Assembly (NCBI GenBank): GCA_045105635.1
Contig: JBGCDU010000015.1
Span: 8,695 to 72,694 of the forward strand
Source: Congregibacter sp.
GTDB lineage: Bacteria > Pseudomonadota > Gammaproteobacteria > Pseudomonadales > Halieaceae
Length of the DNA stretch: 64,000 nt
Reading direction: 5' to 3'
The notes below the pieces were generated by a model that was not told the origin of the DNA, ran no database searches, and worked only from the letters and a program-made list of their open reading frames with translations. The position numbers and the translations under genes are program-made. Shown here piece after piece: positions 1 to 64,000 of this stretch; the stretch's first letter is position 1; every line of letters starts with the position of its first letter.

Positions 1-1314
1 TGGTATCACTATGGCGACGATTTGCGAGAGGTGGAGGAATCCGCAGTAACCCTCAAATACCGGGATGGTGATCGCCTACGCGAGCGTAGTTTCCCCCTTT
101 ATAGAACGCATCACGGCCCGATCACGCATCAACAGGACGGTAAGTGGGTCGCGACTAAAATCAACTGGGACCCGGTCAACGCATTGCGACAATCATACAT
201 CCGCAGTAAACAGAACGATCTGGCGGGTTTTCGGCAGATGATGGATATCCGCACTAATTCCTCGAACAACACCGTCTATGCCGACTCCAGCGGCAACATT
301 GCCTACTACCATGGCAACTTTATACCCCGGCGCAATCCCGACATTAACTTTTCGCTACCGGTTGACGGCAGCGACCCCGCTACGGACTGGCAGGGACTGC
401 ATACTCTGGAGGAGACCATCAGCGTGGTTAACCCATCCAACGGCTGGATTCAGAATTGCAATTCAACGCCGTTTACCGCGGCCGGTGTTTTCAGCCCGAA
501 GCCTGAGGACTACCCGCTTTACATGGCACCCGACGCGGAAAACTTTCGCGGTTTGCACGCGCAGCGAGTACTCAAAGATCTGAATGCGCTCACTCTTGAT
601 GATCTGATTGATATCGCCTACGACTCTTACCTACCGGGATTTGAGAAGCTGATCACCGGTGTTGTCAGCGCTTTCGACGAATCCGGGGCGCCGTACCCCC
701 AGCTGGCAGCGCCTATTGATGCCCTCCGCCGTTGGGATTTCCGCGTAACCACAGACTCGGTCGCGATGACCCTCGCGCATTTTTATGGCTCGCAGTATGC
801 CGAGCGCGGCTCAGCGCCTGAAGGCCTGTCACGTATGGAAACCGTCAATTACTTTGGCACTGGGACCGCCAACGATGAACGCCTGCGCATCCTGGCACAG
901 ACGGTGAAGACGCTGAACCACGATTTCGGCAGCTGGCAGGTCCCCTGGGGCGAGGTCAATAGGTTTCAGCGTCTTACCGGCGATCTGCAGCAACCGCAGG
1001 ATGACCAGGCGCCAAGTCTGCCGGTTGGCATGGCCTCGGGACGCTGGGGTGCACTGGCGTCCTATGGCGCCAGGCGATTTCCGGGCACCAAAAAGCTCTA
1101 CGGCGTCGCCGGGAACAGCTTTGTTGCAGTCGTGGAGTTTGGCGACCGTGTGCGCGCCAGAACACTGCTCGCCGGCGGACAAAGCGGTGATCCAGATTCG
1201 CCACACTTCGACGACCAGGTCCTGCCCTACGTCAATGCACAGTTCAAGGACGTGGCGTTTTATCGCGAAGACGTAAACGCCCGGGCCATCAGGCGCTACC
1301 ATCCGGGCCAATGA
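1..1314 (+). CDS. Penicillin acylase / AHL-acylase (PvdQ-like) family Ntn-hydrolase, beta-chain part; 5' truncated by the window edge
   Basis: Frame is open from base 1. Family motifs are RTHHGP, NTVYADSSGNIAY, GWIQNCNSTP and a C-terminal GGQSGDPDSPHFDDQ. Confidence 0.85.
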   Translation, partial: WYHYGDDLREVEESAVTLKYRDGDRLRERSFPLYRTHHGPITHQQDGKWVATKINWDPVNALRQSYIRSKQNDLAGFRQMMDIRTNSSNNTVYADSSGNIAYYHGNFIPRRNPDINFSLPVDGSDPATDWQGLHTLEETISVVNPSNGWIQNCNSTPFTAAGVFSPKPEDYPLYMAPDAENFRGLHAQRVLKDLNALTLDDLIDIAYDSYLPGFEKLITGVVSAFDESGAPYPQLAAPIDALRRWDFRVTTDSVAMTLAHFYGSQYAERGSAPEGLSRMETVNYFGTGTANDERLRILAQTVKTLNHDFGSWQVPWGEVNRFQRLTGDLQQPQDDQAPSLPVGMASGRWGALASYGARRFPGTKKLYGVAGNSFVAVVEFGDRVRARTLLAGGQSGDPDSPHFDDQVLPYVNAQFKDVAFYREDVNARAIRRYHPGQ

Positions 1315-1428
1315 TTCGTGGCGATGCATCAGCCGCCCATCGCGGCACTGGACGCGCTGGGCAACATACTGAAGAATCCACGCTCCGGCATTCCAATGCA
1401 GACTGCTATTTAGTAACGGACACATATT

Positions 1429-3558
1429 ATGATTGAGACACACTATCGTGCCTGCCATCTCTGCGAGGCGATCTGTGGTCTGAAGATCGAGACAGACGGC
1501 CAAACCATTGTCTCTATCAAGGGTGATGACGCGGACCCGCTGAGCCGTGGACACATCTGCCCGAAGGCGGTCGCGCTACGGGATATTCACGAGGACCCGG
1601 ATCGATTGAAATACCCAGTGCGACGTATCACCCGGGACGACGGAGCCCATGATTGGGAAGAAATCAGCTGGAAAGAAGCCCTGGACGCCACCGCCGAAGG
1701 TCTGCTGCGCACGCACCGTGAGCACGGTGTCGATGCAATAGGTGTGTATCTGGGCAATCCCTCGGTGCACAACTACGGCATGCTAACGCATCAGAATTAC
1801 CTGTTTCGATGGCTGCGCAGCAAGAATCGATACTCCGCCACCTCGGTCGATCAGTTGCCCCATCACCTGACATCGCTGTGGTTGTTTGGGCATAAATCGC
1901 TGTTTCCGATACCGGATATCGATCGCAGCGAGTACTTCCTGATGCTTGGCGCCAATCCACTGGCCAGCAATGGCAGTATCTGGACCGTGCCCGACGTCAA
2001 ACAACGGATCAAGGACCTTCTCGGCCGCGGCGGCAAACTGGTGGTGATCGATCCGCGTCGAACCGAAACCGCAGACATGGCCAGCGACTATTTACCCATA
2101 ATGCCCGGATCCGATGCACTACTTCTTGCGGCGCTTCTCAACACCATCTTCGCTGAGGGCCTTGCCGATCCGGGCAAGCTCGCGGCCTACACCGACGGAC
2201 TTGATGACGTCGCCCGCGCGTTGCACGATTTCACGCCGGAGTTGGCGGCACTGCATACGGGCATCGACGCGCAGACTATCCGGGGCATTGCCAGAGACTT
2301 CGCGAGTGCCGGGGCAGCTATCTGCTACGGCCGTATGGGTGTTTCCACACAACGCTTTGGCGCCCTGTGCCAGTGGCTGATTCAACTGATCAACATCGCC
2401 ACGGGTAACCTCGATCGCGAGGGTGGAAGCATGTTCACGCTGCCAGCGGTGGACCAGGTCCCACGCACCGGACCCGGAGATTTCGCCCGCCACCACAGCC
2501 GCGTGCGTCAGCTACCCGAGTTCGATCGAGAACTCCCGGCCGCCGCACTCGCGGAAGAAATCAGTACGCCGGGGGATGGGCAGATTCGCGCCCTGTTTAC
2601 CGGGGCCGGCAACCCCGTGCTATCCACACCCAACGGGCGCGCGCTGGAGGATGCCCTGCCAGGCCTCGACTTTATGGTGTCGCTGGACCCCTACATCAAT
2701 GAGACAACTCGCCACGCGCATATCATCTTGCCGCCGACGTCGCCTCTGGAGCACGACCACTACGATATCGCCTTCCATATCAATGCGCTGCGCAACACCA
2801 CGCGCTATAACCCACCAGTGTTTACACCTGCCAGCGACAAACTGCATGACTGGGAAATTTTTACCCAGCTTGGCGAACGCATCGCAGCCGCCTTTGGGGA
2901 AGAACCCAAAGAGCCGGTCGCACCTCACGACATGATCGATGTCGGTCTGCAGTTCGGTCCCTATGGAAAAGACAGCGAGCATGACCTCACACTGGAGAAG
3001 CTGAGGGAACACCCCTCCGGCATCGATCTGGGTCCGCTAAAAGCGATGCTGCCCGAACGGCTGATGAGCGCTGATAAACGCATACACTGCGCGACGCCCG
3101 AGCCCATGGCTGATCTGGCGCGTCTGGCACGGGATTTCCCGATAGACGGCACTACTATTCAAAACCGCCCCCTCCGTCTGATTGGACGCAGGCACGTGCG
3201 CTCGAACAACTCCTGGATGCATAACTACCACCTCCTGGTGAAGGGCAAAGCACGCGACCAGCTGCTGGTTCACCCACAGGATCTTGGCGCCTATCAATTG
3301 CACGATGGCGACACGGCGCTGTTGCGCTCGGATAGTGGTGAAGTTACCGTCACTATTCAGGCCTGCGATTCAGTCATGCGAGGCGTTGTTAGCCTACCGC
3401 ATGGTTATGGCCACAATCGACCGGGCACACGGATGCAGACCGCCACAGCGCATGCCGGTGTATCCTGTAACGACGTAACCGACGCCAATTATCTTGACGA
3501 GTTGTCAGGCAACGCCGCAGTCAACGGTGTTCCGGTTTCGCTGAGCGCAATTGCCTAA
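1429..3558 (+). CDS. Molybdopterin oxidoreductase (DMSO-reductase superfamily), cytoplasmic, substrate unknown
   Basis: N-terminal 4Fe-4S motif CHLCEAICG...GHICPK, LGANP, VVIDPRRTET and a C-terminal molybdopterin-dinucleotide-binding domain (LIGRRH...NNSWMHN, VSLPHGYG). No Tat signal. Confidence 0.9.
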   Translation: MIETHYRACHLCEAICGLKIETDGQTIVSIKGDDADPLSRGHICPKAVALRDIHEDPDRLKYPVRRITRDDGAHDWEEISWKEALDATAEGLLRTHREHGVDAIGVYLGNPSVHNYGMLTHQNYLFRWLRSKNRYSATSVDQLPHHLTSLWLFGHKSLFPIPDIDRSEYFLMLGANPLASNGSIWTVPDVKQRIKDLLGRGGKLVVIDPRRTETADMASDYLPIMPGSDALLLAALLNTIFAEGLADPGKLAAYTDGLDDVARALHDFTPELAALHTGIDAQTIRGIARDFASAGAAICYGRMGVSTQRFGALCQWLIQLINIATGNLDREGGSMFTLPAVDQVPRTGPGDFARHHSRVRQLPEFDRELPAAALAEEISTPGDGQIRALFTGAGNPVLSTPNGRALEDALPGLDFMVSLDPYINETTRHAHIILPPTSPLEHDHYDIAFHINALRNTTRYNPPVFTPASDKLHDWEIFTQLGERIAAAFGEEPKEPVAPHDMIDVGLQFGPYGKDSEHDLTLEKLREHPSGIDLGPLKAMLPERLMSADKRIHCATPEPMADLARLARDFPIDGTTIQNRPLRLIGRRHVRSNNSWMHNYHLLVKGKARDQLLVHPQDLGAYQLHDGDTALLRSDSGEVTVTIQACDSVMRGVVSLPHGYGHNRPGTRMQTATAHAGVSCNDVTDANYLDELSGNAAVNGVPVSLSAIA

Positions 3559-3622
3559 GCTTGCGTCTACACAACAATAGTCATCAATGAGGTGAACGCG
3601 CCTCACCGAAAGGAACCACACT

Positions 3623-4216
3623 ATGGATATCGCAACTATTGTCATTCTTGTGATTTTGCTTGGCCTGGGTCTGTTCGTGATCAACATCTACAACACCCTG
3701 GTAAGCCTGAAAAACCGCTTTGAAAACGCCTTCGCGCAAATCGAAGTGCAGTTAAAGCGGCGCTATGACCTAATCCCGAACCTCGTAGAAACAGCCCGGG
3801 CATATATGGGCCATGAGCGTGAAACCCTGGAAGCCGTTGTCAGCGCAAGAAATGAGGCCGCGGCCGTACTCAAAGCTATGGGAGAATCAGGTGGCGGCGC
3901 GTCCATGGCATCCCTTGCCGGAGCGGAGAATAATCTGCAAGGCGCGCTAGGCAAACTCAACATCACCATGGAAGCCTATCCGGACCTCAAAGCCAGCGAA
4001 AACATGCAGCAACTCTCTGAGGAACTCACAAGCACCGAAAATCGAGTCGCCTTTGCCCGTCAGGGCTTTAACGATGCGGTAATGGCTTACAACACCTATC
4101 GGCAGAGTTTTCCCCCGGTCGCCCTCGCGTCAACCTTTGGCCATCCGCTGGATGCTGAGTTGCTGGAGTTTGATGACAGCGTGCAAATTCAGGCGGCGCC
4201 CACTGTCAGTTTCTGA
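3623..4216 (+). CDS. lemA: LemA family membrane protein
   Basis: N-terminal TM, YNTLV, QLKRRYDLIPNLV, EAYPDLKA, TENRVAFARQGFNDAV. Confidence 0.93.
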   Translation: MDIATIVILVILLGLGLFVINIYNTLVSLKNRFENAFAQIEVQLKRRYDLIPNLVETARAYMGHERETLEAVVSARNEAAAVLKAMGESGGGASMASLAGAENNLQGALGKLNITMEAYPDLKASENMQQLSEELTSTENRVAFARQGFNDAVMAYNTYRQSFPPVALASTFGHPLDAELLEFDDSVQIQAAPTVSF

Positions 4217-4277
4217 TTCGAGCGCGCTACACATGCTCGTAACTTGCAGCTAAGTCCAGCGCGGAGTAGACAGGACC

Positions 4278-6230
4278 GTGGATTTTTTTGCGCAGCAGGA
4301 TCGTGCCCGACGCAACACGCGCTTTCTGGTGTTGCTGTTTTGTCTGGCGGTGATATTACTGGTTTTTCTGGTCAACGGTCTTATCACCGCGTTCCTGTGG
4401 ATAGGCCGAGACTACAATCTGTATGTCGGCGGAAGTGGTTGGTCCGGATTTATCCGGACCTTTTCTGTCGAGCGTTTCGCCACAGTGAGCGTGGTGGTGT
4501 TCGCCACCATCGCGCTTGTATCGCTGGTTCGCTGGGTGCAGCTCGCATCGGGCGGAAAAGTCGTCGCTGAGAGCATGGGCGGTCGACGCGTGCTAGCGCA
4601 GAGCGATGACCCCTTCGAGAAGCGCTGCCTCAACATCGTCGAGGAACTATCCCTCGCAGCCAGCATGCCAGCACCCGCGCTTTATGTGCTTCCCGATGAG
4701 CGCGGGATCAACGCCTTTGCGGCAGGTGTTACGCCTGCGGACGCGGTGGTCGCGGTGACCCGGGGCACCTTGCTGCAATTAAAGCGAGACGAACTACAGG
4801 GCGTTATCGGGCACGAATTCAGCCACATACTCAACGGCGATATGCGCCTAGGCATCCGCCTTGCGTCACTGCTTAAAGGCATCACGTTTATCGGCGATGT
4901 CGGGCATTTTATGCTGCGCGCGGGCGCATACGGTATCGGTGGCGGCAATAATCGCAGTTCGGAACGCAGTGCGGCTCTGCCGATCATGGGTCTGGCGCTT
5001 TTGGTGATTGGCTGGCTTGGCTCACTTTCCGCGGGATTTATTAAAGCGGCAATCAGTCGGCAAAAAGAATATCTGGCGGATGCCAGCGCGGTGCAGTTCA
5101 CGCGCGACACCAGCGGCATTGCCGGCGCTCTGAAAGCCATTGGCGGTTTTTTACCGGGTTCATTGGTGCACGCAGCGCGCGCGCAGGAAATGTCGCATCT
5201 ATTTTTTGGCGAGGTGCGCCATGCGCTCTGGGACGGCTTCGCAACGCACCCACCCCTGGAGCGACGCATTCTGCGCCTGGATGCACAGTGGGATGGCAAA
5301 TTTATTACGCGCAAAGAAGTCCGCTACGGCGTCGGGCCACTCGACGAGGAGGCCACACGAGTTGGCGTAGGAAGGGCTGCGTTGGTAGCCGCCGCGATGG
5401 CCAGTGCCCGCCTGAACGTGGACGACTTGGCCGGCGGCTCCGATAGCAATAGCTCCCATGCCGATCAGCCGGACGACGCCGAGCCCAGCGCACTTGATGC
5501 ACTCCCCATCGCACTGCAAGAAGCAGTGCATGACCCCCTTGGCGCGACCGCAATCGCACTGGCAATGCTAGTCGCCCGAGACGAAACGCACAGTGAGGTG
5601 GAGTTAAAACTTATCGCTGATACCGGCGTACGCGGGCAGGCGGAATTGGTGAAAGACATGCTTGCACCGGTCGGCGCGCTGCCATCAGGCCAACGATTTC
5701 CGCTATTGGCCATCGCGATGCCAGCCCTTAAGAGCTTATCGACGCCGCAATACCGCCAATTTAAAACTACGCTACTGGCGGTTATTAGCGCGGATCAGCA
5801 TACGGACCTGTTCGAGTGGTGCTTGTTTCAACTCCTGCGCCACTACCTCGACCCCGAGTACCTGCAAGTACCAGTCAGTCGACCGCGCTACGCCAAATTG
5901 GGGAAGCTCCGCACGCCGTTGCGTCAAGTGCTGTCGCTGCTAGCGCATCAGGGTGAAGCTGACAGCCAAAGCGCCTTTGACCTTGCCTGCGACACCCTGG
6001 GCCTGGAGGGTTTACAGATGCTGCCCTCGGCTGACTGCAAAATTGCCGATTTCAGTCGCGCCGTACATACACTCGCCGACTGCTACCCGCTGCTTAAACC
6101 GCAGATACTCAAGGCTATGGCTTTGGCAGCCGCAGACGATGGGCAGGTCAGCGTGACAGAGCGCGAGCTTGTGGTGGCCGTCGCGGCGGTTATGGACTGC
6201 CCGCCACCGCCAGAAATAGCGCTGCACTAG
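4278..6230 (+). CDS. M48 (HtpX-like) membrane zinc metalloprotease with a C-terminal TerB-like helical domain
   Basis: INAFAAG, HEFSH zinc motif, SRQKEYLADASAVQFTR and THPPLERRI. It follows lemA, a common pairing. Confidence 0.85.
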   Translation: MDFFAQQDRARRNTRFLVLLFCLAVILLVFLVNGLITAFLWIGRDYNLYVGGSGWSGFIRTFSVERFATVSVVVFATIALVSLVRWVQLASGGKVVAESMGGRRVLAQSDDPFEKRCLNIVEELSLAASMPAPALYVLPDERGINAFAAGVTPADAVVAVTRGTLLQLKRDELQGVIGHEFSHILNGDMRLGIRLASLLKGITFIGDVGHFMLRAGAYGIGGGNNRSSERSAALPIMGLALLVIGWLGSLSAGFIKAAISRQKEYLADASAVQFTRDTSGIAGALKAIGGFLPGSLVHAARAQEMSHLFFGEVRHALWDGFATHPPLERRILRLDAQWDGKFITRKEVRYGVGPLDEEATRVGVGRAALVAAAMASARLNVDDLAGGSDSNSSHADQPDDAEPSALDALPIALQEAVHDPLGATAIALAMLVARDETHSEVELKLIADTGVRGQAELVKDMLAPVGALPSGQRFPLLAIAMPALKSLSTPQYRQFKTTLLAVISADQHTDLFEWCLFQLLRHYLDPEYLQVPVSRPRYAKLGKLRTPLRQVLSLLAHQGEADSQSAFDLACDTLGLEGLQMLPSADCKIADFSRAVHTLADCYPLLKPQILKAMALAAADDGQVSVTERELVVAVAAVMDCPPPPEIALH

Positions 6231-6568
6231 ACCGCTCTACTCACGCGGTAAACAGTCGAGCCCGCCCACATGGCTTTCGCCATATACGATCAGGCGCCGC
6301 AGCCGAGCTTTCTATCAACTGGGGATTTGCTAAGCTTGAACCGTTGCGTCGCGTGCACAAACACCACGGAAGGTGGTTTGTTCGCGTTCTGCTTGCAGAT
6401 GGATCGCAGAAGGACTGCAGATGACCTGCAGCGCGCGACCGCGACGAAGAACGCTTAAAAGAGCGTGACGTAAACCAAAAGAAAGAGCGAAAACACAGCG
6501 AAAAAATAGCGAGTAGATACACCGACACTCAGCAAGCAGTAAACGTAACGAGCAAGGAGGCTCCGCGC

Positions 6569-7090
6569 ATGCATAGCAAGTTGAATCGACACATCAATAG
6601 CACCCAAAATGGCACTCAGAGCACCGTAGGAAGCAGAGGCCATAGCAGCAGTCACACCTCTGCTCAGGTCCAACTCACCGAGGCACTCCGACTCCGCAGT
6701 GGTTGTCCGCGACCACCGCCTCACCAACCCCCAAAACGTGATGACGAGCCCAAGCAAGCCGCTTATCTGCCGCTCTCGCGCACGACTGACCGCGTGCTCA
6801 AGATTCTGCTCGAGGGCGATCTATCTCGACTCCGCGCTGAAAACGTCGCAGAAAGTCTTGGCATCAGCTGCACAACCTTGCGCAGGCGACTCAGGAATGA
6901 CCATACGAGCTACCAGTTCTTGCTCGATCGTGCGCGTCAGTACCGATGCGAATCACGTCTTCGAGAACGCTGGCTTCCCGGCAAGTGCTTTGCCGATGAA
7001 TTAGGCTACCTGGAGGTCAACAGCTTTTATCGGGCATTTCGACGTTGGACAGGACTGAGCTACAGTGAATACAAGGAGTCGTACCACTAG
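6569..7090 (+). CDS. AraC-family helix-turn-helix protein (DNA-binding domain only)
   Basis: VAESLGISCTTLRRRL ... ADELGYLEVNSFYRAFRRWTG double-HTH signature. Start is uncertain. Confidence 0.75.
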   Translation: MHSKLNRHINSTQNGTQSTVGSRGHSSSHTSAQVQLTEALRLRSGCPRPPPHQPPKRDDEPKQAAYLPLSRTTDRVLKILLEGDLSRLRAENVAESLGISCTTLRRRLRNDHTSYQFLLDRARQYRCESRLRERWLPGKCFADELGYLEVNSFYRAFRRWTGLSYSEYKESYH

Positions 7091-7174
7091 CATTCTTGCA
7101 AGCAGAGGGTAGTGAAGTTAAGTGACCCGCCGGTGCACACTGCAGGCTGTGGTACATGTATGGGCTTAGGACTT

Positions 7175-7204
7175 GGGGCAGGGCGAAAAAGCCCCGCCCT
7201 TTCC
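7175..7204. terminator. Putative intrinsic terminator between the convergent araC-like gene and purA
   Basis: GC-rich hairpin agggcg/cgccct followed by a short ttt tract, with an internal A-run. Confidence 0.4.
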
Positions 7205-7226
7205 CGCCATTTGCCCGGGCGAACGA

Positions 7227-9735
<2,509 letters not shown>

Positions 9736-9736
<1 letters not shown>

Positions 9737-9927
9737 TAGTTCACCAGATACAAGATCACTAAACCAAGAAGCATGCTGCCGAGACCAAACCGTCGGATAC
9801 TCGCATCATCAAGCTGCGCGACCGTCGCGACCATAGACCGCCAGCGTGCGGGACTGAGGAATGGAAACATCCCTTCGATAACAAAAACGAGTGCAATCGC
9901 CACTGGAAAGATCTGCCAGAATTCCAT
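9736..9927 (-). CDS. yjeT: DUF2065 / YjeT small membrane protein
   Basis: ALVFVIEGMFPFLSPARWR...IRRFGL, lying between hflC and hisZ/purA. Confidence 0.9.
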
Positions 9928-10010
9928 AGTCACTCAGCGCCTAAAAAAAATGCCATACGCAATCTCAGACGCGAACCAAATAGCGAAACAAGCAACAAAA
10001 TAACTCCCAA

Positions 10011-10063
10011 GAAAAAGCCGTGGACGTGGTTACGCGTATGTTCGCGCTCCACTCTCCACGGCT
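10011..10063 (-). terminator. Long hairpin plus U-tract downstream of hflC (putative intrinsic terminator or attenuator)
   Basis: 9-bp stem agccgtgga/tccacggct with inner gtgg/ccac and cgcg/cgcg pairing. On the minus strand it is followed by ttttc. Confidence 0.55.
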
Positions 10064-10129
10064 GCGGGATGTTACCACATGGGTAGGCTATACGGGCTCT
10101 AAGGCCTATTGTTCGGTGCGGACGATCGT

Positions 10130-11008
10130 CTACTTTTTACCGCCGCTAGAATCTTTCAGATACCGAAAGAATTCGCTGTCGGGCTGTACCAACATCATGT
10201 CGCCATTCCCGCTAAAGGCATCCTGGTAGGCACGCAGACTGCGCGTAAAGGAGTAGAACTCCGGGTCCTTGCCAAACGCTTCCGCGTAGGTGCGTGTCGC
10301 TTCAGCATCGCCCTCACCGCGAAGCTCCTCGGCCTCTCGGTACGCATTGGCGCGAATCACAGTTACTTCACGGTCAGCCGCTGCGCGGATACCCTCAGCC
10401 AACTCCTGACCTTGTGAGCGTCGCTCCCGGGCTTCCTTTTCTCGCTCGGCGTTCATGCGGCGATACACCGACTCGGACACGTCTGCGGGCAGATCAATTT
10501 GCTTCACACGCACATCCACAAGCTCAATACCCAGCTCCGTTCGCGCTACTATGTCCAACTCTGCGGTGATGTCTTCCATGAGCTGATCGCGCTCTCCGGA
10601 CACCACTTCCTGAATCGTACGACTGGCCACCTGATTACGCAGACCGTCATTGATACGCTGCGCCAACAATCCCGCTGCGCGAGCAACATCGCCGCTGGTT
10701 GCCGTGTAAAAGGTGTCCGTATCCGCGATGCGGTACTTCGCATACGAGTCGACGATCAGGGCCTTCTGCTCCTGCGTGAAGAAACGCTCAGGCTGAGAGT
10801 CCACGGTCAAAACACGACCGTCGAATTTTCGGACATTGTTAACAAAAGGTATCTTTACATGTAATCCCGGCTCAAGTTCGGCCGTGACGACCTCACCAAA
10901 TCGCAGGAGTACGCCGCGCTCCGTCTCTTTAATGACGAAGAGCGAGTTGGAGGCGATAAAGGCGATAAACGCCACTATCATCAAAAGGCTAAGACCTCGT
11001 CCCGACAT
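10130..11008 (-). CDS. hflC: FtsH protease modulator HflC
   Basis: SPFH domain, LHVKIPF, DVRVKQIDLP, VYRRMNAER, FYSFTRSLRAY. ATG at 11008. Confidence 0.97.
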   Translation of the reverse strand: MSGRGLSLLMIVAFIAFIASNSLFVIKETERGVLLRFGEVVTAELEPGLHVKIPFVNNVRKFDGRVLTVDSQPERFFTQEQKALIVDSYAKYRIADTDTFYTATSGDVARAAGLLAQRINDGLRNQVASRTIQEVVSGERDQLMEDITAELDIVARTELGIELVDVRVKQIDLPADVSESVYRRMNAEREKEARERRSQGQELAEGIRAAADREVTVIRANAYREAEELRGEGDAEATRTYAEAFGKDPEFYSFTRSLRAYQDAFSGNGDMMLVQPDSEFFRYLKDSSGGKK

Positions 11009-11009
11009 T

Positions 11010-12170
11010 TTAACGTGCTCCTCTGCGTGGCTGCGACGCCGCGGCATCGCGGAGCATCTGCTCCCTGACCGCGTCCGTTAACTCGCGAAGATTACTGGTG
11101 TTGATCTCAAGTGGTGCAGCGCGACTTCCCTGCCCCATGCCCCCTCCGAGTTTGTCCAGCGGCAGATACATCATGTTGTTACCGCCCTCGACATCGACCA
11201 TGACCTTGTTGGTGTTCGCCAGCACATTCTGCACGGCGTCCAGGTACAGACGCTCTCGAGTGACCACGGGGGCTTTGCGGTACTCCGTCAGCAGTGCAAG
11301 AAAGCGATTGGCCTCACCCTGCGCATTTGCGAGAACTTCCTCACGATAGGCGCTGGCTTCTTCGATCTGTCGCTGCGCTCGACCACGGGCTTCCGGGACA
11401 ATACCGTTAGCGTAGGATTGCGCTTCATTCTTTACGCGCTCCTCGTCTTCGCGAGCCTTGATCACGTCATCGAAGGCGGCCTGCACTGGTGTAGGTGGCT
11501 TCGAATCATCGACGTTTACCGTCGATAAACGAATGCCCGTACCGTAACTGGACAGATAATCCTGCAGACGATCCTGTACTTCCGTGGCTATCCGGGCGCG
11601 GCCTTCGGTCAGCACCAGATCCATGGTCATGCCGCCTACCACGTGGCGCAGGGCACTCTTCGCCGCGTGCTGCAATGAGTTTTCGGGCAACCTTACCTGA
11701 AGCACATAGTCCTTCACGTTATCGACCACATACTGCACGGACATGCTGACCTCGACGATGTTTTCGTCCTGCGTCAACATGATCTCCTTGAAGCGCGCTG
11801 AGCGAACACGCGTGGTGTTCTCCAGAATAACCTCGTCGATCAGCGGCGGATTCCAGTGCAGGCCAGGCATGGCAGTTTCCTGAAACTTGCCAAAGCGCAG
11901 GACCACCGCACGTTCCTGCTGGTCAACCTGGTATAGACCCATAAAAGCCCACACTCCGACGGCAATCACAGCGCCGAAGATCAATAGTGAGGCGGAGGCT
12001 TTACCGCCACCTCCACTGCTCCCGCTGCCGCTACCACCGCCTCCACCAAACAGGCCACCAAGGCGTTGCTGAAGTTTCTTCAGCGCCTCTTCCAGATCTG
12101 GCGGACCTTGGTTGCCACCCCCCCAGGGATCGCGACCATTGTTGCCACCACCCGGTTCATTCCAGGCCAT
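11010..12170 (-). CDS. hflK: FtsH protease modulator HflK
   Basis: MAWNEPGG...DPWG...PPDLEEA, VLRFGK, LTQDENIV, VQAAFDDVIKARED. Confidence 0.98.
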   Translation of the reverse strand: MAWNEPGGGNNGRDPWGGGNQGPPDLEEALKKLQQRLGGLFGGGGGSGSGSSGGGGKASASLLIFGAVIAVGVWAFMGLYQVDQQERAVVLRFGKFQETAMPGLHWNPPLIDEVILENTTRVRSARFKEIMLTQDENIVEVSMSVQYVVDNVKDYVLQVRLPENSLQHAAKSALRHVVGGMTMDLVLTEGRARIATEVQDRLQDYLSSYGTGIRLSTVNVDDSKPPTPVQAAFDDVIKAREDEERVKNEAQSYANGIVPEARGRAQRQIEEASAYREEVLANAQGEANRFLALLTEYRKAPVVTRERLYLDAVQNVLANTNKVMVDVEGGNNMMYLPLDKLGGGMGQGSRAAPLEINTSNLRELTDAVREQMLRDAAASQPRRGAR

Positions 12171-12277
12171 GTGATATCTCCTTGATAAGCAAGCGCGCTA
12201 TTCTAGCAAACTCGGTGAACTTAAAGGTGTCGACGTGAATTTCGTCAAGCGTCTTTTTTGCTGGCCGAACAGACAGC

Positions 12278-13585
12278 CTACTCGATGGTTTCACGGGCCA
12301 GCAGCCGCTCCCAGTCCAAACGGGGCAAACTCAGCTGTAACTGCGCAGTACCATCTTCATCAAACTGCTCGTCTTCCACTGCGCCAAGCGCATACAGCGC
12401 CGCTCGCAGCCGCGCCTGATCGGGTCGCAGGTGGACCGTCTCGCGCAGCAGATCACCGCCCAGACGTTCCGCCACGGCCTGCGTAAGAAGGTCAATACCA
12501 AGGCCTTTTTCAGCACTCAGCCACACCCGCGTAGGCACTCCCTCGTCATCGCGATCGATCCGGGGCTCTGACTCCAACAGGTCAATCTTGTTGTAAATCT
12601 CCAAAACCGGGCGTTTATCCGCCTCGATTTCAATCAGCACCGCCTGCACTTCGCGGCGATTTTCATCGCGCTCTTCGCTCGCTGCGTCCAATACATGCAG
12701 GAGCAAATCGGCCTCGCGCGTCTCTTCTAGCGTGGCCTTGAAGGACTCCACCAGACCGTGCGGTAAACGCGCGATAAACCCAACGGTATCGGCGAGAATA
12801 ACCTCCCCCAGATTGTCCACATCCCAACGCCGCAAAGTGGGATCCAGCGTTGCGAAAAGCTGATCGGCCGCGTGCACACCTGCATTGGTCAGCTGATTGA
12901 ACAGTGTGGACTTCCCCGCATTGGTGTAACCCACCAATGCCACCGTGGCCACCTCAGCCCGCTGCCGAGAGCGGCGACCTTGGCCCCGTTGGCGTCGCAC
13001 TTTTTCAAGTCGCGCGGTTATCGATTTAATGCGCACGCGCAGAAGACGTCGGTCCGTCTCGAGTTGAGTCTCACCCGGGCCGCGTAAACCGATGCCGCCT
13101 TTTTGCCGCTCGAGGTGTGTCCAACCGCGAATCAGGCGAGTGCTCATATGGCGCAGTTGCGCCAGCTCAACCTGCAACTTGCCCTCGTGCGTGCGAGCGC
13201 GCTGCGCAAATATATCGAGTATAAGTCCGGTTCGGTCCAGCACGCGGCACTGCAACTCGGCCTCAAGATTGCGCTCCTGGCTCGGACTCAGGGTGTGGTT
13301 AAAAATGACCACTGACGCGCACTCATCGTGCACTACGGTCGCGATTTCCTCTAATTTTCCACTGCCCACGAAAATTCGGGCGGTGGGGGCTGAGCGATAC
13401 CCCGTGATAAAAGCGACTGGGTCGGCCCCGGCAGACACCACCAGCGCTTCGAACTCACGCGGGTCCACGGCTTCTGACGCACTGCCGAGCGTCATGTTCA
13501 CCAGCACCACGCTTTCACGCCCGCTGTCTGCGCCATCGGGTCCGACGGCGCTGGGATTGCCACCATCTGGGCGCTCAAAAAACAA
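12278..13585 (-). CDS. hflX: Ribosome-splitting GTPase HflX
   Basis: LILDIFAQRA, GPGETQLETDRR, VGYTNAGKSTL, QLFATLD, DTVGF, NKID. Likely TTG start at 13585 (MFFERP). Confidence 0.97.
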   Translation of the reverse strand: MFFERPDGGNPSAVGPDGADSGRESVVLVNMTLGSASEAVDPREFEALVVSAGADPVAFITGYRSAPTARIFVGSGKLEEIATVVHDECASVVIFNHTLSPSQERNLEAELQCRVLDRTGLILDIFAQRARTHEGKLQVELAQLRHMSTRLIRGWTHLERQKGGIGLRGPGETQLETDRRLLRVRIKSITARLEKVRRQRGQGRRSRQRAEVATVALVGYTNAGKSTLFNQLTNAGVHAADQLFATLDPTLRRWDVDNLGEVILADTVGFIARLPHGLVESFKATLEETREADLLLHVLDAASEERDENRREVQAVLIEIEADKRPVLEIYNKIDLLESEPRIDRDDEGVPTRVWLSAEKGLGIDLLTQAVAERLGGDLLRETVHLRPDQARLRAALYALGAVEDEQFDEDGTAQLQLSLPRLDWERLLARETIE

Positions 13586-13701
13586 TAGGGACCCCCGATG
13601 CCATGCGCACCGTATTAGCAAAAACCTGCCACCCATCACCCATCACAGGGTGGAACATGCTCGGGAAGACCCGCTTGCGGGTCGTCTGGAGTTCCGGGAA
13701 G

Positions 13702-13950
13702 TCAGTCTTCACCGTCTTCCGCAGGAGGGTTTTGCATGGGCATACGCACCACACGACCCGGGACCACGGTAGAGATCGCGTGCTTGTAGACCATCTGGCT
13801 CACAGTATTTTTGAGCAGCACAACGAATTGATCGAAGGACTCAATCTGGCCCTGCAGCTTGATGCCGTTGACCAAATAAATCGACACGGGAACCCGCTCT
13901 TTTCGCAGCAGATTCAGATAAGGGTCTTGTAGCGTATGCCCTTTCGACAT
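13702..13950 (-). CDS. hfq: RNA chaperone Hfq
   Basis: [37 protein letters not shown]...[13 protein letters not shown]. Confidence 0.99.
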
Positions 13951-14060
13951 GACGTTTTCTCCTTGCAGTTCGAGAGCCTAATCAGGTCTCGATTTAGTTG
14001 GGGCTCAATAATGGAGCCAAAAAAAACCAAAATTCTTACAGTCTCACTCTTACAGTCCCA

Positions 14061-15047
14061 CTATGATGGGTCCGCGCGAAGATAGTTCAAGACCTCATCC
14101 GCGAGTTCGTGAGCGCATGTATCCATTCCTTCGCCTATATCTCGCGCACAGTTCACGTCGCTGATCAAATCGCTGTGCACCAAGCGTCCCGCCGCATCAG
14201 TTTTCAACCACTTCAGGTCTGGCCATTTACGCAGCCAGGTCAGCTGACGTTTGGCGAGCTGACGCGTGGCGGCTATGCCCTGCTCCACCGCCTCATCCAC
14301 CGTAGCGCGTCCATCGAGATGCGCCCATAACTGGCGGTAACCTACGGCCTTGACCGCGGGCAGTTTGGGGTGCAAATCACCGCGCTCGCGCAATTCCGCG
14401 ACTTCGCGCAGAAATCCGGCCTCCATCATAGCGATAAATCTGGCTTTTATACGTCGGTGGAGCACACGCCGATCAGTTGGTGCAAGACTAATCGTCAGTA
14501 CGGGTTCCCCAAGCGCCTCGGGGGAGTGATTTTGCCGCTGAAGCGCGGACATCGGCTGTCCGCTCAGATGGCAAACTTCGAGCGCTCTGAGCAGTCGCTG
14601 CGAGTGATTAGGGTGGATGCGCGCGGCCGAAATCGGATCGATGGCGGCGAGCTCTTCGTGCAGGGCCAGCCAGCCCGAGCGCTCCGCTCGCGCCTCGAGC
14701 TCCGCACGAAGCACCGGGTCGGCCTCAGGCATAGCGTCGAACCCCATGAGCAGGGCACGGAAGTACAATACCGTGCCGCCCACAAGAATCGGTCTGCGGC
14801 CCCGCGCGCGAATATCGGCAATCGCGGCTCGCGCGTCGGATGCAAACCGCGCGGCGGAATAAACCTCCGTGGGCTCGCAGATATCAATGAGGTGGTGCGG
14901 AAAAGCCGGTTTCGCACTACCAATATCCAGGCCGCGATAAACCAGCGCCGAATCCACACTAATCAACTCACCATGCAGCGCCTCTGCCAGTGCTATCGCC
15001 AGATCCGTTTTGCCTGAGGCAGTCGGCCCCATGATGCACAGCAGCAT
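14061..15047 (-). CDS. miaA: tRNA dimethylallyltransferase
   Basis: [48 protein letters not shown]. Alternative TTG start at 15095. Confidence 0.97.
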
Positions 15048-15057
15048 GCGGGATCGT

Positions 15058-17229
15058 TCAGCGGCCGCGGAGGAACAGACGGTCGAGCTCGCCAAGGCTC
15101 ATAGCAGTCCAGGTAGGACGGCCATGATTACATTGGCCGGAGCGCTCCGTGACTTCCATATCACGCAGCAGCGCGTTCATTTCGGGCAGCGTCAGACGGC
15201 GATTTGCACGCACAGACCCGTGGCATGCCATGGTGGACAGCAGCTCATCCTGATGACGCTCGATGCGATCAGAACTACCGAATTCCGCAATATCCGAAAG
15301 CACATCGCGCAGTAGCTGCTCTACATTCGCCCCTTTGAGAGAAATGGGAATCTCACGGATGAGCAGGCTCTCCTCGCCGACAATCGCAACGCCCAGTCCC
15401 AGCTTGCTAAACAGCTCAGTGTGCTCCTCCACCAGGCGCACTTCCCGATGACTCACCGCTACGCTCTGCGGCACCAGCAAGGGTTGACTGCTTATGCCCT
15501 GCGCGTCTCGGGCCTGTTTGAGACGCTCGTAGGTAATGCGCTCGTGCGCCGCATGCATATCAACCAGTATCAAACCCTCTCGATTCTGCGCAAGCACATA
15601 AACACCGTGCAGTTGTGCAATGGCATAACCTAGCGGCGGGATATTCGCCTCGCTGTCACCGCCGTCCACGTTGGGGTTTGGATTGCTACCGTCGCTACCC
15701 CCTTCTCGGCCATACAGCCGACCATAGGATGCCATTTGCGCGCTCACCGGCCCTCTATCACTCTGCACAGGACGCAGTGAGCCGCCTGCCATGGTAGAAA
15801 ATGACGAACTTTCCGCTCCATGCTGCTCAAAACTGCCTGGGGAGGGTTCCGCAAGGCCGATTTCTCGCTGACGAATCAACTCTCCGGTCAGCAGGTCCAA
15901 ACGCCCCGCAGAGGACGACACCGGCGAGTTCCCCTCAAATGCTCCCGGAGTACGATTCGGGGCAATATCCGAGGCACCAGAGCCGCCGTCGCAGGGTCGA
16001 ATATCGGCGAGCGCTTTGTTTAGCGTACTGAACAGGAAGTTGTGCACGCTCCGCCCGTCGCGAAACCGCACCTCATGTTTTGTCGGATGCACATTGACAT
16101 CCACGTCCGCTGGATCGAGGTCCAAGTAAAGTACGAAAGCCGGATGTCTCCCGTGATACAGCACGTCACTAAAAGCCTGGCGTACAGCGTGTACGACCAA
16201 CTTGTCACGGATGTAGCGGCCGTTGACAAAGAAATGCTGGAGATCTGCCTGACTGCGGGAAAATGTAGGCTGAGCTACCCAGCCGTGTAAACGCAGGCTG
16301 CCCGCTTCGCGGTCAACAGCGACCGAGTGCTGAACAAACTCAGGGCCACAAACCAGCGCCACTCTGCGCATGCGGTCGGTCTCATCGACACAGCGGCGCA
16401 AATCATGCAGCTGTCGACCGTTGTGCCGGAGGCTGAAACCAACGTCAAAGCGGGATAACGCCAGGCGCTTCACGGTTTCATCCAGATGATTGAATTCCGT
16501 TCGCTCCGTGCGCAAAAATTTGCGCCGGGCTGGCGTGTTAAAAAAGAGATCACGCACCTCAACGGTGGTTCCCCGTGGGTGCGGTGCGGGTTTGATGGTG
16601 ACCTGCATGTCACGCCCGGAACAGCCGGCGGACTGCCCCTGACTGCTATCGTCAGAGGTATTACTGGTAAGTACCAGGTGCGAGACGGACCCTATGCTCG
16701 CCAGAGCCTCACCCCGAAAACCAAAGCTGCCCACCTGTTCGAGGTCTTCAAGCGAGGCAATCTTGCTGGTGGCATGCCGGTCCAGTGCCAACGCCAGATC
16801 GTCCGCCGGGATACCAATGCCATCGTCCCGAATACGTATGAGTCGCGACCCTGCCGCCTCGACATCGATATCCACCCTTGAAGCCCCTGCATCCAGACTG
16901 TTCTCGAGCAACTCTTTGACCACGGATGCTGGTCGCTCAACCACCTCCCCCGCGGCAATCTGATTGGCGAGTCGCGCCGGCAAACGCACAATCGCCGATC
17001 TGTTCGCGATTTGTGCATCGATGTGGGGTGGCGGCTGAGAGCTCGCTGTGGTTGCGGGCGAGTCTCCCGGTGAGTTGCCAGGGACTGTTTCGGGCGCCGT
17101 TTCGGGCGCCGTTTCGGGCGCTATTCCAGACACCGTCGCATGTCCCTCAGCGGTGGACGGTTCCGCAGGCTTAATCGCTGACGATTCAGTTGCTGACGAT
17201 CTGGTTGCTGACGATCTAGTTGCTGACAT
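15058..17229 (-). CDS. mutL: DNA mismatch repair protein MutL with endonuclease motif and a repeat-rich N-terminal extension
   Basis: [66 protein letters not shown]. Confidence 0.98.
17087..17122. repeat. 12-bp tandem repeat x3 (gtttcgggcgcc) in the mutL 5' region, encoding (APET)3
   Basis: Read directly from the sequence. Confidence 0.9.
17177..17229. repeat. 15-bp tandem repeat x3.5 (gctgacgatctggtt-like) beginning at the mutL ATG
   Basis: Encodes [18 protein letters not shown]. Confidence 0.85.
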
Positions 17230-17249
17230 ATGTGCTTATTCCGCTTCTT

Positions 17250-17285
17250 GCACTTTTTGCACTTTTCGCACTTTTCGCACTTCTC
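17250..17285. repeat. 9-bp tandem repeat x4 (gcacttttc) in the amiB-mutL intergenic region
   Basis: gcacttttt gcacttttc gcacttttc gcacttctc. Confidence 0.85.
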
Positions 17286-17335
17286 GCCGTCCTCACACAT
17301 CTTACTCTGCTTCCATCTTTTACTCTTGGAGCAAC

Positions 17336-18793
17336 TTAGCGGGTAGGAATGCGTAGCGTCTGTCCGATCGCGATGCGATTGTTGGCCAGCCCGTTGTGTT
17401 GCTTGAGGGCCGCTATGTTGGTGTCAAATCGTTGGGCGATACCCGAAAGTGTATCACCGCGCACAATAGTGTATTCGCGATTCCCCTGCTCTCGCTGCCA
17501 TGCTAGCAGCGATCCATTCGGCGGGTGCGCACGGAACCAGAACAGGATGCCGTCGTGGATGGCCTTGGCCATGCGACGGCGGTAGCTCTCGCTGGCCAGC
17601 TTACGCGCTTCTTCAGGATTCGATATAAAACCCGTCTCTACGAGAATCGAGGGCACGTCGGGCGACTTAAGCACCGCGAAACCTGCCTGTTCTACCTGAC
17701 GTTTGTGCAGGCGCGCGAAATCATCCATCTGTCCAAGCACGCTCGCACCGATGTTCAAACTGCGATCGAGTGTGTCTGTCATCGACAGATCGGCAAGCGC
17801 AAATGCCAGCGCATCCTCTTTATCGCCCAGACTAACGCCACCTAAAAGGTCAGCGGCGTTCTCGCGCTGCGCCAGATAGCTAGCCGTTGTACTGGACGCC
17901 CCCCGCGTCGACAGAGCATAAACCGATGCGCCACGTGCTCGCTTATCTTTGAATGCATCCGCATGAATAGAAACAAACATATCGGCTTGTCGCTGTCGGG
18001 CGAGGTCGCGTCGACCTTTGAGACTCACGTAGTAATCTCCACTGCGGATCAGCGTAGGTGCTATGCCGCTGTCTGCATCAAACAGGCGCTTTAGCTCCCG
18101 GGCGATCTCAAGCACGACCTGTTTTTCGCGGAGCTTGCCCGGCCCCAACGCTCCGGGATCCTCGCCGCCGTGGCCGGCGTCGATAGCGATCACAATGTCG
18201 CGGCGGGCCTCGCTTTGCGCGGCCTTACGCGCCGGCTCGGCGGGCGCTGCGTCGTCGAGGTCGTAAAGATCAATAACCAGGCGGTCAGCCGCGCGATCAG
18301 AGGCTTTGAGGGTAAAAGTCCGTGGCCGTATTTTTTTTCCCAGTTCCAAAACAAGCCGTAGATCGTCTCCCTTGCGCACGCCGCTGCGCACCCGCGTAAT
18401 AGGCGTGTCGTCGAGCGACAGCGCATCCAAGCTGGCGAGAAGCTTGGTATCAGTCACATCGATGACCAGCCGCCGCGGGTTCTGCAGTTCGAGTAATTGA
18501 TGTTCAACCGGCGCCGTCATATCCAGCACCAATCGCGTGTGGTCAGGCGCGCGCCAGATACGCATGTCCCGAACTTCCACCTGAGCCGCAAAGCTCTTGG
18601 TCACCAGAAGCAAAGTCAGTAGCGCGGCCCCCGCGGCTGCAAACGGTCTGGCAAAGCAGCGCTGACGAAACACCACAGCTGCCACGGCTCCTGCTGCTTG
18701 CGAGGACGAGCTCAAACGACGACGCGCTATGAGTTGTGAAATCGCTTGGCCCTCCTTAGTTATGGTTACCCGATGACTGCTGCTGACCCGCAT
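17336..18793 (-). CDS. amiB: N-acetylmuramoyl-L-alanine amidase (AMIN + Amidase_3 + LysM)
   Basis: RIWRAPDHTRLVLD, IDAGHGGEDPGA, FVSIHAD, VLKSPDVPSILVETGFISN, C-terminal LysM IVRGDTLSGIA. Start is uncertain. Confidence 0.95.
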   Translation of the reverse strand: MRVSSSHRVTITKEGQAISQLIARRRLSSSSQAAGAVAAVVFRQRCFARPFAAAGAALLTLLLVTKSFAAQVEVRDMRIWRAPDHTRLVLDMTAPVEHQLLELQNPRRLVIDVTDTKLLASLDALSLDDTPITRVRSGVRKGDDLRLVLELGKKIRPRTFTLKASDRAADRLVIDLYDLDDAAPAEPARKAAQSEARRDIVIAIDAGHGGEDPGALGPGKLREKQVVLEIARELKRLFDADSGIAPTLIRSGDYYVSLKGRRDLARQRQADMFVSIHADAFKDKRARGASVYALSTRGASSTTASYLAQRENAADLLGGVSLGDKEDALAFALADLSMTDTLDRSLNIGASVLGQMDDFARLHKRQVEQAGFAVLKSPDVPSILVETGFISNPEEARKLASESYRRRMAKAIHDGILFWFRAHPPNGSLLAWQREQGNREYTIVRGDTLSGIAQRFDTNIAALKQHNGLANNRIAIGQTLRIPTR

Positions 18794-18825
18794 TTGCGGA
18801 GGTAGCTTTAACTACTAGTAACGCT

Positions 18826-18886
18826 GTTTACTGCACTGCTTCCTGCAATGCTTACTCCACTACTTACTCCACTACTTACTCCACTA
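18826..18886. repeat. 12-bp tandem repeat (cttactccacta x3 perfect, plus 2 degenerate copies) in the tsaE-amiB intergenic region
   Basis: Read directly; perfect copies span 18851-18886. Confidence 0.9.
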
Positions 18887-18928
18887 CCATCAATCACGGT
18901 CTCGCTGTGCATACTCATATTGTGACGA

Positions 18929-19390
18929 TCAAAGCCGCAGTCTGGACAGACAAATATCGCCTGCCTGACTGCGCGCTTTGGCTGTGAGCGCACGTCTATT
19001 ACCAGACACTACTATACTAATCTCAAGGTCCGGTACTGGCAAAAAATCCCCTGCCCGTTCCGGCCATTCGAGCACCAGCATCGCACCGGCGTCGAAGTAG
19101 TCGCGAATACCCATAAATTCGAGCTCCTCAGGACTACCCAAACGGTACAAGTCGAAGTGATAGAGGGGTTTTTCCAGATCGAGGTAAGGCTCAACGAGCG
19201 TGTAGGTGGGGCTTTTAACGGCCCCAACGTGACCCAGCCCTCGCGCAATACCGCGCGCAAACGTTGTCTTACCCGCGCCCAGTTCCCCGGAAAGAAATAG
19301 CGACGTGCCTTCTTCCAGGGCATTTGCAAAGCCCCGACCTGCGTCGATCATCCCCGCCTCGTCATCAATTAGTAAAACGCGTTCGGTCAT
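18929..19390 (-). CDS. tsaE: tRNA threonylcarbamoyladenosine biosynthesis ATPase TsaE
   Basis: GELGAGKTT, VKSPTYTLVEPY, HFDLYRL, LEW. Confidence 0.97.
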   Translation of the reverse strand: MTERVLLIDDEAGMIDAGRGFANALEEGTSLFLSGELGAGKTTFARGIARGLGHVGAVKSPTYTLVEPYLDLEKPLYHFDLYRLGSPEELEFMGIRDYFDAGAMLVLEWPERAGDFLPVPDLEISIVVSGNRRALTAKARSQAGDICLSRLRL

Positions 19391-20868
19391 CTCAATAGTC
19401 TCGCAAGAGGGACAATCAGATCCGAGGCGAGCAGTGCCGCCTGGCCGATCTCCCGCGCTGCCACATCGCCGGCATGGCTGTGCAGGAGTGTCCCCAGGCG
19501 TGCCGCCGCCGGGGGTGCCATGCCCTGCGCAAGCAGCGCGCCGATCACACCGCTGAGCACATCACCCATACCCCCGCTGGCCATACCCGGATTCCCGGCC
19601 AGGCAGACACACAGCTCTGACGGTGTCTGCACGAGACTGCCATTCCCTTTGAGCACCACCGTTGCAGCGTAGGCTTCTGCGAGACGCTGCGCAGCGACAA
19701 ACCGATTGCCCTGTACATCCGATCCAGGGCATTTCAGTAACCGACCCGCCTCTCCCGGGTGCGGCGTGATCACTGTCTGCGATGGCAGGGCTGTGCTTTT
19801 GCTGGCCGCTATAAGGTTCAGCGCATCGGCATCCAGCAACAGAGGTTTGCCGGCCGCAAAACAGGCGTGGAGCATCTGTTCACCCCACGCCTCCTGACCG
19901 AGACCCGGACCAAGTACGATGGCGTCGGCTTCGGCAAGCAGAGGCAGCAGCGCATTGCGATGATCCACTCCACGCGCCAGACACTCGGGAACCCGGGCCA
20001 GCAACGGCGCCACATTCTCCGCACGCGTGGCCACCTGGACCAGACCCGCGCCGGTGCGCAACGCGGCTTCGGCGGCGAGTACAATCGCCCCCCCCATACC
20101 CCGGTCTCCCCCGACCAACAGACAGCGCCCAAAGCTTCCTTTGTGCGAAGTCACAGAACGTCGGGGCAGCGCTCTCAATTCACAATCGAGCTGCAGTACC
20201 TTGCAGGCCACGCCGGCCGCGGCATAGGCGTCCGCCGGGACGTCCAGATCATCGGCAAATCGCTCTCCGGCATGCTCGGCGCCCGCCCCAGTAAACAGCC
20301 CTCGCTTTGCGGTAATAAAGCTAATCGTCCAGCACGCCCTAACCGCCACGCCGGCAACGGTCGCCGCGTCGCAATCGATTCCTGATGGCAAATCGAGCGC
20401 GAACACCGGCAGATCCAGTGCGTTAAGCTCCACAATCGCCAGACGATACGCCTCGCGGACAACACCCTGAATACCGGTTCCCAACATCCCGTCTACCACC
20501 ACGCCCTTAGCAGCGATCGCCCCGGGCGAAAAGGACTCAATCGATACTCCGCACTGGCGGGCCTGCGCCAATGCCTTCATTGCATCAGTGCTGCGGGGCT
20601 CGCCGTCGACCAGCAGCACCCGGGTATCTATGCCCCGTGCACATGCGAGTATCGCGACGAGCAAACCATCACCGCCGTTATTACCCGATCCGCACAACAC
20701 CTGTAGCTGTGTGAGATTGGGTTGGACCGTTAGTAAAAGCTCGAAAGCCGCTCGCGCGGCACGCGCCATTAACAGCGTACCGGGCAGACCATGGGCTTCG
20801 ATTGCCGATTGATCTACCGCGCGACTCTGCGCGGCCGTGTACAGCTCGCTAGGGATGAACATGCTCAC
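19387..20868 (-). CDS. nnr: Bifunctional NAD(P)HX epimerase/dehydratase
   Basis: CGSGNNGGDG, DGMLGTG, DLPSG, SHKGSFG, LDADAL, TPHPGEA, GGMGDVLSG. Confidence 0.96.
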   Translation of the reverse strand: MSMFIPSELYTAAQSRAVDQSAIEAHGLPGTLLMARAARAAFELLLTVQPNLTQLQVLCGSGNNGGDGLLVAILACARGIDTRVLLVDGEPRSTDAMKALAQARQCGVSIESFSPGAIAAKGVVVDGMLGTGIQGVVREAYRLAIVELNALDLPVFALDLPSGIDCDAATVAGVAVRACWTISFITAKRGLFTGAGAEHAGERFADDLDVPADAYAAAGVACKVLQLDCELRALPRRSVTSHKGSFGRCLLVGGDRGMGGAIVLAAEAALRTGAGLVQVATRAENVAPLLARVPECLARGVDHRNALLPLLAEADAIVLGPGLGQEAWGEQMLHACFAAGKPLLLDADALNLIAASKSTALPSQTVITPHPGEAGRLLKCPGSDVQGNRFVAAQRLAEAYAATVVLKGNGSLVQTPSELCVCLAGNPGMASGGMGDVLSGVIGALLAQGMAPPAAARLGTLLHSHAGDVAAREIGQAALLASDLIVPLARLLR

Positions 20869-20953
20869 GAGGAAGTAGCCTCTGGCACAATGACACTCCG
20901 ATTACGAAAGATATGTCGCGATTATAGGGTTGCTGCTGCATGAGAGGCGATGT

Positions 20954-22054
20954 GTGACGGTCGAAATTGCATCTGAAAACGACGGCCGAGCCCTTGTCGA
21001 GGAGATTCGCGCATGGTCTGAAGAGCTGGGCTTCGCACAAATGGGCGTTGCTGATATCGCACTCGATGAGCATGAGGGGCATCTGCAACGCTGGCTTGCG
21101 GCAGGTTACCAGGGCGAAATGCACTGGATGGCGGCACATGGGCACAAGCGTTCAAGACCCAATGAACTGGTGCCCGGCACCCTCCGAGTGCTCTCTCTGC
21201 GCATGGACTACCTGCCCGAGGGCACGGACCCGGTCACTGTTTTGGAAAATCCAAACCAGGCCTATGTGGCTCGCTACACGCTGGGGCGTGATTACCACAA
21301 GCTGATGCGCAAGCGTCTCGCCCGTCTGGCAAAGCGCATTGAGACACGTCTGGGTGGCGGTCAGTATCGCGCCTTTGTGGACAGCGCTCCGGTGCTGGAG
21401 CGAGCGCTCGCCGAACGCGCTGGGCTGGGCTGGATCGCCAAAAACACCATGCTCATCAACAGCGACGCCGGCTCCTGGTTTTTTCTTGGTGAGATCTTCA
21501 CCAATCTGCCGCTCCCGGAAGACCCACCCAAAACGGAGAAACATTGCGGAACCTGCAAGGCCTGCCTGGACATCTGCCCCACAAATGCTTTCACCGGCCC
21601 CTTTGAACTGGACGCCCGGCGCTGCATCTCCTATCTGACTATCGAGCACAAGGGCAGTATTGATCCGGAGCTACGCCCGCTAATGGGCAACCGTGTTTTT
21701 GGCTGCGACGACTGTCAGATCGTCTGTCCCTGGAACAAGTTTGCAAAAACCACGCAAGAAGCTGACTTTCAACCGCGGCATGCATTGGACAATGCAGGAC
21801 TTGTGGAGCTGTTTCTCTGGAGCGAGGCCCTGTGGGAGACACGCACCGAGGGCTCCGCCATACGCCGCATTGGCTACGAGCGCTGGCTGCGCAATCTGGC
21901 CGTGGCACTTGGCAATGCGCCCAGCTCTGCCGGGGTTCTCAGTGCACTGCAAGCGCGACGGGATTATCCGTCCGAGCTGGTGCAGGAGCATGTCAGCTGG
22001 GCGCTGGAACAGCATGCCGGCTGGAACAACGAGCCGGCCGCGGCGCCCGTCTAG
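20954..22054 (+). CDS. queG: Epoxyqueuosine reductase
   Basis: [53 protein letters not shown] start at about 20954. Confidence 0.97.
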
Positions 22055-22605
22055 ATTCGCGGCTTGTCCTCAATAAAATGTTCGCGGTAGTACCGCAACT
22101 CTTCAATGGAATCACGGATGTCCTCGAGAGCCAGATGTGCCGCGCCTTTTCTCAGCCCCGCGATCAGATCCGGACGCCAGCGCTGTGCAAGAATCTTGAT
22201 AGAGCTGACATCCAGATTGCGATAATGGAAGAAGCGTTCCAGATCCGGCAGATGTCGCGCCATAAATCGCCTGTCCTGGCAAATGCTGTTGCCACACATC
22301 GGAGATGCGCCAGGCGGCACCCAGTCTGCAAGGAACTCCAGAGTTTGCCGCGCTGCATCAGCTTCAGTAAATCCGCTGTTTTGAACTCTCTCTGTCAGCC
22401 CGGAGCGCCCATGATGCGTAGTATTCCATTCATCCATAGCCTCTAGAACGGCATCGGACTGATAGATAGCTATCACCGGCCCCTCACTCAAGGTATTCAA
22501 TTCACTGTCGGTGACGATGCTCGCTATCTCGATGACGCGATCTCCATCCGGGTCAAGCCCCGTCATTTCCATGTCTATCCAAATCAGATTCTGTTCGTCG
22601 ACCAT
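22051..22605 (-). CDS. orn: Oligoribonuclease
   Basis: [44 protein letters not shown]. Confidence 0.97.
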
Positions 22606-22682
22606 AAGTAAACCCGCGTTTTTCTCGATAATAACCTTAGCACGTGCTCGACTCTGATCCCTCAGCACCCAATAATCAGCAG

Positions 22683-23702
22683 GTGAGTAAACGAAAACTA
22701 AATCGGCGCCAAAGCTGGCGCATCGCACGCAAGCAGCAGGAGCGTGGCGAGCGCGCCCAACGGTCGGAAAAAATCGGCGCAGAAGCGCTGGCTGCCGGTG
22801 AACTGGGGGCAGAGCAAGCCGGCCGAGTGATAGCGCGCTATGGCGCCCAGGCGGATGTACAGGGCGCACATGGCGTAACGCAACGCTGCCACCTGCGTGC
22901 CAATCTGGGCTCGCTAGTGGCCGGCGATACCGTGACTTTCTGCGCTGGGGAGTCCGTCGGCGTGATTGTCGCTCGCGACGATAGACAGACCGCTCTCCGG
23001 CGCCCGGACAAATTCGGCAAACTACGCACTGTCGCGGCCAACATTGATCGGGTCGTTATCGTGATGGCGCCGCTTCCGGAACCGCACGGGAACCTGATCG
23101 ACCGATACCTCGTCGCCACGGAAAACCTCGGCGCAGAGGCCGTGGTACTGCTCAACAAGACCGATTTGCTGGCCGACGATAAAGTCGCTGCGGCGATCAG
23201 CGACCTTCTCGCCCCATATCCGGACCTCGGTTATCCGGTGATTCGAACGCAGAGTAAAGACGGCGCGATACAGGAACTCACGGCTTTGTTGAAGGACCAT
23301 ACGAGCATACTGGTTGGACAATCCGGTGTCGGCAAAACCACTCTGGTGAATGCCTTGCTTCCGGAAGCACACGAGCGTGTGGGCGAGCTTTCACCGGATC
23401 GACAAAAAGGCCGTCACACCACAACCACAGCCAGGCTGTTCGATTTACCGGCGGGCGGTACGCTTATCGACTCGCCAGGCATACGTGAGTTTGGTCTCTG
23501 GCACATGAGCCGTGAAGATATAGAGCATGGGTTCCGCGAATTCAGGGATCGTCTGGGTCAGTGTCGTTTTCGGGACTGCCGCCATCAAAGCGAGCCCGGT
23601 TGCGCCCTGACAATCGCTATTGAGTCCGGCGCAATCCACCCGGCTCGACTGGCCAGTTACCGGCATATCGTGGCATCGCTGGAAGAGACACTGCAGGGCT
23701 AA
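22683..23702 (+). CDS. rsgA: Small-subunit ribosome biogenesis GTPase RsgA
   Basis: [45 protein letters not shown]. Confidence 0.97.
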
Positions 23703-23813
23703 AACGAGCTCTCTTGGCTGGCAAAACAGTGCAAATAGGTGTTCTGGCCAGAACCGTTAAAAAGCGCTGCAAAAATGCGACCACTGAAAGGCAGCGGTCG
23801 GCAATAGGAAGCC

Positions 23814-24656
23814 TCAGGCCGCTAGTTGGCGGCCCATGGAGACCGGTGCGCCCGCGACGCACTCCGGGTTCCACGCGGCCACGCCGCGCGGGAACAGCAA
23901 TATCACTGTCGATCCAAGTAAGAATCGCCCCATTTCACCACCGCGCTCCAAAAGCACGGGACTCGGCGCCGCTTTGTGATCCCAGCGCTCAACCACACGC
24001 TTGCGCGGCGCGACCTGCCCGGACCAGACAGTTTCTATGCCAGCCACGATCATCGCGCCAACAAGCACCATGGCCATAGGACCGCGAGGCGTGTCGAAGT
24101 AGCTAATGTGGCGTTCATTGCGTGCAAACAGGCCATCTACCGCCGCCGCCGTGGTGCCGTTTACAGAAAATAAGTCCCCAGGAACGTAGCAACTGGCCTC
24201 CAGCTGTCCATCGAGAGGCATGTGCACCCGGTGGTAATCCCGGGGCGACAGATACACCGTCGCGAAACTACCGCCTTTGAACTGCGCGGCGCGCGTCGTA
24301 TCGTCGGCCAACAGGGCCTGCAGCGTGTAGCTGCGACCCTTGGCCTGCATGATCCGATCGCCGTCAATATCACCGCATTCACTGACCACTCCATCGGCTG
24401 GGCAGGCGATTCCACTGACACACAAGGGGCGTGCACCAGGCTTCAGCGATCGAGTAAAAAAAGCGTTAAAGCTGTCGTAGGCTTCGGGAAAAGGTTGCTC
24501 TGCCTCCGCGAGATTGACATCGTAATGCTTGCTAAAAGCGCGGATAACACGCCGCACTAACCAGCGTGGCTCGGTGGCTGCGGCAAGGCGACCAACGAGC
24601 CTGGACAGCGCGTGCTGAGGCAGCAGGCGCTGTATGACAATAAACAATGCGTCCAT
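23814..24656 (-). CDS. psd: Phosphatidylserine decarboxylase proenzyme
   Basis: FNAFFTRSL, YLSPRDYHRVHMP, NER, and the LGST autocleavage motif (GRFLLGSTVI). Confidence 0.96.
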   Translation of the reverse strand: MDALFIVIQRLLPQHALSRLVGRLAAATEPRWLVRRVIRAFSKHYDVNLAEAEQPFPEAYDSFNAFFTRSLKPGARPLCVSGIACPADGVVSECGDIDGDRIMQAKGRSYTLQALLADDTTRAAQFKGGSFATVYLSPRDYHRVHMPLDGQLEASCYVPGDLFSVNGTTAAAVDGLFARNERHISYFDTPRGPMAMVLVGAMIVAGIETVWSGQVAPRKRVVERWDHKAAPSPVLLERGGEMGRFLLGSTVILLFPRGVAAWNPECVAGAPVSMGRQLAA

Positions 24657-24662
24657 AGACAG

Positions 24663-26096
24663 TTAGAGGTTTTCCTCTGCAAAAGCGGCGAGCCGCGAGC
24701 GCACAATACCATTCACATGCATTATGCCCGCGTGTTCATAGGGCTTGCTGCGCTCTACAAGATAGGTCAAGCCGGATGTCAAAGGTGATATGTATTTATT
24801 GTCAATCTGTGCGAGGTTGCCAAGCACCACTATTTTTGAATCTTCGCCGACACGACTGATTATGGATTTAAGTTGAAACTGAGTGAGTCCCTGCGCCTCA
24901 TCGATAATGATGTAAGCGTTGTTGAAGGAGCGCCCACGCATAAAGTTGAGCGATTTAAACTGAATATTCGCGCGCTCCTTTACGTAATCGATGCTGCCCG
25001 TGCAGGATTCATCGGTGCCATGCAGAATTTCGAGATTGTCGTCGAAGGCGGCGAGCCAGGGCGCCATTTTTTCTTCTTCGGTGCCTGGCAGAAAGCCGAT
25101 ATCCTCGGCAATTGGCGGGGTTGAGCGGGCGACAATCAGCTTGTTAAATCGCCCTTCCTCAAGGATCGCATGCAGCCCGTACGCCAACGCGATTAAGGTT
25201 TTTCCAGAACCGGCGGGGCCGGTCAGGACAGTCATATCGACCTCGGTGCTGGCGATCAAAGACATGGCCATCGCCTGCTCAAGATTGCGCGGTGACAGGC
25301 CCCAGAAACGGCGATTCATCAGATTGTCGCGGCTTTCACATCGCAGGTACGCATGCTGCTCATCGAGGCGCACAACAAAAGCCATAAAATCGTTGTCGTC
25401 ATAGAGGAACATGTTCGGATACACGTCCGGGACAACCGCTCGCGCCACGCGATGCAGGGTCATCTTGTCTTCTCGAAGCGTATCCACCTCCTCCACACCG
25501 GCCCAGAAATCGCCGACGATGTGTTCATAGCCTTTGCTGAGCAGATCGATATCGTCGAGCACGCGGTCACGCCGATAGTCCTCCACATGCAGCAAACCTG
25601 ACCCCTTGGCCTTTATTCGCATGTTGATATCTTTGGTCACCAGACAAACGAAGCAATTCTCGCTCCCGGCCTGTAGCTTAAGGGCGACATTGATAATGCG
25701 GTTGTCATTGGCCTGATCAGGTGTGCCGTCGAGATAAGGAATATCACTGTCATCGTTGAGCAACTGGTCCGGATAAATCGCGAGGGTACCGCGGGCAGCA
25801 TTGGTATCGGCCGTGAGAATCGGCACACCCGCCTGAATATCCTGGGGTGACGCTTCATCAACTATTTTGTCGATCATCTGGATAGCGATGCGCGCCTCCC
25901 GGCTGACGGTCTTATCGCGGCGATCCTTGATGTGGTCGAGCTCCTCGAGCACGGTCATAGGGATAACGATATGGTGCTCGTTGAAGGCAGTTACTGCCGT
26001 TGGATCATGCAGTAATACATTCGTGTCGAGTACATAGACCTTCTTCATCGCGTCGACCAGGGGTGCCATATCGCGCACAACAGAAGTAGCTTCCAT
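24663..26096 (-). CDS. PhoH-family ATPase with N-terminal PIN domain (YlaK/PhoH2-like)
   Basis: YVLDTNVLL (PIN), TKDINMRIKA, GPAGSGKT, RGRSF, DEAQ. Confidence 0.92.
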   Translation of the reverse strand: MEATSVVRDMAPLVDAMKKVYVLDTNVLLHDPTAVTAFNEHHIVIPMTVLEELDHIKDRRDKTVSREARIAIQMIDKIVDEASPQDIQAGVPILTADTNAARGTLAIYPDQLLNDDSDIPYLDGTPDQANDNRIINVALKLQAGSENCFVCLVTKDINMRIKAKGSGLLHVEDYRRDRVLDDIDLLSKGYEHIVGDFWAGVEEVDTLREDKMTLHRVARAVVPDVYPNMFLYDDNDFMAFVVRLDEQHAYLRCESRDNLMNRRFWGLSPRNLEQAMAMSLIASTEVDMTVLTGPAGSGKTLIALAYGLHAILEEGRFNKLIVARSTPPIAEDIGFLPGTEEEKMAPWLAAFDDNLEILHGTDESCTGSIDYVKERANIQFKSLNFMRGRSFNNAYIIIDEAQGLTQFQLKSIISRVGEDSKIVVLGNLAQIDNKYISPLTSGLTYLVERSKPYEHAGIMHVNGIVRSRLAAFAEENL

Positions 26097-26230
26097 TCAA
26101 TAACCCTCTAAGGAAAAAAACTGCGGGCAGACATCCGCAAAGAATCTCAAGACACTTGAACAGCCGAAGACCAACGGCTCTCGCCGGTGCTGTACTCAGC
26201 AGCGCCGAATGGAAAAGCACGGACCCGCGA

Positions 26231-26278
26231 GGCACTTGGACTGGCACTTGGACTGGCACTTGGACAGGCGCTTGGGCC
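26231..26278. repeat. 12-bp tandem repeat (ggcacttggact x3 plus 1 degenerate copy) in the phoH/rnb divergent intergenic region
   Basis: Read directly from the sequence. Confidence 0.9.
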
Positions 26279-26519
26279 GAAAAGGCTGACCATTAGCCAG
26301 GAGTCGTTCAAACAAGAAGGGAGAAGCGGAGTGCCGCTTGGACGACGCAAGTTTGCTGTAACCATCGTGGCCTGCAGAGACTCTGATTATCAACGCGCAG
26401 AACAAACACTGTCAACGCTGCACCTCCCAAAACAGGGAAAAGCGACCATCACTGACACCCGCACCCATTTCAGCTAGCATAGCGACCCTTATTTGCGCGC
26501 GAAACGGCTGCCGTAACCA

Positions 26520-28724
26520 ATGCTAGACCGCAATGCCCTCTCACAGTTGAAGGGGCTCAAAAACAAGATGGAGTCCGAAAAGGAGCACACTGAAGGCGTG
26601 CTTCGCGGAACTACCGCGCGCTTCGGCTTCGCTCGCCTGGACGACGGACGAGAAGTTTTTGTGCCGCCCGACGAGATGCTCAAAGCCTTCCCCGGTGACC
26701 GCGTGAACGTATGTGTCCGGCCAGCCAAGGACGGGCGCCTGGTAGCCGACATTGAGCGGCTAGTAGAGAGTCCGCTCAAAGAGTTCACGGGGCAGTGCGT
26801 CAGCAAAGGGAACGCTGTGTTCGTGCAGCCAGACCTCCCGGAAATATCGCGCTGGTTGTTTTTGCCGCCGAGCACGCGGAAGGGCATCAAGGATGGAGAC
26901 TACCTGCGCTGCGCGGTGCTCCGTCACCCGATCCGCGATGGCAAGCCCCAGGCCGAAGTGCTTGAGCGCATCGGCGCTGCCGATGACCCGGGCATTGAGA
27001 ACCGCTACACCATCGCCAAGCACCAGCTGCAACGCGAGTGGCCCGAGGAGCAGGTGCGCGAACTGGAAGTGCTGCTCGACAGCATGGACCCGGTGGCAGA
27101 CGAACGGCGGGAAGATTTCAGCAATCTGGATTTTGTCAGCATCGATGCGGCACGAACCCAGGACATCGATGATGCGCTGTATGCCGAGGTAACCAGCGAT
27201 GGCTGGATGCTCTACATCGCGATAGCTGACCCAACCGCCTATATCGACGCTGGCTCTACATTTCGCGACACTATTCGACAGCGCGCCAGCAGCGTGTATT
27301 TTCACGGTGCCGTGCTTCCTATGCTGCCGGAGATCATTGCACAACAGCGCTGTGCACTGAGCGAGGGTGAACTGCGTCCGGCGTTAGTCTGTCGAGTCAG
27401 CGTGAGCGAGGCCGGTGAAGTGGGTGACTTCCGCTTCTTTGAAGGCAAAATTCGCTCGCGGGCGAAGCTCTCTTATTACGCCGTGGACCGATACCTCAGC
27501 GGTCAAGACGAGACGCTGATCTGCCACGCCAGCCCTCTCGAAGCGCTGTACCAGGTCTCCAGAGCCCTGCGAGCACGCCGCGAGGACTGCGAACTGGTTA
27601 TGGAAGATCGCCAGGAGTTCCGCTGGGTACTGAACGACACGGGGCACATAGAAAGTATTGAACCCACCGTGAAACTCAGTTCCCAGCGACTGGTGGAAGA
27701 ATGCATGGTAGCGGCCAACCGCTGCGCAGCGCGATTGCTTGCGGACGCCAGCGCCAGCGGCCCTTTCGTCGTGCACGATGGTTTTCGTCGCGATCGCGTC
27801 AAGGATCGCGAAAAATTTCTGGAGCGCTACGTCGAAAAGCCAACTCCTGACCCCGAATCACTCGAGGGTTACCGGGACCTGATCAAGCAACTGGCCGGTA
27901 GCGATCACGAATTACCGCTGCGCAGTATGGTCAATCGCCTGCTAACGCGCGCACGTTTTTCGAAAAAGCCCGGTGCGCATATGGGCATGTCGCTCAGTAG
28001 CTATACCAACTGCACGTCACCGCTGCGCAAGTATCTGGACTTTCTGGTGCACCTGCAGATCAAATCCGTGCTGCGCAACGAAGACGAGCAACACTGCGAC
28101 CAGCAAGAGCTGGAACTGCTAAACCAGAGGCTTCAGCGTCTGCGTCAGGTCAGCCTCGAAGCCGAACGCTGGCTAGCACTGGAATATCTGCAGCGGCTTG
28201 CAAAGCTCGACGACCAGCACTGGAGTGGACGGGTTTCGCACTTGACCAACAACGGCATGATGGTGCGCCTGGATGCAAACGGGCTTGAGGGTTATGTGAA
28301 CCTGCGAAATATTAAAGAGAAGTTCACTTTCGACAAAATGACAGCATCACTGCGCAGCAAGAGCCGTGAGTTTCGCGTCAACATGCCGGTAGCAGTGAAG
28401 CTGATCGGAGTAGATGACAGCAAGCCTCATCTCGCTGCACTCAAACTGGATCCGCAGTCAGGTTTGCGGCCGAAAAAAGAAGCCAATAAGCACAGCAACA
28501 ACAGCAACAGCAACAACAGCAACAACAGCAACAACAGCAACAAGAAAAAGACTGACACTAAAGAACCATCCCGCAAGCACGACGGCGATACACGCGACGC
28601 TGCGCTCGCTGACGCGCCTGCAATTGTCGCTGAAACAGCGCCCAACGAGCAGGCTGCCGGCATTCCTGCCGAGAATTCGACGGATAAGATCGTCGAAGCC
28701 GCTGAGGTTTTAAAAGCCGACTAA
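26520..28724 (+). CDS. rnb: RNB-family 3'-5' exoribonuclease, RNase II-like, with a low-complexity C-terminal tail
   Basis: Cold-shock domains (GFARLDDGREVFVPP), catalytic SIDAARTQDIDDAL, EECMVAAN, TSPLRKY and an S1 domain. Confidence 0.85.
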   Translation: MLDRNALSQLKGLKNKMESEKEHTEGVLRGTTARFGFARLDDGREVFVPPDEMLKAFPGDRVNVCVRPAKDGRLVADIERLVESPLKEFTGQCVSKGNAVFVQPDLPEISRWLFLPPSTRKGIKDGDYLRCAVLRHPIRDGKPQAEVLERIGAADDPGIENRYTIAKHQLQREWPEEQVRELEVLLDSMDPVADERREDFSNLDFVSIDAARTQDIDDALYAEVTSDGWMLYIAIADPTAYIDAGSTFRDTIRQRASSVYFHGAVLPMLPEIIAQQRCALSEGELRPALVCRVSVSEAGEVGDFRFFEGKIRSRAKLSYYAVDRYLSGQDETLICHASPLEALYQVSRALRARREDCELVMEDRQEFRWVLNDTGHIESIEPTVKLSSQRLVEECMVAANRCAARLLADASASGPFVVHDGFRRDRVKDREKFLERYVEKPTPDPESLEGYRDLIKQLAGSDHELPLRSMVNRLLTRARFSKKPGAHMGMSLSSYTNCTSPLRKYLDFLVHLQIKSVLRNEDEQHCDQQELELLNQRLQRLRQVSLEAERWLALEYLQRLAKLDDQHWSGRVSHLTNNGMMVRLDANGLEGYVNLRNIKEKFTFDKMTASLRSKSREFRVNMPVAVKLIGVDDSKPHLAALKLDPQSGLRPKKEANKHSNNSNSNNSNNSNNSNKKKTDTKEPSRKHDGDTRDAALADAPAIVAETAPNEQAAGIPAENSTDKIVEAAEVLKAD
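28493..28543. repeat. cagcaacaa 9-bp repeat array encoding (SNN)n in the RNase II tail
   Basis: Encodes HSNNSNSNNSNNSNNSNK. Confidence 0.9.
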
Positions 28725-28750
28725 ACTGCGATAACAGCGCTTTTATTAGT

Positions 28751-30232
28751 TTAGAACTGCGCGCTGCCTGGTGTACGAGGAAACGGAATAGCATCGCGAA
28801 CGTTATCCATCCCGGTTACGTAGTTGATTAAACGCTCAAAGCCCAGGCCAAAACCCGAGTGCGGCACCGTGCCGTAGCGGCGCAAATCGCGATACCACCA
28901 CAACTCCTCTCGAACCTTGGGATCCATGCGCGCATCGAGGACGTCCAGGCGCTCCTCGCGCTGACTGCCGCCGATGATTTCGCCAATACCTGGCGCCAGA
29001 ACATCCATCGCCGCTACGGTTTTTTCATCGTCGTTGAGACGCATGTAAAAAGCCTTGATATCCCGCGGATAGTTCATCAAGACCACCGGGCGACCCACAT
29101 GCTCCTCGCAAAGGTAGCGCTCATGCTCGCTCGCCAGATCGACACCCCAGTCGACCGGATACTCAAATTTCTTGCCGCTCGCCTTTAAAATGTTGATCGC
29201 TTCGGAATATTCCATACGCTCAAAGTTGTCCTCAACCATGGACTCAAGGCGACTCAGCACGGTGTCATCAACACGCTGGTTGAAAAAGGCCAAATCGTCC
29301 TCGCAATCGTTGAGCACGCGTCTGAAAACATGTTTGAGCAATGACTCGGCCAGATCGGCATTGGCCGCCAAATCAGCAAAGGCCACCTCGGGCTCGATCA
29401 TCCAGAACTCCGCGAGATGACGACTGGTGTTACTGTTTTCTGCACGAAACGTGGGCCCGAAGGTATACACCTTACTCATTGAAAGGCAGTAAGACTCAAC
29501 GGCGAGCTGACCGCTCACCGTCAGAAAGGAATCACCGCCAAAAAAGTCCTGCGAGAAATCTACTGCGCCTTCCGGCGTTTTTGGAACATTCGCAAAATCC
29601 AGCGTACTGACGCGAAACAGCTCACCGGCGCCCTCGCAGTCACTGTTAGTGATGATTGGCGTGTTAATCCAGTAAAAGCCGTGGTCATGAAAGTAACTGT
29701 GAATAGCGTTCGCCAAACAGTGCCGGACACGGGTAATCGCACCAAACGTGTTGGTGCGCGGGCGTAGATGCGCCTGGGTACGCAGGTACTCAAAGGTATG
29801 GCGTTTCTTCGCGATCGGATAGCTCTCGGCGTCGTCGACCCAGCCCACTACGCTCACAGCGTCGGCCTGAATTTCAACCGTTTGTCCCTTGCCCTGGGAT
29901 GCGACCAGCGCGCCACGCACTTCCACAGCGCAGCCGGTCGTGAGTTGCAGCAACTCGCTCTCATAGTTGGGCAGATCTGCAGGCACCACCGTCTGAATAG
30001 GATCAAAGGAGGAGCCGTCGTGGACGGCCAGAAATGAGATGCCTGCCTTAGAGTCGCGCTTGCTGCGCAGCCAGCCTCGAACCGCCACCGTTTGTGGCTG
30101 CGCATCGAGCGTCGTGTTATCGGTCTTAAGAAGATCCAGCACCCGAGAAAAAGCCACAGCGTCTTTGCTTGTCGCGTCACCTGTCGTAGCGTTGCCTGTC
30201 GTAGCGTTGCCTGTCATAGCCTTGCCTGTCAT
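28751..30232 (-). CDS. asnS: Asparagine--tRNA ligase
   Basis: [74 protein letters not shown] at 30232 or 30217. Confidence 0.98.
30180..30232. repeat. 15-bp tandem repeat at the asnS start ([20 protein letters not shown])
   Basis: cctgtcgtagcgttg x2, cctgtcatagccttg, cctgtcat. Confidence 0.88.
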
Positions 30233-30385
30233 CGCAGCCTCCAATTGAGAGGCGCGGAGGATAACCAAAGGTCGCTGGCATCGCTACGTTCTTAAGATCT
30301 CTTCGCTGTCTTATTGGTGAGCATTGCGCGGCCGATCCGCAGCCACCCCGGCACGCGAGATGCCAGATCGCGCCTCAACCCTGCA

Positions 30386-31651
30386 TTAGAGCGACGTCGC
30401 CAGCTCTTCGCGGATTGATCGTAGTTCAGCACGATATTTCACTTTGTCCACCAGAAACGGTGCCCGCTCTATCGCCAGGGAGATCAGTCGCTCGGCTTCT
30501 TTATCGTTGCCGCGTCGATGCTGAACCAGACCGAGATTGTAGAGCAGCAAACTGTCTCTGGGCTGCAGTTTGCGCGCGGTGCGGTAGTGCTCATAAGCGA
30601 GATCCCAATCTTCGGTCGCCATCGCCATCTCACCCAGGTTTGCGTGGTAATAGGGATTTCGCTCGCGGTATCGATGCATGCGGTCCAGCCAGTAAGCCTG
30701 CTCCTCCAGGCGGCCTTCCAGCTCGTATAGCACAGCGAGATTATTCATCGCCGAGCGATCGCCCTTGTCGACTTCGAGGGCATGCAAATACGCCTGCTCG
30801 GCCTCCGCATACTGGTCCGTATACCGGTATATGGCCCCGAGATTCACCCAGAGTTGGGATAGACCCGGAGCGATTTCCAAGCCTCGTACCAGTTGCAGCC
30901 AGGCAAGTTCTGGACGCTCATCGGCAAGCGCCTGCATGGCAAGATTATTGTGATGCAGCGCCAGGGCTTCCGAGTCGTCCATGATCCTGGCGCCAGCGAC
31001 CTGATGGCTGGTCAGTGGATCGATATCCACCATGTATTCAGTGCCGTCGCGCATCTTGACCATCACGTTAACGTGCAAACGCAGCGCTACCCGTTCGCCA
31101 ATACGGTGCCACTCGGGGCGCACCGCCATCCACTGATAGCGTGCATTCAAACCGGCCTCGCGCGCAAGCGCGACGAACATATGCGCATAGCTCAGACAGT
31201 TGGCCGACCGGCGCTCAAACGCCTCCTGCGCAACCCCGTCACCCAGCGGATCGTATTGCATCGCCAGGATACCAGGGCTTTTGACCGCCTGATGCAGGGC
31301 CATAAGGCTGGTGCGAGGGTTGTTACTGTGCTCCGTGTACTCGAGCACAAAATCCTGCATTTCAGGGCTAACGGCGAGAACGTCCGGGCGATCGAGATTG
31401 AGTGAGTCTTGGTAGGTGTAGATACCCTCAGCGTGCTTGAGCGGCGGTATATCCCGCACATCGAACGCCCAGTTCATCGGGGTCGCGCAAGCGCTGAGAA
31501 GACCCAGCAGGATCAAGCCGCTGAGGCCCGTAATAAGACGCGCACACAACCGCGATGTAAAAGGAACTCCTGCGGTTCCTGCAGCGGCTGGCAGTGTGTT
31601 CCTGATAGGACTATTGCATTTAAAGACGCTAACGCCGCTCATTGAAGTCAC
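30386..31651 (-). CDS. Lipoprotein with a transglutaminase-like domain and C-terminal TPRs
   Basis: Lipobox LLSAC; NCLSYAHMFVALAREAGL...LHVN...VDID Cys-His-Asp triad; TPRs (LWVNLGAIY, AMNNLAVLY, YHANLG). True start is probably downstream of 31651. Confidence 0.75.
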   Translation of the reverse strand: MTSMSGVSVFKCNSPIRNTLPAAAGTAGVPFTSRLCARLITGLSGLILLGLLSACATPMNWAFDVRDIPPLKHAEGIYTYQDSLNLDRPDVLAVSPEMQDFVLEYTEHSNNPRTSLMALHQAVKSPGILAMQYDPLGDGVAQEAFERRSANCLSYAHMFVALAREAGLNARYQWMAVRPEWHRIGERVALRLHVNVMVKMRDGTEYMVDIDPLTSHQVAGARIMDDSEALALHHNNLAMQALADERPELAWLQLVRGLEIAPGLSQLWVNLGAIYRYTDQYAEAEQAYLHALEVDKGDRSAMNNLAVLYELEGRLEEQAYWLDRMHRYRERNPYYHANLGEMAMATEDWDLAYEHYRTARKLQPRDSLLLYNLGLVQHRRGNDKEAERLISLAIERAPFLVDKVKYRAELRSIREELATSL

Positions 31652-32261
31652 CTGACTCTTGCGTCACCTGCGTTACCTGCGTCACCTGCGTCACCTGCTC
31701 CACCCGCGTGTCCGGCGTCTCGTCGCCTGGATACTGACTGCGAACGAACTCCTCTACCAGCGCCTCGATATAGCGTTGATCCTCCTCGCTGAATCTCCCG
31801 GCCACGGGCGAATCGATATCCAGCACAGCAACGACCTTGCCCTCTGCATAGATAGGCACCACCAATTCAGATCTCGAATTGATATCGCAGGCAATATGAC
31901 CCGGAAAGGCATGCACATCATCGACGCGCTGTGTTTCGCCCGTCGCAACGCATGTCCCGCATACGCCTTTGCCAACAGGAATCCGAACGCAGGCCGGCAA
32001 GCCCTGAAAAGGCCCAAGCAAGAGCGTTCCACCGCGCACAAAGTAGAAGCCGACCCAGTTGATATCGGCGAGAAGTTGGTTGATAAAAGCACAGGTGTTG
32101 GCGGTATTCGCGACCCAATCGGTCTCGCCACTCAGAAGGCCCGAGAGTTGCTGTCGCGCTTCGTCTACCGTCAAGCGCGGGGGTAGAAAGCCGGTCCGTT
32201 CAGGACGCGGGTTAGCGTTGCTCATGTCCTGAGTATGGTCCATTTGAGCAGACTGCGCCAA
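31629..32261 (-). CDS. msrC: GAF-domain free methionine-(R)-sulfoxide reductase (fRMsr/YebR)
   Basis: INWVGFY, LGPFQGLPACVRIPVGKGVCG, VHAFPGHIACD, SELVVP, VLDIDS. Confidence 0.9.
   Translation of the reverse strand: MAQSAQMDHTQDMSNANPRPERTGFLPPRLTVDEARQQLSGLLSGETDWVANTANTCAFINQLLADINWVGFYFVRGGTLLLGPFQGLPACVRIPVGKGVCGTCVATGETQRVDDVHAFPGHIACDINSRSELVVPIYAEGKVVAVLDIDSPVAGRFSEEDQRYIEALVEEFVRSQYPGDETPDTRVEQVTQVTQVTQVTQESGDFNERR
31663..31698. repeat. 9-bp tandem repeat x4 (gtcacctgc) encoding (QVT)n at the msrC C-terminus
   Basis: Encodes EQVTQVTQVTQVTQE. Confidence 0.9.
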
Positions 32262-32313
32262 CGGTAAAAATTACCGCCAAATTGCCGGGGATGTGATCAG
32301 GCCCACCCTACTT

Positions 32314-33096
32314 TCACGCCCGCTCCAACTCCGCATGCAGTGCGAGATATTGCTGCGTGAGTTTGTGCGATGGCGCCAAATCGATAAGCGGCCGATGCTC
32401 ATAATGTGACTCTTTCATCTTCACGGAACTGTTCAGAAAGGAACGCAGCACGGGAAACTCCTCTTCCTCGAGTTCAGCGACCAGTTCGCCGGGCAATCTC
32501 GCCTGGCTGTTGAACTGATTGATCACAATACCTTCAACCACCAGATCTTCGTTGTGATCCTCCCGTAACTCGACAATGTTTTCCATCAGTGCATAGAGGC
32601 TTTGGCGCGCGAAACTGTCGCAATCAAACGGTATTAGCACACTATTTGCAGCGATCAACGCCGATTTGGAGTAAAAATTGAAGTTTGGCGGCGTATCTAT
32701 GTAGATCCGGTCATAATCCTTTGACAACTTGCCCAACGCGTCGCGCAGCTTGTAGATTTTGTAGCGCGCTTCGAGCTCGCGTTCCAACTCAGACAGTAGA
32801 GGGCTGGAGGGCATAAGGAAAAGGTTTTCGTGGGGTGTTTCCCAGACGAAAGCGTCCGGGTTGCGTCCCATGCGGCGTGGCCCGACGGTTTGTTTGAACA
32901 AGCCCGATACACCCTGCGCCTCTGCCGGGAATGCCTCCGCGTCGATTTCTCCAACCAGGTAATGCGTAGTATTGCCCTGCACATCCAGATCAATAACCAG
33001 CGTGCGCCTGCCCATGCTGGCGTCGATAGCCGCCAGGTTGCAGGTGATGCTGGTTTTGCCGACACCACCCTTTTGATTGAAAACCACACGATTCAT
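32314..33096 (-). CDS. Orphan ParA/Soj-family ATPase
   Basis: NQKGGVGKT deviant Walker A, IDLDVQGN, IDTPP. No adjacent ParB. Confidence 0.9.
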   Translation of the reverse strand: MNRVVFNQKGGVGKTSITCNLAAIDASMGRRTLVIDLDVQGNTTHYLVGEIDAEAFPAEAQGVSGLFKQTVGPRRMGRNPDAFVWETPHENLFLMPSSPLLSELERELEARYKIYKLRDALGKLSKDYDRIYIDTPPNFNFYSKSALIAANSVLIPFDCDSFARQSLYALMENIVELREDHNEDLVVEGIVINQFNSQARLPGELVAELEEEEFPVLRSFLNSSVKMKESHYEHRPLIDLAPSHKLTQQYLALHAELERA

Positions 33097-33288
33097 GGAA
33101 TACGCCCCAGGCTATTCAGATTCTGCTCAAAAGGGCAAAGAGTGTAGCCAAGGCCGTCTGCCCTGTCAGCCGATCAGCACAGTTTCGACGCATTGACTCA
33201 GCGACAGCTATGCTATGTTGCGCCGGATTCGCCGCCAGCTGCCAAGTCGGAGGCACCGCCTCATTGGCACCACCCTGGAGATAAAAGC

Positions 33289-34581
33289 ATGCCCGCAAAC
33301 GCACCGCGAATCCAAATGCTGCTCACCGGCGATGAGCTGATGAGCGGCGATACCGTGGACTCGAACTCTGCCATGATTGCGCGCGATCTCAACGGCATCG
33401 GTCTGCAGCCGCTGCGTCGAGTCACGCTCGGGGATGAACCCGAGGCGCTCGGCAATGAGCTTCGCGAGCTTTGCGCCAACAGCGATGCACTGCTTGTGAA
33501 CGGGGGTCTGGGCCCGACTATTGACGACCTGACCGCGGGAATACTCGCGCAGGTTTCGGGCCAGCCCCTCGCGGAGCACCCGAAGGCATTCGCGCATCTC
33601 GACGAGTGGTGTTCACGTCGTGGGCTGGCTCTCAATCAGGCCAACCGCAAACAGGCGCAGCTGCCAGCGAACTGCGACATTATCGCCAACCCGGTGGGCA
33701 GCGCGGTGGGGATAGCGATGGAGATCAACGGCTGTCTCGTGCTGTGCTCCCCCGGCGTACCTGGAGAGTTACGCGCGATGCTGCCCGAGATGATGCAGCG
33801 ACTACAGCAGCGCTTTGGCATCACAGTGCAACGAGACGTACTTCGCCTGCAGACGTTTGGCATCGGTGAGTCCACCGTGCAACAAATGGTCATCGATCAA
33901 TACCCCAACTGGCCGGAAGAGGTCGCCCTGAGTTTTCGAGCCGGAGCTCCGCAGCTGGAACTCAAGCTCAGTGTCAACGACGCACAGCACCTCCCCCTGC
34001 GCGACGCCTGCCGTGCAAAGCTGGAGTGCTTGTTTGGCGATCACATCATCGGCGAGGCGGACAGCAAACTCGCGGGAGCGCTCATCAGAGCAGCTCGCGC
34101 TGCGGGCAAAACAATCAGCTGTGCCGAATCCTGCACCGGCGGCATGATCGCATCGATGATCACGCAGATACCCGGCTCATCAGAGGTGTTTCCCGGAGGC
34201 TTTGTCACCTACTCCAATGCGCTTAAACATCAGGTATTGGGCGTTAGTCAGCAAACTCTTGAGTCGCATGGCGCAGTGAGCGAACACACGGTGCGCGAAA
34301 TGGTCAGCGGAGCGCTGCGCATCTCCGGATCCGATCTCGCCGTAGCGGTATCTGGCATTGCTGGCCCCGGAGGTGGCAGTGATGAGAAACCGGTGGGGAC
34401 AGTCTGGCTAGCCTGGGGCGATGCGAGCAATATGAATAGCGCATGTCTTTGCTGGCCGGTCGAGCGTAGCTTGTTTCAGACCATGGTGGCAGCCGCGGCA
34501 ATAGATGTGCTTCGGCGACAAATTATGGGGCTGGAAAAGGAAGCCCAGTATTTTTATCAGCGCCGAGCACGATCAAGCTAA
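33289..34581 (+). CDS. cinA: CinA family protein (MoCF-like domain + NMN deamidase PncC domain)
   Basis: TGDELMSG, NGGLGPTIDDLT, PGVPGE, AESCTGG, VTYSN, GAVS, SGIAGPGGG. Confidence 0.93.
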   Translation: MPANAPRIQMLLTGDELMSGDTVDSNSAMIARDLNGIGLQPLRRVTLGDEPEALGNELRELCANSDALLVNGGLGPTIDDLTAGILAQVSGQPLAEHPKAFAHLDEWCSRRGLALNQANRKQAQLPANCDIIANPVGSAVGIAMEINGCLVLCSPGVPGELRAMLPEMMQRLQQRFGITVQRDVLRLQTFGIGESTVQQMVIDQYPNWPEEVALSFRAGAPQLELKLSVNDAQHLPLRDACRAKLECLFGDHIIGEADSKLAGALIRAARAAGKTISCAESCTGGMIASMITQIPGSSEVFPGGFVTYSNALKHQVLGVSQQTLESHGAVSEHTVREMVSGALRISGSDLAVAVSGIAGPGGGSDEKPVGTVWLAWGDASNMNSACLCWPVERSLFQTMVAAAAIDVLRRQIMGLEKEAQYFYQRRARSS

Positions 34582-34841
34582 CTCACAGCTCGGCCTCATA
34601 AATAGTGAGCATTGGGTCACACTTCCGGCAGTTTTTCCTTTACAGCCCTAGTGCGAGCGGATAAGAGAAAATATTGCCAAGCGCTGTGCCGCTGTGCAGC
34701 GCGTTTTCAAGCGCGCGCTGGAGCATTGCCATGGCCTATCTTCGAGACCACACGAAAGCACTCCCGTGTTGCTCTACCCACGTCGATGCTGACCATATGT
34801 AGGTCTGAACATGACGCAAGCTAGCAAGGGCGTTATCAACA

Positions 34842-36782
34842 GTGCAGAAAAGCGTGAATTTTGTTGTGGGATGCCCGCGATCAGGCACGACTCTGCTTTC
34901 GACACTCCTGGGTCGGCACAGCAAAATCTCCGTTCCTGCGGAAACACACTTTGCTGACCAACTGCTACCCGACGAGCATCAAAAGCTGGAGGTTTCTCAC
35001 GACTATATCTGGGACAGCATCAACCACAATGCCTATCTAGAGGACCTTGAACTTGAGGCTGCTCAGGTCGAAGCGCGCTTCAGGCTAGACAAACCCAGTT
35101 TTCGCGGACTGTTCTTCGCCTACCTTGATGCTTTTGCCGATCGTGAGCAAAAAGCAATGGTCGTCGAGAAAACACCAGACCATCTTTACTATTTTGAAAC
35201 GCTGGCAGACTGGTTCCCCGAAGCGAAGTTTATCGTTCTGGTTCGAGATGGCCGAGCGGTCAGCAACTCCTTGACCAAAGTGCCCTGGGCCAGCGACGAT
35301 CTCCTGCATAATATGCGCGTTTGGCGATCCGCGGCGAAGAAAACCTTACAGATTGCGCACGACAAACAGCGCGTGCGCATTCTTCGCTACGAAGATCTGA
35401 TTCAGGACCCTCGTAAACATTTAGGCTCCGTCATGCGTTTTTTGGGCATGGATCTGGAGGAAGCGCAGTTCGATTCCCAAATCAAAGTGAACAATGTTGC
35501 AGAAAGGGAACGGCCCTGGAAATCTCTCGCCAGCGCCGCGCCGGACCTGAGCCGCAGGGACGCCTGGCGTAGCGAGATGACGCCCGCGGACCAAGACCGC
35601 TGCACAAGCTTGGCGGCAAATCAGCTCTGGAAGCTCGATTACCCGGTTCCCGGAGGTTCTGCACGGCAGTTTGTGCGCGCAAAGATCGAGACCGCCCGTT
35701 ACAGATGGCAGCAATCCGACAGCGAACGTCAAATGAGGCGAAAGCAGGCCTATAATGCGCGGCACCTCAAACCAGAGATCCTTGACGGCACATTCATCAA
35801 TAGCCTTAGGTCGCATGCGCTCAGCCTGAACGACAACATCAAACGCAGTGTTACAAACTGCGCACTGATCGCTCACGAAGACGGCTATCTCGGCATATTC
35901 AAAAGCAGCAACTTCGACTACCGCAGCCACGACATCGGCATCGCGTTGCCGCGACGCGTGGGACGCGTGGAGCAGTCGCTGTTTGAGGTAGAGCTAGATC
36001 GTAATTTGCAAGCCCTTCGGGTAGCGAAGATCAGCGTTAGCGTGGATGGCGCGGAGCTCAGCAAGCCTGACACCTTGCTGGAGGACCCGCGCTTACTCAA
36101 GAGGGACAAAGCCATCATGGGAACCATCAACTACATCCCTGATGGCGATCAGTCTCAGGCTAGCGTTCTCTTTTGCGAATACTTTCCCAAGGAGAAAGAA
36201 CTGCACTGCTTCAGCCTGGAGGGGCTTGAACCGCAAGCACCACAAAAAAACTGGGTGCCCGTGGATTGCAAGGGCGAACTACTTGTGCAGTTAGACATTC
36301 ATCCGTTCACTACAGCCCGCATTGATGCCCATGAGCGTAGGGTTCTGGAGGTTAAGACTAACGACGTCAGGGGTGTTCGCGAGCCTGAACTACACGGACT
36401 GCAAAGATTAAGCGGCGGCACACCCCTCATCGAACGTAACGGACAGATCCTGGGGGTCGGACATGGCTTTTTACTCGAGAACAGGCGTCGCATGTACTAC
36501 TCATTCTTCTATGCGGTGGATATCGAAGAGGATCACGCCCTGCGTGCAATCAGCCCCTATTTCAAGCTTCCCGACATGGTGCCGGTACAATTTGTCACAG
36601 GCTGGGTTCTCGATGCAGACACCGATGATTTTGTACTTTCTTACGGGGTTGCAGACTGCGACAACTATTTTTTCCGCTTTAGCGGAAATACACTTGACGC
36701 ACTCCTGAAGCACGAAAATGCCCAGGTGTTTCCTGCGCATAGTGGCGGGATCCGAGACTCAGGAGCGAGGCGTCGCGCGTGA
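34842..36782 (+). CDS. Fusion of a PAPS-dependent sulfotransferase and a GH130/GT91-like five-bladed beta-propeller
   Basis: N-half: VGCPRSGTTLL, EKTPDH, VRDGRAVSNS, LRYEDL. C-half: EDPRL, QKNWVP, SGGTP, GVGHG, VQFVTG, SYGVAD. Confidence 0.75.
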   Translation: MQKSVNFVVGCPRSGTTLLSTLLGRHSKISVPAETHFADQLLPDEHQKLEVSHDYIWDSINHNAYLEDLELEAAQVEARFRLDKPSFRGLFFAYLDAFADREQKAMVVEKTPDHLYYFETLADWFPEAKFIVLVRDGRAVSNSLTKVPWASDDLLHNMRVWRSAAKKTLQIAHDKQRVRILRYEDLIQDPRKHLGSVMRFLGMDLEEAQFDSQIKVNNVAERERPWKSLASAAPDLSRRDAWRSEMTPADQDRCTSLAANQLWKLDYPVPGGSARQFVRAKIETARYRWQQSDSERQMRRKQAYNARHLKPEILDGTFINSLRSHALSLNDNIKRSVTNCALIAHEDGYLGIFKSSNFDYRSHDIGIALPRRVGRVEQSLFEVELDRNLQALRVAKISVSVDGAELSKPDTLLEDPRLLKRDKAIMGTINYIPDGDQSQASVLFCEYFPKEKELHCFSLEGLEPQAPQKNWVPVDCKGELLVQLDIHPFTTARIDAHERRVLEVKTNDVRGVREPELHGLQRLSGGTPLIERNGQILGVGHGFLLENRRRMYYSFFYAVDIEEDHALRAISPYFKLPDMVPVQFVTGWVLDADTDDFVLSYGVADCDNYFFRFSGNTLDALLKHENAQVFPAHSGGIRDSGARRRA

Positions 36783-37546
36783 GCAAAAACAAAAGGCGAT
36801 TGCTGAAAATCTATGGGGAACGCAACTCCAATACAAATCATTTGTCGGTGCTACTGAGGAAAAACTGCGGGCGGGTACTACTCCCCGGTACCGCACCAAG
36901 CTATTTGCAGTGGGATGGGACGCTGGAGCCTGTATCGGAGGTACTCAGGGACAGCTTTTTCTTTCTCAACAACGCCCGGAATCTCGGGTGGAAACATAAG
37001 CTGCCCCCACCGACTAGTAGCTTCCATCGCTTTGAAGCCCGCTTCAACTGTGAACTGACTGTGATAACCCTGAGCAAAAACCCCTATGCCTGGCTGCTGT
37101 CTCTATACCGTAAGCCTTACCACCTGAAGGTAAAATCGCACCAGACTTTTGAAGAATTTCTGTCGCAAGCGTATACACCTATGCGACGCGAGGGACTGAA
37201 GACCAACTTTGTTTCTATTCCTGAGCTGTGGAACATCAAAAACCGGGGCTATAGTGAGATGGCATTCAGTCGATCCATAAACATCACGTCGGAAGACATT
37301 CTCAGGGACCAGAAATCGGTAGTGAGCAGAATCTGCGCGCTATCAAAAATCCCTCTTAAATCTGCACAGATAACAGAGCATCTTGTCTCGACGAATGACG
37401 CCTCTAAGGACACAGCAAGCTACCGCGACTATTACCTCAACGAGCATTGGAAAAAACAGATCAGCTCCGACGCTGCGCAGCTGATCAATAAACAACTCGA
37501 CCTTCACTTACTTGAGAAACTCGGATATGAGATCTATGAACCCTGA
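36779..37546 (+). CDS. Divergent sulfotransferase-fold protein
   Basis: IYGERNSNTNHL (5'-PSB-like loop), GWKH, KNPYAWLLSLY (3'-PB-like), SEDIL, LLEKLGY. GTGA overlap with the upstream stop. Confidence 0.6.
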   Translation: MSKNKRRLLKIYGERNSNTNHLSVLLRKNCGRVLLPGTAPSYLQWDGTLEPVSEVLRDSFFFLNNARNLGWKHKLPPPTSSFHRFEARFNCELTVITLSKNPYAWLLSLYRKPYHLKVKSHQTFEEFLSQAYTPMRREGLKTNFVSIPELWNIKNRGYSEMAFSRSINITSEDILRDQKSVVSRICALSKIPLKSAQITEHLVSTNDASKDTASYRDYYLNEHWKKQISSDAAQLINKQLDLHLLEKLGYEIYEP

Positions 37547-37552
37547 CACTGA

Positions 37553-38635
37553 TTGCCGTCAAGAGAAGTCGCAATGCCCGTCAAACCGGTTGAGCGCACC
37601 GAGTCGGAACTTGCATGCCCCGGTCGCATTGTCGCTCAGGATTATGTGATGAGTTTTGTGTTTATTCTTCCTGTCCTGCACCCGCAGAAAGACTCCGTAA
37701 GCAATTATCGCCACGTAGAGATAGCGCTGAAGACCACGCTGGATTCGCTCAAACAGCAAACCTACGACGACATTCAAATCATCGTGGTGTGCTGCCAGGT
37801 GCCTGACTGGAGCGCGACGGCCGGTGAGAACGTGCACTTCCTCGACGTGTCTGGCGCTGAGGCGTTTGCCGCGAACCGGAACCATTATCGCGTCGATATA
37901 GGTATGAAGTTCGTGTTGGGGGCTTTGTATGCCTTCGAGCATTTCCAGTGCAAGCTCATTATGCGCGCAGATGCCGATGACTATGTTGATATTCGGGTCG
38001 CGGATTACTGTGTTGCGTCCATGAGCAAGCAGTTAACAAATCCCGAAATCGACGGCTACATTATCAACAAAGGCCTGCAGGTAGAAGTGAATCTGTCGCC
38101 CACCGAGGACTTTGGTTTCCAGCGCGCCTACCTGGTCAAGCGATTTAACCTTTCCTGTGGTACCTGTCGCATTTTCAAACATGAGAGCTTGAAGAGGGAA
38201 ATTCTGAAAATAGACACCGCGATCCTGACGCGTTCGACGCACTGGCGCAGCGAAGCGCAGCGCAATGTAGTTCACGTACCGAACGAACTCAGCAAGTGGC
38301 TGGACGACACTTGCAAAGCAGATTACTCGGCAGACTGGCATCCGATCAATGTGCTGGGGCGGCATATCGAGCAGAAGAAACACTTCCGATTTATTCCGCT
38401 ACCACAGCTCGGCGCAGCGAAAGGCTGTGGTCACGGCAATCACGTCGGCGTGCTCGAGGGTAGACTGCACGAGGACAAAATCATTGGGCGCATACCCGTG
38501 AGCCTGTTCAAAGCAAACTTCGGTATCAGCGGCAAGCGAGCACCGGGGCTTGGAAAACTGGCCGACTTTCTGTTTAAACTATCGTTCCATTTCAGTCGCC
38601 TGTCCAAACGTTTAACACGCCGCCGCGAAGACTGA
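37553..38635 (+). CDS. GT-A fold (GT2-like) glycosyltransferase
   Basis: FILPV...TLDSLKQQTYDDIQIIVV, DxD motif IMRADADDY. Start may be 37574 or 37649. Confidence 0.65.
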   Translation: MPSREVAMPVKPVERTESELACPGRIVAQDYVMSFVFILPVLHPQKDSVSNYRHVEIALKTTLDSLKQQTYDDIQIIVVCCQVPDWSATAGENVHFLDVSGAEAFAANRNHYRVDIGMKFVLGALYAFEHFQCKLIMRADADDYVDIRVADYCVASMSKQLTNPEIDGYIINKGLQVEVNLSPTEDFGFQRAYLVKRFNLSCGTCRIFKHESLKREILKIDTAILTRSTHWRSEAQRNVVHVPNELSKWLDDTCKADYSADWHPINVLGRHIEQKKHFRFIPLPQLGAAKGCGHGNHVGVLEGRLHEDKIIGRIPVSLFKANFGISGKRAPGLGKLADFLFKLSFHFSRLSKRLTRRRED

Positions 38636-38714
38636 TTGAACGTTTGTTCCCAAGGCTCATGCGCTGGCAAGGCGCGGGCTATACACAGGTGGATGATAGC
38701 CAGCTCAGTCTGCC

Positions 38715-39173
38715 CTACTTCGACCTGCCCTCGCGGGCATATCGCTGCCATAGCAAGCGATGGGTGCGAACAACCGCACCGGCTTGCTCCTCGCCCGCCA
38801 AGGTAAGTCTCCCAGCGTCAAGCGTTGCGGTCCTCCGCTGCTCGGTGCCAACAAAATTGGGGTTAAGGCTTTGCGTCACCGAATGCGTCACCACACCTTC
38901 GTCAATGTGATAGCGCGCTGAGTATTGGAAATAGCTGAGATAGGCCTCCGCCAGCAACGACTTATCTACTTTTCTGAATGCCACGCCAGTCGGCAGTAGC
39001 GCTCGCTCACATCGGTTGATCGCGGCTGTCATCCAGCCATCGTCGGTGTACACAATCATCCCCGTAGGATCGTCACCGAAGGGCAGCGTCACCTCATCGC
39101 GATCCGAGTAGCTAATCGTCCAGGACTGCAAATGCCAGGCACCGAGCAGGTCGGTCTTTTGGATCATGGTCAA
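38715..39173 (-). CDS. Lipocalin-like domain protein (Lipocalin_5-like)
   Basis: LLGAWHLQSW, PFGDDPTGMIVYTDDGWM, Y.G/RY, PNFVGTEQRR, LLWQR. Confidence 0.85.
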   Translation of the reverse strand: MTMIQKTDLLGAWHLQSWTISYSDRDEVTLPFGDDPTGMIVYTDDGWMTAAINRCERALLPTGVAFRKVDKSLLAEAYLSYFQYSARYHIDEGVVTHSVTQSLNPNFVGTEQRRTATLDAGRLTLAGEEQAGAVVRTHRLLWQRYAREGRSK

Positions 39174-39234
39174 TATCTCATCTCACTTTGCACTTTGATT
39201 GTGGCGCAATGCTGCGCCAGTGTGAGCAAAAATC

Positions 39235-39879
39235 CTAGGGCTGCAACTGTGTCACCTGCCACGCCCCGTTGGCGTCCAGCGAATAGCGAAAGCGATCGTG
39301 TAGTCGATGCGCCCCTCCCTGCCAGTACTCAATCCGCTCTGGCTCGACACAATAGCCACCCCAGAAATCAGGCATTGGCACTTCGTCGTCGGCAAACTTC
39401 TCCCTGAGTTTGCGCACCTGCTCCTCAAGGACTGCGCGCTTGGCGATAGGACGGCTCTGACGTGAAGCCCAGGCGGCAATCTGACTTTCCCGCGGGCGGG
39501 AAAAAAAGTAGCTGGCAGATTCTGCCTGGCTGAGTTTCTCAGCGCGACCGCCTACGATCACCTGTCGATCCAACTCATTCCAGGGAAAGTGCAGCGAGAC
39601 CCTCGGGTTGGCGGCAATGGCCTGAGCCTTATCACTGCTGTGGTTGGTATAAAATACAAAGCCCGCATCAGAGAATCCCTTGAGCAGCACAAACCGCTGC
39701 CATGGATTCCCTGCTTCGTCGATGGTACACAACGCCATGGCGGTTGGGTCGGAAAGACCCGCGTCTACCGCTTGCTCGAGCCAACGCTCAAACTGGCGAA
39801 TCGGCGACGCATCGAGATCTTCGCTGCGCAGACCGCCCTGCGTGTATTCGCGCCGGTAACCCTCGTAGTTGTCGCTCAT
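39235..39879 (-). CDS. pdxH: Pyridoxamine 5'-phosphate oxidase
   Basis: RFVLLK, FYTNHSSDKA, YFFSRPRESQIAAWASRQS, WGGY, EYWQG...RLHDR. Confidence 0.97.
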   Translation of the reverse strand: MSDNYEGYRREYTQGGLRSEDLDASPIRQFERWLEQAVDAGLSDPTAMALCTIDEAGNPWQRFVLLKGFSDAGFVFYTNHSSDKAQAIAANPRVSLHFPWNELDRQVIVGGRAEKLSQAESASYFFSRPRESQIAAWASRQSRPIAKRAVLEEQVRKLREKFADDEVPMPDFWGGYCVEPERIEYWQGGAHRLHDRFRYSLDANGAWQVTQLQP

Positions 39880-39913
39880 GCTGTTGCCTTTGTCTCTAGG
39901 GCGCCGAGTATAG

Positions 39914-40213
39914 TCAATCAGCCGCAGACGGCGTTACCGGCGCGCGGCACATGCTCGCGGGTATTTGCGGAAATGGGTATCTCAGCTGCCAATCCCTGCC
40001 AAACCGGGCACCCAGCGACTCGCCAGTGATCGAGCTGTGTACCTGGTCCATCAGTGCATGCAGGTCCTCAGACGTGGATGACTCAAGCAACACTGCGGCC
40101 TCCAGAAGGCCCTCCAGACGCAACAGCAAGGCGGGAGGAGCGTCGTTGCCCTCTTCCAGACGCAGGTAAAGTCCTTGCAGACGCCGCTCTATTTCCTCGT
40201 GTAATGCGTTCAC
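39914..40213 (-). CDS. Small hypothetical protein
   Basis: 99 aa, helical composition, co-oriented directly upstream of pdxH. Confidence 0.6.
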   Translation of the reverse strand: MNALHEEIERRLQGLYLRLEEGNDAPPALLLRLEGLLEAAVLLESSTSEDLHALMDQVHSSITGESLGARFGRDWQLRYPFPQIPASMCRAPVTPSAAD

Positions 40214-40339
40214 TCGTACTCCTTTAGCTGTGGCAAACGCTTGCTTTGCTGCATGTCGCTACCTCGGATTCCGCGCGTGGCTTTAGCATTGGCGGCTCTC
40301 AGGGTAGAGTCTGCCATCCCAGCCACAGGAGAACCACGC

Positions 40340-42097
40340 ATGTTCGGCGAAAACCGCGTCTTTGCCACGCTACTGGCTTTTGCCATAACGCTGGCACCAC
40401 TACTGAACGCGCCAGCGCTGGCACAGAGCACCAGCGCGGAAAAAATGCCCATTATTGACTACCAGTATCGGTTTGTTCCCGCTGTGGGTCAGCGTGCGAT
40501 GGTGGTGGGTCCCGAGCGACTCGCCACCGAGATTGGTCTCGAGATTCTGCGCAGCGGCGGCAACGCCATCGACGCCGCAGTGGCCGCAGGCTTTGCCCTT
40601 GCAGTGAGCTACCCGCGTGCCGGGAATCTGGCGGGGGGCGGCTTTATGCTCATTCATCTCGCCAAAGAGCAAAGACAAACCCTGATCGACTACCGCGAAA
40701 CCGCGCCCGAGACTGCGATGCGCGATCTATTCCTTAAAGAGAATGGCAGCATCGACCGGATGAAGGAGTTTTTCAGCCACGCGTCCGCGGGCGTCCCCGG
40801 GACTGTCGATGGACTACTGCTCGCACTCGATCGCTACGGTACGATGACCCGCGAGCAGGTCCTTGCACCGGCTATCCGACTGGCAGAAAAAGGCTTCCCG
40901 GTATCCTTCGCACTGCACTATGAACTGGATCGGCGCGCAGAACGCCTGGGTATGAACCCTGAAGCCAAGCGGCTGTTTCTGGACACCGACGGCTCGGCAC
41001 CCGTAATCGGTGCAGAGTTCCGCCAAAAGGACCTGGCGTGGACCCTTCGAAAGATCGCCGAACAGGGTCGCGACGGCTTCTATAAGGGCGAGGTCGCACA
41101 ACGCATTGTGGCTGAAATGCAGCGGGGCAATGGACTCATAAGCCTGGGGGACCTCGCCCGCTACAAAGCTCTTGAGCGCGAACCCGTGCGCGGTGTTTTT
41201 CGTGATTTCGAGGTGGTTGCCACGCCTCCACCGTCCTCCGGAGGCATTCATATCATCCAGATGCTGAACATTCTTGAGAACTATGATTTGCAAGCCATGG
41301 GTCACAATAGCGCAGACTACCTGCACGTACTCGTCGAGAGCATGAAGCGCGCCTATGCGGATCGCAGCGAGTATCTTGGTGATCCGGATTTTGTGGACGT
41401 ACCAACGGCCAAACTCCTGGACAAAAAGTACGCCGCGCGACTGGCCGCCGGCATTGATATGACCGTCGCCACTCCATCCAGCGATATCCAGCCGGGCCTG
41501 CTCCTGCACGAAGAAGGTTCAGACACTACGCATTACACCGTCGTCGATCCGTTCGGCAATGTGGTCTCCAATACGTACACCTTGAACTTCAGCTTTGGCT
41601 CGCATGTGGCCGTACCCGGCACGGGTATGCTGCTAAACAATGAAATGGCCGACTTCGCGGCACAGCCGGGTCTAGCCAACGCCTATGGCCTCATGCAGGG
41701 CGAGGCAAATGCCATCGAGCCGAGCAAGCGACCGCTGTCTTCAATGACGCCGACGATGGTGCTGCGCGAAGGTAAGCCCTGGCTGGCGACAGGGTCGCCC
41801 GGTGGCAGCGTCATCATCACCACGGTGCTACAACTGTTGTTGAATGCCATGGAATTCGATATGAATGTGTCCACCGCCGCTGCCGTCGCCAGATTGCATC
41901 ATCAGTGGATGCCTGATCAGGTGCGCGCGGAGCAAGGTATCAGCCCGGATACACTGCGCTTGTTGCGCGCGCGCGGACACAAGATTGAAGTGGGTAAACG
42001 CACGCTGGGACGCACTCAGTCCGTGATGCTGGAAAACGGCTATATTTATGGGGCCACGGACAGCCGACGACCCGGTGGGTGGGTAGCTGCGTACTAA
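40340..42097 (+). CDS. ggt: Gamma-glutamyltransferase (exported)
   Basis: GGNAIDAAVA, GNLAGGGF, IDYRETAP, GVPGTV, PPPSSGG, nucleophile DTTHYTVVD, NNEMADF, KRPLSSMTP, GSPGG. RBS caggag before ATG 40340. Confidence 0.96.
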   Translation: MFGENRVFATLLAFAITLAPLLNAPALAQSTSAEKMPIIDYQYRFVPAVGQRAMVVGPERLATEIGLEILRSGGNAIDAAVAAGFALAVSYPRAGNLAGGGFMLIHLAKEQRQTLIDYRETAPETAMRDLFLKENGSIDRMKEFFSHASAGVPGTVDGLLLALDRYGTMTREQVLAPAIRLAEKGFPVSFALHYELDRRAERLGMNPEAKRLFLDTDGSAPVIGAEFRQKDLAWTLRKIAEQGRDGFYKGEVAQRIVAEMQRGNGLISLGDLARYKALEREPVRGVFRDFEVVATPPPSSGGIHIIQMLNILENYDLQAMGHNSADYLHVLVESMKRAYADRSEYLGDPDFVDVPTAKLLDKKYAARLAAGIDMTVATPSSDIQPGLLLHEEGSDTTHYTVVDPFGNVVSNTYTLNFSFGSHVAVPGTGMLLNNEMADFAAQPGLANAYGLMQGEANAIEPSKRPLSSMTPTMVLREGKPWLATGSPGGSVIITTVLQLLLNAMEFDMNVSTAAAVARLHHQWMPDQVRAEQGISPDTLRLLRARGHKIEVGKRTLGRTQSVMLENGYIYGATDSRRPGGWVAAY

Positions 42098-42194
42098 ATC
42101 TGAATGACAGCGATTAACTAAGCCGGGGATGCGTGGCATACGTTTGACGTAACATGGGACAGCGCGCATTGCCGAGCGCGTTACACGGTGCAAA

Positions 42195-43577
42195 ATGAAA
42201 GACGTATTTAGACATTTGAAGAGACCGGGGCCAGCACTTCTGCTCTTGCTGTGCGCAAGCACCGCCAGCTATGCGCAACAGTCTGCTAGCTATACGCAGA
42301 AAACGACGCCTGCAGAAGAGACCACGGCAGCAGGCCCAGGCAGTGATGACGGCGTCGCGCTTCAAGCATCCCCGGATACAGGCGATTCGAACAGTGCGGG
42401 CGCAACGGGCGCAGCAGTGAGCGACGGTACCGGGGACCCGCGCCAACTTTCCTCGAGCCCGGCAACAGCCGCTTATCTTAGCCTCGACATCAAGCCTTAT
42501 ATGGATAACATTGCTGCGATTGAGCAGGTCGAAGGCGCCTTCGCAATTGGCCTCGCGGAGCCGCTCCTTAGTGCCGGGCTCGCGCTGCAGCGCAACGGTG
42601 CCCATGAACAAGCCATCCGTCTCTTCAAACGGGGTGTTCACCTCACACGCATCAACGAGGGACTGCACAGCCCCCAACAGATCGCCATGCTGCAGGGTGA
42701 AATCGCAAGCCACGTTGCCCTGAATGCCTATGAGGACGCTGACGAGCGTCAGCGTTATCTGCATCGGATCCAGTCCCGCAGCCTGTCGGATGCATTCAGG
42801 GGGGACGCGTACATGCAATACGCGCGATGGCAACGTCAAGCCTACGAAGCCGGCATTGGCGAAGATCCTTTCAATCGCCTACAACGCATGCTCAGTCTGT
42901 ATCGGATGGCACTGGCCGAGTATGTTGATCTCGAAGGCATTGAGTCGCCAAAGCAATTAGACCCGCTGTATGGCATGCTGAGAGCGAGCTATCTCATCAG
43001 TGGCTTTGTGGGCCAAACGACCAGCAGCGGCTTTAGCACCCAATGGTCAAACGATGCCGCAACAAGGCGCGCCGCCTACCGTGGGCAGCGCTACAAAGAA
43101 GGCGAGGCCATAATTCGGCGGATTTTTGATGTTTACGGCGCACAGCCTGAATTCTCCATTGAGGAGCAGGCGCGGGTGAGCCAGATGCTGGCCGATTGGC
43201 AGCTCTGGAACGGCAAGCGCGATGAAGCATTGCAGACTTACGCGGCAATCGACGGGGAACTTGCGGCGATGGAAGGTGCCCAAGTAATTAGAGAAAAACT
43301 GTTTGGTCGGCCGCACCCCCTGCCCGCTTTGGAAGGTGTGCGAGCGTTTCCGATGCCAAAAGAGGAGCAGGAAGGGTATTTGCTGCTAGAATTTGGTGTT
43401 ACTGATCGTGGTCGGGTGACAGATTTGACCCGCCTGGACACGCATCCGGCAAACGATGAAATAGCGGGTCGGGTTATTCGCCGACTCAAGCAAACGCCTT
43501 TCCGTCCGCGTATCAGTGACGGTGCGCCGGTGGCTACACAAGGACTTCGCTGGGCATATGACACGTCAATATGGTAA
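42195..43577 (+). CDS. Secreted TPR-like protein with a C-terminal TonB_C domain
   Basis: Sec-type signal (ALLLLLCASTASYA-QQ), helical repeats, C-terminal LLEFGVTDRGRV...LKQTPFRPRISDGAPV. Confidence 0.7.
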   Translation: MKDVFRHLKRPGPALLLLLCASTASYAQQSASYTQKTTPAEETTAAGPGSDDGVALQASPDTGDSNSAGATGAAVSDGTGDPRQLSSSPATAAYLSLDIKPYMDNIAAIEQVEGAFAIGLAEPLLSAGLALQRNGAHEQAIRLFKRGVHLTRINEGLHSPQQIAMLQGEIASHVALNAYEDADERQRYLHRIQSRSLSDAFRGDAYMQYARWQRQAYEAGIGEDPFNRLQRMLSLYRMALAEYVDLEGIESPKQLDPLYGMLRASYLISGFVGQTTSSGFSTQWSNDAATRRAAYRGQRYKEGEAIIRRIFDVYGAQPEFSIEEQARVSQMLADWQLWNGKRDEALQTYAAIDGELAAMEGAQVIREKLFGRPHPLPALEGVRAFPMPKEEQEGYLLLEFGVTDRGRVTDLTRLDTHPANDEIAGRVIRRLKQTPFRPRISDGAPVATQGLRWAYDTSIW

Positions 43578-45060
43578 ATCCCACACAGCCGCCGACCTGC
43601 GCGGCCCTAAATTGCGCACGCGAGCACGCCCACGGCCTGCCCGCCTGATACTTGCTTCGGCGATTTCGGCCTGCTGCCTGATACTCACCGGATGTCCCAG
43701 TGCAAGTAACCCGACAACGCCGCAGATGCCGTCTCCTCCATCGTCACCTTCGTCGTCAAGCAGCTCTTCGTCGAGTAGCTCTTCGTCGAGCAGTTCGTCG
43801 AGTAGCAGCTCTTCCAGCAGTAGCTCATCATCCAGTTCATCAAGCAGCAGCTCACCCTCCAGCAGCAGCTCTACATCACCTGCGGGCGGGATGCCGGGTC
43901 CCAGCGGGCCGCAGTCACCCAGCAGCGCAAGCACCAGCGGGTCGGAGTCAGAGCAACAAAGCGGCAGTGAGTCAACGGCCAGCAGCGAACGCTCGGGCAG
44001 TCCGGATGGAGATCTGAGCCCCGAAAATGGGGAAGGCCCCGATATGGGAGAGTTCCCGCAGGGTGAAGCCCCGGGAGCGACTGAGGTCGCCGACGCTGGG
44101 GACGCAAGCGCTGACGGTGCGAGTGAAGGCTCCGACGGCAGTGAGGGCGACGCGGCGGGCAACGGCGGCGAAACTGAGGCCACCGTCGGTGCGTCGGGCA
44201 GCGACGGAGCGGGCGATAGCGCCGGCGGAGAGCCCGGCTTTGAAGATAGCTCCGGCAGCGGCGACGCGCTGCCCTCAATGGAAGACGAGCAAAGCGTCGC
44301 GAGTAGCGGCGCGGGTCAGAACAACGGTGATAGTGCGGGTGCTAGTGCAGGTGATAGTGCAGGTGATAGCGCGGGCAATGCCGCCGAATCTGGTGCAGAA
44401 GGTTCAGGAAGCGCCGGCCAAGGCAGCAGCGCGGGTGGTGCGGACGGCGGTGGTATCAGCACCAGCGTGAGCGTGCCTGGCCTCCCGGGCGCGATTGGTC
44501 TGCCGGGAATTCCAGGCATCCCCGGTCTTCCAGGCCTGCCTGGTGAAGCAGGTACTCAAGCTGGAACCAACGATCCAGGCGGTCAACCAAACGGCGGCTA
44601 CGGTGGGTTCCCAGGTGATGACGGCCCCATGACGCCCGGTGAACAGGTAGCAATTCTCGACGCGGAACTTGAACGCGGTATGGGCGACTTTGACGTCATG
44701 ATTCTCGAAGAGCAAGCCGCACAGCGTCGCGCAGCGCGCGAGGCCGCAGCGACAGAACCGGTGCAAACCGCATCAGCGGGCAGCGTGGCCAACGGCTCTG
44801 CCGAAGGCGAGTTCGGCCGTGAAATGGGTGGCGGCAGCGGTGGCGGCTATGGTGCGGGCGGCGGCGGGGGCGGAACCGGTGTGCGCGACATGCCCAAGGA
44901 CACCGCAAAATTTGAACCACCTGACGATATACCCAACGGTAACGATGATGACGTGGTAGCGAGACAGCTGCGCGAAGCGGCCATGCGTGAAACAGATCCC
45001 GCCGTGCGCGAGAAGCTTTGGGTTGAATACCGTAAGTACAAGGGCATCAAACAACCGTGA
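43558..45060 (+). CDS. Ser/Gly/acidic low-complexity lipoprotein with a collagen-like segment and a small helical C-terminal domain
   Basis: Lipobox LILTGC, poly-Ser tract, (GDSA)n, GLPGAIGLPGIPGIPGLPGLPGE, C-terminal DDDVVARQLREAA...LWVEYRKYK. Overlaps both neighbours. Confidence 0.75.
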   Translation: MTRQYGKSHTAADLRGPKLRTRARPRPARLILASAISACCLILTGCPSASNPTTPQMPSPPSSPSSSSSSSSSSSSSSSSSSSSSSSSSSSSSSSSSSSPSSSSSTSPAGGMPGPSGPQSPSSASTSGSESEQQSGSESTASSERSGSPDGDLSPENGEGPDMGEFPQGEAPGATEVADAGDASADGASEGSDGSEGDAAGNGGETEATVGASGSDGAGDSAGGEPGFEDSSGSGDALPSMEDEQSVASSGAGQNNGDSAGASAGDSAGDSAGNAAESGAEGSGSAGQGSSAGGADGGGISTSVSVPGLPGAIGLPGIPGIPGLPGLPGEAGTQAGTNDPGGQPNGGYGGFPGDDGPMTPGEQVAILDAELERGMGDFDVMILEEQAAQRRAAREAAATEPVQTASAGSVANGSAEGEFGREMGGGSGGGYGAGGGGGGTGVRDMPKDTAKFEPPDDIPNGNDDDVVARQLREAAMRETDPAVREKLWVEYRKYKGIKQP

Positions 45061-46283
45061 TTGCTTTTTTGCGAACCCGTATGCGCAGTTCCGCGCTGCC
45101 GATACTTTTGCTCGCTGCAGGAATCGGTCTCAGCGGCTGTGTCAGCAAAACTGTCAAAAGTACGAAAGTATCCGCACTGATACCACCGGCGACGGCGGTG
45201 CCAGAAAACGAGTTACTTGACGTGGCAATCGCCATCTTCGATCCCGGTCTGGACCTGGCGGACGAGGACGAGCGCATCTATCCGGAAGTACGCCGGGCCG
45301 AGGCGCGATACATACCCAATGTACTCGCTGACGTTCTGGAGGACTCCGGGGCCTGGGGCGCTGTGCGCGTTGTACCTGACGAGGAGCGCATATCCGACCT
45401 GATGGTCACCGGTACCATCGTGCATTCGGACGGCGAGTCGCTGGAGTTAAAAATTATCGCGAGAGACTCCCGAGATTACGTGTGGCTTGACAAAGCCTAC
45501 GAGGGAAACGCCAGCCGCTACGCCTACGACGCCAAAACGCGCTCGCAGTACGACGCATTCCAGGGCGTGTACCATCAGATTGCCAACGACCTCGTGCGCA
45601 AGTTTGATCTGCTCGACAGCGCCCAACGCAAGGATATTCGCACGGTCTCTGAGCTACTGTTTGCCAAGAGCTTCTCGACAGATGCCTTCGACGGCTATCT
45701 CGACAAGACGCGCAAAGGCAAACGACTGGTTGTGAGACTCCCCGCAGATGGCGACCCCATGCTCGAGCGCGTGCGCAAGCTGCGTGAGCGCGATCATGTG
45801 TTCGTAGATACCTTGCAGGCGTATTACAGCGGGTTTTCGGAGGATATGTATGGCCCCTATCAGGAGTGGCGCAAACTCAGCTATCAGGAAGTGGTCGCTT
45901 ACCAGGAGCTCAAAGCGGAGAGCCGCCGTCAGCTGATCGCAGGCGGCGCGGCGATTCTTGCAGGCATCGCGGCCGCCGGTAGTAGTGACGGAAGCGCCAG
46001 AACAGCCGGTAACGTTGCCATCATCGGCGGTGGATATTTACTCAAAAGCGGTCTCGAAAGTCGCGCCGAGGCACAGATTCACGTCGAGGCACTGGAAGAA
46101 ATAGGCCAATCGCTGGAGGCTGAAATTACGCCTCAGGTTATTGAATTAGAGGATCGCACAGTAATGATTAGCGGCACGGTTGAAGACCAGTACGCGCAAT
46201 GGCGCGAAGTGCTTGCCGAGATTTATCGCAATGAGATTGGTGAACTGGTACCGCCAGCACCCGACGCCACGCTCGAAAACTAG
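45057..46283 (+). CDS. Lipoprotein, putative CsgG/TolB-N-like domain plus Gly/Ala-rich hydrophobic hairpin
   Basis: Lipobox GLSGC; alpha/beta N-domain; IAGGAAILAGIAAAG...AGNVAIIGGGYLL. Confidence 0.65.
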   Translation: MIAFLRTRMRSSALPILLLAAGIGLSGCVSKTVKSTKVSALIPPATAVPENELLDVAIAIFDPGLDLADEDERIYPEVRRAEARYIPNVLADVLEDSGAWGAVRVVPDEERISDLMVTGTIVHSDGESLELKIIARDSRDYVWLDKAYEGNASRYAYDAKTRSQYDAFQGVYHQIANDLVRKFDLLDSAQRKDIRTVSELLFAKSFSTDAFDGYLDKTRKGKRLVVRLPADGDPMLERVRKLRERDHVFVDTLQAYYSGFSEDMYGPYQEWRKLSYQEVVAYQELKAESRRQLIAGGAAILAGIAAAGSSDGSARTAGNVAIIGGGYLLKSGLESRAEAQIHVEALEEIGQSLEAEITPQVIELEDRTVMISGTVEDQYAQWREVLAEIYRNEIGELVPPAPDATLEN

Positions 46284-47815
46284 TGTCAGACGAATACCAG
46301 CGGGTAGAACCCACGCCTTTTGACGCGCCGTCTACGGCCGCGCCAAGCGCGCCCGTTGCCGTGGCGGCAGCGCGTCCAGGCTGGCTGGTCCCTGCGCTGG
46401 CAGTTCTGGCGCTGCTGGGAGTATTTGTGGTGTTCCTACTACCGGGATGGGTATCGGATAGGCCGCCCGCCGTCCCGCAACAGTCACAATCGCAGGCCAC
46501 GGCTAACGACGCGGTCAGCAAGCAGCCTCGCAACGATCCGCAATCAAACAGCGACAGCGCGCTCGCCTCCCCCTTCGCCGACGCAGTGGCTGCAAAAGCC
46601 CGTGCAGAAGCACAAGAACTTCTGGCGGAGCTACTGGATATCCAGCAAAACCTCACCGAGCGCGGCGCAGAGTCCTGGGCAGCTGAGATTATGACCGCGA
46701 TCGCCGCCGAAGCCCTGGCAGGCGATGAGCGCTATAAAGAACGCGCATTTGATACCGCCATCGGCCACTACGAAACGGCGCTCGCTGATGCGATTGCTCT
46801 CGAGCAATCTATCCCGGAACGATTTAAGCAGCAGACAGAGTCCGCCAGAAGCGCGATTGAGGCTCTCGATCTCGACACGGCCTTGGCGGCGTACGAGCTT
46901 GCGCAGGCACTAGAACCTGGTGACCCGGCGCTGGGGATTTTGCAGCAAAGGCTCGACGAACTGCCTGCGGTAGTCACTGCGCTGGATAATGCGTCACTGG
47001 CAGAAACAGACAGGGATTTGGATACCGCCGTCGCCGAGCTGCGCAAAGCCGCCGGGCTGGACCCCTTACATCAGCGCGTCCAGAGTGAGTTTGCGCGGCT
47101 TGAGACGGCGCTCAATGAGCAGCGTTTTAATTCAGCCATGTCAGAAGGTTACGCCGCCCTGGACGAGGGCAAATACGAGCGTGCTCAACAGCGCTTTGCG
47201 AGCGCCGCCAAACTGCAACCCGGCTCGGCAGAAGCCGCGGCGGCCCAGCAGGAACTCGCCGTGGCGCGCACCGCTGCGACACTCAACAGACTTCAGAAGC
47301 GCGGCGAAGATTCGCTGGAAAGCGAGGAGTGGGCGGCGGCTATCAAGGCATTCGAAGAAGCGGCTGCAATTGACTCCAGTCTGCGCTTTGCGCGCGAGGG
47401 CCTCGCGTTTGCGCGGCCTCGCGCCTCGCTGGATAAACGTCTCCAGGCCATTCTGGATGAACCACAGCGCCTCGTGGACGACGCCATCTTGCGCGAAGCG
47501 CGCGATACGCTGCAAAAAACCCGAGCGCTCGATAAGCTGGGGCCAAGCCTGACTGACAAAGCCGACGCCGTCGCCAAAACCCTGGCCATCGCCAGTACGC
47601 CGCTCGGCGTGCAGATTCAGTCCGATGGGCTGACAGAAGTTACCGTTTACAAAGTCGCCAGGCTCGGCGCGATCACCGAACGGCAGCTGACGCTGCGTCC
47701 CGGTAAATATACAGCGGTAGGCACCCGGCGAGGATACCGCGACGTGCGCGTTGAGTTTGAGGTCTCCCCGAATGACCGCACACCGATCTATATCGCCTGC
47801 AACGAGAGCATTTAA
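46283..47815 (+). CDS. Bitopic membrane protein with periplasmic helical (TPR-like) repeats and a C-terminal PEGA-like domain
   Basis: TM WLVPALAVLALLGVFVVFLL; Ala/Glu-rich helices; VQIQSDGLTEVTVYKV...LTLRPGKYTAVGTRRGYRD. Confidence 0.7.
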   Translation: MSDEYQRVEPTPFDAPSTAAPSAPVAVAAARPGWLVPALAVLALLGVFVVFLLPGWVSDRPPAVPQQSQSQATANDAVSKQPRNDPQSNSDSALASPFADAVAAKARAEAQELLAELLDIQQNLTERGAESWAAEIMTAIAAEALAGDERYKERAFDTAIGHYETALADAIALEQSIPERFKQQTESARSAIEALDLDTALAAYELAQALEPGDPALGILQQRLDELPAVVTALDNASLAETDRDLDTAVAELRKAAGLDPLHQRVQSEFARLETALNEQRFNSAMSEGYAALDEGKYERAQQRFASAAKLQPGSAEAAAAQQELAVARTAATLNRLQKRGEDSLESEEWAAAIKAFEEAAAIDSSLRFAREGLAFARPRASLDKRLQAILDEPQRLVDDAILREARDTLQKTRALDKLGPSLTDKADAVAKTLAIASTPLGVQIQSDGLTEVTVYKVARLGAITERQLTLRPGKYTAVGTRRGYRDVRVEFEVSPNDRTPIYIACNESI

Positions 47816-49875
47816 TGAGCGAGAACGCCCGCGAGGCCATCAAAGCGGCCGTTTTTGAGCCGCTCGACCCAGCAGCGGTAGAGAAGAAAGCCCGCATACC
47901 CCTCTCGCGAATGCTGCTGATTGGCCTCGTCACGATATTCCTGGTCGTGCTCTGGTTTCTGCTGACATCTCGGTCGCTACAGATCAGCGTAGTAGCCGAA
48001 GAGGAAGCGACCGTTGGTCTATCGGGCTTGGTGCTGCCACTGGGGGGGCGCTATCTTCTGCGCCCAGGCAGTTACGAGCTGCGAGTTGACGCTCGGGGAT
48101 ACCACCCCTACCTCAGCGAGCTGACGGTGGGCAGCGATGCCAGTCAGCGTGAAGAGGTTATTCTTCAACCTTTGCCCGGACGCCTGACCGTCGAAAGCAC
48201 GCCATCCGGGGCCTACGTACTGATCGACGGAGAAATGCGGGGACAGACACCGCTGACCGATCTACCGGTAGAGTTCGGCGAGCACACCCTCAAGCTGCAG
48301 GCTGTCCGATATATTGACCTTGAGCAGGGCCTGACAGTGACCGGCCGTGAAGTACAGCAGCGCTTGTCGCTGCAACTGGCACCCGCCTGGGCCGATATCG
48401 ATGTGAGCAGCACCCCACCCGGGGCCACCGTGCTTATCGATGACGAACCCCTGGGAATCACGCCAGGCGTAATAGAAGTACTGCAGGGAGAGCGTACCCT
48501 CGTTCTGCAGTTGCCGGGCTTTGCGCAGATTAGCAAGACCTTGAACGTTGAAGCCGGGATAGCACAGCGCCTCGACCCGTTCGAACTCATTCCCGCCACT
48601 GGCGTTTTACAGTTGAGCAGCGCGCCCAGCGGGGCAAATGTCAGTGTCAACGGTGAATTTGCCGGACAGACGCCATTAGAATTAGAACTCCCACCCGATA
48701 CAGATCATCGGATCAGCGTGTCCAAGGCCGGGTATCGCCGGGCCAGCGACACATTGAACATGGCGGCAGGCGGCACCGCGACACGTCAGCTTACCCTGCG
48801 CCCGCTCCTGGGTGATGTGCTGGTGCGGGTGCAACCGGCCGAGGCGGAGCTTTTCGTGAACGGCAGGTCCATGGGGCGAGGGAGCCAGACCTTGCCGCTG
48901 CCGGCGGTGTTGCAACGTATTGAATTTCGCCTGGAAGGCTACGAAACCATTACCCGAAGCGTTACGCCCAGGCCAGGGCTGGAACAGCTGCTGGAAGTCA
49001 CGTTAATGACCCCGCAAGCAGCACGCAAAGCACGCCTGACACCCACAATGAACACTGCTCTCGGCCAGCAGATGTTGCTCATGAACCCCATGGATGCGGA
49101 GAAAAACGAATTCTCTATGGGTGCGTCACGCAGGGACCCGGGACGCCGAGCCAATGAAGTGCTGCATCCCGTACGCCTGGAGCGTCCCTTCTACCTACAG
49201 GCACAGGAAGTCACCAACGCGCAGTTCCGACTGTACGAAAGTTCACACAACTCCGGCCAGATCGAAGGCAACAGCCTGAACCGCGAGCAGCAACCCGTCG
49301 CCGGGATTAGCTGGCAGCAGGCAGCGTCCTACTGCAACTGGCTGAGCCGCCGGGAAGGACTCACGCCTTTTTACCTCGAGCAACAGGGCATCATCATCGG
49401 TTTCACGCCCGAGTCCCTCGGTTATCGACTGCCGACTGAGGCGGAATGGGCCTGGGTAGCCAGAGTCGAGGAAGATACACTCAAACGATTTAGCTGGGGC
49501 GAGGATTTTCCGCCCAAATCTGTGGTCGAAAACGTAGCGGACAACAGTTCCGCTTACGTTACCGGGCGGGTTTTGAACGGCTATGACGATGGCTATGTCG
49601 TCAGCGCTCCCACGGGAAGTTTCACTGCCAACTCGCGCGGTATTTTTGATATAGGAGGCAATGTGTCGGAGTGGATTCATGATGTCTACGTTATCCCCGC
49701 TTCCAGCGGCGTTGTGCAGACAGACCCGCTTGGTGGTCAACGCGGAGACAACTACGTCATCCGCGGCGCCAGCTGGGCTCTGGGACGGCTACCCGAGCTG
49801 CGCCTTTCCTACCGCGATTATGGGCAGGCAGGTCGGGATGACGTAGGATTCAGGATTGCTCGCTATGCGGAGTAA
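47815..49875 (+). CDS. Membrane-anchored protein with multiple PEGA domains and an FGE-sulfatase (SUMF1-fold) domain
   Basis: TM; repeated VESTPSGAYVLIDG / VSSTPPGATVLIDD / LSSAPSGANVSVNG; FSMG, EVTNAQF, PVAGISWQQAASYCNWLS, RLPTEAEW, DIGGNVSEW, IRGASW. Confidence 0.88.
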   Translation: MSENAREAIKAAVFEPLDPAAVEKKARIPLSRMLLIGLVTIFLVVLWFLLTSRSLQISVVAEEEATVGLSGLVLPLGGRYLLRPGSYELRVDARGYHPYLSELTVGSDASQREEVILQPLPGRLTVESTPSGAYVLIDGEMRGQTPLTDLPVEFGEHTLKLQAVRYIDLEQGLTVTGREVQQRLSLQLAPAWADIDVSSTPPGATVLIDDEPLGITPGVIEVLQGERTLVLQLPGFAQISKTLNVEAGIAQRLDPFELIPATGVLQLSSAPSGANVSVNGEFAGQTPLELELPPDTDHRISVSKAGYRRASDTLNMAAGGTATRQLTLRPLLGDVLVRVQPAEAELFVNGRSMGRGSQTLPLPAVLQRIEFRLEGYETITRSVTPRPGLEQLLEVTLMTPQAARKARLTPTMNTALGQQMLLMNPMDAEKNEFSMGASRRDPGRRANEVLHPVRLERPFYLQAQEVTNAQFRLYESSHNSGQIEGNSLNREQQPVAGISWQQAASYCNWLSRREGLTPFYLEQQGIIIGFTPESLGYRLPTEAEWAWVARVEEDTLKRFSWGEDFPPKSVVENVADNSSAYVTGRVLNGYDDGYVVSAPTGSFTANSRGIFDIGGNVSEWIHDVYVIPASSGVVQTDPLGGQRGDNYVIRGASWALGRLPELRLSYRDYGQAGRDDVGFRIARYAE

Positions 49876-50140
49876 GCTCGTGCTCTACCGTTTCAGATTT
49901 CCACTGGCACTCGCGACGCTGTTGGCGCTTGCGCTGCTAATCGTTTTTCTGCCCGTCGCTGCGCCGGCGCTAGCGCAGTCAGCTGCTGAGCCTAACGATC
50001 CGACTGCGACCGCGGCCATTGAGAACGAAGCGCCGATGGAGGCAGATATCGACAGCGCCGCTGATCCCGCAAGCGAAGATTACGAAGCCTCAGAACAGAT
50101 TTCTGAAGATTTATCCGTGTCGTTTCCTATCGATATTTAA
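49865..50140 (+). CDS. Small exported or anchored acidic protein ending in SFPIDI
   Basis: Hydrophobic N-segment and acidic linker; fills the gap between two operon genes with overlap or 8-bp spacing. Confidence 0.6.
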   Translation: MRSKLVLYRFRFPLALATLLALALLIVFLPVAAPALAQSAAEPNDPTATAAIENEAPMEADIDSAADPASEDYEASEQISEDLSVSFPIDI

Positions 50141-50148
50141 GGAAGTCC

Positions 50149-50949
50149 ATGAAGAAAGGCATCTCCTCGGAGTTTATGTTCCAGCTGTTCGCCCTGCTCA
50201 CGGCGGTGATTCTGGTTCACGCCATGTACGTAGCCGTGATCAGACCCAGTGCTGATACGCAGTTGGAGATAGAGAGAACTGCGCAGGCAGCGGGAGAAGA
50301 CGTCGTACCAAAGCGCAGTCTCGCCGTGGTAATCCGCGATTTTGAGCAGGAGGCCTGCTTCATCCTGCTTATCTGGGCGCTGTCGATTATGGGCTTCAAG
50401 GGTCGACACAATCTGCAGGAGCAAAAACTACTGGAAGAGGAACTCCTATCGATTCCGGAGGGGACCAGCGTACTGCCCGAGGATGCCCGGCAATACAGTC
50501 GTTCCATGGAGGCGTTGCCCGCTGAGCAGCAGGCGCTGCTCTTACCGCGGGCATTGATGTCAGCGCTGCAGCGCTTCGCGACGACCAGCAGCATCCCCGC
50601 GGTCTCCGATACAATTCGCGAGCAATGCGATGTCGAGTCCGACCGTCTCGACTCGGAGCTATCCATGGTGCGCTACATCGCCTGGGCGATCCCGTCGATC
50701 GGGTTTATCGGCACCGTGCGCGGCATCGGCGACGCACTGGGTCAGGCCTACAAGGCGGTGGAGGGCGATATCTCAGGCGTTACGGTCAGCCTCGGCGTGG
50801 CGTTCAACAGCACCTTCGTAGCTTTGATCCTCTCGATCGTCATTATGTTCTGTTTGCACCAATTGCAGCTGTCGCAAGAGCGTCTGGTCCTCAACTGCCA
50901 GCGCTACGCCGATAACCGTCTGATGCGCTTTCTCGTAGCCGAAAACTGA
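50149..50949 (+). CDS. MotA/TolQ/ExbB proton-channel family protein
   Basis: Four hydrophobic segments; AWAIPSIGFIGTVRGI and GVTVSLGVAFNSTFVAL match the ExbB/TolQ PxxGxxGTVxG...IxxALxxT signature. Confidence 0.92.
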   Translation: MKKGISSEFMFQLFALLTAVILVHAMYVAVIRPSADTQLEIERTAQAAGEDVVPKRSLAVVIRDFEQEACFILLIWALSIMGFKGRHNLQEQKLLEEELLSIPEGTSVLPEDARQYSRSMEALPAEQQALLLPRALMSALQRFATTSSIPAVSDTIREQCDVESDRLDSELSMVRYIAWAIPSIGFIGTVRGIGDALGQAYKAVEGDISGVTVSLGVAFNSTFVALILSIVIMFCLHQLQLSQERLVLNCQRYADNRLMRFLVAEN

Positions 50950-50963
50950 GAGGCTCGAACATC

Positions 50964-52280
50964 ATGCCAATACTTGATTGTCGGGATACCCGCATCTGCC
51001 TGTGGCAGGACAGCGGCGCGACGCACAGTCCGGGATTCGTATTACTAGACGGGCAGGAGTACCAATTTGGACAGGCCGCGCGCGAACAGTCTCGTGTGCG
51101 ACCGCGCGACAGCAGCAGTCGCTTTTGGTGGCAACTCAGTACGCAGCCCCTGAAGCCAGGTCTGGGCACAGCGCGACATACGGCGGATCTGGTGCACGCG
51201 CATCTACGCTATGTACTGGAGGCTGCAGGCGGCCCTGAGCAACTGGCCCTGGCCGTGCCGGACAGCATGCCTCGGGAACAGCTCTCGCTGCTTCTGGGGA
51301 TTGCGCAGGCATGCGAGGTCACAGTGGCGGGTCTGGTGAGTCGCAGCGCACTCATGGGTAGTAACTCTCCCCTGCTGGCCTCATCAACGCGCTTTCTGCA
51401 TCTCGAGGCGCAGCTCAACCAGACGATAGTGAATGAGCTGGTCGTAGATGGCGACCGGATAAGTCTCGCGCGCAGCACGCCGCTGCCGGCCTGCGGACTC
51501 CTGGCTCTGCAGGAGCGCTGCGTGAGCGCCATCGCCAGCGCGTTTGTGCAGCAGACTCGATTCGACCCGCGACGCAGCGCGTCCAGCGAGCAGCTGTTGT
51601 ACAACCAACTCCCAGGCATTCTGTCTACGCTCGAAGAGCGCGGCGAAGTCAGTGTGGATATTGATGGCCATCGTTGCCGGGTAAATTCCGCGGCTTTCGC
51701 CAACGTCAGTGAAAAACTCTTGGCCGGCGTCGCGCAAGCGCGCGCCGCCGACGAACTGCCTCTGCTCATCGACCCAGAGCTGCAACAGCTGCCAGGAATG
51801 AGTGCCCTGACCGGTATGGTCGCCACTCTGGACGAAGATGCGCTGTGGCACGCCTGGGAGAAGCAGCATGCTCATGTGCAGGATGTCGGCAAAGACAATC
51901 ATCTGATCGATCGCCTACCGACGCTGCATCACAATGGATCGGCTGCGATCGTAAGCAACGGGAACGACGCCGCACGACAACCGGCAATGCGGTCACCAGC
52001 GGCGGCGGTTGACGCATCGAAACAAGCTGGCCAGCAAGCGCGGCAACACGCATCTGCCACTCACATCCTCATTCATACGCAGGCGCTGCCATTGCGCGGC
52101 GAAGAGATTATCCTCGGTGAAGGTTTTTGCCTTCGCGCCAGTAATGGGCATTGGACCTTGCACGGCGACGGTGGGCTTATCAACGGATTGCCGAGCACCT
52201 CGCAACAGCCCCTGCACTTGGGCGACACTCTGTCTCTTGGAACGGCTGGGCACGGACGCCTGATCGAAGTTCTGGACTAG
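50964..52280 (+). CDS. Cytoplasmic degenerate Hsp70/actin-fold protein with a C-terminal FHA-like domain
   Basis: ILDCRDT; SPGFVLL..YQFGQAAREQSRVRP; LAVPDSM..EQL..L..IAQAC; FDPRRSASSEQLL follow the Hsp70 NBD layout. C-terminal LINGLP...PLHLGDTLSLG. Confidence 0.6.
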   Translation: MPILDCRDTRICLWQDSGATHSPGFVLLDGQEYQFGQAAREQSRVRPRDSSSRFWWQLSTQPLKPGLGTARHTADLVHAHLRYVLEAAGGPEQLALAVPDSMPREQLSLLLGIAQACEVTVAGLVSRSALMGSNSPLLASSTRFLHLEAQLNQTIVNELVVDGDRISLARSTPLPACGLLALQERCVSAIASAFVQQTRFDPRRSASSEQLLYNQLPGILSTLEERGEVSVDIDGHRCRVNSAAFANVSEKLLAGVAQARAADELPLLIDPELQQLPGMSALTGMVATLDEDALWHAWEKQHAHVQDVGKDNHLIDRLPTLHHNGSAAIVSNGNDAARQPAMRSPAAAVDASKQAGQQARQHASATHILIHTQALPLRGEEIILGEGFCLRASNGHWTLHGDGGLINGLPSTSQQPLHLGDTLSLGTAGHGRLIEVLD

Positions 52281-52292
52281 GGAAACGCTGGC

Positions 52293-53387
52293 GTGGCAAG
52301 ACGCAATAAACGCAGTTTCACAACGTTCAACCTGTCGTTTCTGGACATTATGTCCTGCGGCTTTGGCGCGGTGATCCTTGTCTACCTGATTATCGACCAC
52401 GCGATCATTGTCGAGTCCGAGGAACTGAACGTGGACTTGCTCTCGGAGGTCAATCTTCTTGAGGAGGATATCCGGGACGGCCAGGAGAACATGGTAGCCC
52501 TGCGTAACACGCTGGATGAGGTAGATCTCGAAATCGTGACCACCGAGGGTCGCGCGACACGGATCATCGATGAGGTCCAGGAGTACGAAGCCTTAATCGC
52601 CTCACTCATCCCCGAAGATGTCAGCGAGGAAGAATCGGTCGAGAAACTTAAGGCCGAGGTACAGTCGCTGGAAGAGGAAGTAAAAAAACTGCGCGAAGCG
52701 GCTGAAGAAGAGAGCGGCAAAAGCGCGCGCACCTTTGTCGGTGACGGCAATCGCCAATACCTCACGGGCCTCAATCTGGGTGGGCGCAATATTGCGATCA
52801 TGCTGGACGTCTCGGCGAGCATGCTCGCCGACAAACTGGTAAACGTCATCAGGCTGCGCAATATGGATGAGGATCTGCAGCGCAGTGCAGAAAAGTGGAC
52901 CCGGGCGCTGAAAACAGTAGACTGGCTGACCGCACAATTGCCGGTGGGGAGCGAGTATCAGGTGATTACCTTCAACACGCAGGCGCAATCCGCATTGCCC
53001 GAGACCGATGGCAAATGGCTGGAAGTAGCGAACCAGGCACAGCTCGAGGAGTTGTCCGAGGCGCTGCTGGAGATTACGCCCGCAGGCGGAACCAGTCTGG
53101 AAAATGCGTTCACGTACCTGCAAAAACTCTCACCTGTGCCGGACAATATCTTTTTGATTACCGACGGACTCCCTACACAGGGGGCAAGCACGCCACGCGG
53201 CACCACCATCAGCGGCAACGCGCGTCAGCGTCTCTACCGGCAGGCGGTGCGCCAGCTGCCCGCCAACGTTCCGGTGAACATTATTCTGGGCCCGATGGAG
53301 GGCGACCCCCTCGCCGCCTCCGAGTTTTGGCGCCTGGCACAAAATACGCGCGGGTCGTTTATGAGTCCCTCCAGTGACTGGCCATAG
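52293..53387 (+). CDS. ExbD/TolR-like TM + coiled coil + VWA domain protein (subunit 1)
   Basis: NLSFLDIMSCGFGAVILVYLII TM with Asp; acidic coiled coil; MIDAS DVSASM, GGTS, LITDG. Confidence 0.85.
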   Translation: MARRNKRSFTTFNLSFLDIMSCGFGAVILVYLIIDHAIIVESEELNVDLLSEVNLLEEDIRDGQENMVALRNTLDEVDLEIVTTEGRATRIIDEVQEYEALIASLIPEDVSEEESVEKLKAEVQSLEEEVKKLREAAEEESGKSARTFVGDGNRQYLTGLNLGGRNIAIMLDVSASMLADKLVNVIRLRNMDEDLQRSAEKWTRALKTVDWLTAQLPVGSEYQVITFNTQAQSALPETDGKWLEVANQAQLEELSEALLEITPAGGTSLENAFTYLQKLSPVPDNIFLITDGLPTQGASTPRGTTISGNARQRLYRQAVRQLPANVPVNIILGPMEGDPLAASEFWRLAQNTRGSFMSPSSDWP

Positions 53388-53398
53388 GACATTGATCA

Positions 53399-54397
53399 AT
53401 GCCTAGAAAACGTCGCGAAATGGCCGAGTTCTCTCTCTCCTTCCTGGATGTGATTTGCTGCGGTTTTGGTGCGGTAATCCTGCTTCTGATGATTACCAAA
53501 ACCGTACAGCCGCAGATCATTGAGGCATCTACGGTCAACCTCGAGGGACTCGTTGCGGATCTCCAGGAACAGGTTTTTGAGATTCGCGGTGAGACGCGAT
53601 TCCTTAACCGTGACTTGAACGCACGCAAGGAACAGCTGTCTGAGTATAAGGACCGAATTGCCATACTACGCGGCCAACTGGCCGCTGCGCGCTCGAGCTA
53701 CGACAGCCTGCAGGTAGAGACGAACACCAACTCTGTGGTCACCGAGCAATTGGCCATCGCACAGCAATCGCTGACACTGGAGATGCAGCGCCTGCTGGAA
53801 GATATAGAAGTAAGCAATAATTTGATCGGGGGGATACCCGTTGACAGCGAATACATCATTTTCGTGATCGACACGTCCGGATCGATGTTTTCCTACGCCT
53901 GGGATCGCGTGCTGCAGGAACTGGAAGCGATTTTGAACATCTATCCGAACGTGAAGGGCATCCAGATCATGAACGATATGGGCAACTATATGTTCAGTCG
54001 CTATCGCGGACAGTGGATACCCGACACCGATGGACGACGGCGCATCATCATGCAGAACCTGCGCAACTGGAACGTATTCAGCAACTCATCGCCGGTCGAG
54101 GGCATCACCGCCGCGATTCGCTCGTTTTATGATCCAGACAAAAAGATTAGTATCTATGTATTCGGAGACGACTTTACCGGCAATTCCATCGCCCAGGTCG
54201 TCAACACCGTCGACCAGATTAATCGCGAAGCCAGTGATGGCGAGCGTCGGGTTCGCATCCACGCCGTGGGCTTTCCAGTACTATTTCGTCAGGCCGCGAA
54301 CAGACAAGGTAGCGTGATTCGCTTCTCTGCACTGATGCGCGAACTGACCTATCGCAACGGAGGGACTTTTGTCGGACTCAATGACTTCAGACCCTGA
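53399..54397 (+). CDS. ExbD/TolR-like TM + coiled coil + VWA domain protein (subunit 2)
   Basis: SLSFLDVICCGFGAVILLLMIT TM with Asp; coiled coil; MIDAS IDTSGSM, VFGDD. Confidence 0.85.
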   Translation: MPRKRREMAEFSLSFLDVICCGFGAVILLLMITKTVQPQIIEASTVNLEGLVADLQEQVFEIRGETRFLNRDLNARKEQLSEYKDRIAILRGQLAAARSSYDSLQVETNTNSVVTEQLAIAQQSLTLEMQRLLEDIEVSNNLIGGIPVDSEYIIFVIDTSGSMFSYAWDRVLQELEAILNIYPNVKGIQIMNDMGNYMFSRYRGQWIPDTDGRRRIIMQNLRNWNVFSNSSPVEGITAAIRSFYDPDKKISIYVFGDDFTGNSIAQVVNTVDQINREASDGERRVRIHAVGFPVLFRQAANRQGSVIRFSALMRELTYRNGGTFVGLNDFRP

Positions 54398-55100
54398 CTA
54401 CATTGGCGACGCTCACTCCGGTGATAGCCTAGAACTCAGCCATGGCAGCGCGCGCGCCGCCCGAGCGCAACTATATTGGCCGCTGCTACTTATGTTGGCG
54501 CTAGTCGCAGGCTGTGGCACAAAGGAAGTCGTCGTGGTCGGTAACTTTCCGCCGCCGCTAATGCAGCAGCTACCGGTGTCGCTCGGCGTCTGGTATGAAC
54601 CGGAGTTCAGCGGTCACGAGTTTTTTGATGAGGCCAAAGGCCGCGCAGATTCGTCCTGGATAGTAAAAACCGGCGAGGCGCAGGTACAGATGTGGGACCA
54701 GTTGCTGGACGGCATGTTCACACGCGTGCAGCCCATGGACGGCAAGCCGGCGCCGGAACAGATGAACCCGGCAGTGGACGCGGTGCTCATACCCCGAGTA
54801 GACGAACTGCAATATGCTATTCCCGCGCATACCAACGTCAAGGTCGACGAAATCTGGATGCGCTACGCTTTTGAATTGGTCACCACCAACGGCGATGTTA
54901 TAGCCGAATGGACCATGACGGCCTACGGCAAAACGCCCACCGCATTTCTGCAAAGCGACGAGGCTGCGGTCAATCTCGCCGCCGTGGTCGCGCTTCGCGA
55001 CGCGGGCGCACACTTTATCACCAGTTTTCACAACGTTCCGGAGGTTGCCCAGTGGCTGGAAGACCTGCAACAAGATCAACCCACCGCGGCTGCGCTCTAG
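54381..55100 (+). CDS. Lipoprotein of unknown function
   Basis: Lipobox LVAGC; alpha/beta body. Start is uncertain. Confidence 0.7.
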   Translation: MTSDPDYIGDAHSGDSLELSHGSARAARAQLYWPLLLMLALVAGCGTKEVVVVGNFPPPLMQQLPVSLGVWYEPEFSGHEFFDEAKGRADSSWIVKTGEAQVQMWDQLLDGMFTRVQPMDGKPAPEQMNPAVDAVLIPRVDELQYAIPAHTNVKVDEIWMRYAFELVTTNGDVIAEWTMTAYGKTPTAFLQSDEAAVNLAAVVALRDAGAHFITSFHNVPEVAQWLEDLQQDQPTAAAL

Positions 55101-55126
55101 TGCGTAGTCCGGTGCGCAGTAAAGGA

Positions 55127-55795
55127 ATGAGTACCATGCGGCACTTACGCTGGTGCCTGGCGGTGCTTCCGCTGGCGCTCACCGGCTGCGTAACATCGAC
55201 CGTCGATGAGATGGTTTTCAATGCGCCTACCGAGGGCATTGGCGATGCTACCGTGGTTATCCTCGGGCGCCGGCATGCCAGCGACTACGAAACCGAATTC
55301 GATTTCATCGAGTGCATCGCAGACCATGTAGTGGCGCGCGACGGCAGCATTGAGATCATTGATGAAATCGAGTTCATTAACGCGCTGTACCCCTGGTTTG
55401 AGCCGCGCACCGCACCGTTACGACCCGTAGACATCGATCGCCTGATGCAAATAGAGCCGGTAGCCGAAGAACTCGCGAACCTGAGGCTCGAATACATGAT
55501 CTGGATCGATGGCAGCACTGTACGCACCAACTCTGCGGGCTCAATGACCTGTGGCGTAGGGCCCGGCGGCGCGGGTTGCTTTGGATTTGGCACCTGGGGT
55601 GATGCCTCGGATTACGAAGCGACAATATGGGACTTCACTGATCAGGCTGAGGTTGGCCGCCTGAACACCTCGACAAGCGGGCAATCCTACATGCCTGCGG
55701 TGATCATACCGATTCCAATTATCGCGCCAGTGCAGGGCACGGCCTGCGACGGCATGGGCGATCAACTGCTGGAGTTCCTGTCCAGTGAACACTAA
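55127..55795 (+). CDS. Lipoprotein of unknown function
   Basis: RBS aaagga, ATG 55127, lipobox ALTGC, Cys pair in TCGVGPGGAGC. Confidence 0.7.
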   Translation: MSTMRHLRWCLAVLPLALTGCVTSTVDEMVFNAPTEGIGDATVVILGRRHASDYETEFDFIECIADHVVARDGSIEIIDEIEFINALYPWFEPRTAPLRPVDIDRLMQIEPVAEELANLRLEYMIWIDGSTVRTNSAGSMTCGVGPGGAGCFGFGTWGDASDYEATIWDFTDQAEVGRLNTSTSGQSYMPAVIIPIPIIAPVQGTACDGMGDQLLEFLSSEH

Positions 55796-57233
55796 AGCAC
55801 TGAGCGCAGTAGCGAGCACGCTACTGCTGGCAAGCGTCGCCGGCGGCCTGACTTCCTGTGCGATTAATCCAGCCACAGGCACGCCCGCGATCGTTCTCTC
55901 CAGCGCTTCCGGGGAACGCAAAGTGGGCCAGGAGATGCATGACAAAATGATCGCCGACGGGGCTGCCTACGACGATCCGGAACTGCAGGAGTATGTCAAC
56001 AAAATCGGCCAGCGGCTGGTAAAGCAAAGCGATATGCCTGATCTCAAGTTCACCTTCACGGTGATCGATGAGCCCGAAATAAACGCCTTCGCCACGCCCG
56101 GTGGATTTGTTTACGTGAATCGCGGGCTGATTGCCTACCTGAATAACGAGGCCGAACTCGCGGGTGTCATCGGGCACGAGATTGCGCACGTGACGGCGCG
56201 CCACCATGGAAGACGCAAAAGCGCTAGTGCCACCAGCAAAGTACTCGCCACCACAGCCTATGTGTTCACCGGCAGCAGCGCGATTTATGAAGCCTCGAGC
56301 ATGTATGGCGCGGAGCTGATCAGCGGCTACGGCCGTGATATGGAGCTGGAAGCCGACGGCTTAGGTGCAGAGTATATGTACAAGGCCGGCTATGAACCGG
56401 AGGCGCTGCTCGATGTCATTGGCGTGCTCAAAAATCAGGAACAGTTCATGCGTCTCAAGGCGCGTGCCGCCGGAAAAAGCGGTGGCACTTACCACGGCTT
56501 GTACGCGACGCACCCGCGCAACGACAAACGCCTTAAGACGGTTATTCGTGCCGCGAATGAGCTGGACGATGGCAGCTATATCGAAAGCCCGGAAATACCC
56601 GGCGAATTCAGGCGAGCGACCGATGGGCTAGTGTGGGGCGAGAGCGTTGAGGGCCAGCGTGCAGATGATCGTTACTATCACAATAAATTGGGCTTCACCT
56701 TTGAGCAGCCCGAGGGCTGGGCCGTCACCTCCTCTGCCCAAGCCGTTGTTGCAACGGCACCGGACGGCAGTGCCCAGCTCACGATCAAACTTCGTCGCAA
56801 GGATCCTACGACAACGCCTCAAGCGGTCCTGGAGACTTCGGCCAGCGGTACGCTGAGCGCCGCCGACCAGCTGCAACAAAGTGGCGTGGATGGATACACG
56901 GCAGTGGCAAGCGCCGGCAGCACCAGCAAACGCCTAGCGGTGATAGACCTGAATAACCTCACTTACCTCCTCGAAGGCGAAGCTGGCGACTTTCCCGCAA
57001 ATGATCCGCAACTGCTGGAGATGATCCAGAGTTTTCGTGCGATGCATCCCAAGGAAAAGAGCTCCAACAATGGACGCTACGTGCGCTATATCCAAGTGCC
57101 GCGAGGCGCCGACGTATCGACACTGGCCAATAGCGTGCGCATCAGTGATGCGGAGGAGCAGCTGCGTCTGATCAACGATTTCTATCCGCGAGGCGAGCCG
57201 CGAACCGGCGACTGGATCAAAACCATTCAGTAA
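55785..57233 (+). CDS. M48 zinc metalloprotease lipoprotein (BepA/YfgC-like) with a C-terminal extension
   Basis: Lipobox LTSC; INAFATPGG, HEIAH, ELEADGLG, THP. Confidence 0.88.
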   Translation: MNTKALSAVASTLLLASVAGGLTSCAINPATGTPAIVLSSASGERKVGQEMHDKMIADGAAYDDPELQEYVNKIGQRLVKQSDMPDLKFTFTVIDEPEINAFATPGGFVYVNRGLIAYLNNEAELAGVIGHEIAHVTARHHGRRKSASATSKVLATTAYVFTGSSAIYEASSMYGAELISGYGRDMELEADGLGAEYMYKAGYEPEALLDVIGVLKNQEQFMRLKARAAGKSGGTYHGLYATHPRNDKRLKTVIRAANELDDGSYIESPEIPGEFRRATDGLVWGESVEGQRADDRYYHNKLGFTFEQPEGWAVTSSAQAVVATAPDGSAQLTIKLRRKDPTTTPQAVLETSASGTLSAADQLQQSGVDGYTAVASAGSTSKRLAVIDLNNLTYLLEGEAGDFPANDPQLLEMIQSFRAMHPKEKSSNNGRYVRYIQVPRGADVSTLANSVRISDAEEQLRLINDFYPRGEPRTGDWIKTIQ

Positions 57234-57242
57234 ACCTGCGGG

Positions 57243-57620
57243 CTAGGTGGTGCGTTGCTGTACTAGCACCCACGGGTCGGCGACTACCGCCCAGAGTTCG
57301 GGGTCGCTGTTTAACCAGTCCCTGGCCTGTGCATCGCTCACCTGGGCTACCTCGCCCGCGCTTAGCCATGCGTTAAACAAGCTTGCGTTGTCTTCGGCCA
57401 GTTCCACCGCCACTTCGATCAGGTCCAGCGTGTCGACCACCGAGATCAGCTTCCCCGCCGCAAAATAGCGCTGCAACTCAGCGAATGCTATTCGGGCTGT
57501 TTGTAGCAGGAAGTCGGCGCGCAGTTCCTCGCGCCTGCTATTCACCTCAGTCCGAGTCCCGGTATCGCCATCCTCGGTGCTCCCAATCTCGCTATCACTA
57601 TGATGCGACGCATCACCCAT
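57243..57620 (-). CDS. DUF2288 family protein
   Basis: TARIAFAELQRYFAAG...LDLIEVA...LWAVVADPWVLVQ. Confidence 0.85.
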   Translation of the reverse strand: MGDASHHSDSEIGSTEDGDTGTRTEVNSRREELRADFLLQTARIAFAELQRYFAAGKLISVVDTLDLIEVAVELAEDNASLFNAWLSAGEVAQVSDAQARDWLNSDPELWAVVADPWVLVQQRTT

Positions 57621-58263
57621 AGCGCTGATCGGCAACAAACGGATTACTCTGACGCTCGTGCCCAAGCGTGGACGTGGGTCCATGTCCGGGAATGAAGGTG
57701 ATGTCATCGCCCAATGGAAAAAGGGTTTCGCGAATGCTGGCAATCAATTCATCGTGATCACCCATGGGGAAGTCTGTGCGCCCAATAGAGCCCTGGAAGA
57801 TAACGTCTCCCACCCAGGCAAGACGCTGCATGTCGTGTAAAAAAACCACATGTCCGGGCGTATGTCCGGGACAGTGAAACACCCTCAACGTCTGGGCACC
57901 GACGGTGACGGTGTCGCCGCCTACCAGCCAGCGATCGGGCTCAAAGGCCTCCGCGTGCGGAAACTGCGCCATCTTGCACCACTCGGGCAGCTTATCGATC
58001 CAAAAACGATCAGCCTCGTGAGGCCCCTCAATGGGTACACCCAACTCCTGACGCAACACGTCTGAGGCCGCGCAGTGATCCATATGGCCGTGGGTGAGGA
58101 GGATTTTTTCCACCACGCCGCCCAGCTGCTCGACGGCGCTCAGCACACGCTCGGTATCACCACCGGGATCGACAATCGCCGCCTTGCCCGTGGCCTCACA
58201 TTTGAGGATTGAGCAGTTTTGCTGGTATGCAGTAACCGGAACTATACTTACTTTGATGGACAT
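57613..58263 (-). CDS. gloC: MBL-fold metallohydrolase (GloC/YcbL-like)
   Basis: VTAYQQNCS, VDPGG, LTHGHMDH, PGHTPGH, GSIGRTDFP, PGHG. Confidence 0.9.
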   Translation of the reverse strand: MSIKVSIVPVTAYQQNCSILKCEATGKAAIVDPGGDTERVLSAVEQLGGVVEKILLTHGHMDHCAASDVLRQELGVPIEGPHEADRFWIDKLPEWCKMAQFPHAEAFEPDRWLVGGDTVTVGAQTLRVFHCPGHTPGHVVFLHDMQRLAWVGDVIFQGSIGRTDFPMGDHDELIASIRETLFPLGDDITFIPGHGPTSTLGHERQSNPFVADQRYG

Positions 58264-58281
58264 AAAGAGCGATATCCGAGC

Positions 58282-59604
58282 CTACGCGATAGGCCTTGCG
58301 ACCACGGTCGGAGACTCGTCAGCATCTGGGTCTGCATCCGCGTTCAGATCGAAGAATACCGCCTCATCAAAACGATTTTCACTCTTGCTCACTACCACCG
58401 CGGCGGTGGCATCACCGGTCACATTGACCATTGTGCGCACCATGTCCAGCAGTCGATCCACGCCAATAATCAGGGCGATGCCCTCGACCGGCAGTCCGGC
58501 CTGCTCCAGTACCATAGCCAGAGTTATAAGCCCGACGCCGGGCACCGCCGCTGTTCCCACTGACGCCAGCGTCGCGGTCAACACGACGGTTGCGTAGGCG
58601 GACATAGACAGGTCAATCCCGTATACCTCGGCAATAAACACCGTGGCGACTCCCTGCATAATGGCTGTGCCGTCCATGTTCACGGTGGCACCCAATGGAA
58701 TAGTGAAGCCCGCAACGGCGTTGCTCACGCCCAGCTTCTTTTCTACTGTGCGAAGAGTCACGGGTAAGGTTGCGCCGGATGATGAGGTCGAGAAAGCAAA
58801 GGCCCAGACCGAGCGCATTTTTCGCATAAGAATCATCGGCGGCAGCCCGGTGAACATCTTGAGCAACAGACTATAGGTCAACGTGCCGTGCAGCAGCAGC
58901 AAGCTGAGCACCGTCAGGAAGTAAGCGCCCAAATCCAGGATCGTGCCCAGCCCCATATCGGCAAACAGTCTCGCGAGCAGCGCGAACACCCCATAGGGGG
59001 CGAGCTCCATCAGAATACCCACCATCTTCATCACAACCGCTTCCAAATCGCTGAAGAAAGCGGCGGTGCGCTTGCCAGCCTCACCCGCTTTAGACAGGGC
59101 GTAACCAAAGAGCAGAGCGAAGACGATTATCTGTAGCATCTCGCCGTCGGCCATCGCGCGTATGGGATTAGAGGGAAAGATGTTAATCAGGACTTCTTTC
59201 AACGGCGGCGGCGCGGTGGGGACAAACGTCGCGGCGCTGTTCACCAAATCGATGGAGGACCCGGGGCTTATCAGAACGGCGAAAAAGAGCGCACCGGTCA
59301 CGGCTATCGCTGTAGTCCCAAGGTAAAATAGTAGGGTTTTGCCTGCTATGGGCCCCATGCGCGCACTGTCGCCAAGGGAACTGGAGCCACAGACCAGAGA
59401 AACAAACACCAGGGGAACGACCAACAAGCGCAACGACGCCACGAATATGCGTCCGACGACATCAAACAAGCCGTCGATAACATAGACGTCCAGCACACGG
59501 CCAAACGCACCGTCGCCAGCACCGCTTTGGCCGATAAAATTCAGGATGGAACCGATAACAATACCGGCGGCCATAGCCAGCAGAATGCGGCTGGTCAAAC
59601 TCAT
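58282..59604 (-). CDS. Dicarboxylate/amino acid:cation symporter (DAACS)
   Basis: AFSTSSSGATLP, PLGATVNMDG, ASVGTAAVPG, DRLLDMVRTMVNVTGD. Confidence 0.95.
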   Translation of the reverse strand: MSLTSRILLAMAAGIVIGSILNFIGQSGAGDGAFGRVLDVYVIDGLFDVVGRIFVASLRLLVVPLVFVSLVCGSSSLGDSARMGPIAGKTLLFYLGTTAIAVTGALFFAVLISPGSSIDLVNSAATFVPTAPPPLKEVLINIFPSNPIRAMADGEMLQIIVFALLFGYALSKAGEAGKRTAAFFSDLEAVVMKMVGILMELAPYGVFALLARLFADMGLGTILDLGAYFLTVLSLLLLHGTLTYSLLLKMFTGLPPMILMRKMRSVWAFAFSTSSSGATLPVTLRTVEKKLGVSNAVAGFTIPLGATVNMDGTAIMQGVATVFIAEVYGIDLSMSAYATVVLTATLASVGTAAVPGVGLITLAMVLEQAGLPVEGIALIIGVDRLLDMVRTMVNVTGDATAAVVVSKSENRFDEAVFFDLNADADPDADESPTVVARPIA

Positions 59605-59876
59605 GGTAGAACTCCGTCTTGGCAGGCTCCATCGGTGTAACGCACAACCGTGTCATCGGCGCAGGCGTTACAGTTGGAGGAATGTGTTTCGAAACGAGCG
59701 TCGGCATGCTCCGCGCAGACCGGCGCGTAGATCATAGTGCACACCTGGGGCCGCGGCTCGCGGCACTCGCCCGAGGGCTCTGCTTCAGGTGCCGGCGGCG
59801 TGGTGCATCCCGCGGACGCAACGAGCGCTGGCAGAACAAACAGTGGCAAAGCAGAGCGCGAGCGCACTGCGCGCAT
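59601..59876 (-). CDS. Small lipoprotein with a Kazal-like six-cysteine domain
   Basis: Lipobox SAGC; C..CTMIYAPVC...NCNAC...GAC. Confidence 0.7.
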   Translation of the reverse strand: MRAVRSRSALPLFVLPALVASAGCTTPPAPEAEPSGECREPRPQVCTMIYAPVCAEHADARFETHSSNCNACADDTVVRYTDGACQDGVLP

Positions 59877-60034
59877 GCCTTGACGCGCACCAGGGCGAAC
59901 ACTGGGGCGCCCCGCTAAACGCATGGTTAAACGCATAGAAATCCTGCGTGGTTAAGATCAGAAAAGCGTCGCAAGCGTAGCACCAATACCCGCAGGCTGC
60001 AGCACACTGTGATGCGTCGACCCGTGAGCGGAAA

Positions 60035-60883
60035 TTACCCTTCGGCCGCAAACCGCCCAGCCTGATAATCGCTTATTGCCTCCTCAATTTCCGCTTGTGT
60101 GTTCATCACAAAAGGCCCGTGATGAACGACCGGTTCACGGAGAGGGCGACCGCGCAGTATCAGTAAGCCTGCGCCCTCGCTTGTGCCGCGCAGCGATAGC
60201 CGCTCACCGTCAGCAAACACCAGTAAACGCTGTTTCGCCTGCTGCTTGTCTGAGAACTGCAATGCGCCGTCATAGATGTAAGCCATCACAGTTTCCCCCG
60301 GGGCAGTAAGAACCTCCAGCTCACTGTGGGCACCCAACTGCACATCCGCAAGAGCAGCGTGCGGGGCTAGCTCGGTTAGAGGCCCTAGCACGGGCGTCGC
60401 ATTTCCCGGCTGCCACTCGCCCGATACCGCAGTAAGGCAATAGCCATGGTCGGAAATTCGCGGAAGTTCCGAGCGAGCTAAATCACGATAGCGAGGCGCT
60501 CCCATCTTGTCTGCCGCGGGAAGATTGAACCAAAGCTGAAATCCATGCAGCCCGTCGCTATCCTGGGTTGGCATTTCAGAATGAATGATGCCGCGCCCCG
60601 CACTCATGTACTGTGCACCGCCGCCGCGGATTTCGCCGCGATTACCCTGATTGTCTTCGTGGATAATCCCACCGTGTTTCATATAGGTAAGGGTCTGCAT
60701 CCCGCGGTGGGGGTGCGGCGGAAAACCAGCGGCAAAGTCCTCGCGATGCTCTGAGCGAAGCTCATCGAGCATGAGAATCGGGTCCATCGCTGGATCTTTG
60801 AAGCCGGCTACCCGCTGAATGGCGACGCCAGCGCCATCACTGGTGGGCTGTGCCGGCTTTACTTCGCGTAACTGTCTAATCAT
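60035..60883 (-). CDS. Pirin family protein
   Basis: DPILMLDE, FPPHPHRG, AGRGIIHSEMP, QLWFNLP, GPFVMNT. Confidence 0.95.
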   Translation of the reverse strand: MIRQLREVKPAQPTSDGAGVAIQRVAGFKDPAMDPILMLDELRSEHREDFAAGFPPHPHRGMQTLTYMKHGGIIHEDNQGNRGEIRGGGAQYMSAGRGIIHSEMPTQDSDGLHGFQLWFNLPAADKMGAPRYRDLARSELPRISDHGYCLTAVSGEWQPGNATPVLGPLTELAPHAALADVQLGAHSELEVLTAPGETVMAYIYDGALQFSDKQQAKQRLLVFADGERLSLRGTSEGAGLLILRGRPLREPVVHHGPFVMNTQAEIEEAISDYQAGRFAAEG

Positions 60884-60998
60884 GGCCCTCTCCCCTTACG
60901 TATGACTTATTCGATACGGAAAATCCTAATACCTATTTATTCGTATGAATATTGGTTAAATTCGCTTTTATCAGTCGATTTATTTGGAAGGTAAAGGT

Positions 60999-61898
60999 AT
61001 GCATCGAAGCACTCTGGAGCAATGGCGAATGTTTCGCGCCGTCGTCGAGCACGGCGGGTTTGCGCAGGCTGCAAGCGCTATTCACAAGAGCCAGTCGAGC
61101 ATCAATCACGCGGTACACAAGCTACAGGATCAACTCGAACTGCAACTTCTCGAAGTCGTCGGCCGCAAGGCCCAGCTCACTGATTCCGGCGCCCTGATGC
61201 TTCGTCGGGCTTCTCAACTACTGGATCAGGCCGAGCAATTGGAGACGATTGCCGACAGTCTCGCTGCGGGCTGCGAAGCTCAGTTGCGGCTTGCGGTGGA
61301 CGAAATATTTCCCCAGCAGTGTCTATCACAGGCGCTGGAGTTGCTGTCAACGGAGTTTCCAAATACACGGGTCGAGTTATTAGAAACCGTGCTCTCTGGT
61401 GGTCCGGAGCGACTCCTTCGAGGAGACGTCGATTTACTGATAGCCGGCGAGGTGCCTGGTGGGTTTCTGGGCGAAGCCCTGCTGGATGTGAAATTCATTG
61501 CGGTCTCACACCCGCAGCATTCACTGCAGACACTTGGCCGCCCATTGAACCTGCAGGATCTCACGGGCGAACGACAAATCGTTGTGCGGGATTCGTCCTC
61601 AGGCATAGGCGTCGATTCAGGTTGGCTGGGCGCCGAGCAGCGCTGGACCGTGAGTCATGTCGCTACGTCGATCAGTATGCTGTTGCGGGGCATGGGGTTT
61701 GCCTGGCTCCCGGAAACCCGCATTCGGGAATATCTGGATGCGGGTTCCTTACGTGAGCTCCCGCTGGCACAAGGTGCAAGACGGCATGTGATGCTTTACC
61801 TCACACATGCGGACCCAGACCGGGCAGGTCCTGCCATCCGCCGGCTTGGGGAAGTACTTAGGGAAGAGATCGAGGTGCAAAACAGTTCGATAAAATAG
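60999..61898 (+). CDS. LysR-family transcriptional regulator, divergent from pirin
   Basis: TLEQWRMFRAVVEHGGFAQAA..HKSQSSINHAVHKLQ HTH, plus a substrate-binding domain. Confidence 0.95.
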   Translation: MHRSTLEQWRMFRAVVEHGGFAQAASAIHKSQSSINHAVHKLQDQLELQLLEVVGRKAQLTDSGALMLRRASQLLDQAEQLETIADSLAAGCEAQLRLAVDEIFPQQCLSQALELLSTEFPNTRVELLETVLSGGPERLLRGDVDLLIAGEVPGGFLGEALLDVKFIAVSHPQHSLQTLGRPLNLQDLTGERQIVVRDSSSGIGVDSGWLGAEQRWTVSHVATSISMLLRGMGFAWLPETRIREYLDAGSLRELPLAQGARRHVMLYLTHADPDRAGPAIRRLGEVLREEIEVQNSSIK

Positions 61899-61938
61899 GA
61901 TTTTAACTCCATATTTTGCCACTTTTCATCCTATTTTA
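61891..61938. promoter_or_regulatory. Perfect 11-bp inverted repeat upstream of yqjG (possible regulator sites or hairpin)
   Basis: taaaataggat (61891-61901) and atcctatttta (61928-61938). Confidence 0.5.
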
Positions 61939-61998
61939 ATGAAGTAATCTCATTCCTCGGCGTTTTGGTACGCGACAATTCTAAAAAGGAGCATCGCA

Positions 61999-62997
61999 AT
62001 GGGCTTACTGGTCGATGGCCGATGGCAGGATCGTTGGTATGACACAAGTGCGTCTGGCGGGCGCTTTGTGCGCGAGGACGCGCAGTTTCGGCACGTTATT
62101 GGTGCTCCCGATGGCCGCTACCCGGCAGAATCCGGGCGCTATCACCTCTACGTTTCATTGGCCTGCCCCTGGGCACACCGCACGCTGATCGTGCGTAGCC
62201 TGAAAGGCCTCGATGAACATATTGGCGTCTCGGTGGTAAGTCCCATCATGCTGGAGAACGGCTGGACCTTTGACAAAAGCGAAGGCAGCAGCGGCGACGC
62301 GATATACGATTATGGATTCATGCACCAGCTCTACACGCACGCAGCCACTAGTTACAGCGGCCGTGTCACCGTCCCGGTCCTGTGGGACAGGCACAGCGAA
62401 TCTATCGTCAACAACGAATCAGCTGAGATTATCCGCATGCTGGGCGTCGCATTTGATGAACTTACGGGAGACACCCTGGACCTGTATCCGCTAGCGCTTC
62501 GAGATCGCATAGATGTCTGGAACAGGCGCATTTACCCGGCTATCAACAACGGCGTGTACCGCGCAGGCTTCGCGACCACGCAAGAGGCCTATGAGGAAGC
62601 CTACCGGGACGTTTTTGCAGAACTAGACCATCTGGACAGCCATCTGCAGTCACACCGCTACCTCACTGGAGCTGCGCTTACGGAGGCTGACATCCGTCTG
62701 TTCACCACGCTAATTCGCTTTGATGCGGTGTATCACGGTCACTTTAAGTGCAATCGACAACGGCTGGAAGATTACGCGGCAATCGCGCCTTATATCCGCG
62801 ATATCTACCAATTACCGGGCGTCGCGGCGACCGTCGACTTTGAGCAGATAAAGACGCACTACTATGCGTCACATGGCAGCATTAACCCGACGCATATCGT
62901 GCCGCTTGGCCCAATAATCGACTTCACTCGTGCGCACAATCGACGGCAGCTTGCGCAGGCAAGTCAGATCGCAGCGCTGACACCGGCAAGCATGTGA
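61999..62997 (+). CDS. yqjG: Glutathionyl-hydroquinone reductase (omega/xi-class GST)
   Basis: MGLLVDGRWQDRWY, YVSLACPWAHR, RVTVPVLWD, NNESAEI, INNGVYRAGFA, HFKCN. Confidence 0.96.
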   Translation: MGLLVDGRWQDRWYDTSASGGRFVREDAQFRHVIGAPDGRYPAESGRYHLYVSLACPWAHRTLIVRSLKGLDEHIGVSVVSPIMLENGWTFDKSEGSSGDAIYDYGFMHQLYTHAATSYSGRVTVPVLWDRHSESIVNNESAEIIRMLGVAFDELTGDTLDLYPLALRDRIDVWNRRIYPAINNGVYRAGFATTQEAYEEAYRDVFAELDHLDSHLQSHRYLTGAALTEADIRLFTTLIRFDAVYHGHFKCNRQRLEDYAAIAPYIRDIYQLPGVAATVDFEQIKTHYYASHGSINPTHIVPLGPIIDFTRAHNRRQLAQASQIAALTPASM

Positions 62998-63026
62998 GCC
63001 ACACGTCGATTGCCCGGGGAAAACTG

Positions 63027-63533
63027 CTACGCAAGTGAACGCGGGAAAAAATAGTGCTGGAGCTCCGCGATTCCCGGAGTGACGTCGCTCCAGTGCTCGA
63101 CAGGGAGGCAAAAGCGCAGGTAACCGGCCGTCGGCAGGTTATCTATGGCCTGACGGCCAGTCAGCTGGTTGCACAGATCTGTTAGCCCCGGGTTGTGGCT
63201 GATGAGGAAGCAGCTCTCAGACTGGGAATGCAGATTTTGCAGCCAATCCATGAGTTCTTCCCAGCTAAACGTGTACAACGCGTCTTCAACAAGGTGTTGC
63301 TGAGCATCCAGGCCAGGCCAGGCACTGCATAGCCCTTCCAGAGTTCGCTGCGCTCGGACCGCGGAGCTGCAGTGAATAACCATAGGAGACACACTTTCAG
63401 ACAGAGCCCGACCCATGTTGGGCGCGTCACGTCGGCCGCGGTCATTCAGGTCCCGGTCGTGATCGCTAAGACCGGGACTCTGCCAGCTCGACTTTGCGTG
63501 GCGCAACACGTGCAGAGTTTTCATTAGTCGCAC
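63027..63533 (-). CDS. sixA: SixA-type phosphohistidine phosphatase
   Basis: LRHAKSSW, DHDRDLNDRG, SSAVRAQRT, HNPGL. Confidence 0.9.
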   Translation of the reverse strand: MRLMKTLHVLRHAKSSWQSPGLSDHDRDLNDRGRRDAPNMGRALSESVSPMVIHCSSAVRAQRTLEGLCSAWPGLDAQQHLVEDALYTFSWEELMDWLQNLHSQSESCFLISHNPGLTDLCNQLTGRQAIDNLPTAGYLRFCLPVEHWSDVTPGIAELQHYFFPRSLA

Positions 63534-63679
63534 CTCATCCTTGTTATTGTTATGTGCCCACCGAGCTTGTGAGCCCGATGGTCATTCGTCATCTATTGTA
63601 GAATAATAAGTCTCAGCCTCTTGAGGCTAATTAAGACTACTCAATGGAATTATTCCGCGCCACAGCGGTCGTACAGTGT

Positions 63680-64000
63680 ATGAATAGACGCAAATTTTTA
63701 GCAGCCGCGAGTACGGCTGCACTCGGGGCAGCGGCAGCAATGTCGATGCCAGTCACATGGGCCAACACTAAGGCACGCTCAATGCTTGAAGGGATTCAAA
63801 CGCAGTGGAAGGAGTATCTGCCGGACGGTTTCGCCCCCGTCAGTGCGGCAGAAAAACTGTCTCTGAGCAAAGATGAGTGGAAAACCCGCTTATCACAGCC
63901 CCTCGCTTTTGATGTGTTGCGTCGCGAATCAACAGAGCGGCCGTTCACCAGTGCCCTGAACGACGAGAAGCGCGATGGCGTTTTTCTCTGTGCGGGCTGT
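63680..64000 (+). CDS. msrB: Peptide-methionine (R)-S-oxide reductase MsrB with Tat signal; 3' truncated by the window edge
   Basis: MNRRKFL twin-arginine signal; EWKTRL...VLRRESTERPFTSALNDEKRDGVFLCAGC. Confidence 0.88.
   Translation, partial: MNRRKFLAAASTAALGAAAAMSMPVTWANTKARSMLEGIQTQWKEYLPDGFAPVSAAEKLSLSKDEWKTRLSQPLAFDVLRRESTERPFTSALNDEKRDGVFLCAGC

Follow-up and report, generated by a model that had tools for sequence, protein, structure and literature searches.

The window, meaning the whole 64,000-nucleotide stretch of Congregibacter sp. DNA that was analysed, contains a run of thirteen closely packed plus-strand genes at about 42.2 to 57.2 kb; all features described below lie on the plus strand. 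One of these genes, here termed the target (50964..52280), encodes a protein of 438 aa that was resolved by open reading frame analysis, AF2 modelling and Foldseek searching into an Hsp70 nucleotide-binding domain (NBD)-like domain, a disordered linker and an FHA-like domain. The open reading frame was judged to be real, with an ATG at 50964, a stop at 52280 and the sequence GAGG 10 nt 5' of the start codon, and it is separated by 14 nt from the stop of the preceding gene and by 12 nt from the next start codon. That preceding gene, directly upstream, specifies a MotA/TolQ/ExbB-like channel subunit (50149..50949; PF01618, E 3.6e-14). Downstream of the target are two paralogous genes for TM(Asp)-coiled-coil-vWA proteins, the first (52293..53387) assigned to the 'TPH-vWA' type by domain scan and by the main text of PMC12204202, and the second (53399..54397) identified from the open reading frame list and locus comparison. 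Further upstream, g04 (46283..47815) encodes a bitopic TPR protein whose N-terminus is a Ser/Thr kinase domain in sister lineages, and g05 (47815..49875) encodes a bitopic protein with four PEGA repeats and an FGE-sulfatase fold, its C-terminal domain being GldK-like as determined by domain scans. No J-domain or GrpE partner is present in the operon. The operon specifies a predicted proton motor, and among its products the target alone is a soluble cytoplasmic subunit. The flanking genes match the 'TolQ-like plus paired TPH-vWA' motor type, which is known by prediction only (Williams-Jones et al., Mol Biol Evol 2025, PMC12204202). Neither an Hsp70-like nor an FHA partner is named there for these motors: the term 'Hsp70' is absent from the article's main text, in which 'FhaC' is the sole match to 'FHA'.

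Scans of the target protein against Pfam, NCBIfam and PADLOC returned zero matches, and a defence-system reading was dropped in the absence of a PADLOC match. Searching PDB sequences with the target by phmmer, or with the family profile, produced chance matches only. Among 40 relatives, a Pfam scan gave nothing below E 0.02, with single weak matches to unrelated families. A whole-genome search with PF00012 recovered DnaK and, on a different contig, one weaker locus; the target gene was not matched. The close homologues, from Congregibacter and other Halieaceae, are all annotated as 'hypothetical protein', and a homologue search started from a distant family member yielded no informative names. 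The family is large: a 40-sequence profile detected 1,824 representatives of 50% clusters when the threshold was E<=1e-3, and 958 when it was E<=1e-30. Neither Pfam nor NCBIfam has a model for it. A search of about 8.4 million papers and preprints found no description of the target family or of an Hsp70-FHA protein beside TolQ-like genes. The vWA-ternary, GTPase and Hsp70 conflict systems of Kaur et al. 2020 (eLife) and a Ferrigenium preprint were considered and found to be unrelated to the target system.

The position of the target within the operon is nearly invariant. A TolQ/MotA-like gene on one side and two TPH-vWA genes on the other were found in 100 of the 101 genome loci with readable neighbours. 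In L142 the MotA-like gene has been relocated behind the second vWA gene, and the fetched loci L137 and L140 showed no MotA-like gene. Across 82 loci, mostly from Halieaceae, the order g03, g04, PEGA/FGE gene (g05 in the window), small open reading frame, MotA-like gene, target, first vWA gene, second vWA gene, g11, g12 and M48 was kept wherever the contig allowed it to be followed. Among 401 gammaproteobacterial genomes sampled across the class, there were 17 full-length and 3 short family matches. Comparison of 19 of these 20 loci (all but that of the window itself), covering about 17 gammaproteobacterial families, demonstrated conservation of the module in all 19, with the MotA-like gene directly upstream of the target in 16. 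Phylum-level genome samples, which were weighted towards non-carrier relatives, contained three carriers only. The target is the fastest-evolving member of the operon, with 25-40% identity as compared with 41-64% for the MotA-like subunit and 40-57% for the vWA pair. Wherever a locus was long enough to contain the whole gene, the gene was intact and, as described below, its C-terminal domain is constrained; a reading as a pseudogene or decaying gene was accordingly dropped.

An AF2 model of the target built from a 40-sequence alignment (pLDDT 86.3, pTM 0.70) was ordered from residue 1 to about 320, disordered over residues 324-361 (pLDDT below 50) and formed a beta domain at residues 362-438. 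When the model was compared with the PDB by Foldseek, the best 50 matches were all Hsp70-type NBDs, including those of Hsp70/Hsc70, BiP, DnaK, Ssb, Ssz1 and Hsp110, with E values of 1e-13 to 3e-12, a target-normalised TM of about 0.6 and 11-15% identity. Residues 1-320 (50964..51923) thus have the Hsp70 NBD fold, with lobe IB shortened (Foldseek E 1e-13 to Hsc70/BiP/DnaK NBDs). Alignment of a 138-sequence family profile with 15 gammaproteobacterial DnaK/HscA NBDs by hhalign gave a probability of 97.7% and an E value of 9e-12 over 309 columns. This result required both the deeper profile and the DnaK/HscA alignment, and a shallow 40-sequence profile aligned with a single DnaK sequence gave no match. 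Several remnants of the Hsp70 core are common to Hsp70 and the target family, namely FGxxA...P, AVP at the position of the proline switch, Q..L..G and the lobe IIB helices. Because of these remnants and the 97.7% hhalign probability, the N-terminal domain is considered to be derived from Hsp70, beyond being merely ASKHA-like. A preliminary description of this DNA, made from the letters alone, had claimed an Hsp70-type fold, with no substrate-binding domain and no TM segment, and had proposed structure prediction as the check for an ASKHA fold. The AF2 model bears out the first of these claims by returning the Hsp70 NBD fold itself. The other two also hold: past residue 320 there is only the disordered linker and a 77-aa FHA-like domain, with neither a substrate-binding domain nor a lid, and the protein has no TM segment.

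The nucleotide-binding motifs of Hsp70 were located in the target by combining the hhalign map with the order of strands in the AF2 model, and all of them have degenerated. The phosphate-1 motif, D-LGTT in Hsp70, corresponds to residues 5-9 of the window protein (D5-CRDT; 50976..50990; AF2 model and family alignment), the consensus among 138 diverse family members being [ED]-L-N-D; this mapping is the less certain one, as the global hhalign alignment skipped strand 1 and the assignment rests on a count of five strands before helix 37-43. The phosphate-2 motif, D-LGGGT in Hsp70, is represented by EAQLNQT at residues 148-154 (E148-AQLNQ; 51405..51425; hhalign map and family alignment), with a family consensus of [DE]-[LI]-Q-L-H-Q. 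At the NEP motif, which carries the catalytic Glu, the window protein has S126-R127 and the family D-x, and the adenosine motif V-G-G reads I-D-P (GG replaced by D270-P271) in the window protein and L-S/D-H/P in the consensus. About 32 aa of lobe IB, comprising the segment with the catalytic Lys, are missing from both. No glycine of the phosphate-1, phosphate-2 or adenosine motif was found in any of the 138 members, and Thr-Thr is absent from the phosphate-1 remnant of the target. These findings substantiate the earlier claim that both phosphate loops are degenerate.

The cleft of the N-terminal domain has nonetheless been kept under selection. Position 5 is acidic in 132 of the 138 members and position 148 in 136; these are the Mg-coordinating positions in Hsp70, and both are retained. 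Asp is found at position 8 in 136 members, Gln at position 150 in 106, Leu at position 151 in 128 and Gln at position 153 in 106, so that conservation of the cleft residues D8, Q150, L151, H152 (Asn in the window) and Q153 lies at 77-99%. The pattern of conservation thus indicates a cleft under selection that is yet no canonical ATP site. Given the loss of the glycine loops, the adenosine GG and the catalytic-Lys segment, the N-terminal module most likely neither binds ATP canonically nor hydrolyses it, and we infer that the protein lacks ATPase activity. The conserved cleft might still accommodate a nucleotide or a different ligand non-canonically.

The C-terminal part of the protein begins with a fast-evolving linker (residues 321-361; 51924..52046), disordered in the AF2 model and only 14% identical among close relatives. 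It is followed by a truncated FHA-like beta sandwich from which the pThr-binding loops have been deleted (residues 362-438; 52047..52277; model, Foldseek and alignment). Modelled alone, residues 355-438 reached a pLDDT of 91, and the best approximately 47 PDB matches to this domain were all FHA domains, with probabilities of 0.9-1.0, TMq of 0.6-0.67 and weak E values of 0.07-1. These matches include KIF1A, FhaA, GarA/OdhI, Ki67, YscD, EmbR and EssC, as well as PDB 3oun (FhaA-MviN). The target itself does not reach the Pfam FHA (PF00498) cut-off; some family members exceed it (P0240, E 3e-11; P0275, E 9e-9), and the C-terminal part of the family profile matches canonical FHA proteins in unrelated genomes. 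In the alignment, the FHA domain of kinase-linked relatives follows the pattern ...G-[IV]-S-R-x-H-C...D-H-S-x-[YH]-G-[ST]-x-[LV]-N-G...GD. Relative to these canonical-type members, the window's clade carries a deletion of about 21 aa that takes out the GR...S-R-x-H loops and a further deletion of 4 aa within the S-T-N-G-T loop. None of the pThr-binding residues (the Arg of GR, the Ser and His of S-x-x-H and the Asn of S-T-N-G-T) is left in the target, and the family alignment contains no conserved Arg or Ser across positions 378-405. The preliminary description had proposed an FHA-like C-terminal domain lacking the phosphothreonine motif; the structural matches and the Pfam FHA scores of relatives agree with the former, and the two deletions account for the latter. 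Among close relatives the FHA remnant retains 67% identity, as against 14% for the linker, and it is thus still in use.

The state of the FHA domain was then compared with that of g04. Among genome and look-up loci in which both a canonical-type FHA domain and the g04 position were visible (L144, L149, L155 and L156), g04 carried an N-terminal Pkinase domain in 4/4, and the S-R-x-H motif was found in none of about 15 kinase-less loci, the window included. A set of 80 metagenome loci was seeded from the kinase type with a 14-sequence alignment and counted only where the g04 N-terminus was visible; 23 had both kinase and S-R-x-H, 6 the kinase only, 1 neither and 1 S-R-x-H only. When the loci were pooled, S-R-x-H was present in the FHA domain of 27/33 with a g04 kinase and of 1/17 without, corresponding to an odds ratio of 72 and a Fisher p of 2e-7, a value that ignores shared ancestry and overstates the support because the lineages are not independent. 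The association is imperfect, with 6 kinase-bearing loci that lack S-R-x-H and 1 kinase-less locus that has it. A further state was observed in three genomes of 1.7-2.0 Mb, where the target is reduced to about 310-345 aa and the FHA domain is absent; the g04 of these three genomes is also shortened, having only a signal peptide and lacking the cytoplasmic tail. Collectively, these data reveal a three-state covariation in which the state of the FHA domain tracks the cytoplasmic part of g04. This three-state series, the quantified covariation of kinase and FHA domain and the deletions of the pThr loops are new here.

In the window, the cytoplasmic part of g04 consists of a short tail that bears the motif DEYQRVEPTPFDAP (46289..46330; tail alignment). 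Other kinase-less gammaproteobacterial families have this motif in the form [DE][FY]xx[IV]xPxx[FW][DEQ]; it reads DEYQRVEPTPFD in the window and DGFKTIKPAPFD, NDFEIIKPAQFE and DEFERIAPATWQ in three other families. On comparison of the tails, a motif of similar form, IKAAVFEPL (47839..47865), was identified in the cytoplasmic tail of g05. Apart from the target, the operon encodes no cytoplasmic protein that could read the g04 and g05 tails. Elsewhere in the genome there are four further Hanks kinases as well as two canonical FHA proteins. Phosphorylation in trans may occur, though the pocket to read such a mark is gone.

The explanation that we prefer, with moderate confidence, is that the target serves a conserved envelope machine of 10-13 genes as its single soluble cytoplasmic subunit and would act there as a non-catalytic, two-module adaptor linking the g04 tail to the motor. 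The core of this machine would be formed by a TolQ/MotA-like pentamer and a pair of transpore-helix vWA proteins. The N-terminal module, descended from the Hsp70 NBD and presumably non-catalytic, would provide a protein-docking platform made up of the conserved cleft and the lobe-IB surface (RFWWQL, ARHTADL and QTRFDP..A..EQ.LY), and the C-terminal module would be an FHA descendant held on a flexible tether of about 40 aa. In sister lineages, the cytoplasmic Hanks kinase of g04 would make a phospho-mark, and the S-R-x-H-bearing FHA domain presumably reads it. In the window's lineage, which has lost both the kinase and the pThr loops, what is left of the FHA domain would bind the short conserved g04 tail without phosphate, while the NBD-like body is predicted to dock on the cytoplasmic face of the motor.

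Three other roles were weighed against that of an adaptor. The conservation of the cleft raises the question of whether the target is instead a nucleotide-regulated switch, in which ATP/ADP-Mg, or some other phosphorylated ligand, would be bound non-canonically by the acidic pair and the Q-L-H-Q loop, and closure of the lobes would gate or clutch the motor. This is consistent with the near-universal retention of the acidic positions 5 and 148 and of D8, with the persistence of AVP, Q..L..G and the lobe IIB helices, and with the presence of Ssz1, an ATP-binding but non-hydrolysing Hsp70, among the best structural matches. However, the glycines of all three motifs are missing from all 138 members and the catalytic-Lys segment is deleted, whereas to our knowledge every active member of the ASKHA superfamily keeps DxG-type loops; we therefore consider such a switch unlikely. 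A role as an assembly chaperone, which would hold the vWA proteins or MotA-like subunits before membrane insertion and stand outside the finished machine, is less probable still. Although Hsp70 ancestry and tight operon coupling with the vWA genes fit this role, the lack of a substrate-binding domain, of an operon-encoded J-domain or GrpE partner and of the ATP motifs argues against it, as does the covariation of the FHA domain with g04 and not with the vWA genes.

The preliminary description had envisaged a dedicated cytoplasmic scaffold or filament, with a role like that of MreB, PilM or FtsA, anchoring the motor. A dedicated cytoplasmic scaffold for the motor is in keeping with the near-invariant synteny and with the covariation of the FHA domain and g04. 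The filament part of this proposal fared differently, because the closest folds are Hsp70 NBDs and the nucleotide loops are absent. Polymerisation of the target into an actin-like filament (MreB/ParM/FtsA-like), by which the motor would be anchored or positioned, could draw only on the ASKHA fold and on the analogy with PilM and FtsA, both cytoplasmic ASKHA proteins bound to bitopic partners. It is nevertheless highly improbable: no MreB, ParM or FtsA occurs among the best 50 structural neighbours, the loops that drive actin-like polymerisation are the ones that have been lost, and the target, present in the operon as a single copy, evolves faster than its MotA-like partner. Of these roles, that of a non-catalytic adaptor between the g04 tail and the motor remains the one that we favour.

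If the target is such an adaptor, it is tempting to extend its role to that of a cytoplasmic clutch of a 5:2 proton motor, a proposal that we put forward only tentatively. In most environmental lineages, a periplasm-sensing TPR kinase would phosphorylate the complex, and reading of this mark by the FHA domain would engage or release the motor; in the window's marine lineage the clutch would be constitutive, through a phosphate-independent tail motif; and in genome-reduced relatives both the FHA domain and the tail would have been lost. Were this the case, Hanks-kinase/FHA signalling would be seen for the first time to govern a Tol/Mot-type motor, and the family would document a route from a regulated to a hard-wired assembly. 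TolQ-like/vWA motors have so far been a two-component computer prediction only, and the target adds their cytoplasmic side. The kinase/FHA input found in relatives, together with this cytoplasmic subunit, offers handles on the action and switching of the machine, and the family displays decay of an FHA domain in step with loss of a kinase.

For the kinase-bearing form of the family, functional parallels are found in type VI secretion, where Fha1 acts with PpkA/PppA threonine phosphorylation, and in mycobacterial FhaA, which binds the MviN pseudokinase. The kinase-bearing relatives would share with Fha1/PpkA a cytoplasmic FHA protein that reads the mark of a bitopic Hanks kinase with a periplasmic sensor and thereby controls an envelope machine. 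In contrast, the window's protein has neither a partner kinase in its operon nor a pThr pocket, and its FHA domain is fused to an Hsp70-like domain.

A different arrangement of an FHA domain beside a TolQ-like channel comes from the AglRQS gliding motor of Myxococcus, in which GltG is predicted to place its FHA domain against the cytoplasmic side of the AglR pentamer, itself TolQ-like (PMC11761067). There, the FHA domain is part of a TonB-like transducer, whereas here it is located on a separate soluble protein, both placements being predictions. The PilM-PilN pair of type IV pili and the cytoplasmic domain of GspL in type II secretion provide an analogy for the g04 and g05 tails: an ASKHA-fold protein docks the short N-terminal tail of a bitopic protein, and that bitopic partner connects to periplasmic and outer-membrane parts. 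The target differs in that its closest fold is Hsp70 and not PilM, FtsA or GspL, and in that PilM binds ATP. With the NBD of Hsp70/DnaK (PF00012; PDB 1hx1, 3gl1 and 4gni, the last being Ssz1), the target shares the fold, the strand order and lobes IA, IIA and IIB. Unlike Hsp70/DnaK, it has no Pfam match and lacks the motif glycines, about 32 aa of lobe IB with the catalytic Lys, the substrate-binding domain and the lid. The target would thus represent a natural example of an Hsp70 ATPase domain reused as a non-catalytic scaffold.

The target, a 438-aa product (50964-52280, + strand) in which a disordered linker joins an Hsp70-NBD-like domain to an FHA-like domain, was consistently the least conserved protein of the operon, with 25 to 40% identity compared with 41 to 64% for the MotA-like protein. 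Among its most conserved positions were family-specific motifs (RFWWQL and ARHTADL) and motifs common to Hsp70. The histidine of the Q-L-H-Q loop, the family form of the degenerate Hsp70 phosphate-2 loop, was near-invariant, being present in 128 of the 138 diverse family members aligned. The window protein and the rest of its Congregibacter-like clade instead carry asparagine at this position (residue 152, 51417-51419).

The operon was retained in three genome-reduced relatives of 1.7 to 2.0 Mb (L151, L152 and L153, from genomes G701, G448 and G780, respectively). At these loci, the target was shortened to ~310 to 345 aa and lacked the FHA domain, and the TPR protein g04 was also shortened, with its TM segment and tail replaced by a signal peptide.

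Several relatives displayed other operon layouts. vWA2 preceded the MotA-like gene in L142 (G522). No MotA-like gene was found within the 17-kb loci of L137 (G592) or L140 (G687), where the PEGA/FGE gene lay immediately 5' of the target. The operon was split in L158/L159 (P0252): the target and vWA pair stood alone, adjoining a HepT/MNT toxin-antitoxin pair, with no MotA-like gene or PEGA/FGE gene upstream of the target. Within the window, the listed start of ORF 54908-55795 runs ~190 nt into the preceding gene; the true start is probably an internal Met ahead of a lipoprotein signal (MSTMRHLRWCLAV...LTGC).

An FHA-like cytoplasmic domain was also observed at the N-terminal start of the PEGA/FGE protein in some metagenome variants (L195, 4221-6614; L185, 4317-6920). 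In L195, which has this domain, the target also bore a canonical FHA and g04 lacked a kinase. An unrelated phospho-signalling pair, comprising a canonical FHA protein and a Hanks kinase encoded <4 kb apart (G000:C3:93022-96994), lies elsewhere in the window's own genome.

The two bitopic proteins, g04 (46283-47815) and the PEGA/FGE protein g05 (47815-49875), had similar short motifs of the (phi)xPxxF[DE]xP/L type in their cytoplasmic N-terminal tails (46289-46330 and 47839-47865, respectively). These motifs may be twin docking peptides for one shared cytoplasmic partner.

What the first reader, a model, noticed from the sequence alone, without database searches (positions are those of the whole stretch)
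52293..54397. Paralogous stator B-subunits whose periplasmic domain is an integrin-like VWA/MIDAS
Seen: both genes begin with near-identical LSFLD[IV]xxCGFGAVIL membrane helices carrying an Asp in the position of the essential ExbD/TolR/MotB proton-accepting Asp. An ~100-aa coiled coil follows, then a VWA domain with DxSxS. Established: MotB/ZorB end in peptidoglycan-binding OmpA domains and ExbD/TolR in small alpha/beta domains, while MIDAS VWA domains bind acidic ligands in a cation- and force-dependent way. Inference: a heterodimeric (B1/B2) rotor shaft that grips a partner through metal-dependent adhesion, a distinct class of 5:2 motor.
Basis: partly seen in the sequence, partly recalled or inferred. 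Interest (0 to 1): 0.8.

Follow-up and report, generated by a model that had tools for sequence, protein, structure and literature searches.

The report
vWA-headed axle pair of proton motor
Two neighbouring genes encode membrane proteins that most likely form the central pair of a proton-driven TolQ/MotA-type membrane motor and carry metal-binding adhesion (vWA) heads on long stalks into the periplasm. A 2025 paper already predicted this design by computer, and nobody has tested it.

Summary
B1 (52293-53387) and B2 (53399-54397) are full-length paralogues (profile-profile E 2.7e-29). Each has an N-terminal membrane helix with an invariant Asp, a stalk of about 100 residues with heptad periodicity, and a C-terminal vWA fold with conserved MIDAS residues.

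- The Asp is present in every homologue that includes the helix (102/102 B1 representatives, 30/30 B2).
- All 56 B1-bearing genomes among 602 sampled carry the same orphan TolQ/ExbB-like gene next to the pair.

In this genome the six other MotA/TolQ/ExbB genes each have a canonical TolR/ExbD/MotB partner. Only this one lacks one.

Mol Biol Evol 2025 (PMC12204202) proposed these "TPH-vWA" pairs beside tolQ-like genes, seeded on Idiomarina loihiensis. That species' protein AAV83014.1 is an orthologue of B2.

Beyond that paper's text, the motor sits in a conserved envelope operon in two forms. The core has two secreted or lipid-anchored proteins, a TPR-like protein, a PEGA/GldK-like protein, the motor gene, B1 and B2. 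Stoichiometry, rotation, ligand and function remain untested.

The parts
52293..53387 (+). B1: membrane helix with Asp18 (codon 52344-52346; helix about 52326-52397), heptad stalk (residues 38-137, about 52404-52703), disordered linker (137-165), vWA head (166-364, about 52788-53384) with MIDAS DVSAS at 52806-52820
   Evidence: ORF; Pfam VWA_2 at 31.7 bits; AF2 model with pLDDT 88; Foldseek matches to vWA domains; conservation; heptad periodicity
53399..54397 (+). B2: paralogue of B1. Membrane helix with Asp17 (codon 53447-53449), stalk (residues 41-134, about 53519-53800), divergent vWA head (about 150-330, 53846-54388) with MIDAS DTSGS at 53870-53884, an invariant Ser230 in place of the MIDAS Thr, and Asp257
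50149..50949 (+). g07: three-helix TolQ/ExbB-like proton-channel protein, the presumed pentameric partner. It keeps both pore threonines (GTV in helix 2, NST in helix 3).
   Evidence: Pfam MotA_ExbB E 3.6e-14; NCBIfam TolQ/ExbB weak hits; alignment with this genome's TolQ/ExbB/MotA; strict adjacency to B1/B2
50964..52280 (+). g08: 438-aa protein with no family match and no evident signal peptide or membrane segment, so presumably cytoplasmic. It lies between the motor gene and B1 in the long (type I) operon form, though not in every type I locus, and is absent from type II.
47815..49875 (+). g05: membrane-anchored protein with four PEGA repeats and an FGE-sulfatase-fold domain that resembles GldK/PorK. 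Part of the conserved core.
   Evidence: Pfam PEGA E 5.8e-52 and FGE-sulfatase E 1.3e-34; NCBIfam GldK partial hit E 2.3e-24, below cut-off; synteny
46283..47815 (+). g04: membrane-anchored helical, TPR-like protein. Part of the conserved core.
   Evidence: weak TPR hits; synteny
45057..46283 (+). g03: lipoprotein (lipobox LSGC) with no family match. Part of the conserved core.
   Evidence: sequence; synteny in all 19 distant loci
43516..45060 (+). g02: lipoprotein (lipobox LTGC) with a poly-Ser and acidic low-complexity region and a conserved C-terminal motif of about 40 aa (...EKLWVEYRKYKG). That motif is 58-63% identical in Mariprofundus.
42195..43577 (+). g01: secreted protein with a weak TonB_C-like C-terminus. 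tblastn matches beside type I loci L116, L154 and, on the opposite strand, L109.
   Evidence: Pfam TonB_C at 19.9 bits, below cut-off
49856..50140 (+). g06: small secreted acidic protein, matched in only one other locus examined (L116, same family)
54369..55100 (+). g11: lipoprotein (lipobox VAGC), type I only
55127..55795 (+). g12: lipoprotein (lipobox LTGC), type I only
55785..57233 (+). g13: M48 metallopeptidase lipoprotein (HEIAH motif), type I only
   Evidence: Pfam Peptidase_M48 E 2.1e-37

Best explanation
B1 and B2 are the two non-identical inner ('B', axle) subunits of a proton-driven motor of the MotAB/ExbBD/TolQR type. The outer ring is the TolQ/ExbB-like protein g07, encoded just upstream.

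Proposed mechanism:
- The N-terminal helices of B1 and B2 sit side by side in the pore of a g07 pentamer.
- Asp18 (B1) and Asp17 (B2) take up and release protons against the ring of g07 threonines.
- Beyond the membrane the two chains continue as a parallel heterodimeric coiled coil of about 100 residues, roughly 15 nm.
- The coiled coil carries two different vWA/MIDAS heads across the periplasm.
- The heads bind, through a metal ion, an acidic residue of a partner. The partner is most likely one of the envelope proteins of the same operon: the secreted or lipid-anchored g02/g03 proteins, or the PEGA/GldK-like g05.
- Ion flow is thereby converted into torque or pull on an outer-envelope assembly.

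Shown here: domain anatomy, conservation, paralogy, strict gene linkage, and the absence of any other B-type partner.
Inferred: the 5:1:1 complex, proton coupling, heterodimerisation, metal-dependent binding, the ligand and the cellular function.
For: 1. The helix Asp is invariant: 102/102 B1 representatives that include the helix, 93/93 in alignment A1, 30/30 B2, and visible in every B2 orthologue listed from the related loci.
2. Linkage in the phylum sample of 401 genomes: B1 occurs in 19 and a g07-type gene in 20. These are the same 19 plus one copy cut off in a fragmented assembly. The two genes are adjacent wherever they lie on the same contig.
3. Linkage in Alteromonadaceae: 37/37 further B1-bearing genomes have the g07-type gene on the same contig and strand, with matching copy numbers in all but one fragmented assembly.
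4. This genome has 7 MotA_ExbB genes and 4 ExbD genes. Each of the six other MotA_ExbB-family genes is followed by, or clustered with, a TolR, ExbD or MotB gene carrying the helix Asp. Only g07 has none, and B1/B2 stand in that place.
5. g07 keeps both pore threonines of TolQ/ExbB in 20/20 orthologues.
6. B1 and B2 form two clades with 100/100 support and mirrored internal topology. Every locus keeps one of each.
7. The stalks show heptad periodicity. Their lengths match closely within each operon type: type II has 135-138 residues in B1 and 133-137 in B2.
8. Both heads have the vWA fold with conserved MIDAS residues.
9. The basic residues before the helix (MARRNKR, MPRKRRE) fit an N-terminus-in topology, as in ExbD/TolR/MotB.
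10. AlphaFold 3 models published for the Idiomarina orthologues place the paired Asp residues inside the threonine ring (PMC12204202, section 8, read).
Against: - There is no significant sequence homology between the B1/B2 helix and ExbD/TolR (hhalign P 0.054, probability 1%), and no Pfam ExbD, MotB_plug or OmpA hit.
- The helix carries a CGFGA glycine motif that canonical B subunits lack.
- No multimer model could be run here, and no experimental data exist.
- B2's head is divergent: below the Pfam threshold, with Ser in place of the MIDAS Thr.
- The stalk-length agreement is essentially two clusters (type I and type II), so it is weak evidence for heterodimerisation.
- The ligand is unknown.
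Confidence: 0.65

Rival explanations
1. B1/B2 are peripheral force transducers of the TolA/TonB kind. They would dock on the outside of the g07 pentamer, while the pore is empty or is filled by a TolR/ExbD protein encoded elsewhere.
For: PMC12204202 describes a separate family of vWA proteins with this TolA-like topology. This genome has four ExbD/TolR genes elsewhere.
Against: - B1/B2 lack the SHLS/His motif of TolA/TonB helices and instead carry an invariant Asp.
- Each ExbD/TolR gene in this genome already sits beside its own ExbB/TolQ gene.
- Mariprofundus, Idiomarina and the other genomes sampled keep g07-B1-B2 contiguous with no ExbD-like gene detected among the conserved operon genes.
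Confidence: 0.08
2. g07, B1 and B2 form a complex, but it is not a rotary or force-generating motor. It would be a proton-gated scaffold or sensor that holds vWA heads at a fixed height in the periplasm to organise the operon's lipoproteins.
For: - B1/B2 have no peptidoglycan-binding or plug element.
- The TolQ/ExbB helix-3 Glu is replaced by an aliphatic residue in g07.
- No dynamic data exist.
Against: The Asp and both threonines, which are the proton-relay residues of every characterised motor of this kind, are under strict conservation across Gamma- and Zetaproteobacteria. A passive scaffold would not need this.
Confidence: 0.12
3. B1/B2 are ordinary membrane-anchored vWA proteins, as in the BatA/BatB aerotolerance operons. 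They would merely neighbour a TolQ-like gene, and the helix Asp would be incidental.
For: BatB (3ibs) is among the Foldseek matches of the B1 head. Databases name these proteins only 'VWA domain-containing protein'.
Against: - Linkage to g07 held in 56/56 genomes.
- The Asp is invariant in both paralogue clades.
- No Pfam BatA hit was found.
- Heptad stalks of fixed length are present.
Confidence: 0.03
4. The cluster is a Zorya-like anti-phage defence system built on a MotAB-like module.
For: Zorya uses a ZorAB 5:2 motor. g07 gives a faint ZorA hit (E 0.038).
Against: - No PADLOC model matches above noise. The only hits to B1 and B2 are coiled-coil matches to LmuB-type models.
- No nuclease or helicase effectors are present.
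- The partners are envelope lipoproteins, a PEGA/FGE-fold protein and an M48 peptidase.
- The cluster keeps its gene order across whole families such as Halieaceae and Mariprofundaceae.
Confidence: 0.02

Closest known systems
'TPH-vWA' proteins beside tolQ-like genes (Mol Biol Evol 2025;42:msaf138, PMC12204202, section 8 and Fig. 4c-d; in-silico description seeded on Idiomarina loihiensis)
   Same: - Membrane-tethered vWA proteins occurring in heterologous pairs.
- They lie directly beside a tolQ-like gene with no tolR/exbD.
- A conserved Asp sits in a 'transpore helix', and there is no SHLS motif.
- I. loihiensis AAV83014.1 is a B2 orthologue: 32% identity to the window's B2 over the full length, E 2e-55. 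It is 93% identical to the B2 of the I. aminovorans locus with the g03-g04-g05-g07-B1-B2 order.
   Different: - The window carries the long operon form (type I). It has an extra gene (g08) between the motor gene and B1, plus two lipoproteins and an M48 peptidase downstream.
- The paper's text mentions only the tolQ-like neighbour. It does not mention the conserved PEGA/FGE-fold and lipoprotein genes, the MIDAS conservation or the coiled-coil stalk.
ExbD / TolR / MotB (B subunits of ExbB5D2, TolQ5R2 and MotA5B2 motors)
   Same: - A single N-terminal helix with N-terminus-in topology and an essential-type Asp near its cytoplasmic end.
- The gene lies immediately downstream of the MotA/TolQ/ExbB-family gene.
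- Two copies per motor.
   Different: - No detectable sequence homology.
- The periplasmic part is a 100-residue coiled coil plus a vWA head, instead of a small alpha/beta domain or a plug plus OmpA-like peptidoglycan binder.
- The two copies are obligately different.
Motors encoded with two different B subunits: AglR-AglQ/AglS of Myxococcus gliding, and ExbB-ExbD1-ExbD2 clusters (one such cluster is on contig C9 of this genome)
   Same: One A-type gene is accompanied by two paralogous B-type genes, which implies a mixed B pair.
   Different: Those B proteins are ordinary TolR/ExbD family members without stalks or vWA heads.
GldLM / PorLM motor with the GldK/PorK ring of type IX secretion (gldK-gldL-gldM-gldN gene order)
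   Same: - An FGE-sulfatase-fold protein is encoded just upstream of a motor ring gene.
- That gene is followed by genes for single-helix proteins with long periplasmic extensions that reach an outer-membrane-associated assembly.
   Different: - g07 is a TolQ/ExbB family member, not GldL.
- B1/B2 are unrelated to GldM/PorM.
- g05 is anchored by a membrane helix and PEGA repeats rather than a lipid, and scores far below the GldK cut-off (86 bits against 350).
- The resemblance is one of layout only.
Integrin I-domains and bacterial vWA adhesins (CglB of Myxococcus, BatB)
   Same: vWA fold with the DxSxS...T/S...D MIDAS motif.
   Different: Here the vWA head is fused to a motor-type membrane helix through a coiled coil. 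Ligand and metal dependence are unknown.

Membership tests
TPH-vWA pairs (PMC12204202) | Membrane-tethered protein with a C-terminal vWA domain | tested here: met
   AF2 models plus Foldseek for B1 and B2; Pfam VWA_2 for B1
TPH-vWA pairs (PMC12204202) | Adjacent tolQ-like gene with no tolR/exbD/motB gene in the cluster | tested here: met
   g07 matches Pfam MotA_ExbB. No ExbD hit on the window's contig. Adjacency held in 56/56 genomes.
TPH-vWA pairs (PMC12204202) | Conserved Asp in the helix, and no SHLS/His motif | tested here: met
   D18 in 93/93 and D17 in 30/30. The helices read LSFLDIMSCGFGAVILVYLII and LSFLDVICCGFGAVILLLMI, without His.
TPH-vWA pairs (PMC12204202) | Occurs as a heterologous pair | tested here: met
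   B2 lies directly downstream of B1 in all 88 loci that held a B2 match, including all 19 distant loci. The tree has two clades at 100/100.
TPH-vWA pairs (PMC12204202) | Homology to the Idiomarina loihiensis exemplar | tested here: met
   AAV83014.1 (P0412) against the window's B2: 32% identity, E 2e-55, full length. The I. aminovorans locus L151 has the same gene order.
ExbD/TolR (Pfam PF02472) and MotB (plug plus OmpA-like) | Sequence match to the family model, including its periplasmic domain | tested here: not met
   No ExbD, MotB_plug or OmpA hit at E <= 0.1. hhalign of the N-terminus against this genome's ExbD/TolR gave P 0.054, probability 1%.
B subunit of a 5:2 ion-driven motor (functional class) | N-terminus-in single helix with an Asp near the cytoplasmic end, encoded next to the A-subunit gene | tested here: met
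B subunit of a 5:2 ion-driven motor (functional class) | Two B helices inside an A5 pore; ion flux that depends on the Asp | not testable with these tools
   Only single-chain prediction was available. Published AF3 models of the Idiomarina orthologues show this arrangement.
MotA/TolQ/ExbB family (for g07) | Pfam MotA_ExbB above cut-off, and both pore threonines conserved | tested here: met
   53.1 bits against a cut-off of 22.9. The Thr of GTV and of NST aligns with the TolQ/ExbB threonines in 20/20 orthologues.
vWA domain with MIDAS | DxSxS plus a distal Thr and Asp | tested here: met
   B1: D172/S174/S176/T267/D291 at 94-100%, with T267 at 85% plus 6% Ser. B2: D158/S160/S162/S230/D257 at 100%, with Ser replacing Thr.
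vWA domain with MIDAS | Metal-ion-dependent ligand binding | not testable with these tools
   Requires biochemistry.
Zorya or other known defence systems | Match to PADLOC models of the system's proteins | tested here: not met
   Only coiled-coil noise, plus a ZorA hit at E 0.038.

The most novel reading that the evidence does not exclude
The g07-B1-B2 motor is the engine of an undescribed trans-envelope machine that does not use TonB or TolA.
- Its conserved core has seven genes: g02 (a secreted or lipid-anchored protein), the g03 lipoprotein, the TPR-like g04, the PEGA/GldK-like g05, g07, B1 and B2.
- The machine comes in two anciently separated forms. The long form adds g08 next to the motor gene, two more lipoproteins and an M48 peptidase.
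- In this reading the heterodimeric coiled coil presents two different MIDAS heads. These capture an acidic motif of an operon-encoded outer-envelope partner, for example the conserved C-terminal motif of g02.
- The layout would parallel PorK-PorL-PorM of type IX secretion, built from unrelated parts and serving a still unknown surface function.
Probability: 0.4. Interest if true: 0.75.

Novelty: new member of a known kind. Interest (0 to 1): 0.4.

Why it matters
Ion-driven 5:2 motors power flagella, TonB-dependent uptake, Tol-Pal, gliding/type IX secretion and Zorya defence. Each new output module shows another way in which membrane energy reaches the outer envelope. Here the B subunit itself becomes the long-range transducer: a coiled coil tipped with vWA/MIDAS heads. 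That removes the need for a TonB/TolA-like third protein.

The family is common in marine Gamma- and Zetaproteobacteria:
- about 1,400 clusters at 50% identity;
- 19 of 59 sampled Alteromonadaceae genera;
- all 80 fetched loci of Halieaceae-type genomes carry B1, and the pair was recovered from the 79 that reached far enough downstream.

It always sits in a conserved envelope operon, yet no phenotype, structure or ligand is known. The idea is already published as a prediction, so the value of this window lies in three things. It confirms the prediction independently, it defines the full conserved operon and its two forms, and it points to tractable hosts for a first experiment.

Tried and rejected
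- PADLOC scan of nine operon proteins gave only coiled-coil noise, so a defence reading was rejected.
- phmmer of B1 against PDB sequences hit only coiled-coil proteins. The B2 profile against PDB gave coiled-coil hits and a sub-threshold integrin alpha-M match at the MIDAS loop (E 0.1). Fold comparison was needed instead.
- hhalign of the B1/B2 N-termini against this genome's four ExbD/TolR proteins aligned Asp on Asp but was not significant. Homology of the helix therefore cannot be claimed.
- The single genome-contig scan returned only Halieaceae. The search for homologous proteins with a diverse B2 alignment again listed only Halieaceae. Diversity had to come from the genome search samples and the 50%-identity library.
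- Stalk-length co-variation between B1 and B2 gave r = 0.62, but this is really two clusters (type I and type II). Three values of 120 are regex artefacts. It is weak evidence only.
- I first read as showing that I. loihiensis AAV83014.1 was a start-truncated B1. Reading the sequence showed it is the B2 orthologue.
- Literature searches for experimental work on the operon, including Mariprofundus, PEGA/FGE and 2024-2026 motor papers, found none.
- The promoter/terminator scan found no convincing internal signals.
Full report
WHAT IS THERE

The finding's coordinates hold two tightly spaced plus-strand genes. B1 is at 52293-53387 (364 aa) and B2 at 53399-54397 (332 aa). They are 11 bases apart, and B1 starts 12 bases after the upstream gene. 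The window belongs to a Halieaceae (OM60/NOR5 group) gammaproteobacterium close to Congregibacter.

B1 begins MARRNKRSFTTFNLSFLDIMSCGFGAVILVYLII and B2 begins MPRKRREMAEFSLSFLDVICCGFGAVILLLMI.

The two proteins are paralogues along their whole length:
- BLASTP gives E 1e-10 at 23% identity.
- Family profiles give hhalign probability 99.8%, E 2.7e-29 over 311 columns. Helix aligns on helix, DxSxS on DxSxS, B1 Thr267 on B2 Ser230, and B1 Asp291 on B2 Asp257.

ANATOMY

AlphaFold2 on a 93-sequence alignment gives B1 a mean pLDDT of 88. The model has a short helix at 12-20, one continuous helix at 23-137, a disordered linker at 137-165, and an alpha/beta domain at 166-364 with pLDDT above 94. B2, from 30 sequences, has a mean pLDDT of 74, with 75-92 across the head. 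It shows the same plan: helix 15-34, helices 41-134, and a domain at about 150-330.

Both heads match solved vWA domains in Foldseek: CLCA1, ITIH1, VWF A3, ANTXR2, CaV alpha2-delta and the integrin alpha1 I-domain. Only B1 passes the Pfam vWA threshold, so B2's head is a diverged vWA.

The stalks have a strong 3.5-residue hydrophobic periodicity. This confirms the 'about 100-aa coiled coil', whose length works out at roughly 15 nm.

MIDAS residues are conserved in both families:
- B1: D172 87/93, S174 93/93, S176 89/93, T267 79/93 (plus 6 Ser), D291 93/93.
- B2: D158, S160, S162, S230 and D257, all 30/30.

(a) Asp conservation
- The 50%-identity library holds 1,414 relatives of B1 at E <= 1e-3.
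- Of 110 near-full-length representatives, 102 include the helix and all 102 have the Asp.
- Of the other eight, seven are gene calls that begin after the Asp, four of them at the Met of M[SF]CGFG. The eighth (P0174) has an unrelated N-terminus.
- In B2 the Asp is invariant in 30 orthologues spanning Halieaceae, Alteromonadaceae and Mariprofundaceae.

(b) Linkage to the MotA/ExbB-like gene
- g07 (50149-50949) is a Pfam MotA_ExbB member (E 3.6e-14) and is closest to TolQ/ExbB.
- In an even sample of 401 genomes of the phylum, B1 occurs in 19 and a g07-type gene in 20. These are the same 19 plus one genome whose g07-type copy is truncated in a fragmented assembly. The genes are adjacent wherever they lie on the same contig.
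- In 201 Alteromonadaceae genomes, 38 carry B1, covering 19 of 59 genera. The 37 newly sampled carriers all have the g07-type gene on the same contig and strand, with matching copy numbers in all but one fragmented assembly.
- Neither refutation condition is met.

WHY B1/B2 STAND IN FOR THE B SUBUNIT

This genome has seven MotA_ExbB-family genes and four ExbD-family genes. Reading the neighbourhoods shows the following partners:
- TolQ is followed by TolR (PYIDVML) and TolA.
- One ExbB is followed by ExbD (PLIDVVF).
- An ExbB pair is followed by two ExbD paralogues (PMLDVVF).
- Two MotA/PomA genes are followed by MotB genes (SYADFLT, TFADLMS).

Only g07 has no such partner, and its downstream genes are B1 and B2 with SFLDIM and SFLDVI. 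g07 keeps both pore-lining threonines of TolQ/ExbB in all 20 orthologues examined: the Thr of GTV in helix 2 and of NST in helix 3.

A maximum-likelihood tree of 20 B1 and 20 B2 sequences splits them into two clades with 100/100 support and mirrored internal branching. The duplication is therefore old and both copies are always kept, as expected for an obligate mixed pair.

The distance from helix Asp to MIDAS Asp is nearly fixed within each operon type:
- Type I: 148-155 residues in B1 and 141-144 in B2.
- Type II: 135-138 in B1 and 133-137 in B2.

THE LIMITS

The helix shows no significant profile similarity to ExbD/TolR (P 0.054), and no ExbD, MotB or OmpA domain is present. B1/B2 therefore work like a B subunit but are not members of those families. 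The 5:1:1 stoichiometry, rotation, heterodimerisation and metal-dependent binding remain inferences.

PRIOR ART

A full-text search found Mol Biol Evol 2025;42:msaf138 (PMC12204202). [quoted passage not shown]
- membrane-tethered vWA proteins that co-occur tightly with tolQ homologues without tolR/exbD;
- occurrence mostly as heterologous pairs;
- AlphaFold 3 models with the Asp pair inside the Thr ring;
- a family seeded on Idiomarina loihiensis.

I tested membership directly. I. loihiensis L2TR protein AAV83014.1 is 32% identical to the window's B2 over the full length (E 2e-55). It is also 93% identical to the B2 of an I. aminovorans locus that has the g03-g04-g05-g07-B1-B2 order. The window's pair is thus a member of that published, purely computational family. 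Searches for later experimental work found none.

Earlier agents of this scan reached the same conclusion on other genomes. I read those notes after finding the paper, and I do not count them as evidence.

WHAT THE SURROUNDINGS ADD

Across 19 distant loci the gene order g03 (lipoprotein) - g04 (TPR-like, membrane-anchored) - g05 (four PEGA repeats plus an FGE-sulfatase fold resembling GldK/PorK) - g07 - B1 - B2 is invariant. The loci come from an unnamed marine gammaproteobacterium and from genomes named through their protein records: Flocculibacter, Thalassomonas, Pseudoalteromonas xiamenensis, Idiomarina, Aliidiomarina and Mariprofundus.

A small secreted or lipid-anchored protein (g02) precedes g03. 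Its C-terminal motif is 58-63% identical between this window and Mariprofundus, and a related Cys-flanked version occurs in Alteromonadaceae.

Two operon forms exist:
- Type I, as in this window, adds g08 between g07 and B1, two lipoproteins (g11, g12) and an M48 peptidase lipoprotein (g13). One Alteromonadaceae locus (G422) has a type I-like B1 only about 140 bases from its motor gene, too close to hold g08. A secreted protein with a weak TonB_C-like end (g01) was matched beside three type I loci, in one of them on the opposite strand. The small secreted acidic protein g06 was matched in only one other locus.
- Type II is the bare core.
- Four sampled genomes carry two copies of the pair. In the one examined (G417) these are one type I and one type II cluster.

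None of the lipoproteins has Asp at position +2, which under the E. coli sorting rule suggests outer-membrane placement. This is an inference from the sequences.

The layout recalls gldK-gldL-gldM of type IX secretion: an FGE-fold protein, then a motor ring gene, then genes for single-helix proteins with long periplasmic reach. The parts are unrelated or score far below family cut-offs (GldK 86 bits against 350).

VERDICT

I rate it a new member of a known, computationally defined kind, in an operon whose full conserved composition and function are still undescribed.

I put about 0.65 on the B-subunit reading. I put about 0.4 on the wider reading that this is the engine of a new trans-envelope machine whose vWA heads grip an operon-encoded partner.

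Noticed in passing
window 47815-49875 together with 50149-54397: The gene order recalls gldK-gldL-gldM of type IX secretion: an FGE-sulfatase-fold (GldK/PorK-like) protein, then a motor ring gene, then two genes for single-helix proteins with long periplasmic reach. It is built from unrelated or very distant parts. g05 scores 86 bits against the GldK cut-off of 350.
   Followed up: partly
window 50964-52280; loci L109, L116, L153, L154, L156: A gene of about 440 aa with no family match and no signal peptide or membrane segment lies between the motor gene and B1 in the long operon form and is absent from the short form. One locus (G422) has a type I-like B1 only about 140 bases from the motor gene, so g08 is not strictly tied to type I.
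   Followed up: partly
window 43516-45060; L111 3493-4086; L114 3304-3924: The poly-Ser/acidic lipoprotein ends in a motif of about 40 aa (…EKLW.EYRKYKG). This motif is 58-63% identical between this gammaproteobacterium and Mariprofundus (Zetaproteobacteria), far above the rest of the protein. In Alteromonadaceae short-form loci the equivalent small secreted protein ends in a related Cys-flanked motif. It is a candidate ligand for the vWA heads.
   Followed up: partly
genomes G417, G513, G529, G539; loci L155 and L156: Four Alteromonadaceae genomes carry two copies of the B1-B2 pair with matching motor genes, on separate contigs or far apart on one contig. In G417, the one examined, they are one long-form and one short-form operon.
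   Followed up: partly
proteins P0122, P0157, P0193, P0210 and others: About 7% of database representatives of B1 lack the helix Asp only because the gene call begins after it, four of them at the internal Met of M[SF]CGFG. The family's key feature is therefore hidden in those records.
   Followed up: yes
own genome, contig C9 497370-500178: A Ton-type cluster holds a 474-aa ExbB-like protein, a short ExbB and two ExbD paralogues in a row. This is another case of two different B subunits beside one motor.
   Followed up: no
window 52341-52366 and 53444-53469: The helix-coding DNA of the two paralogues remains similar (CTGGACATTATGTCCTGCGGCTTTGG against CTGGATGTGATTTGCTGCGGTTTTGG), although the proteins are only 23% identical overall. 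This reflects very strong constraint on the helix.
   Followed up: no
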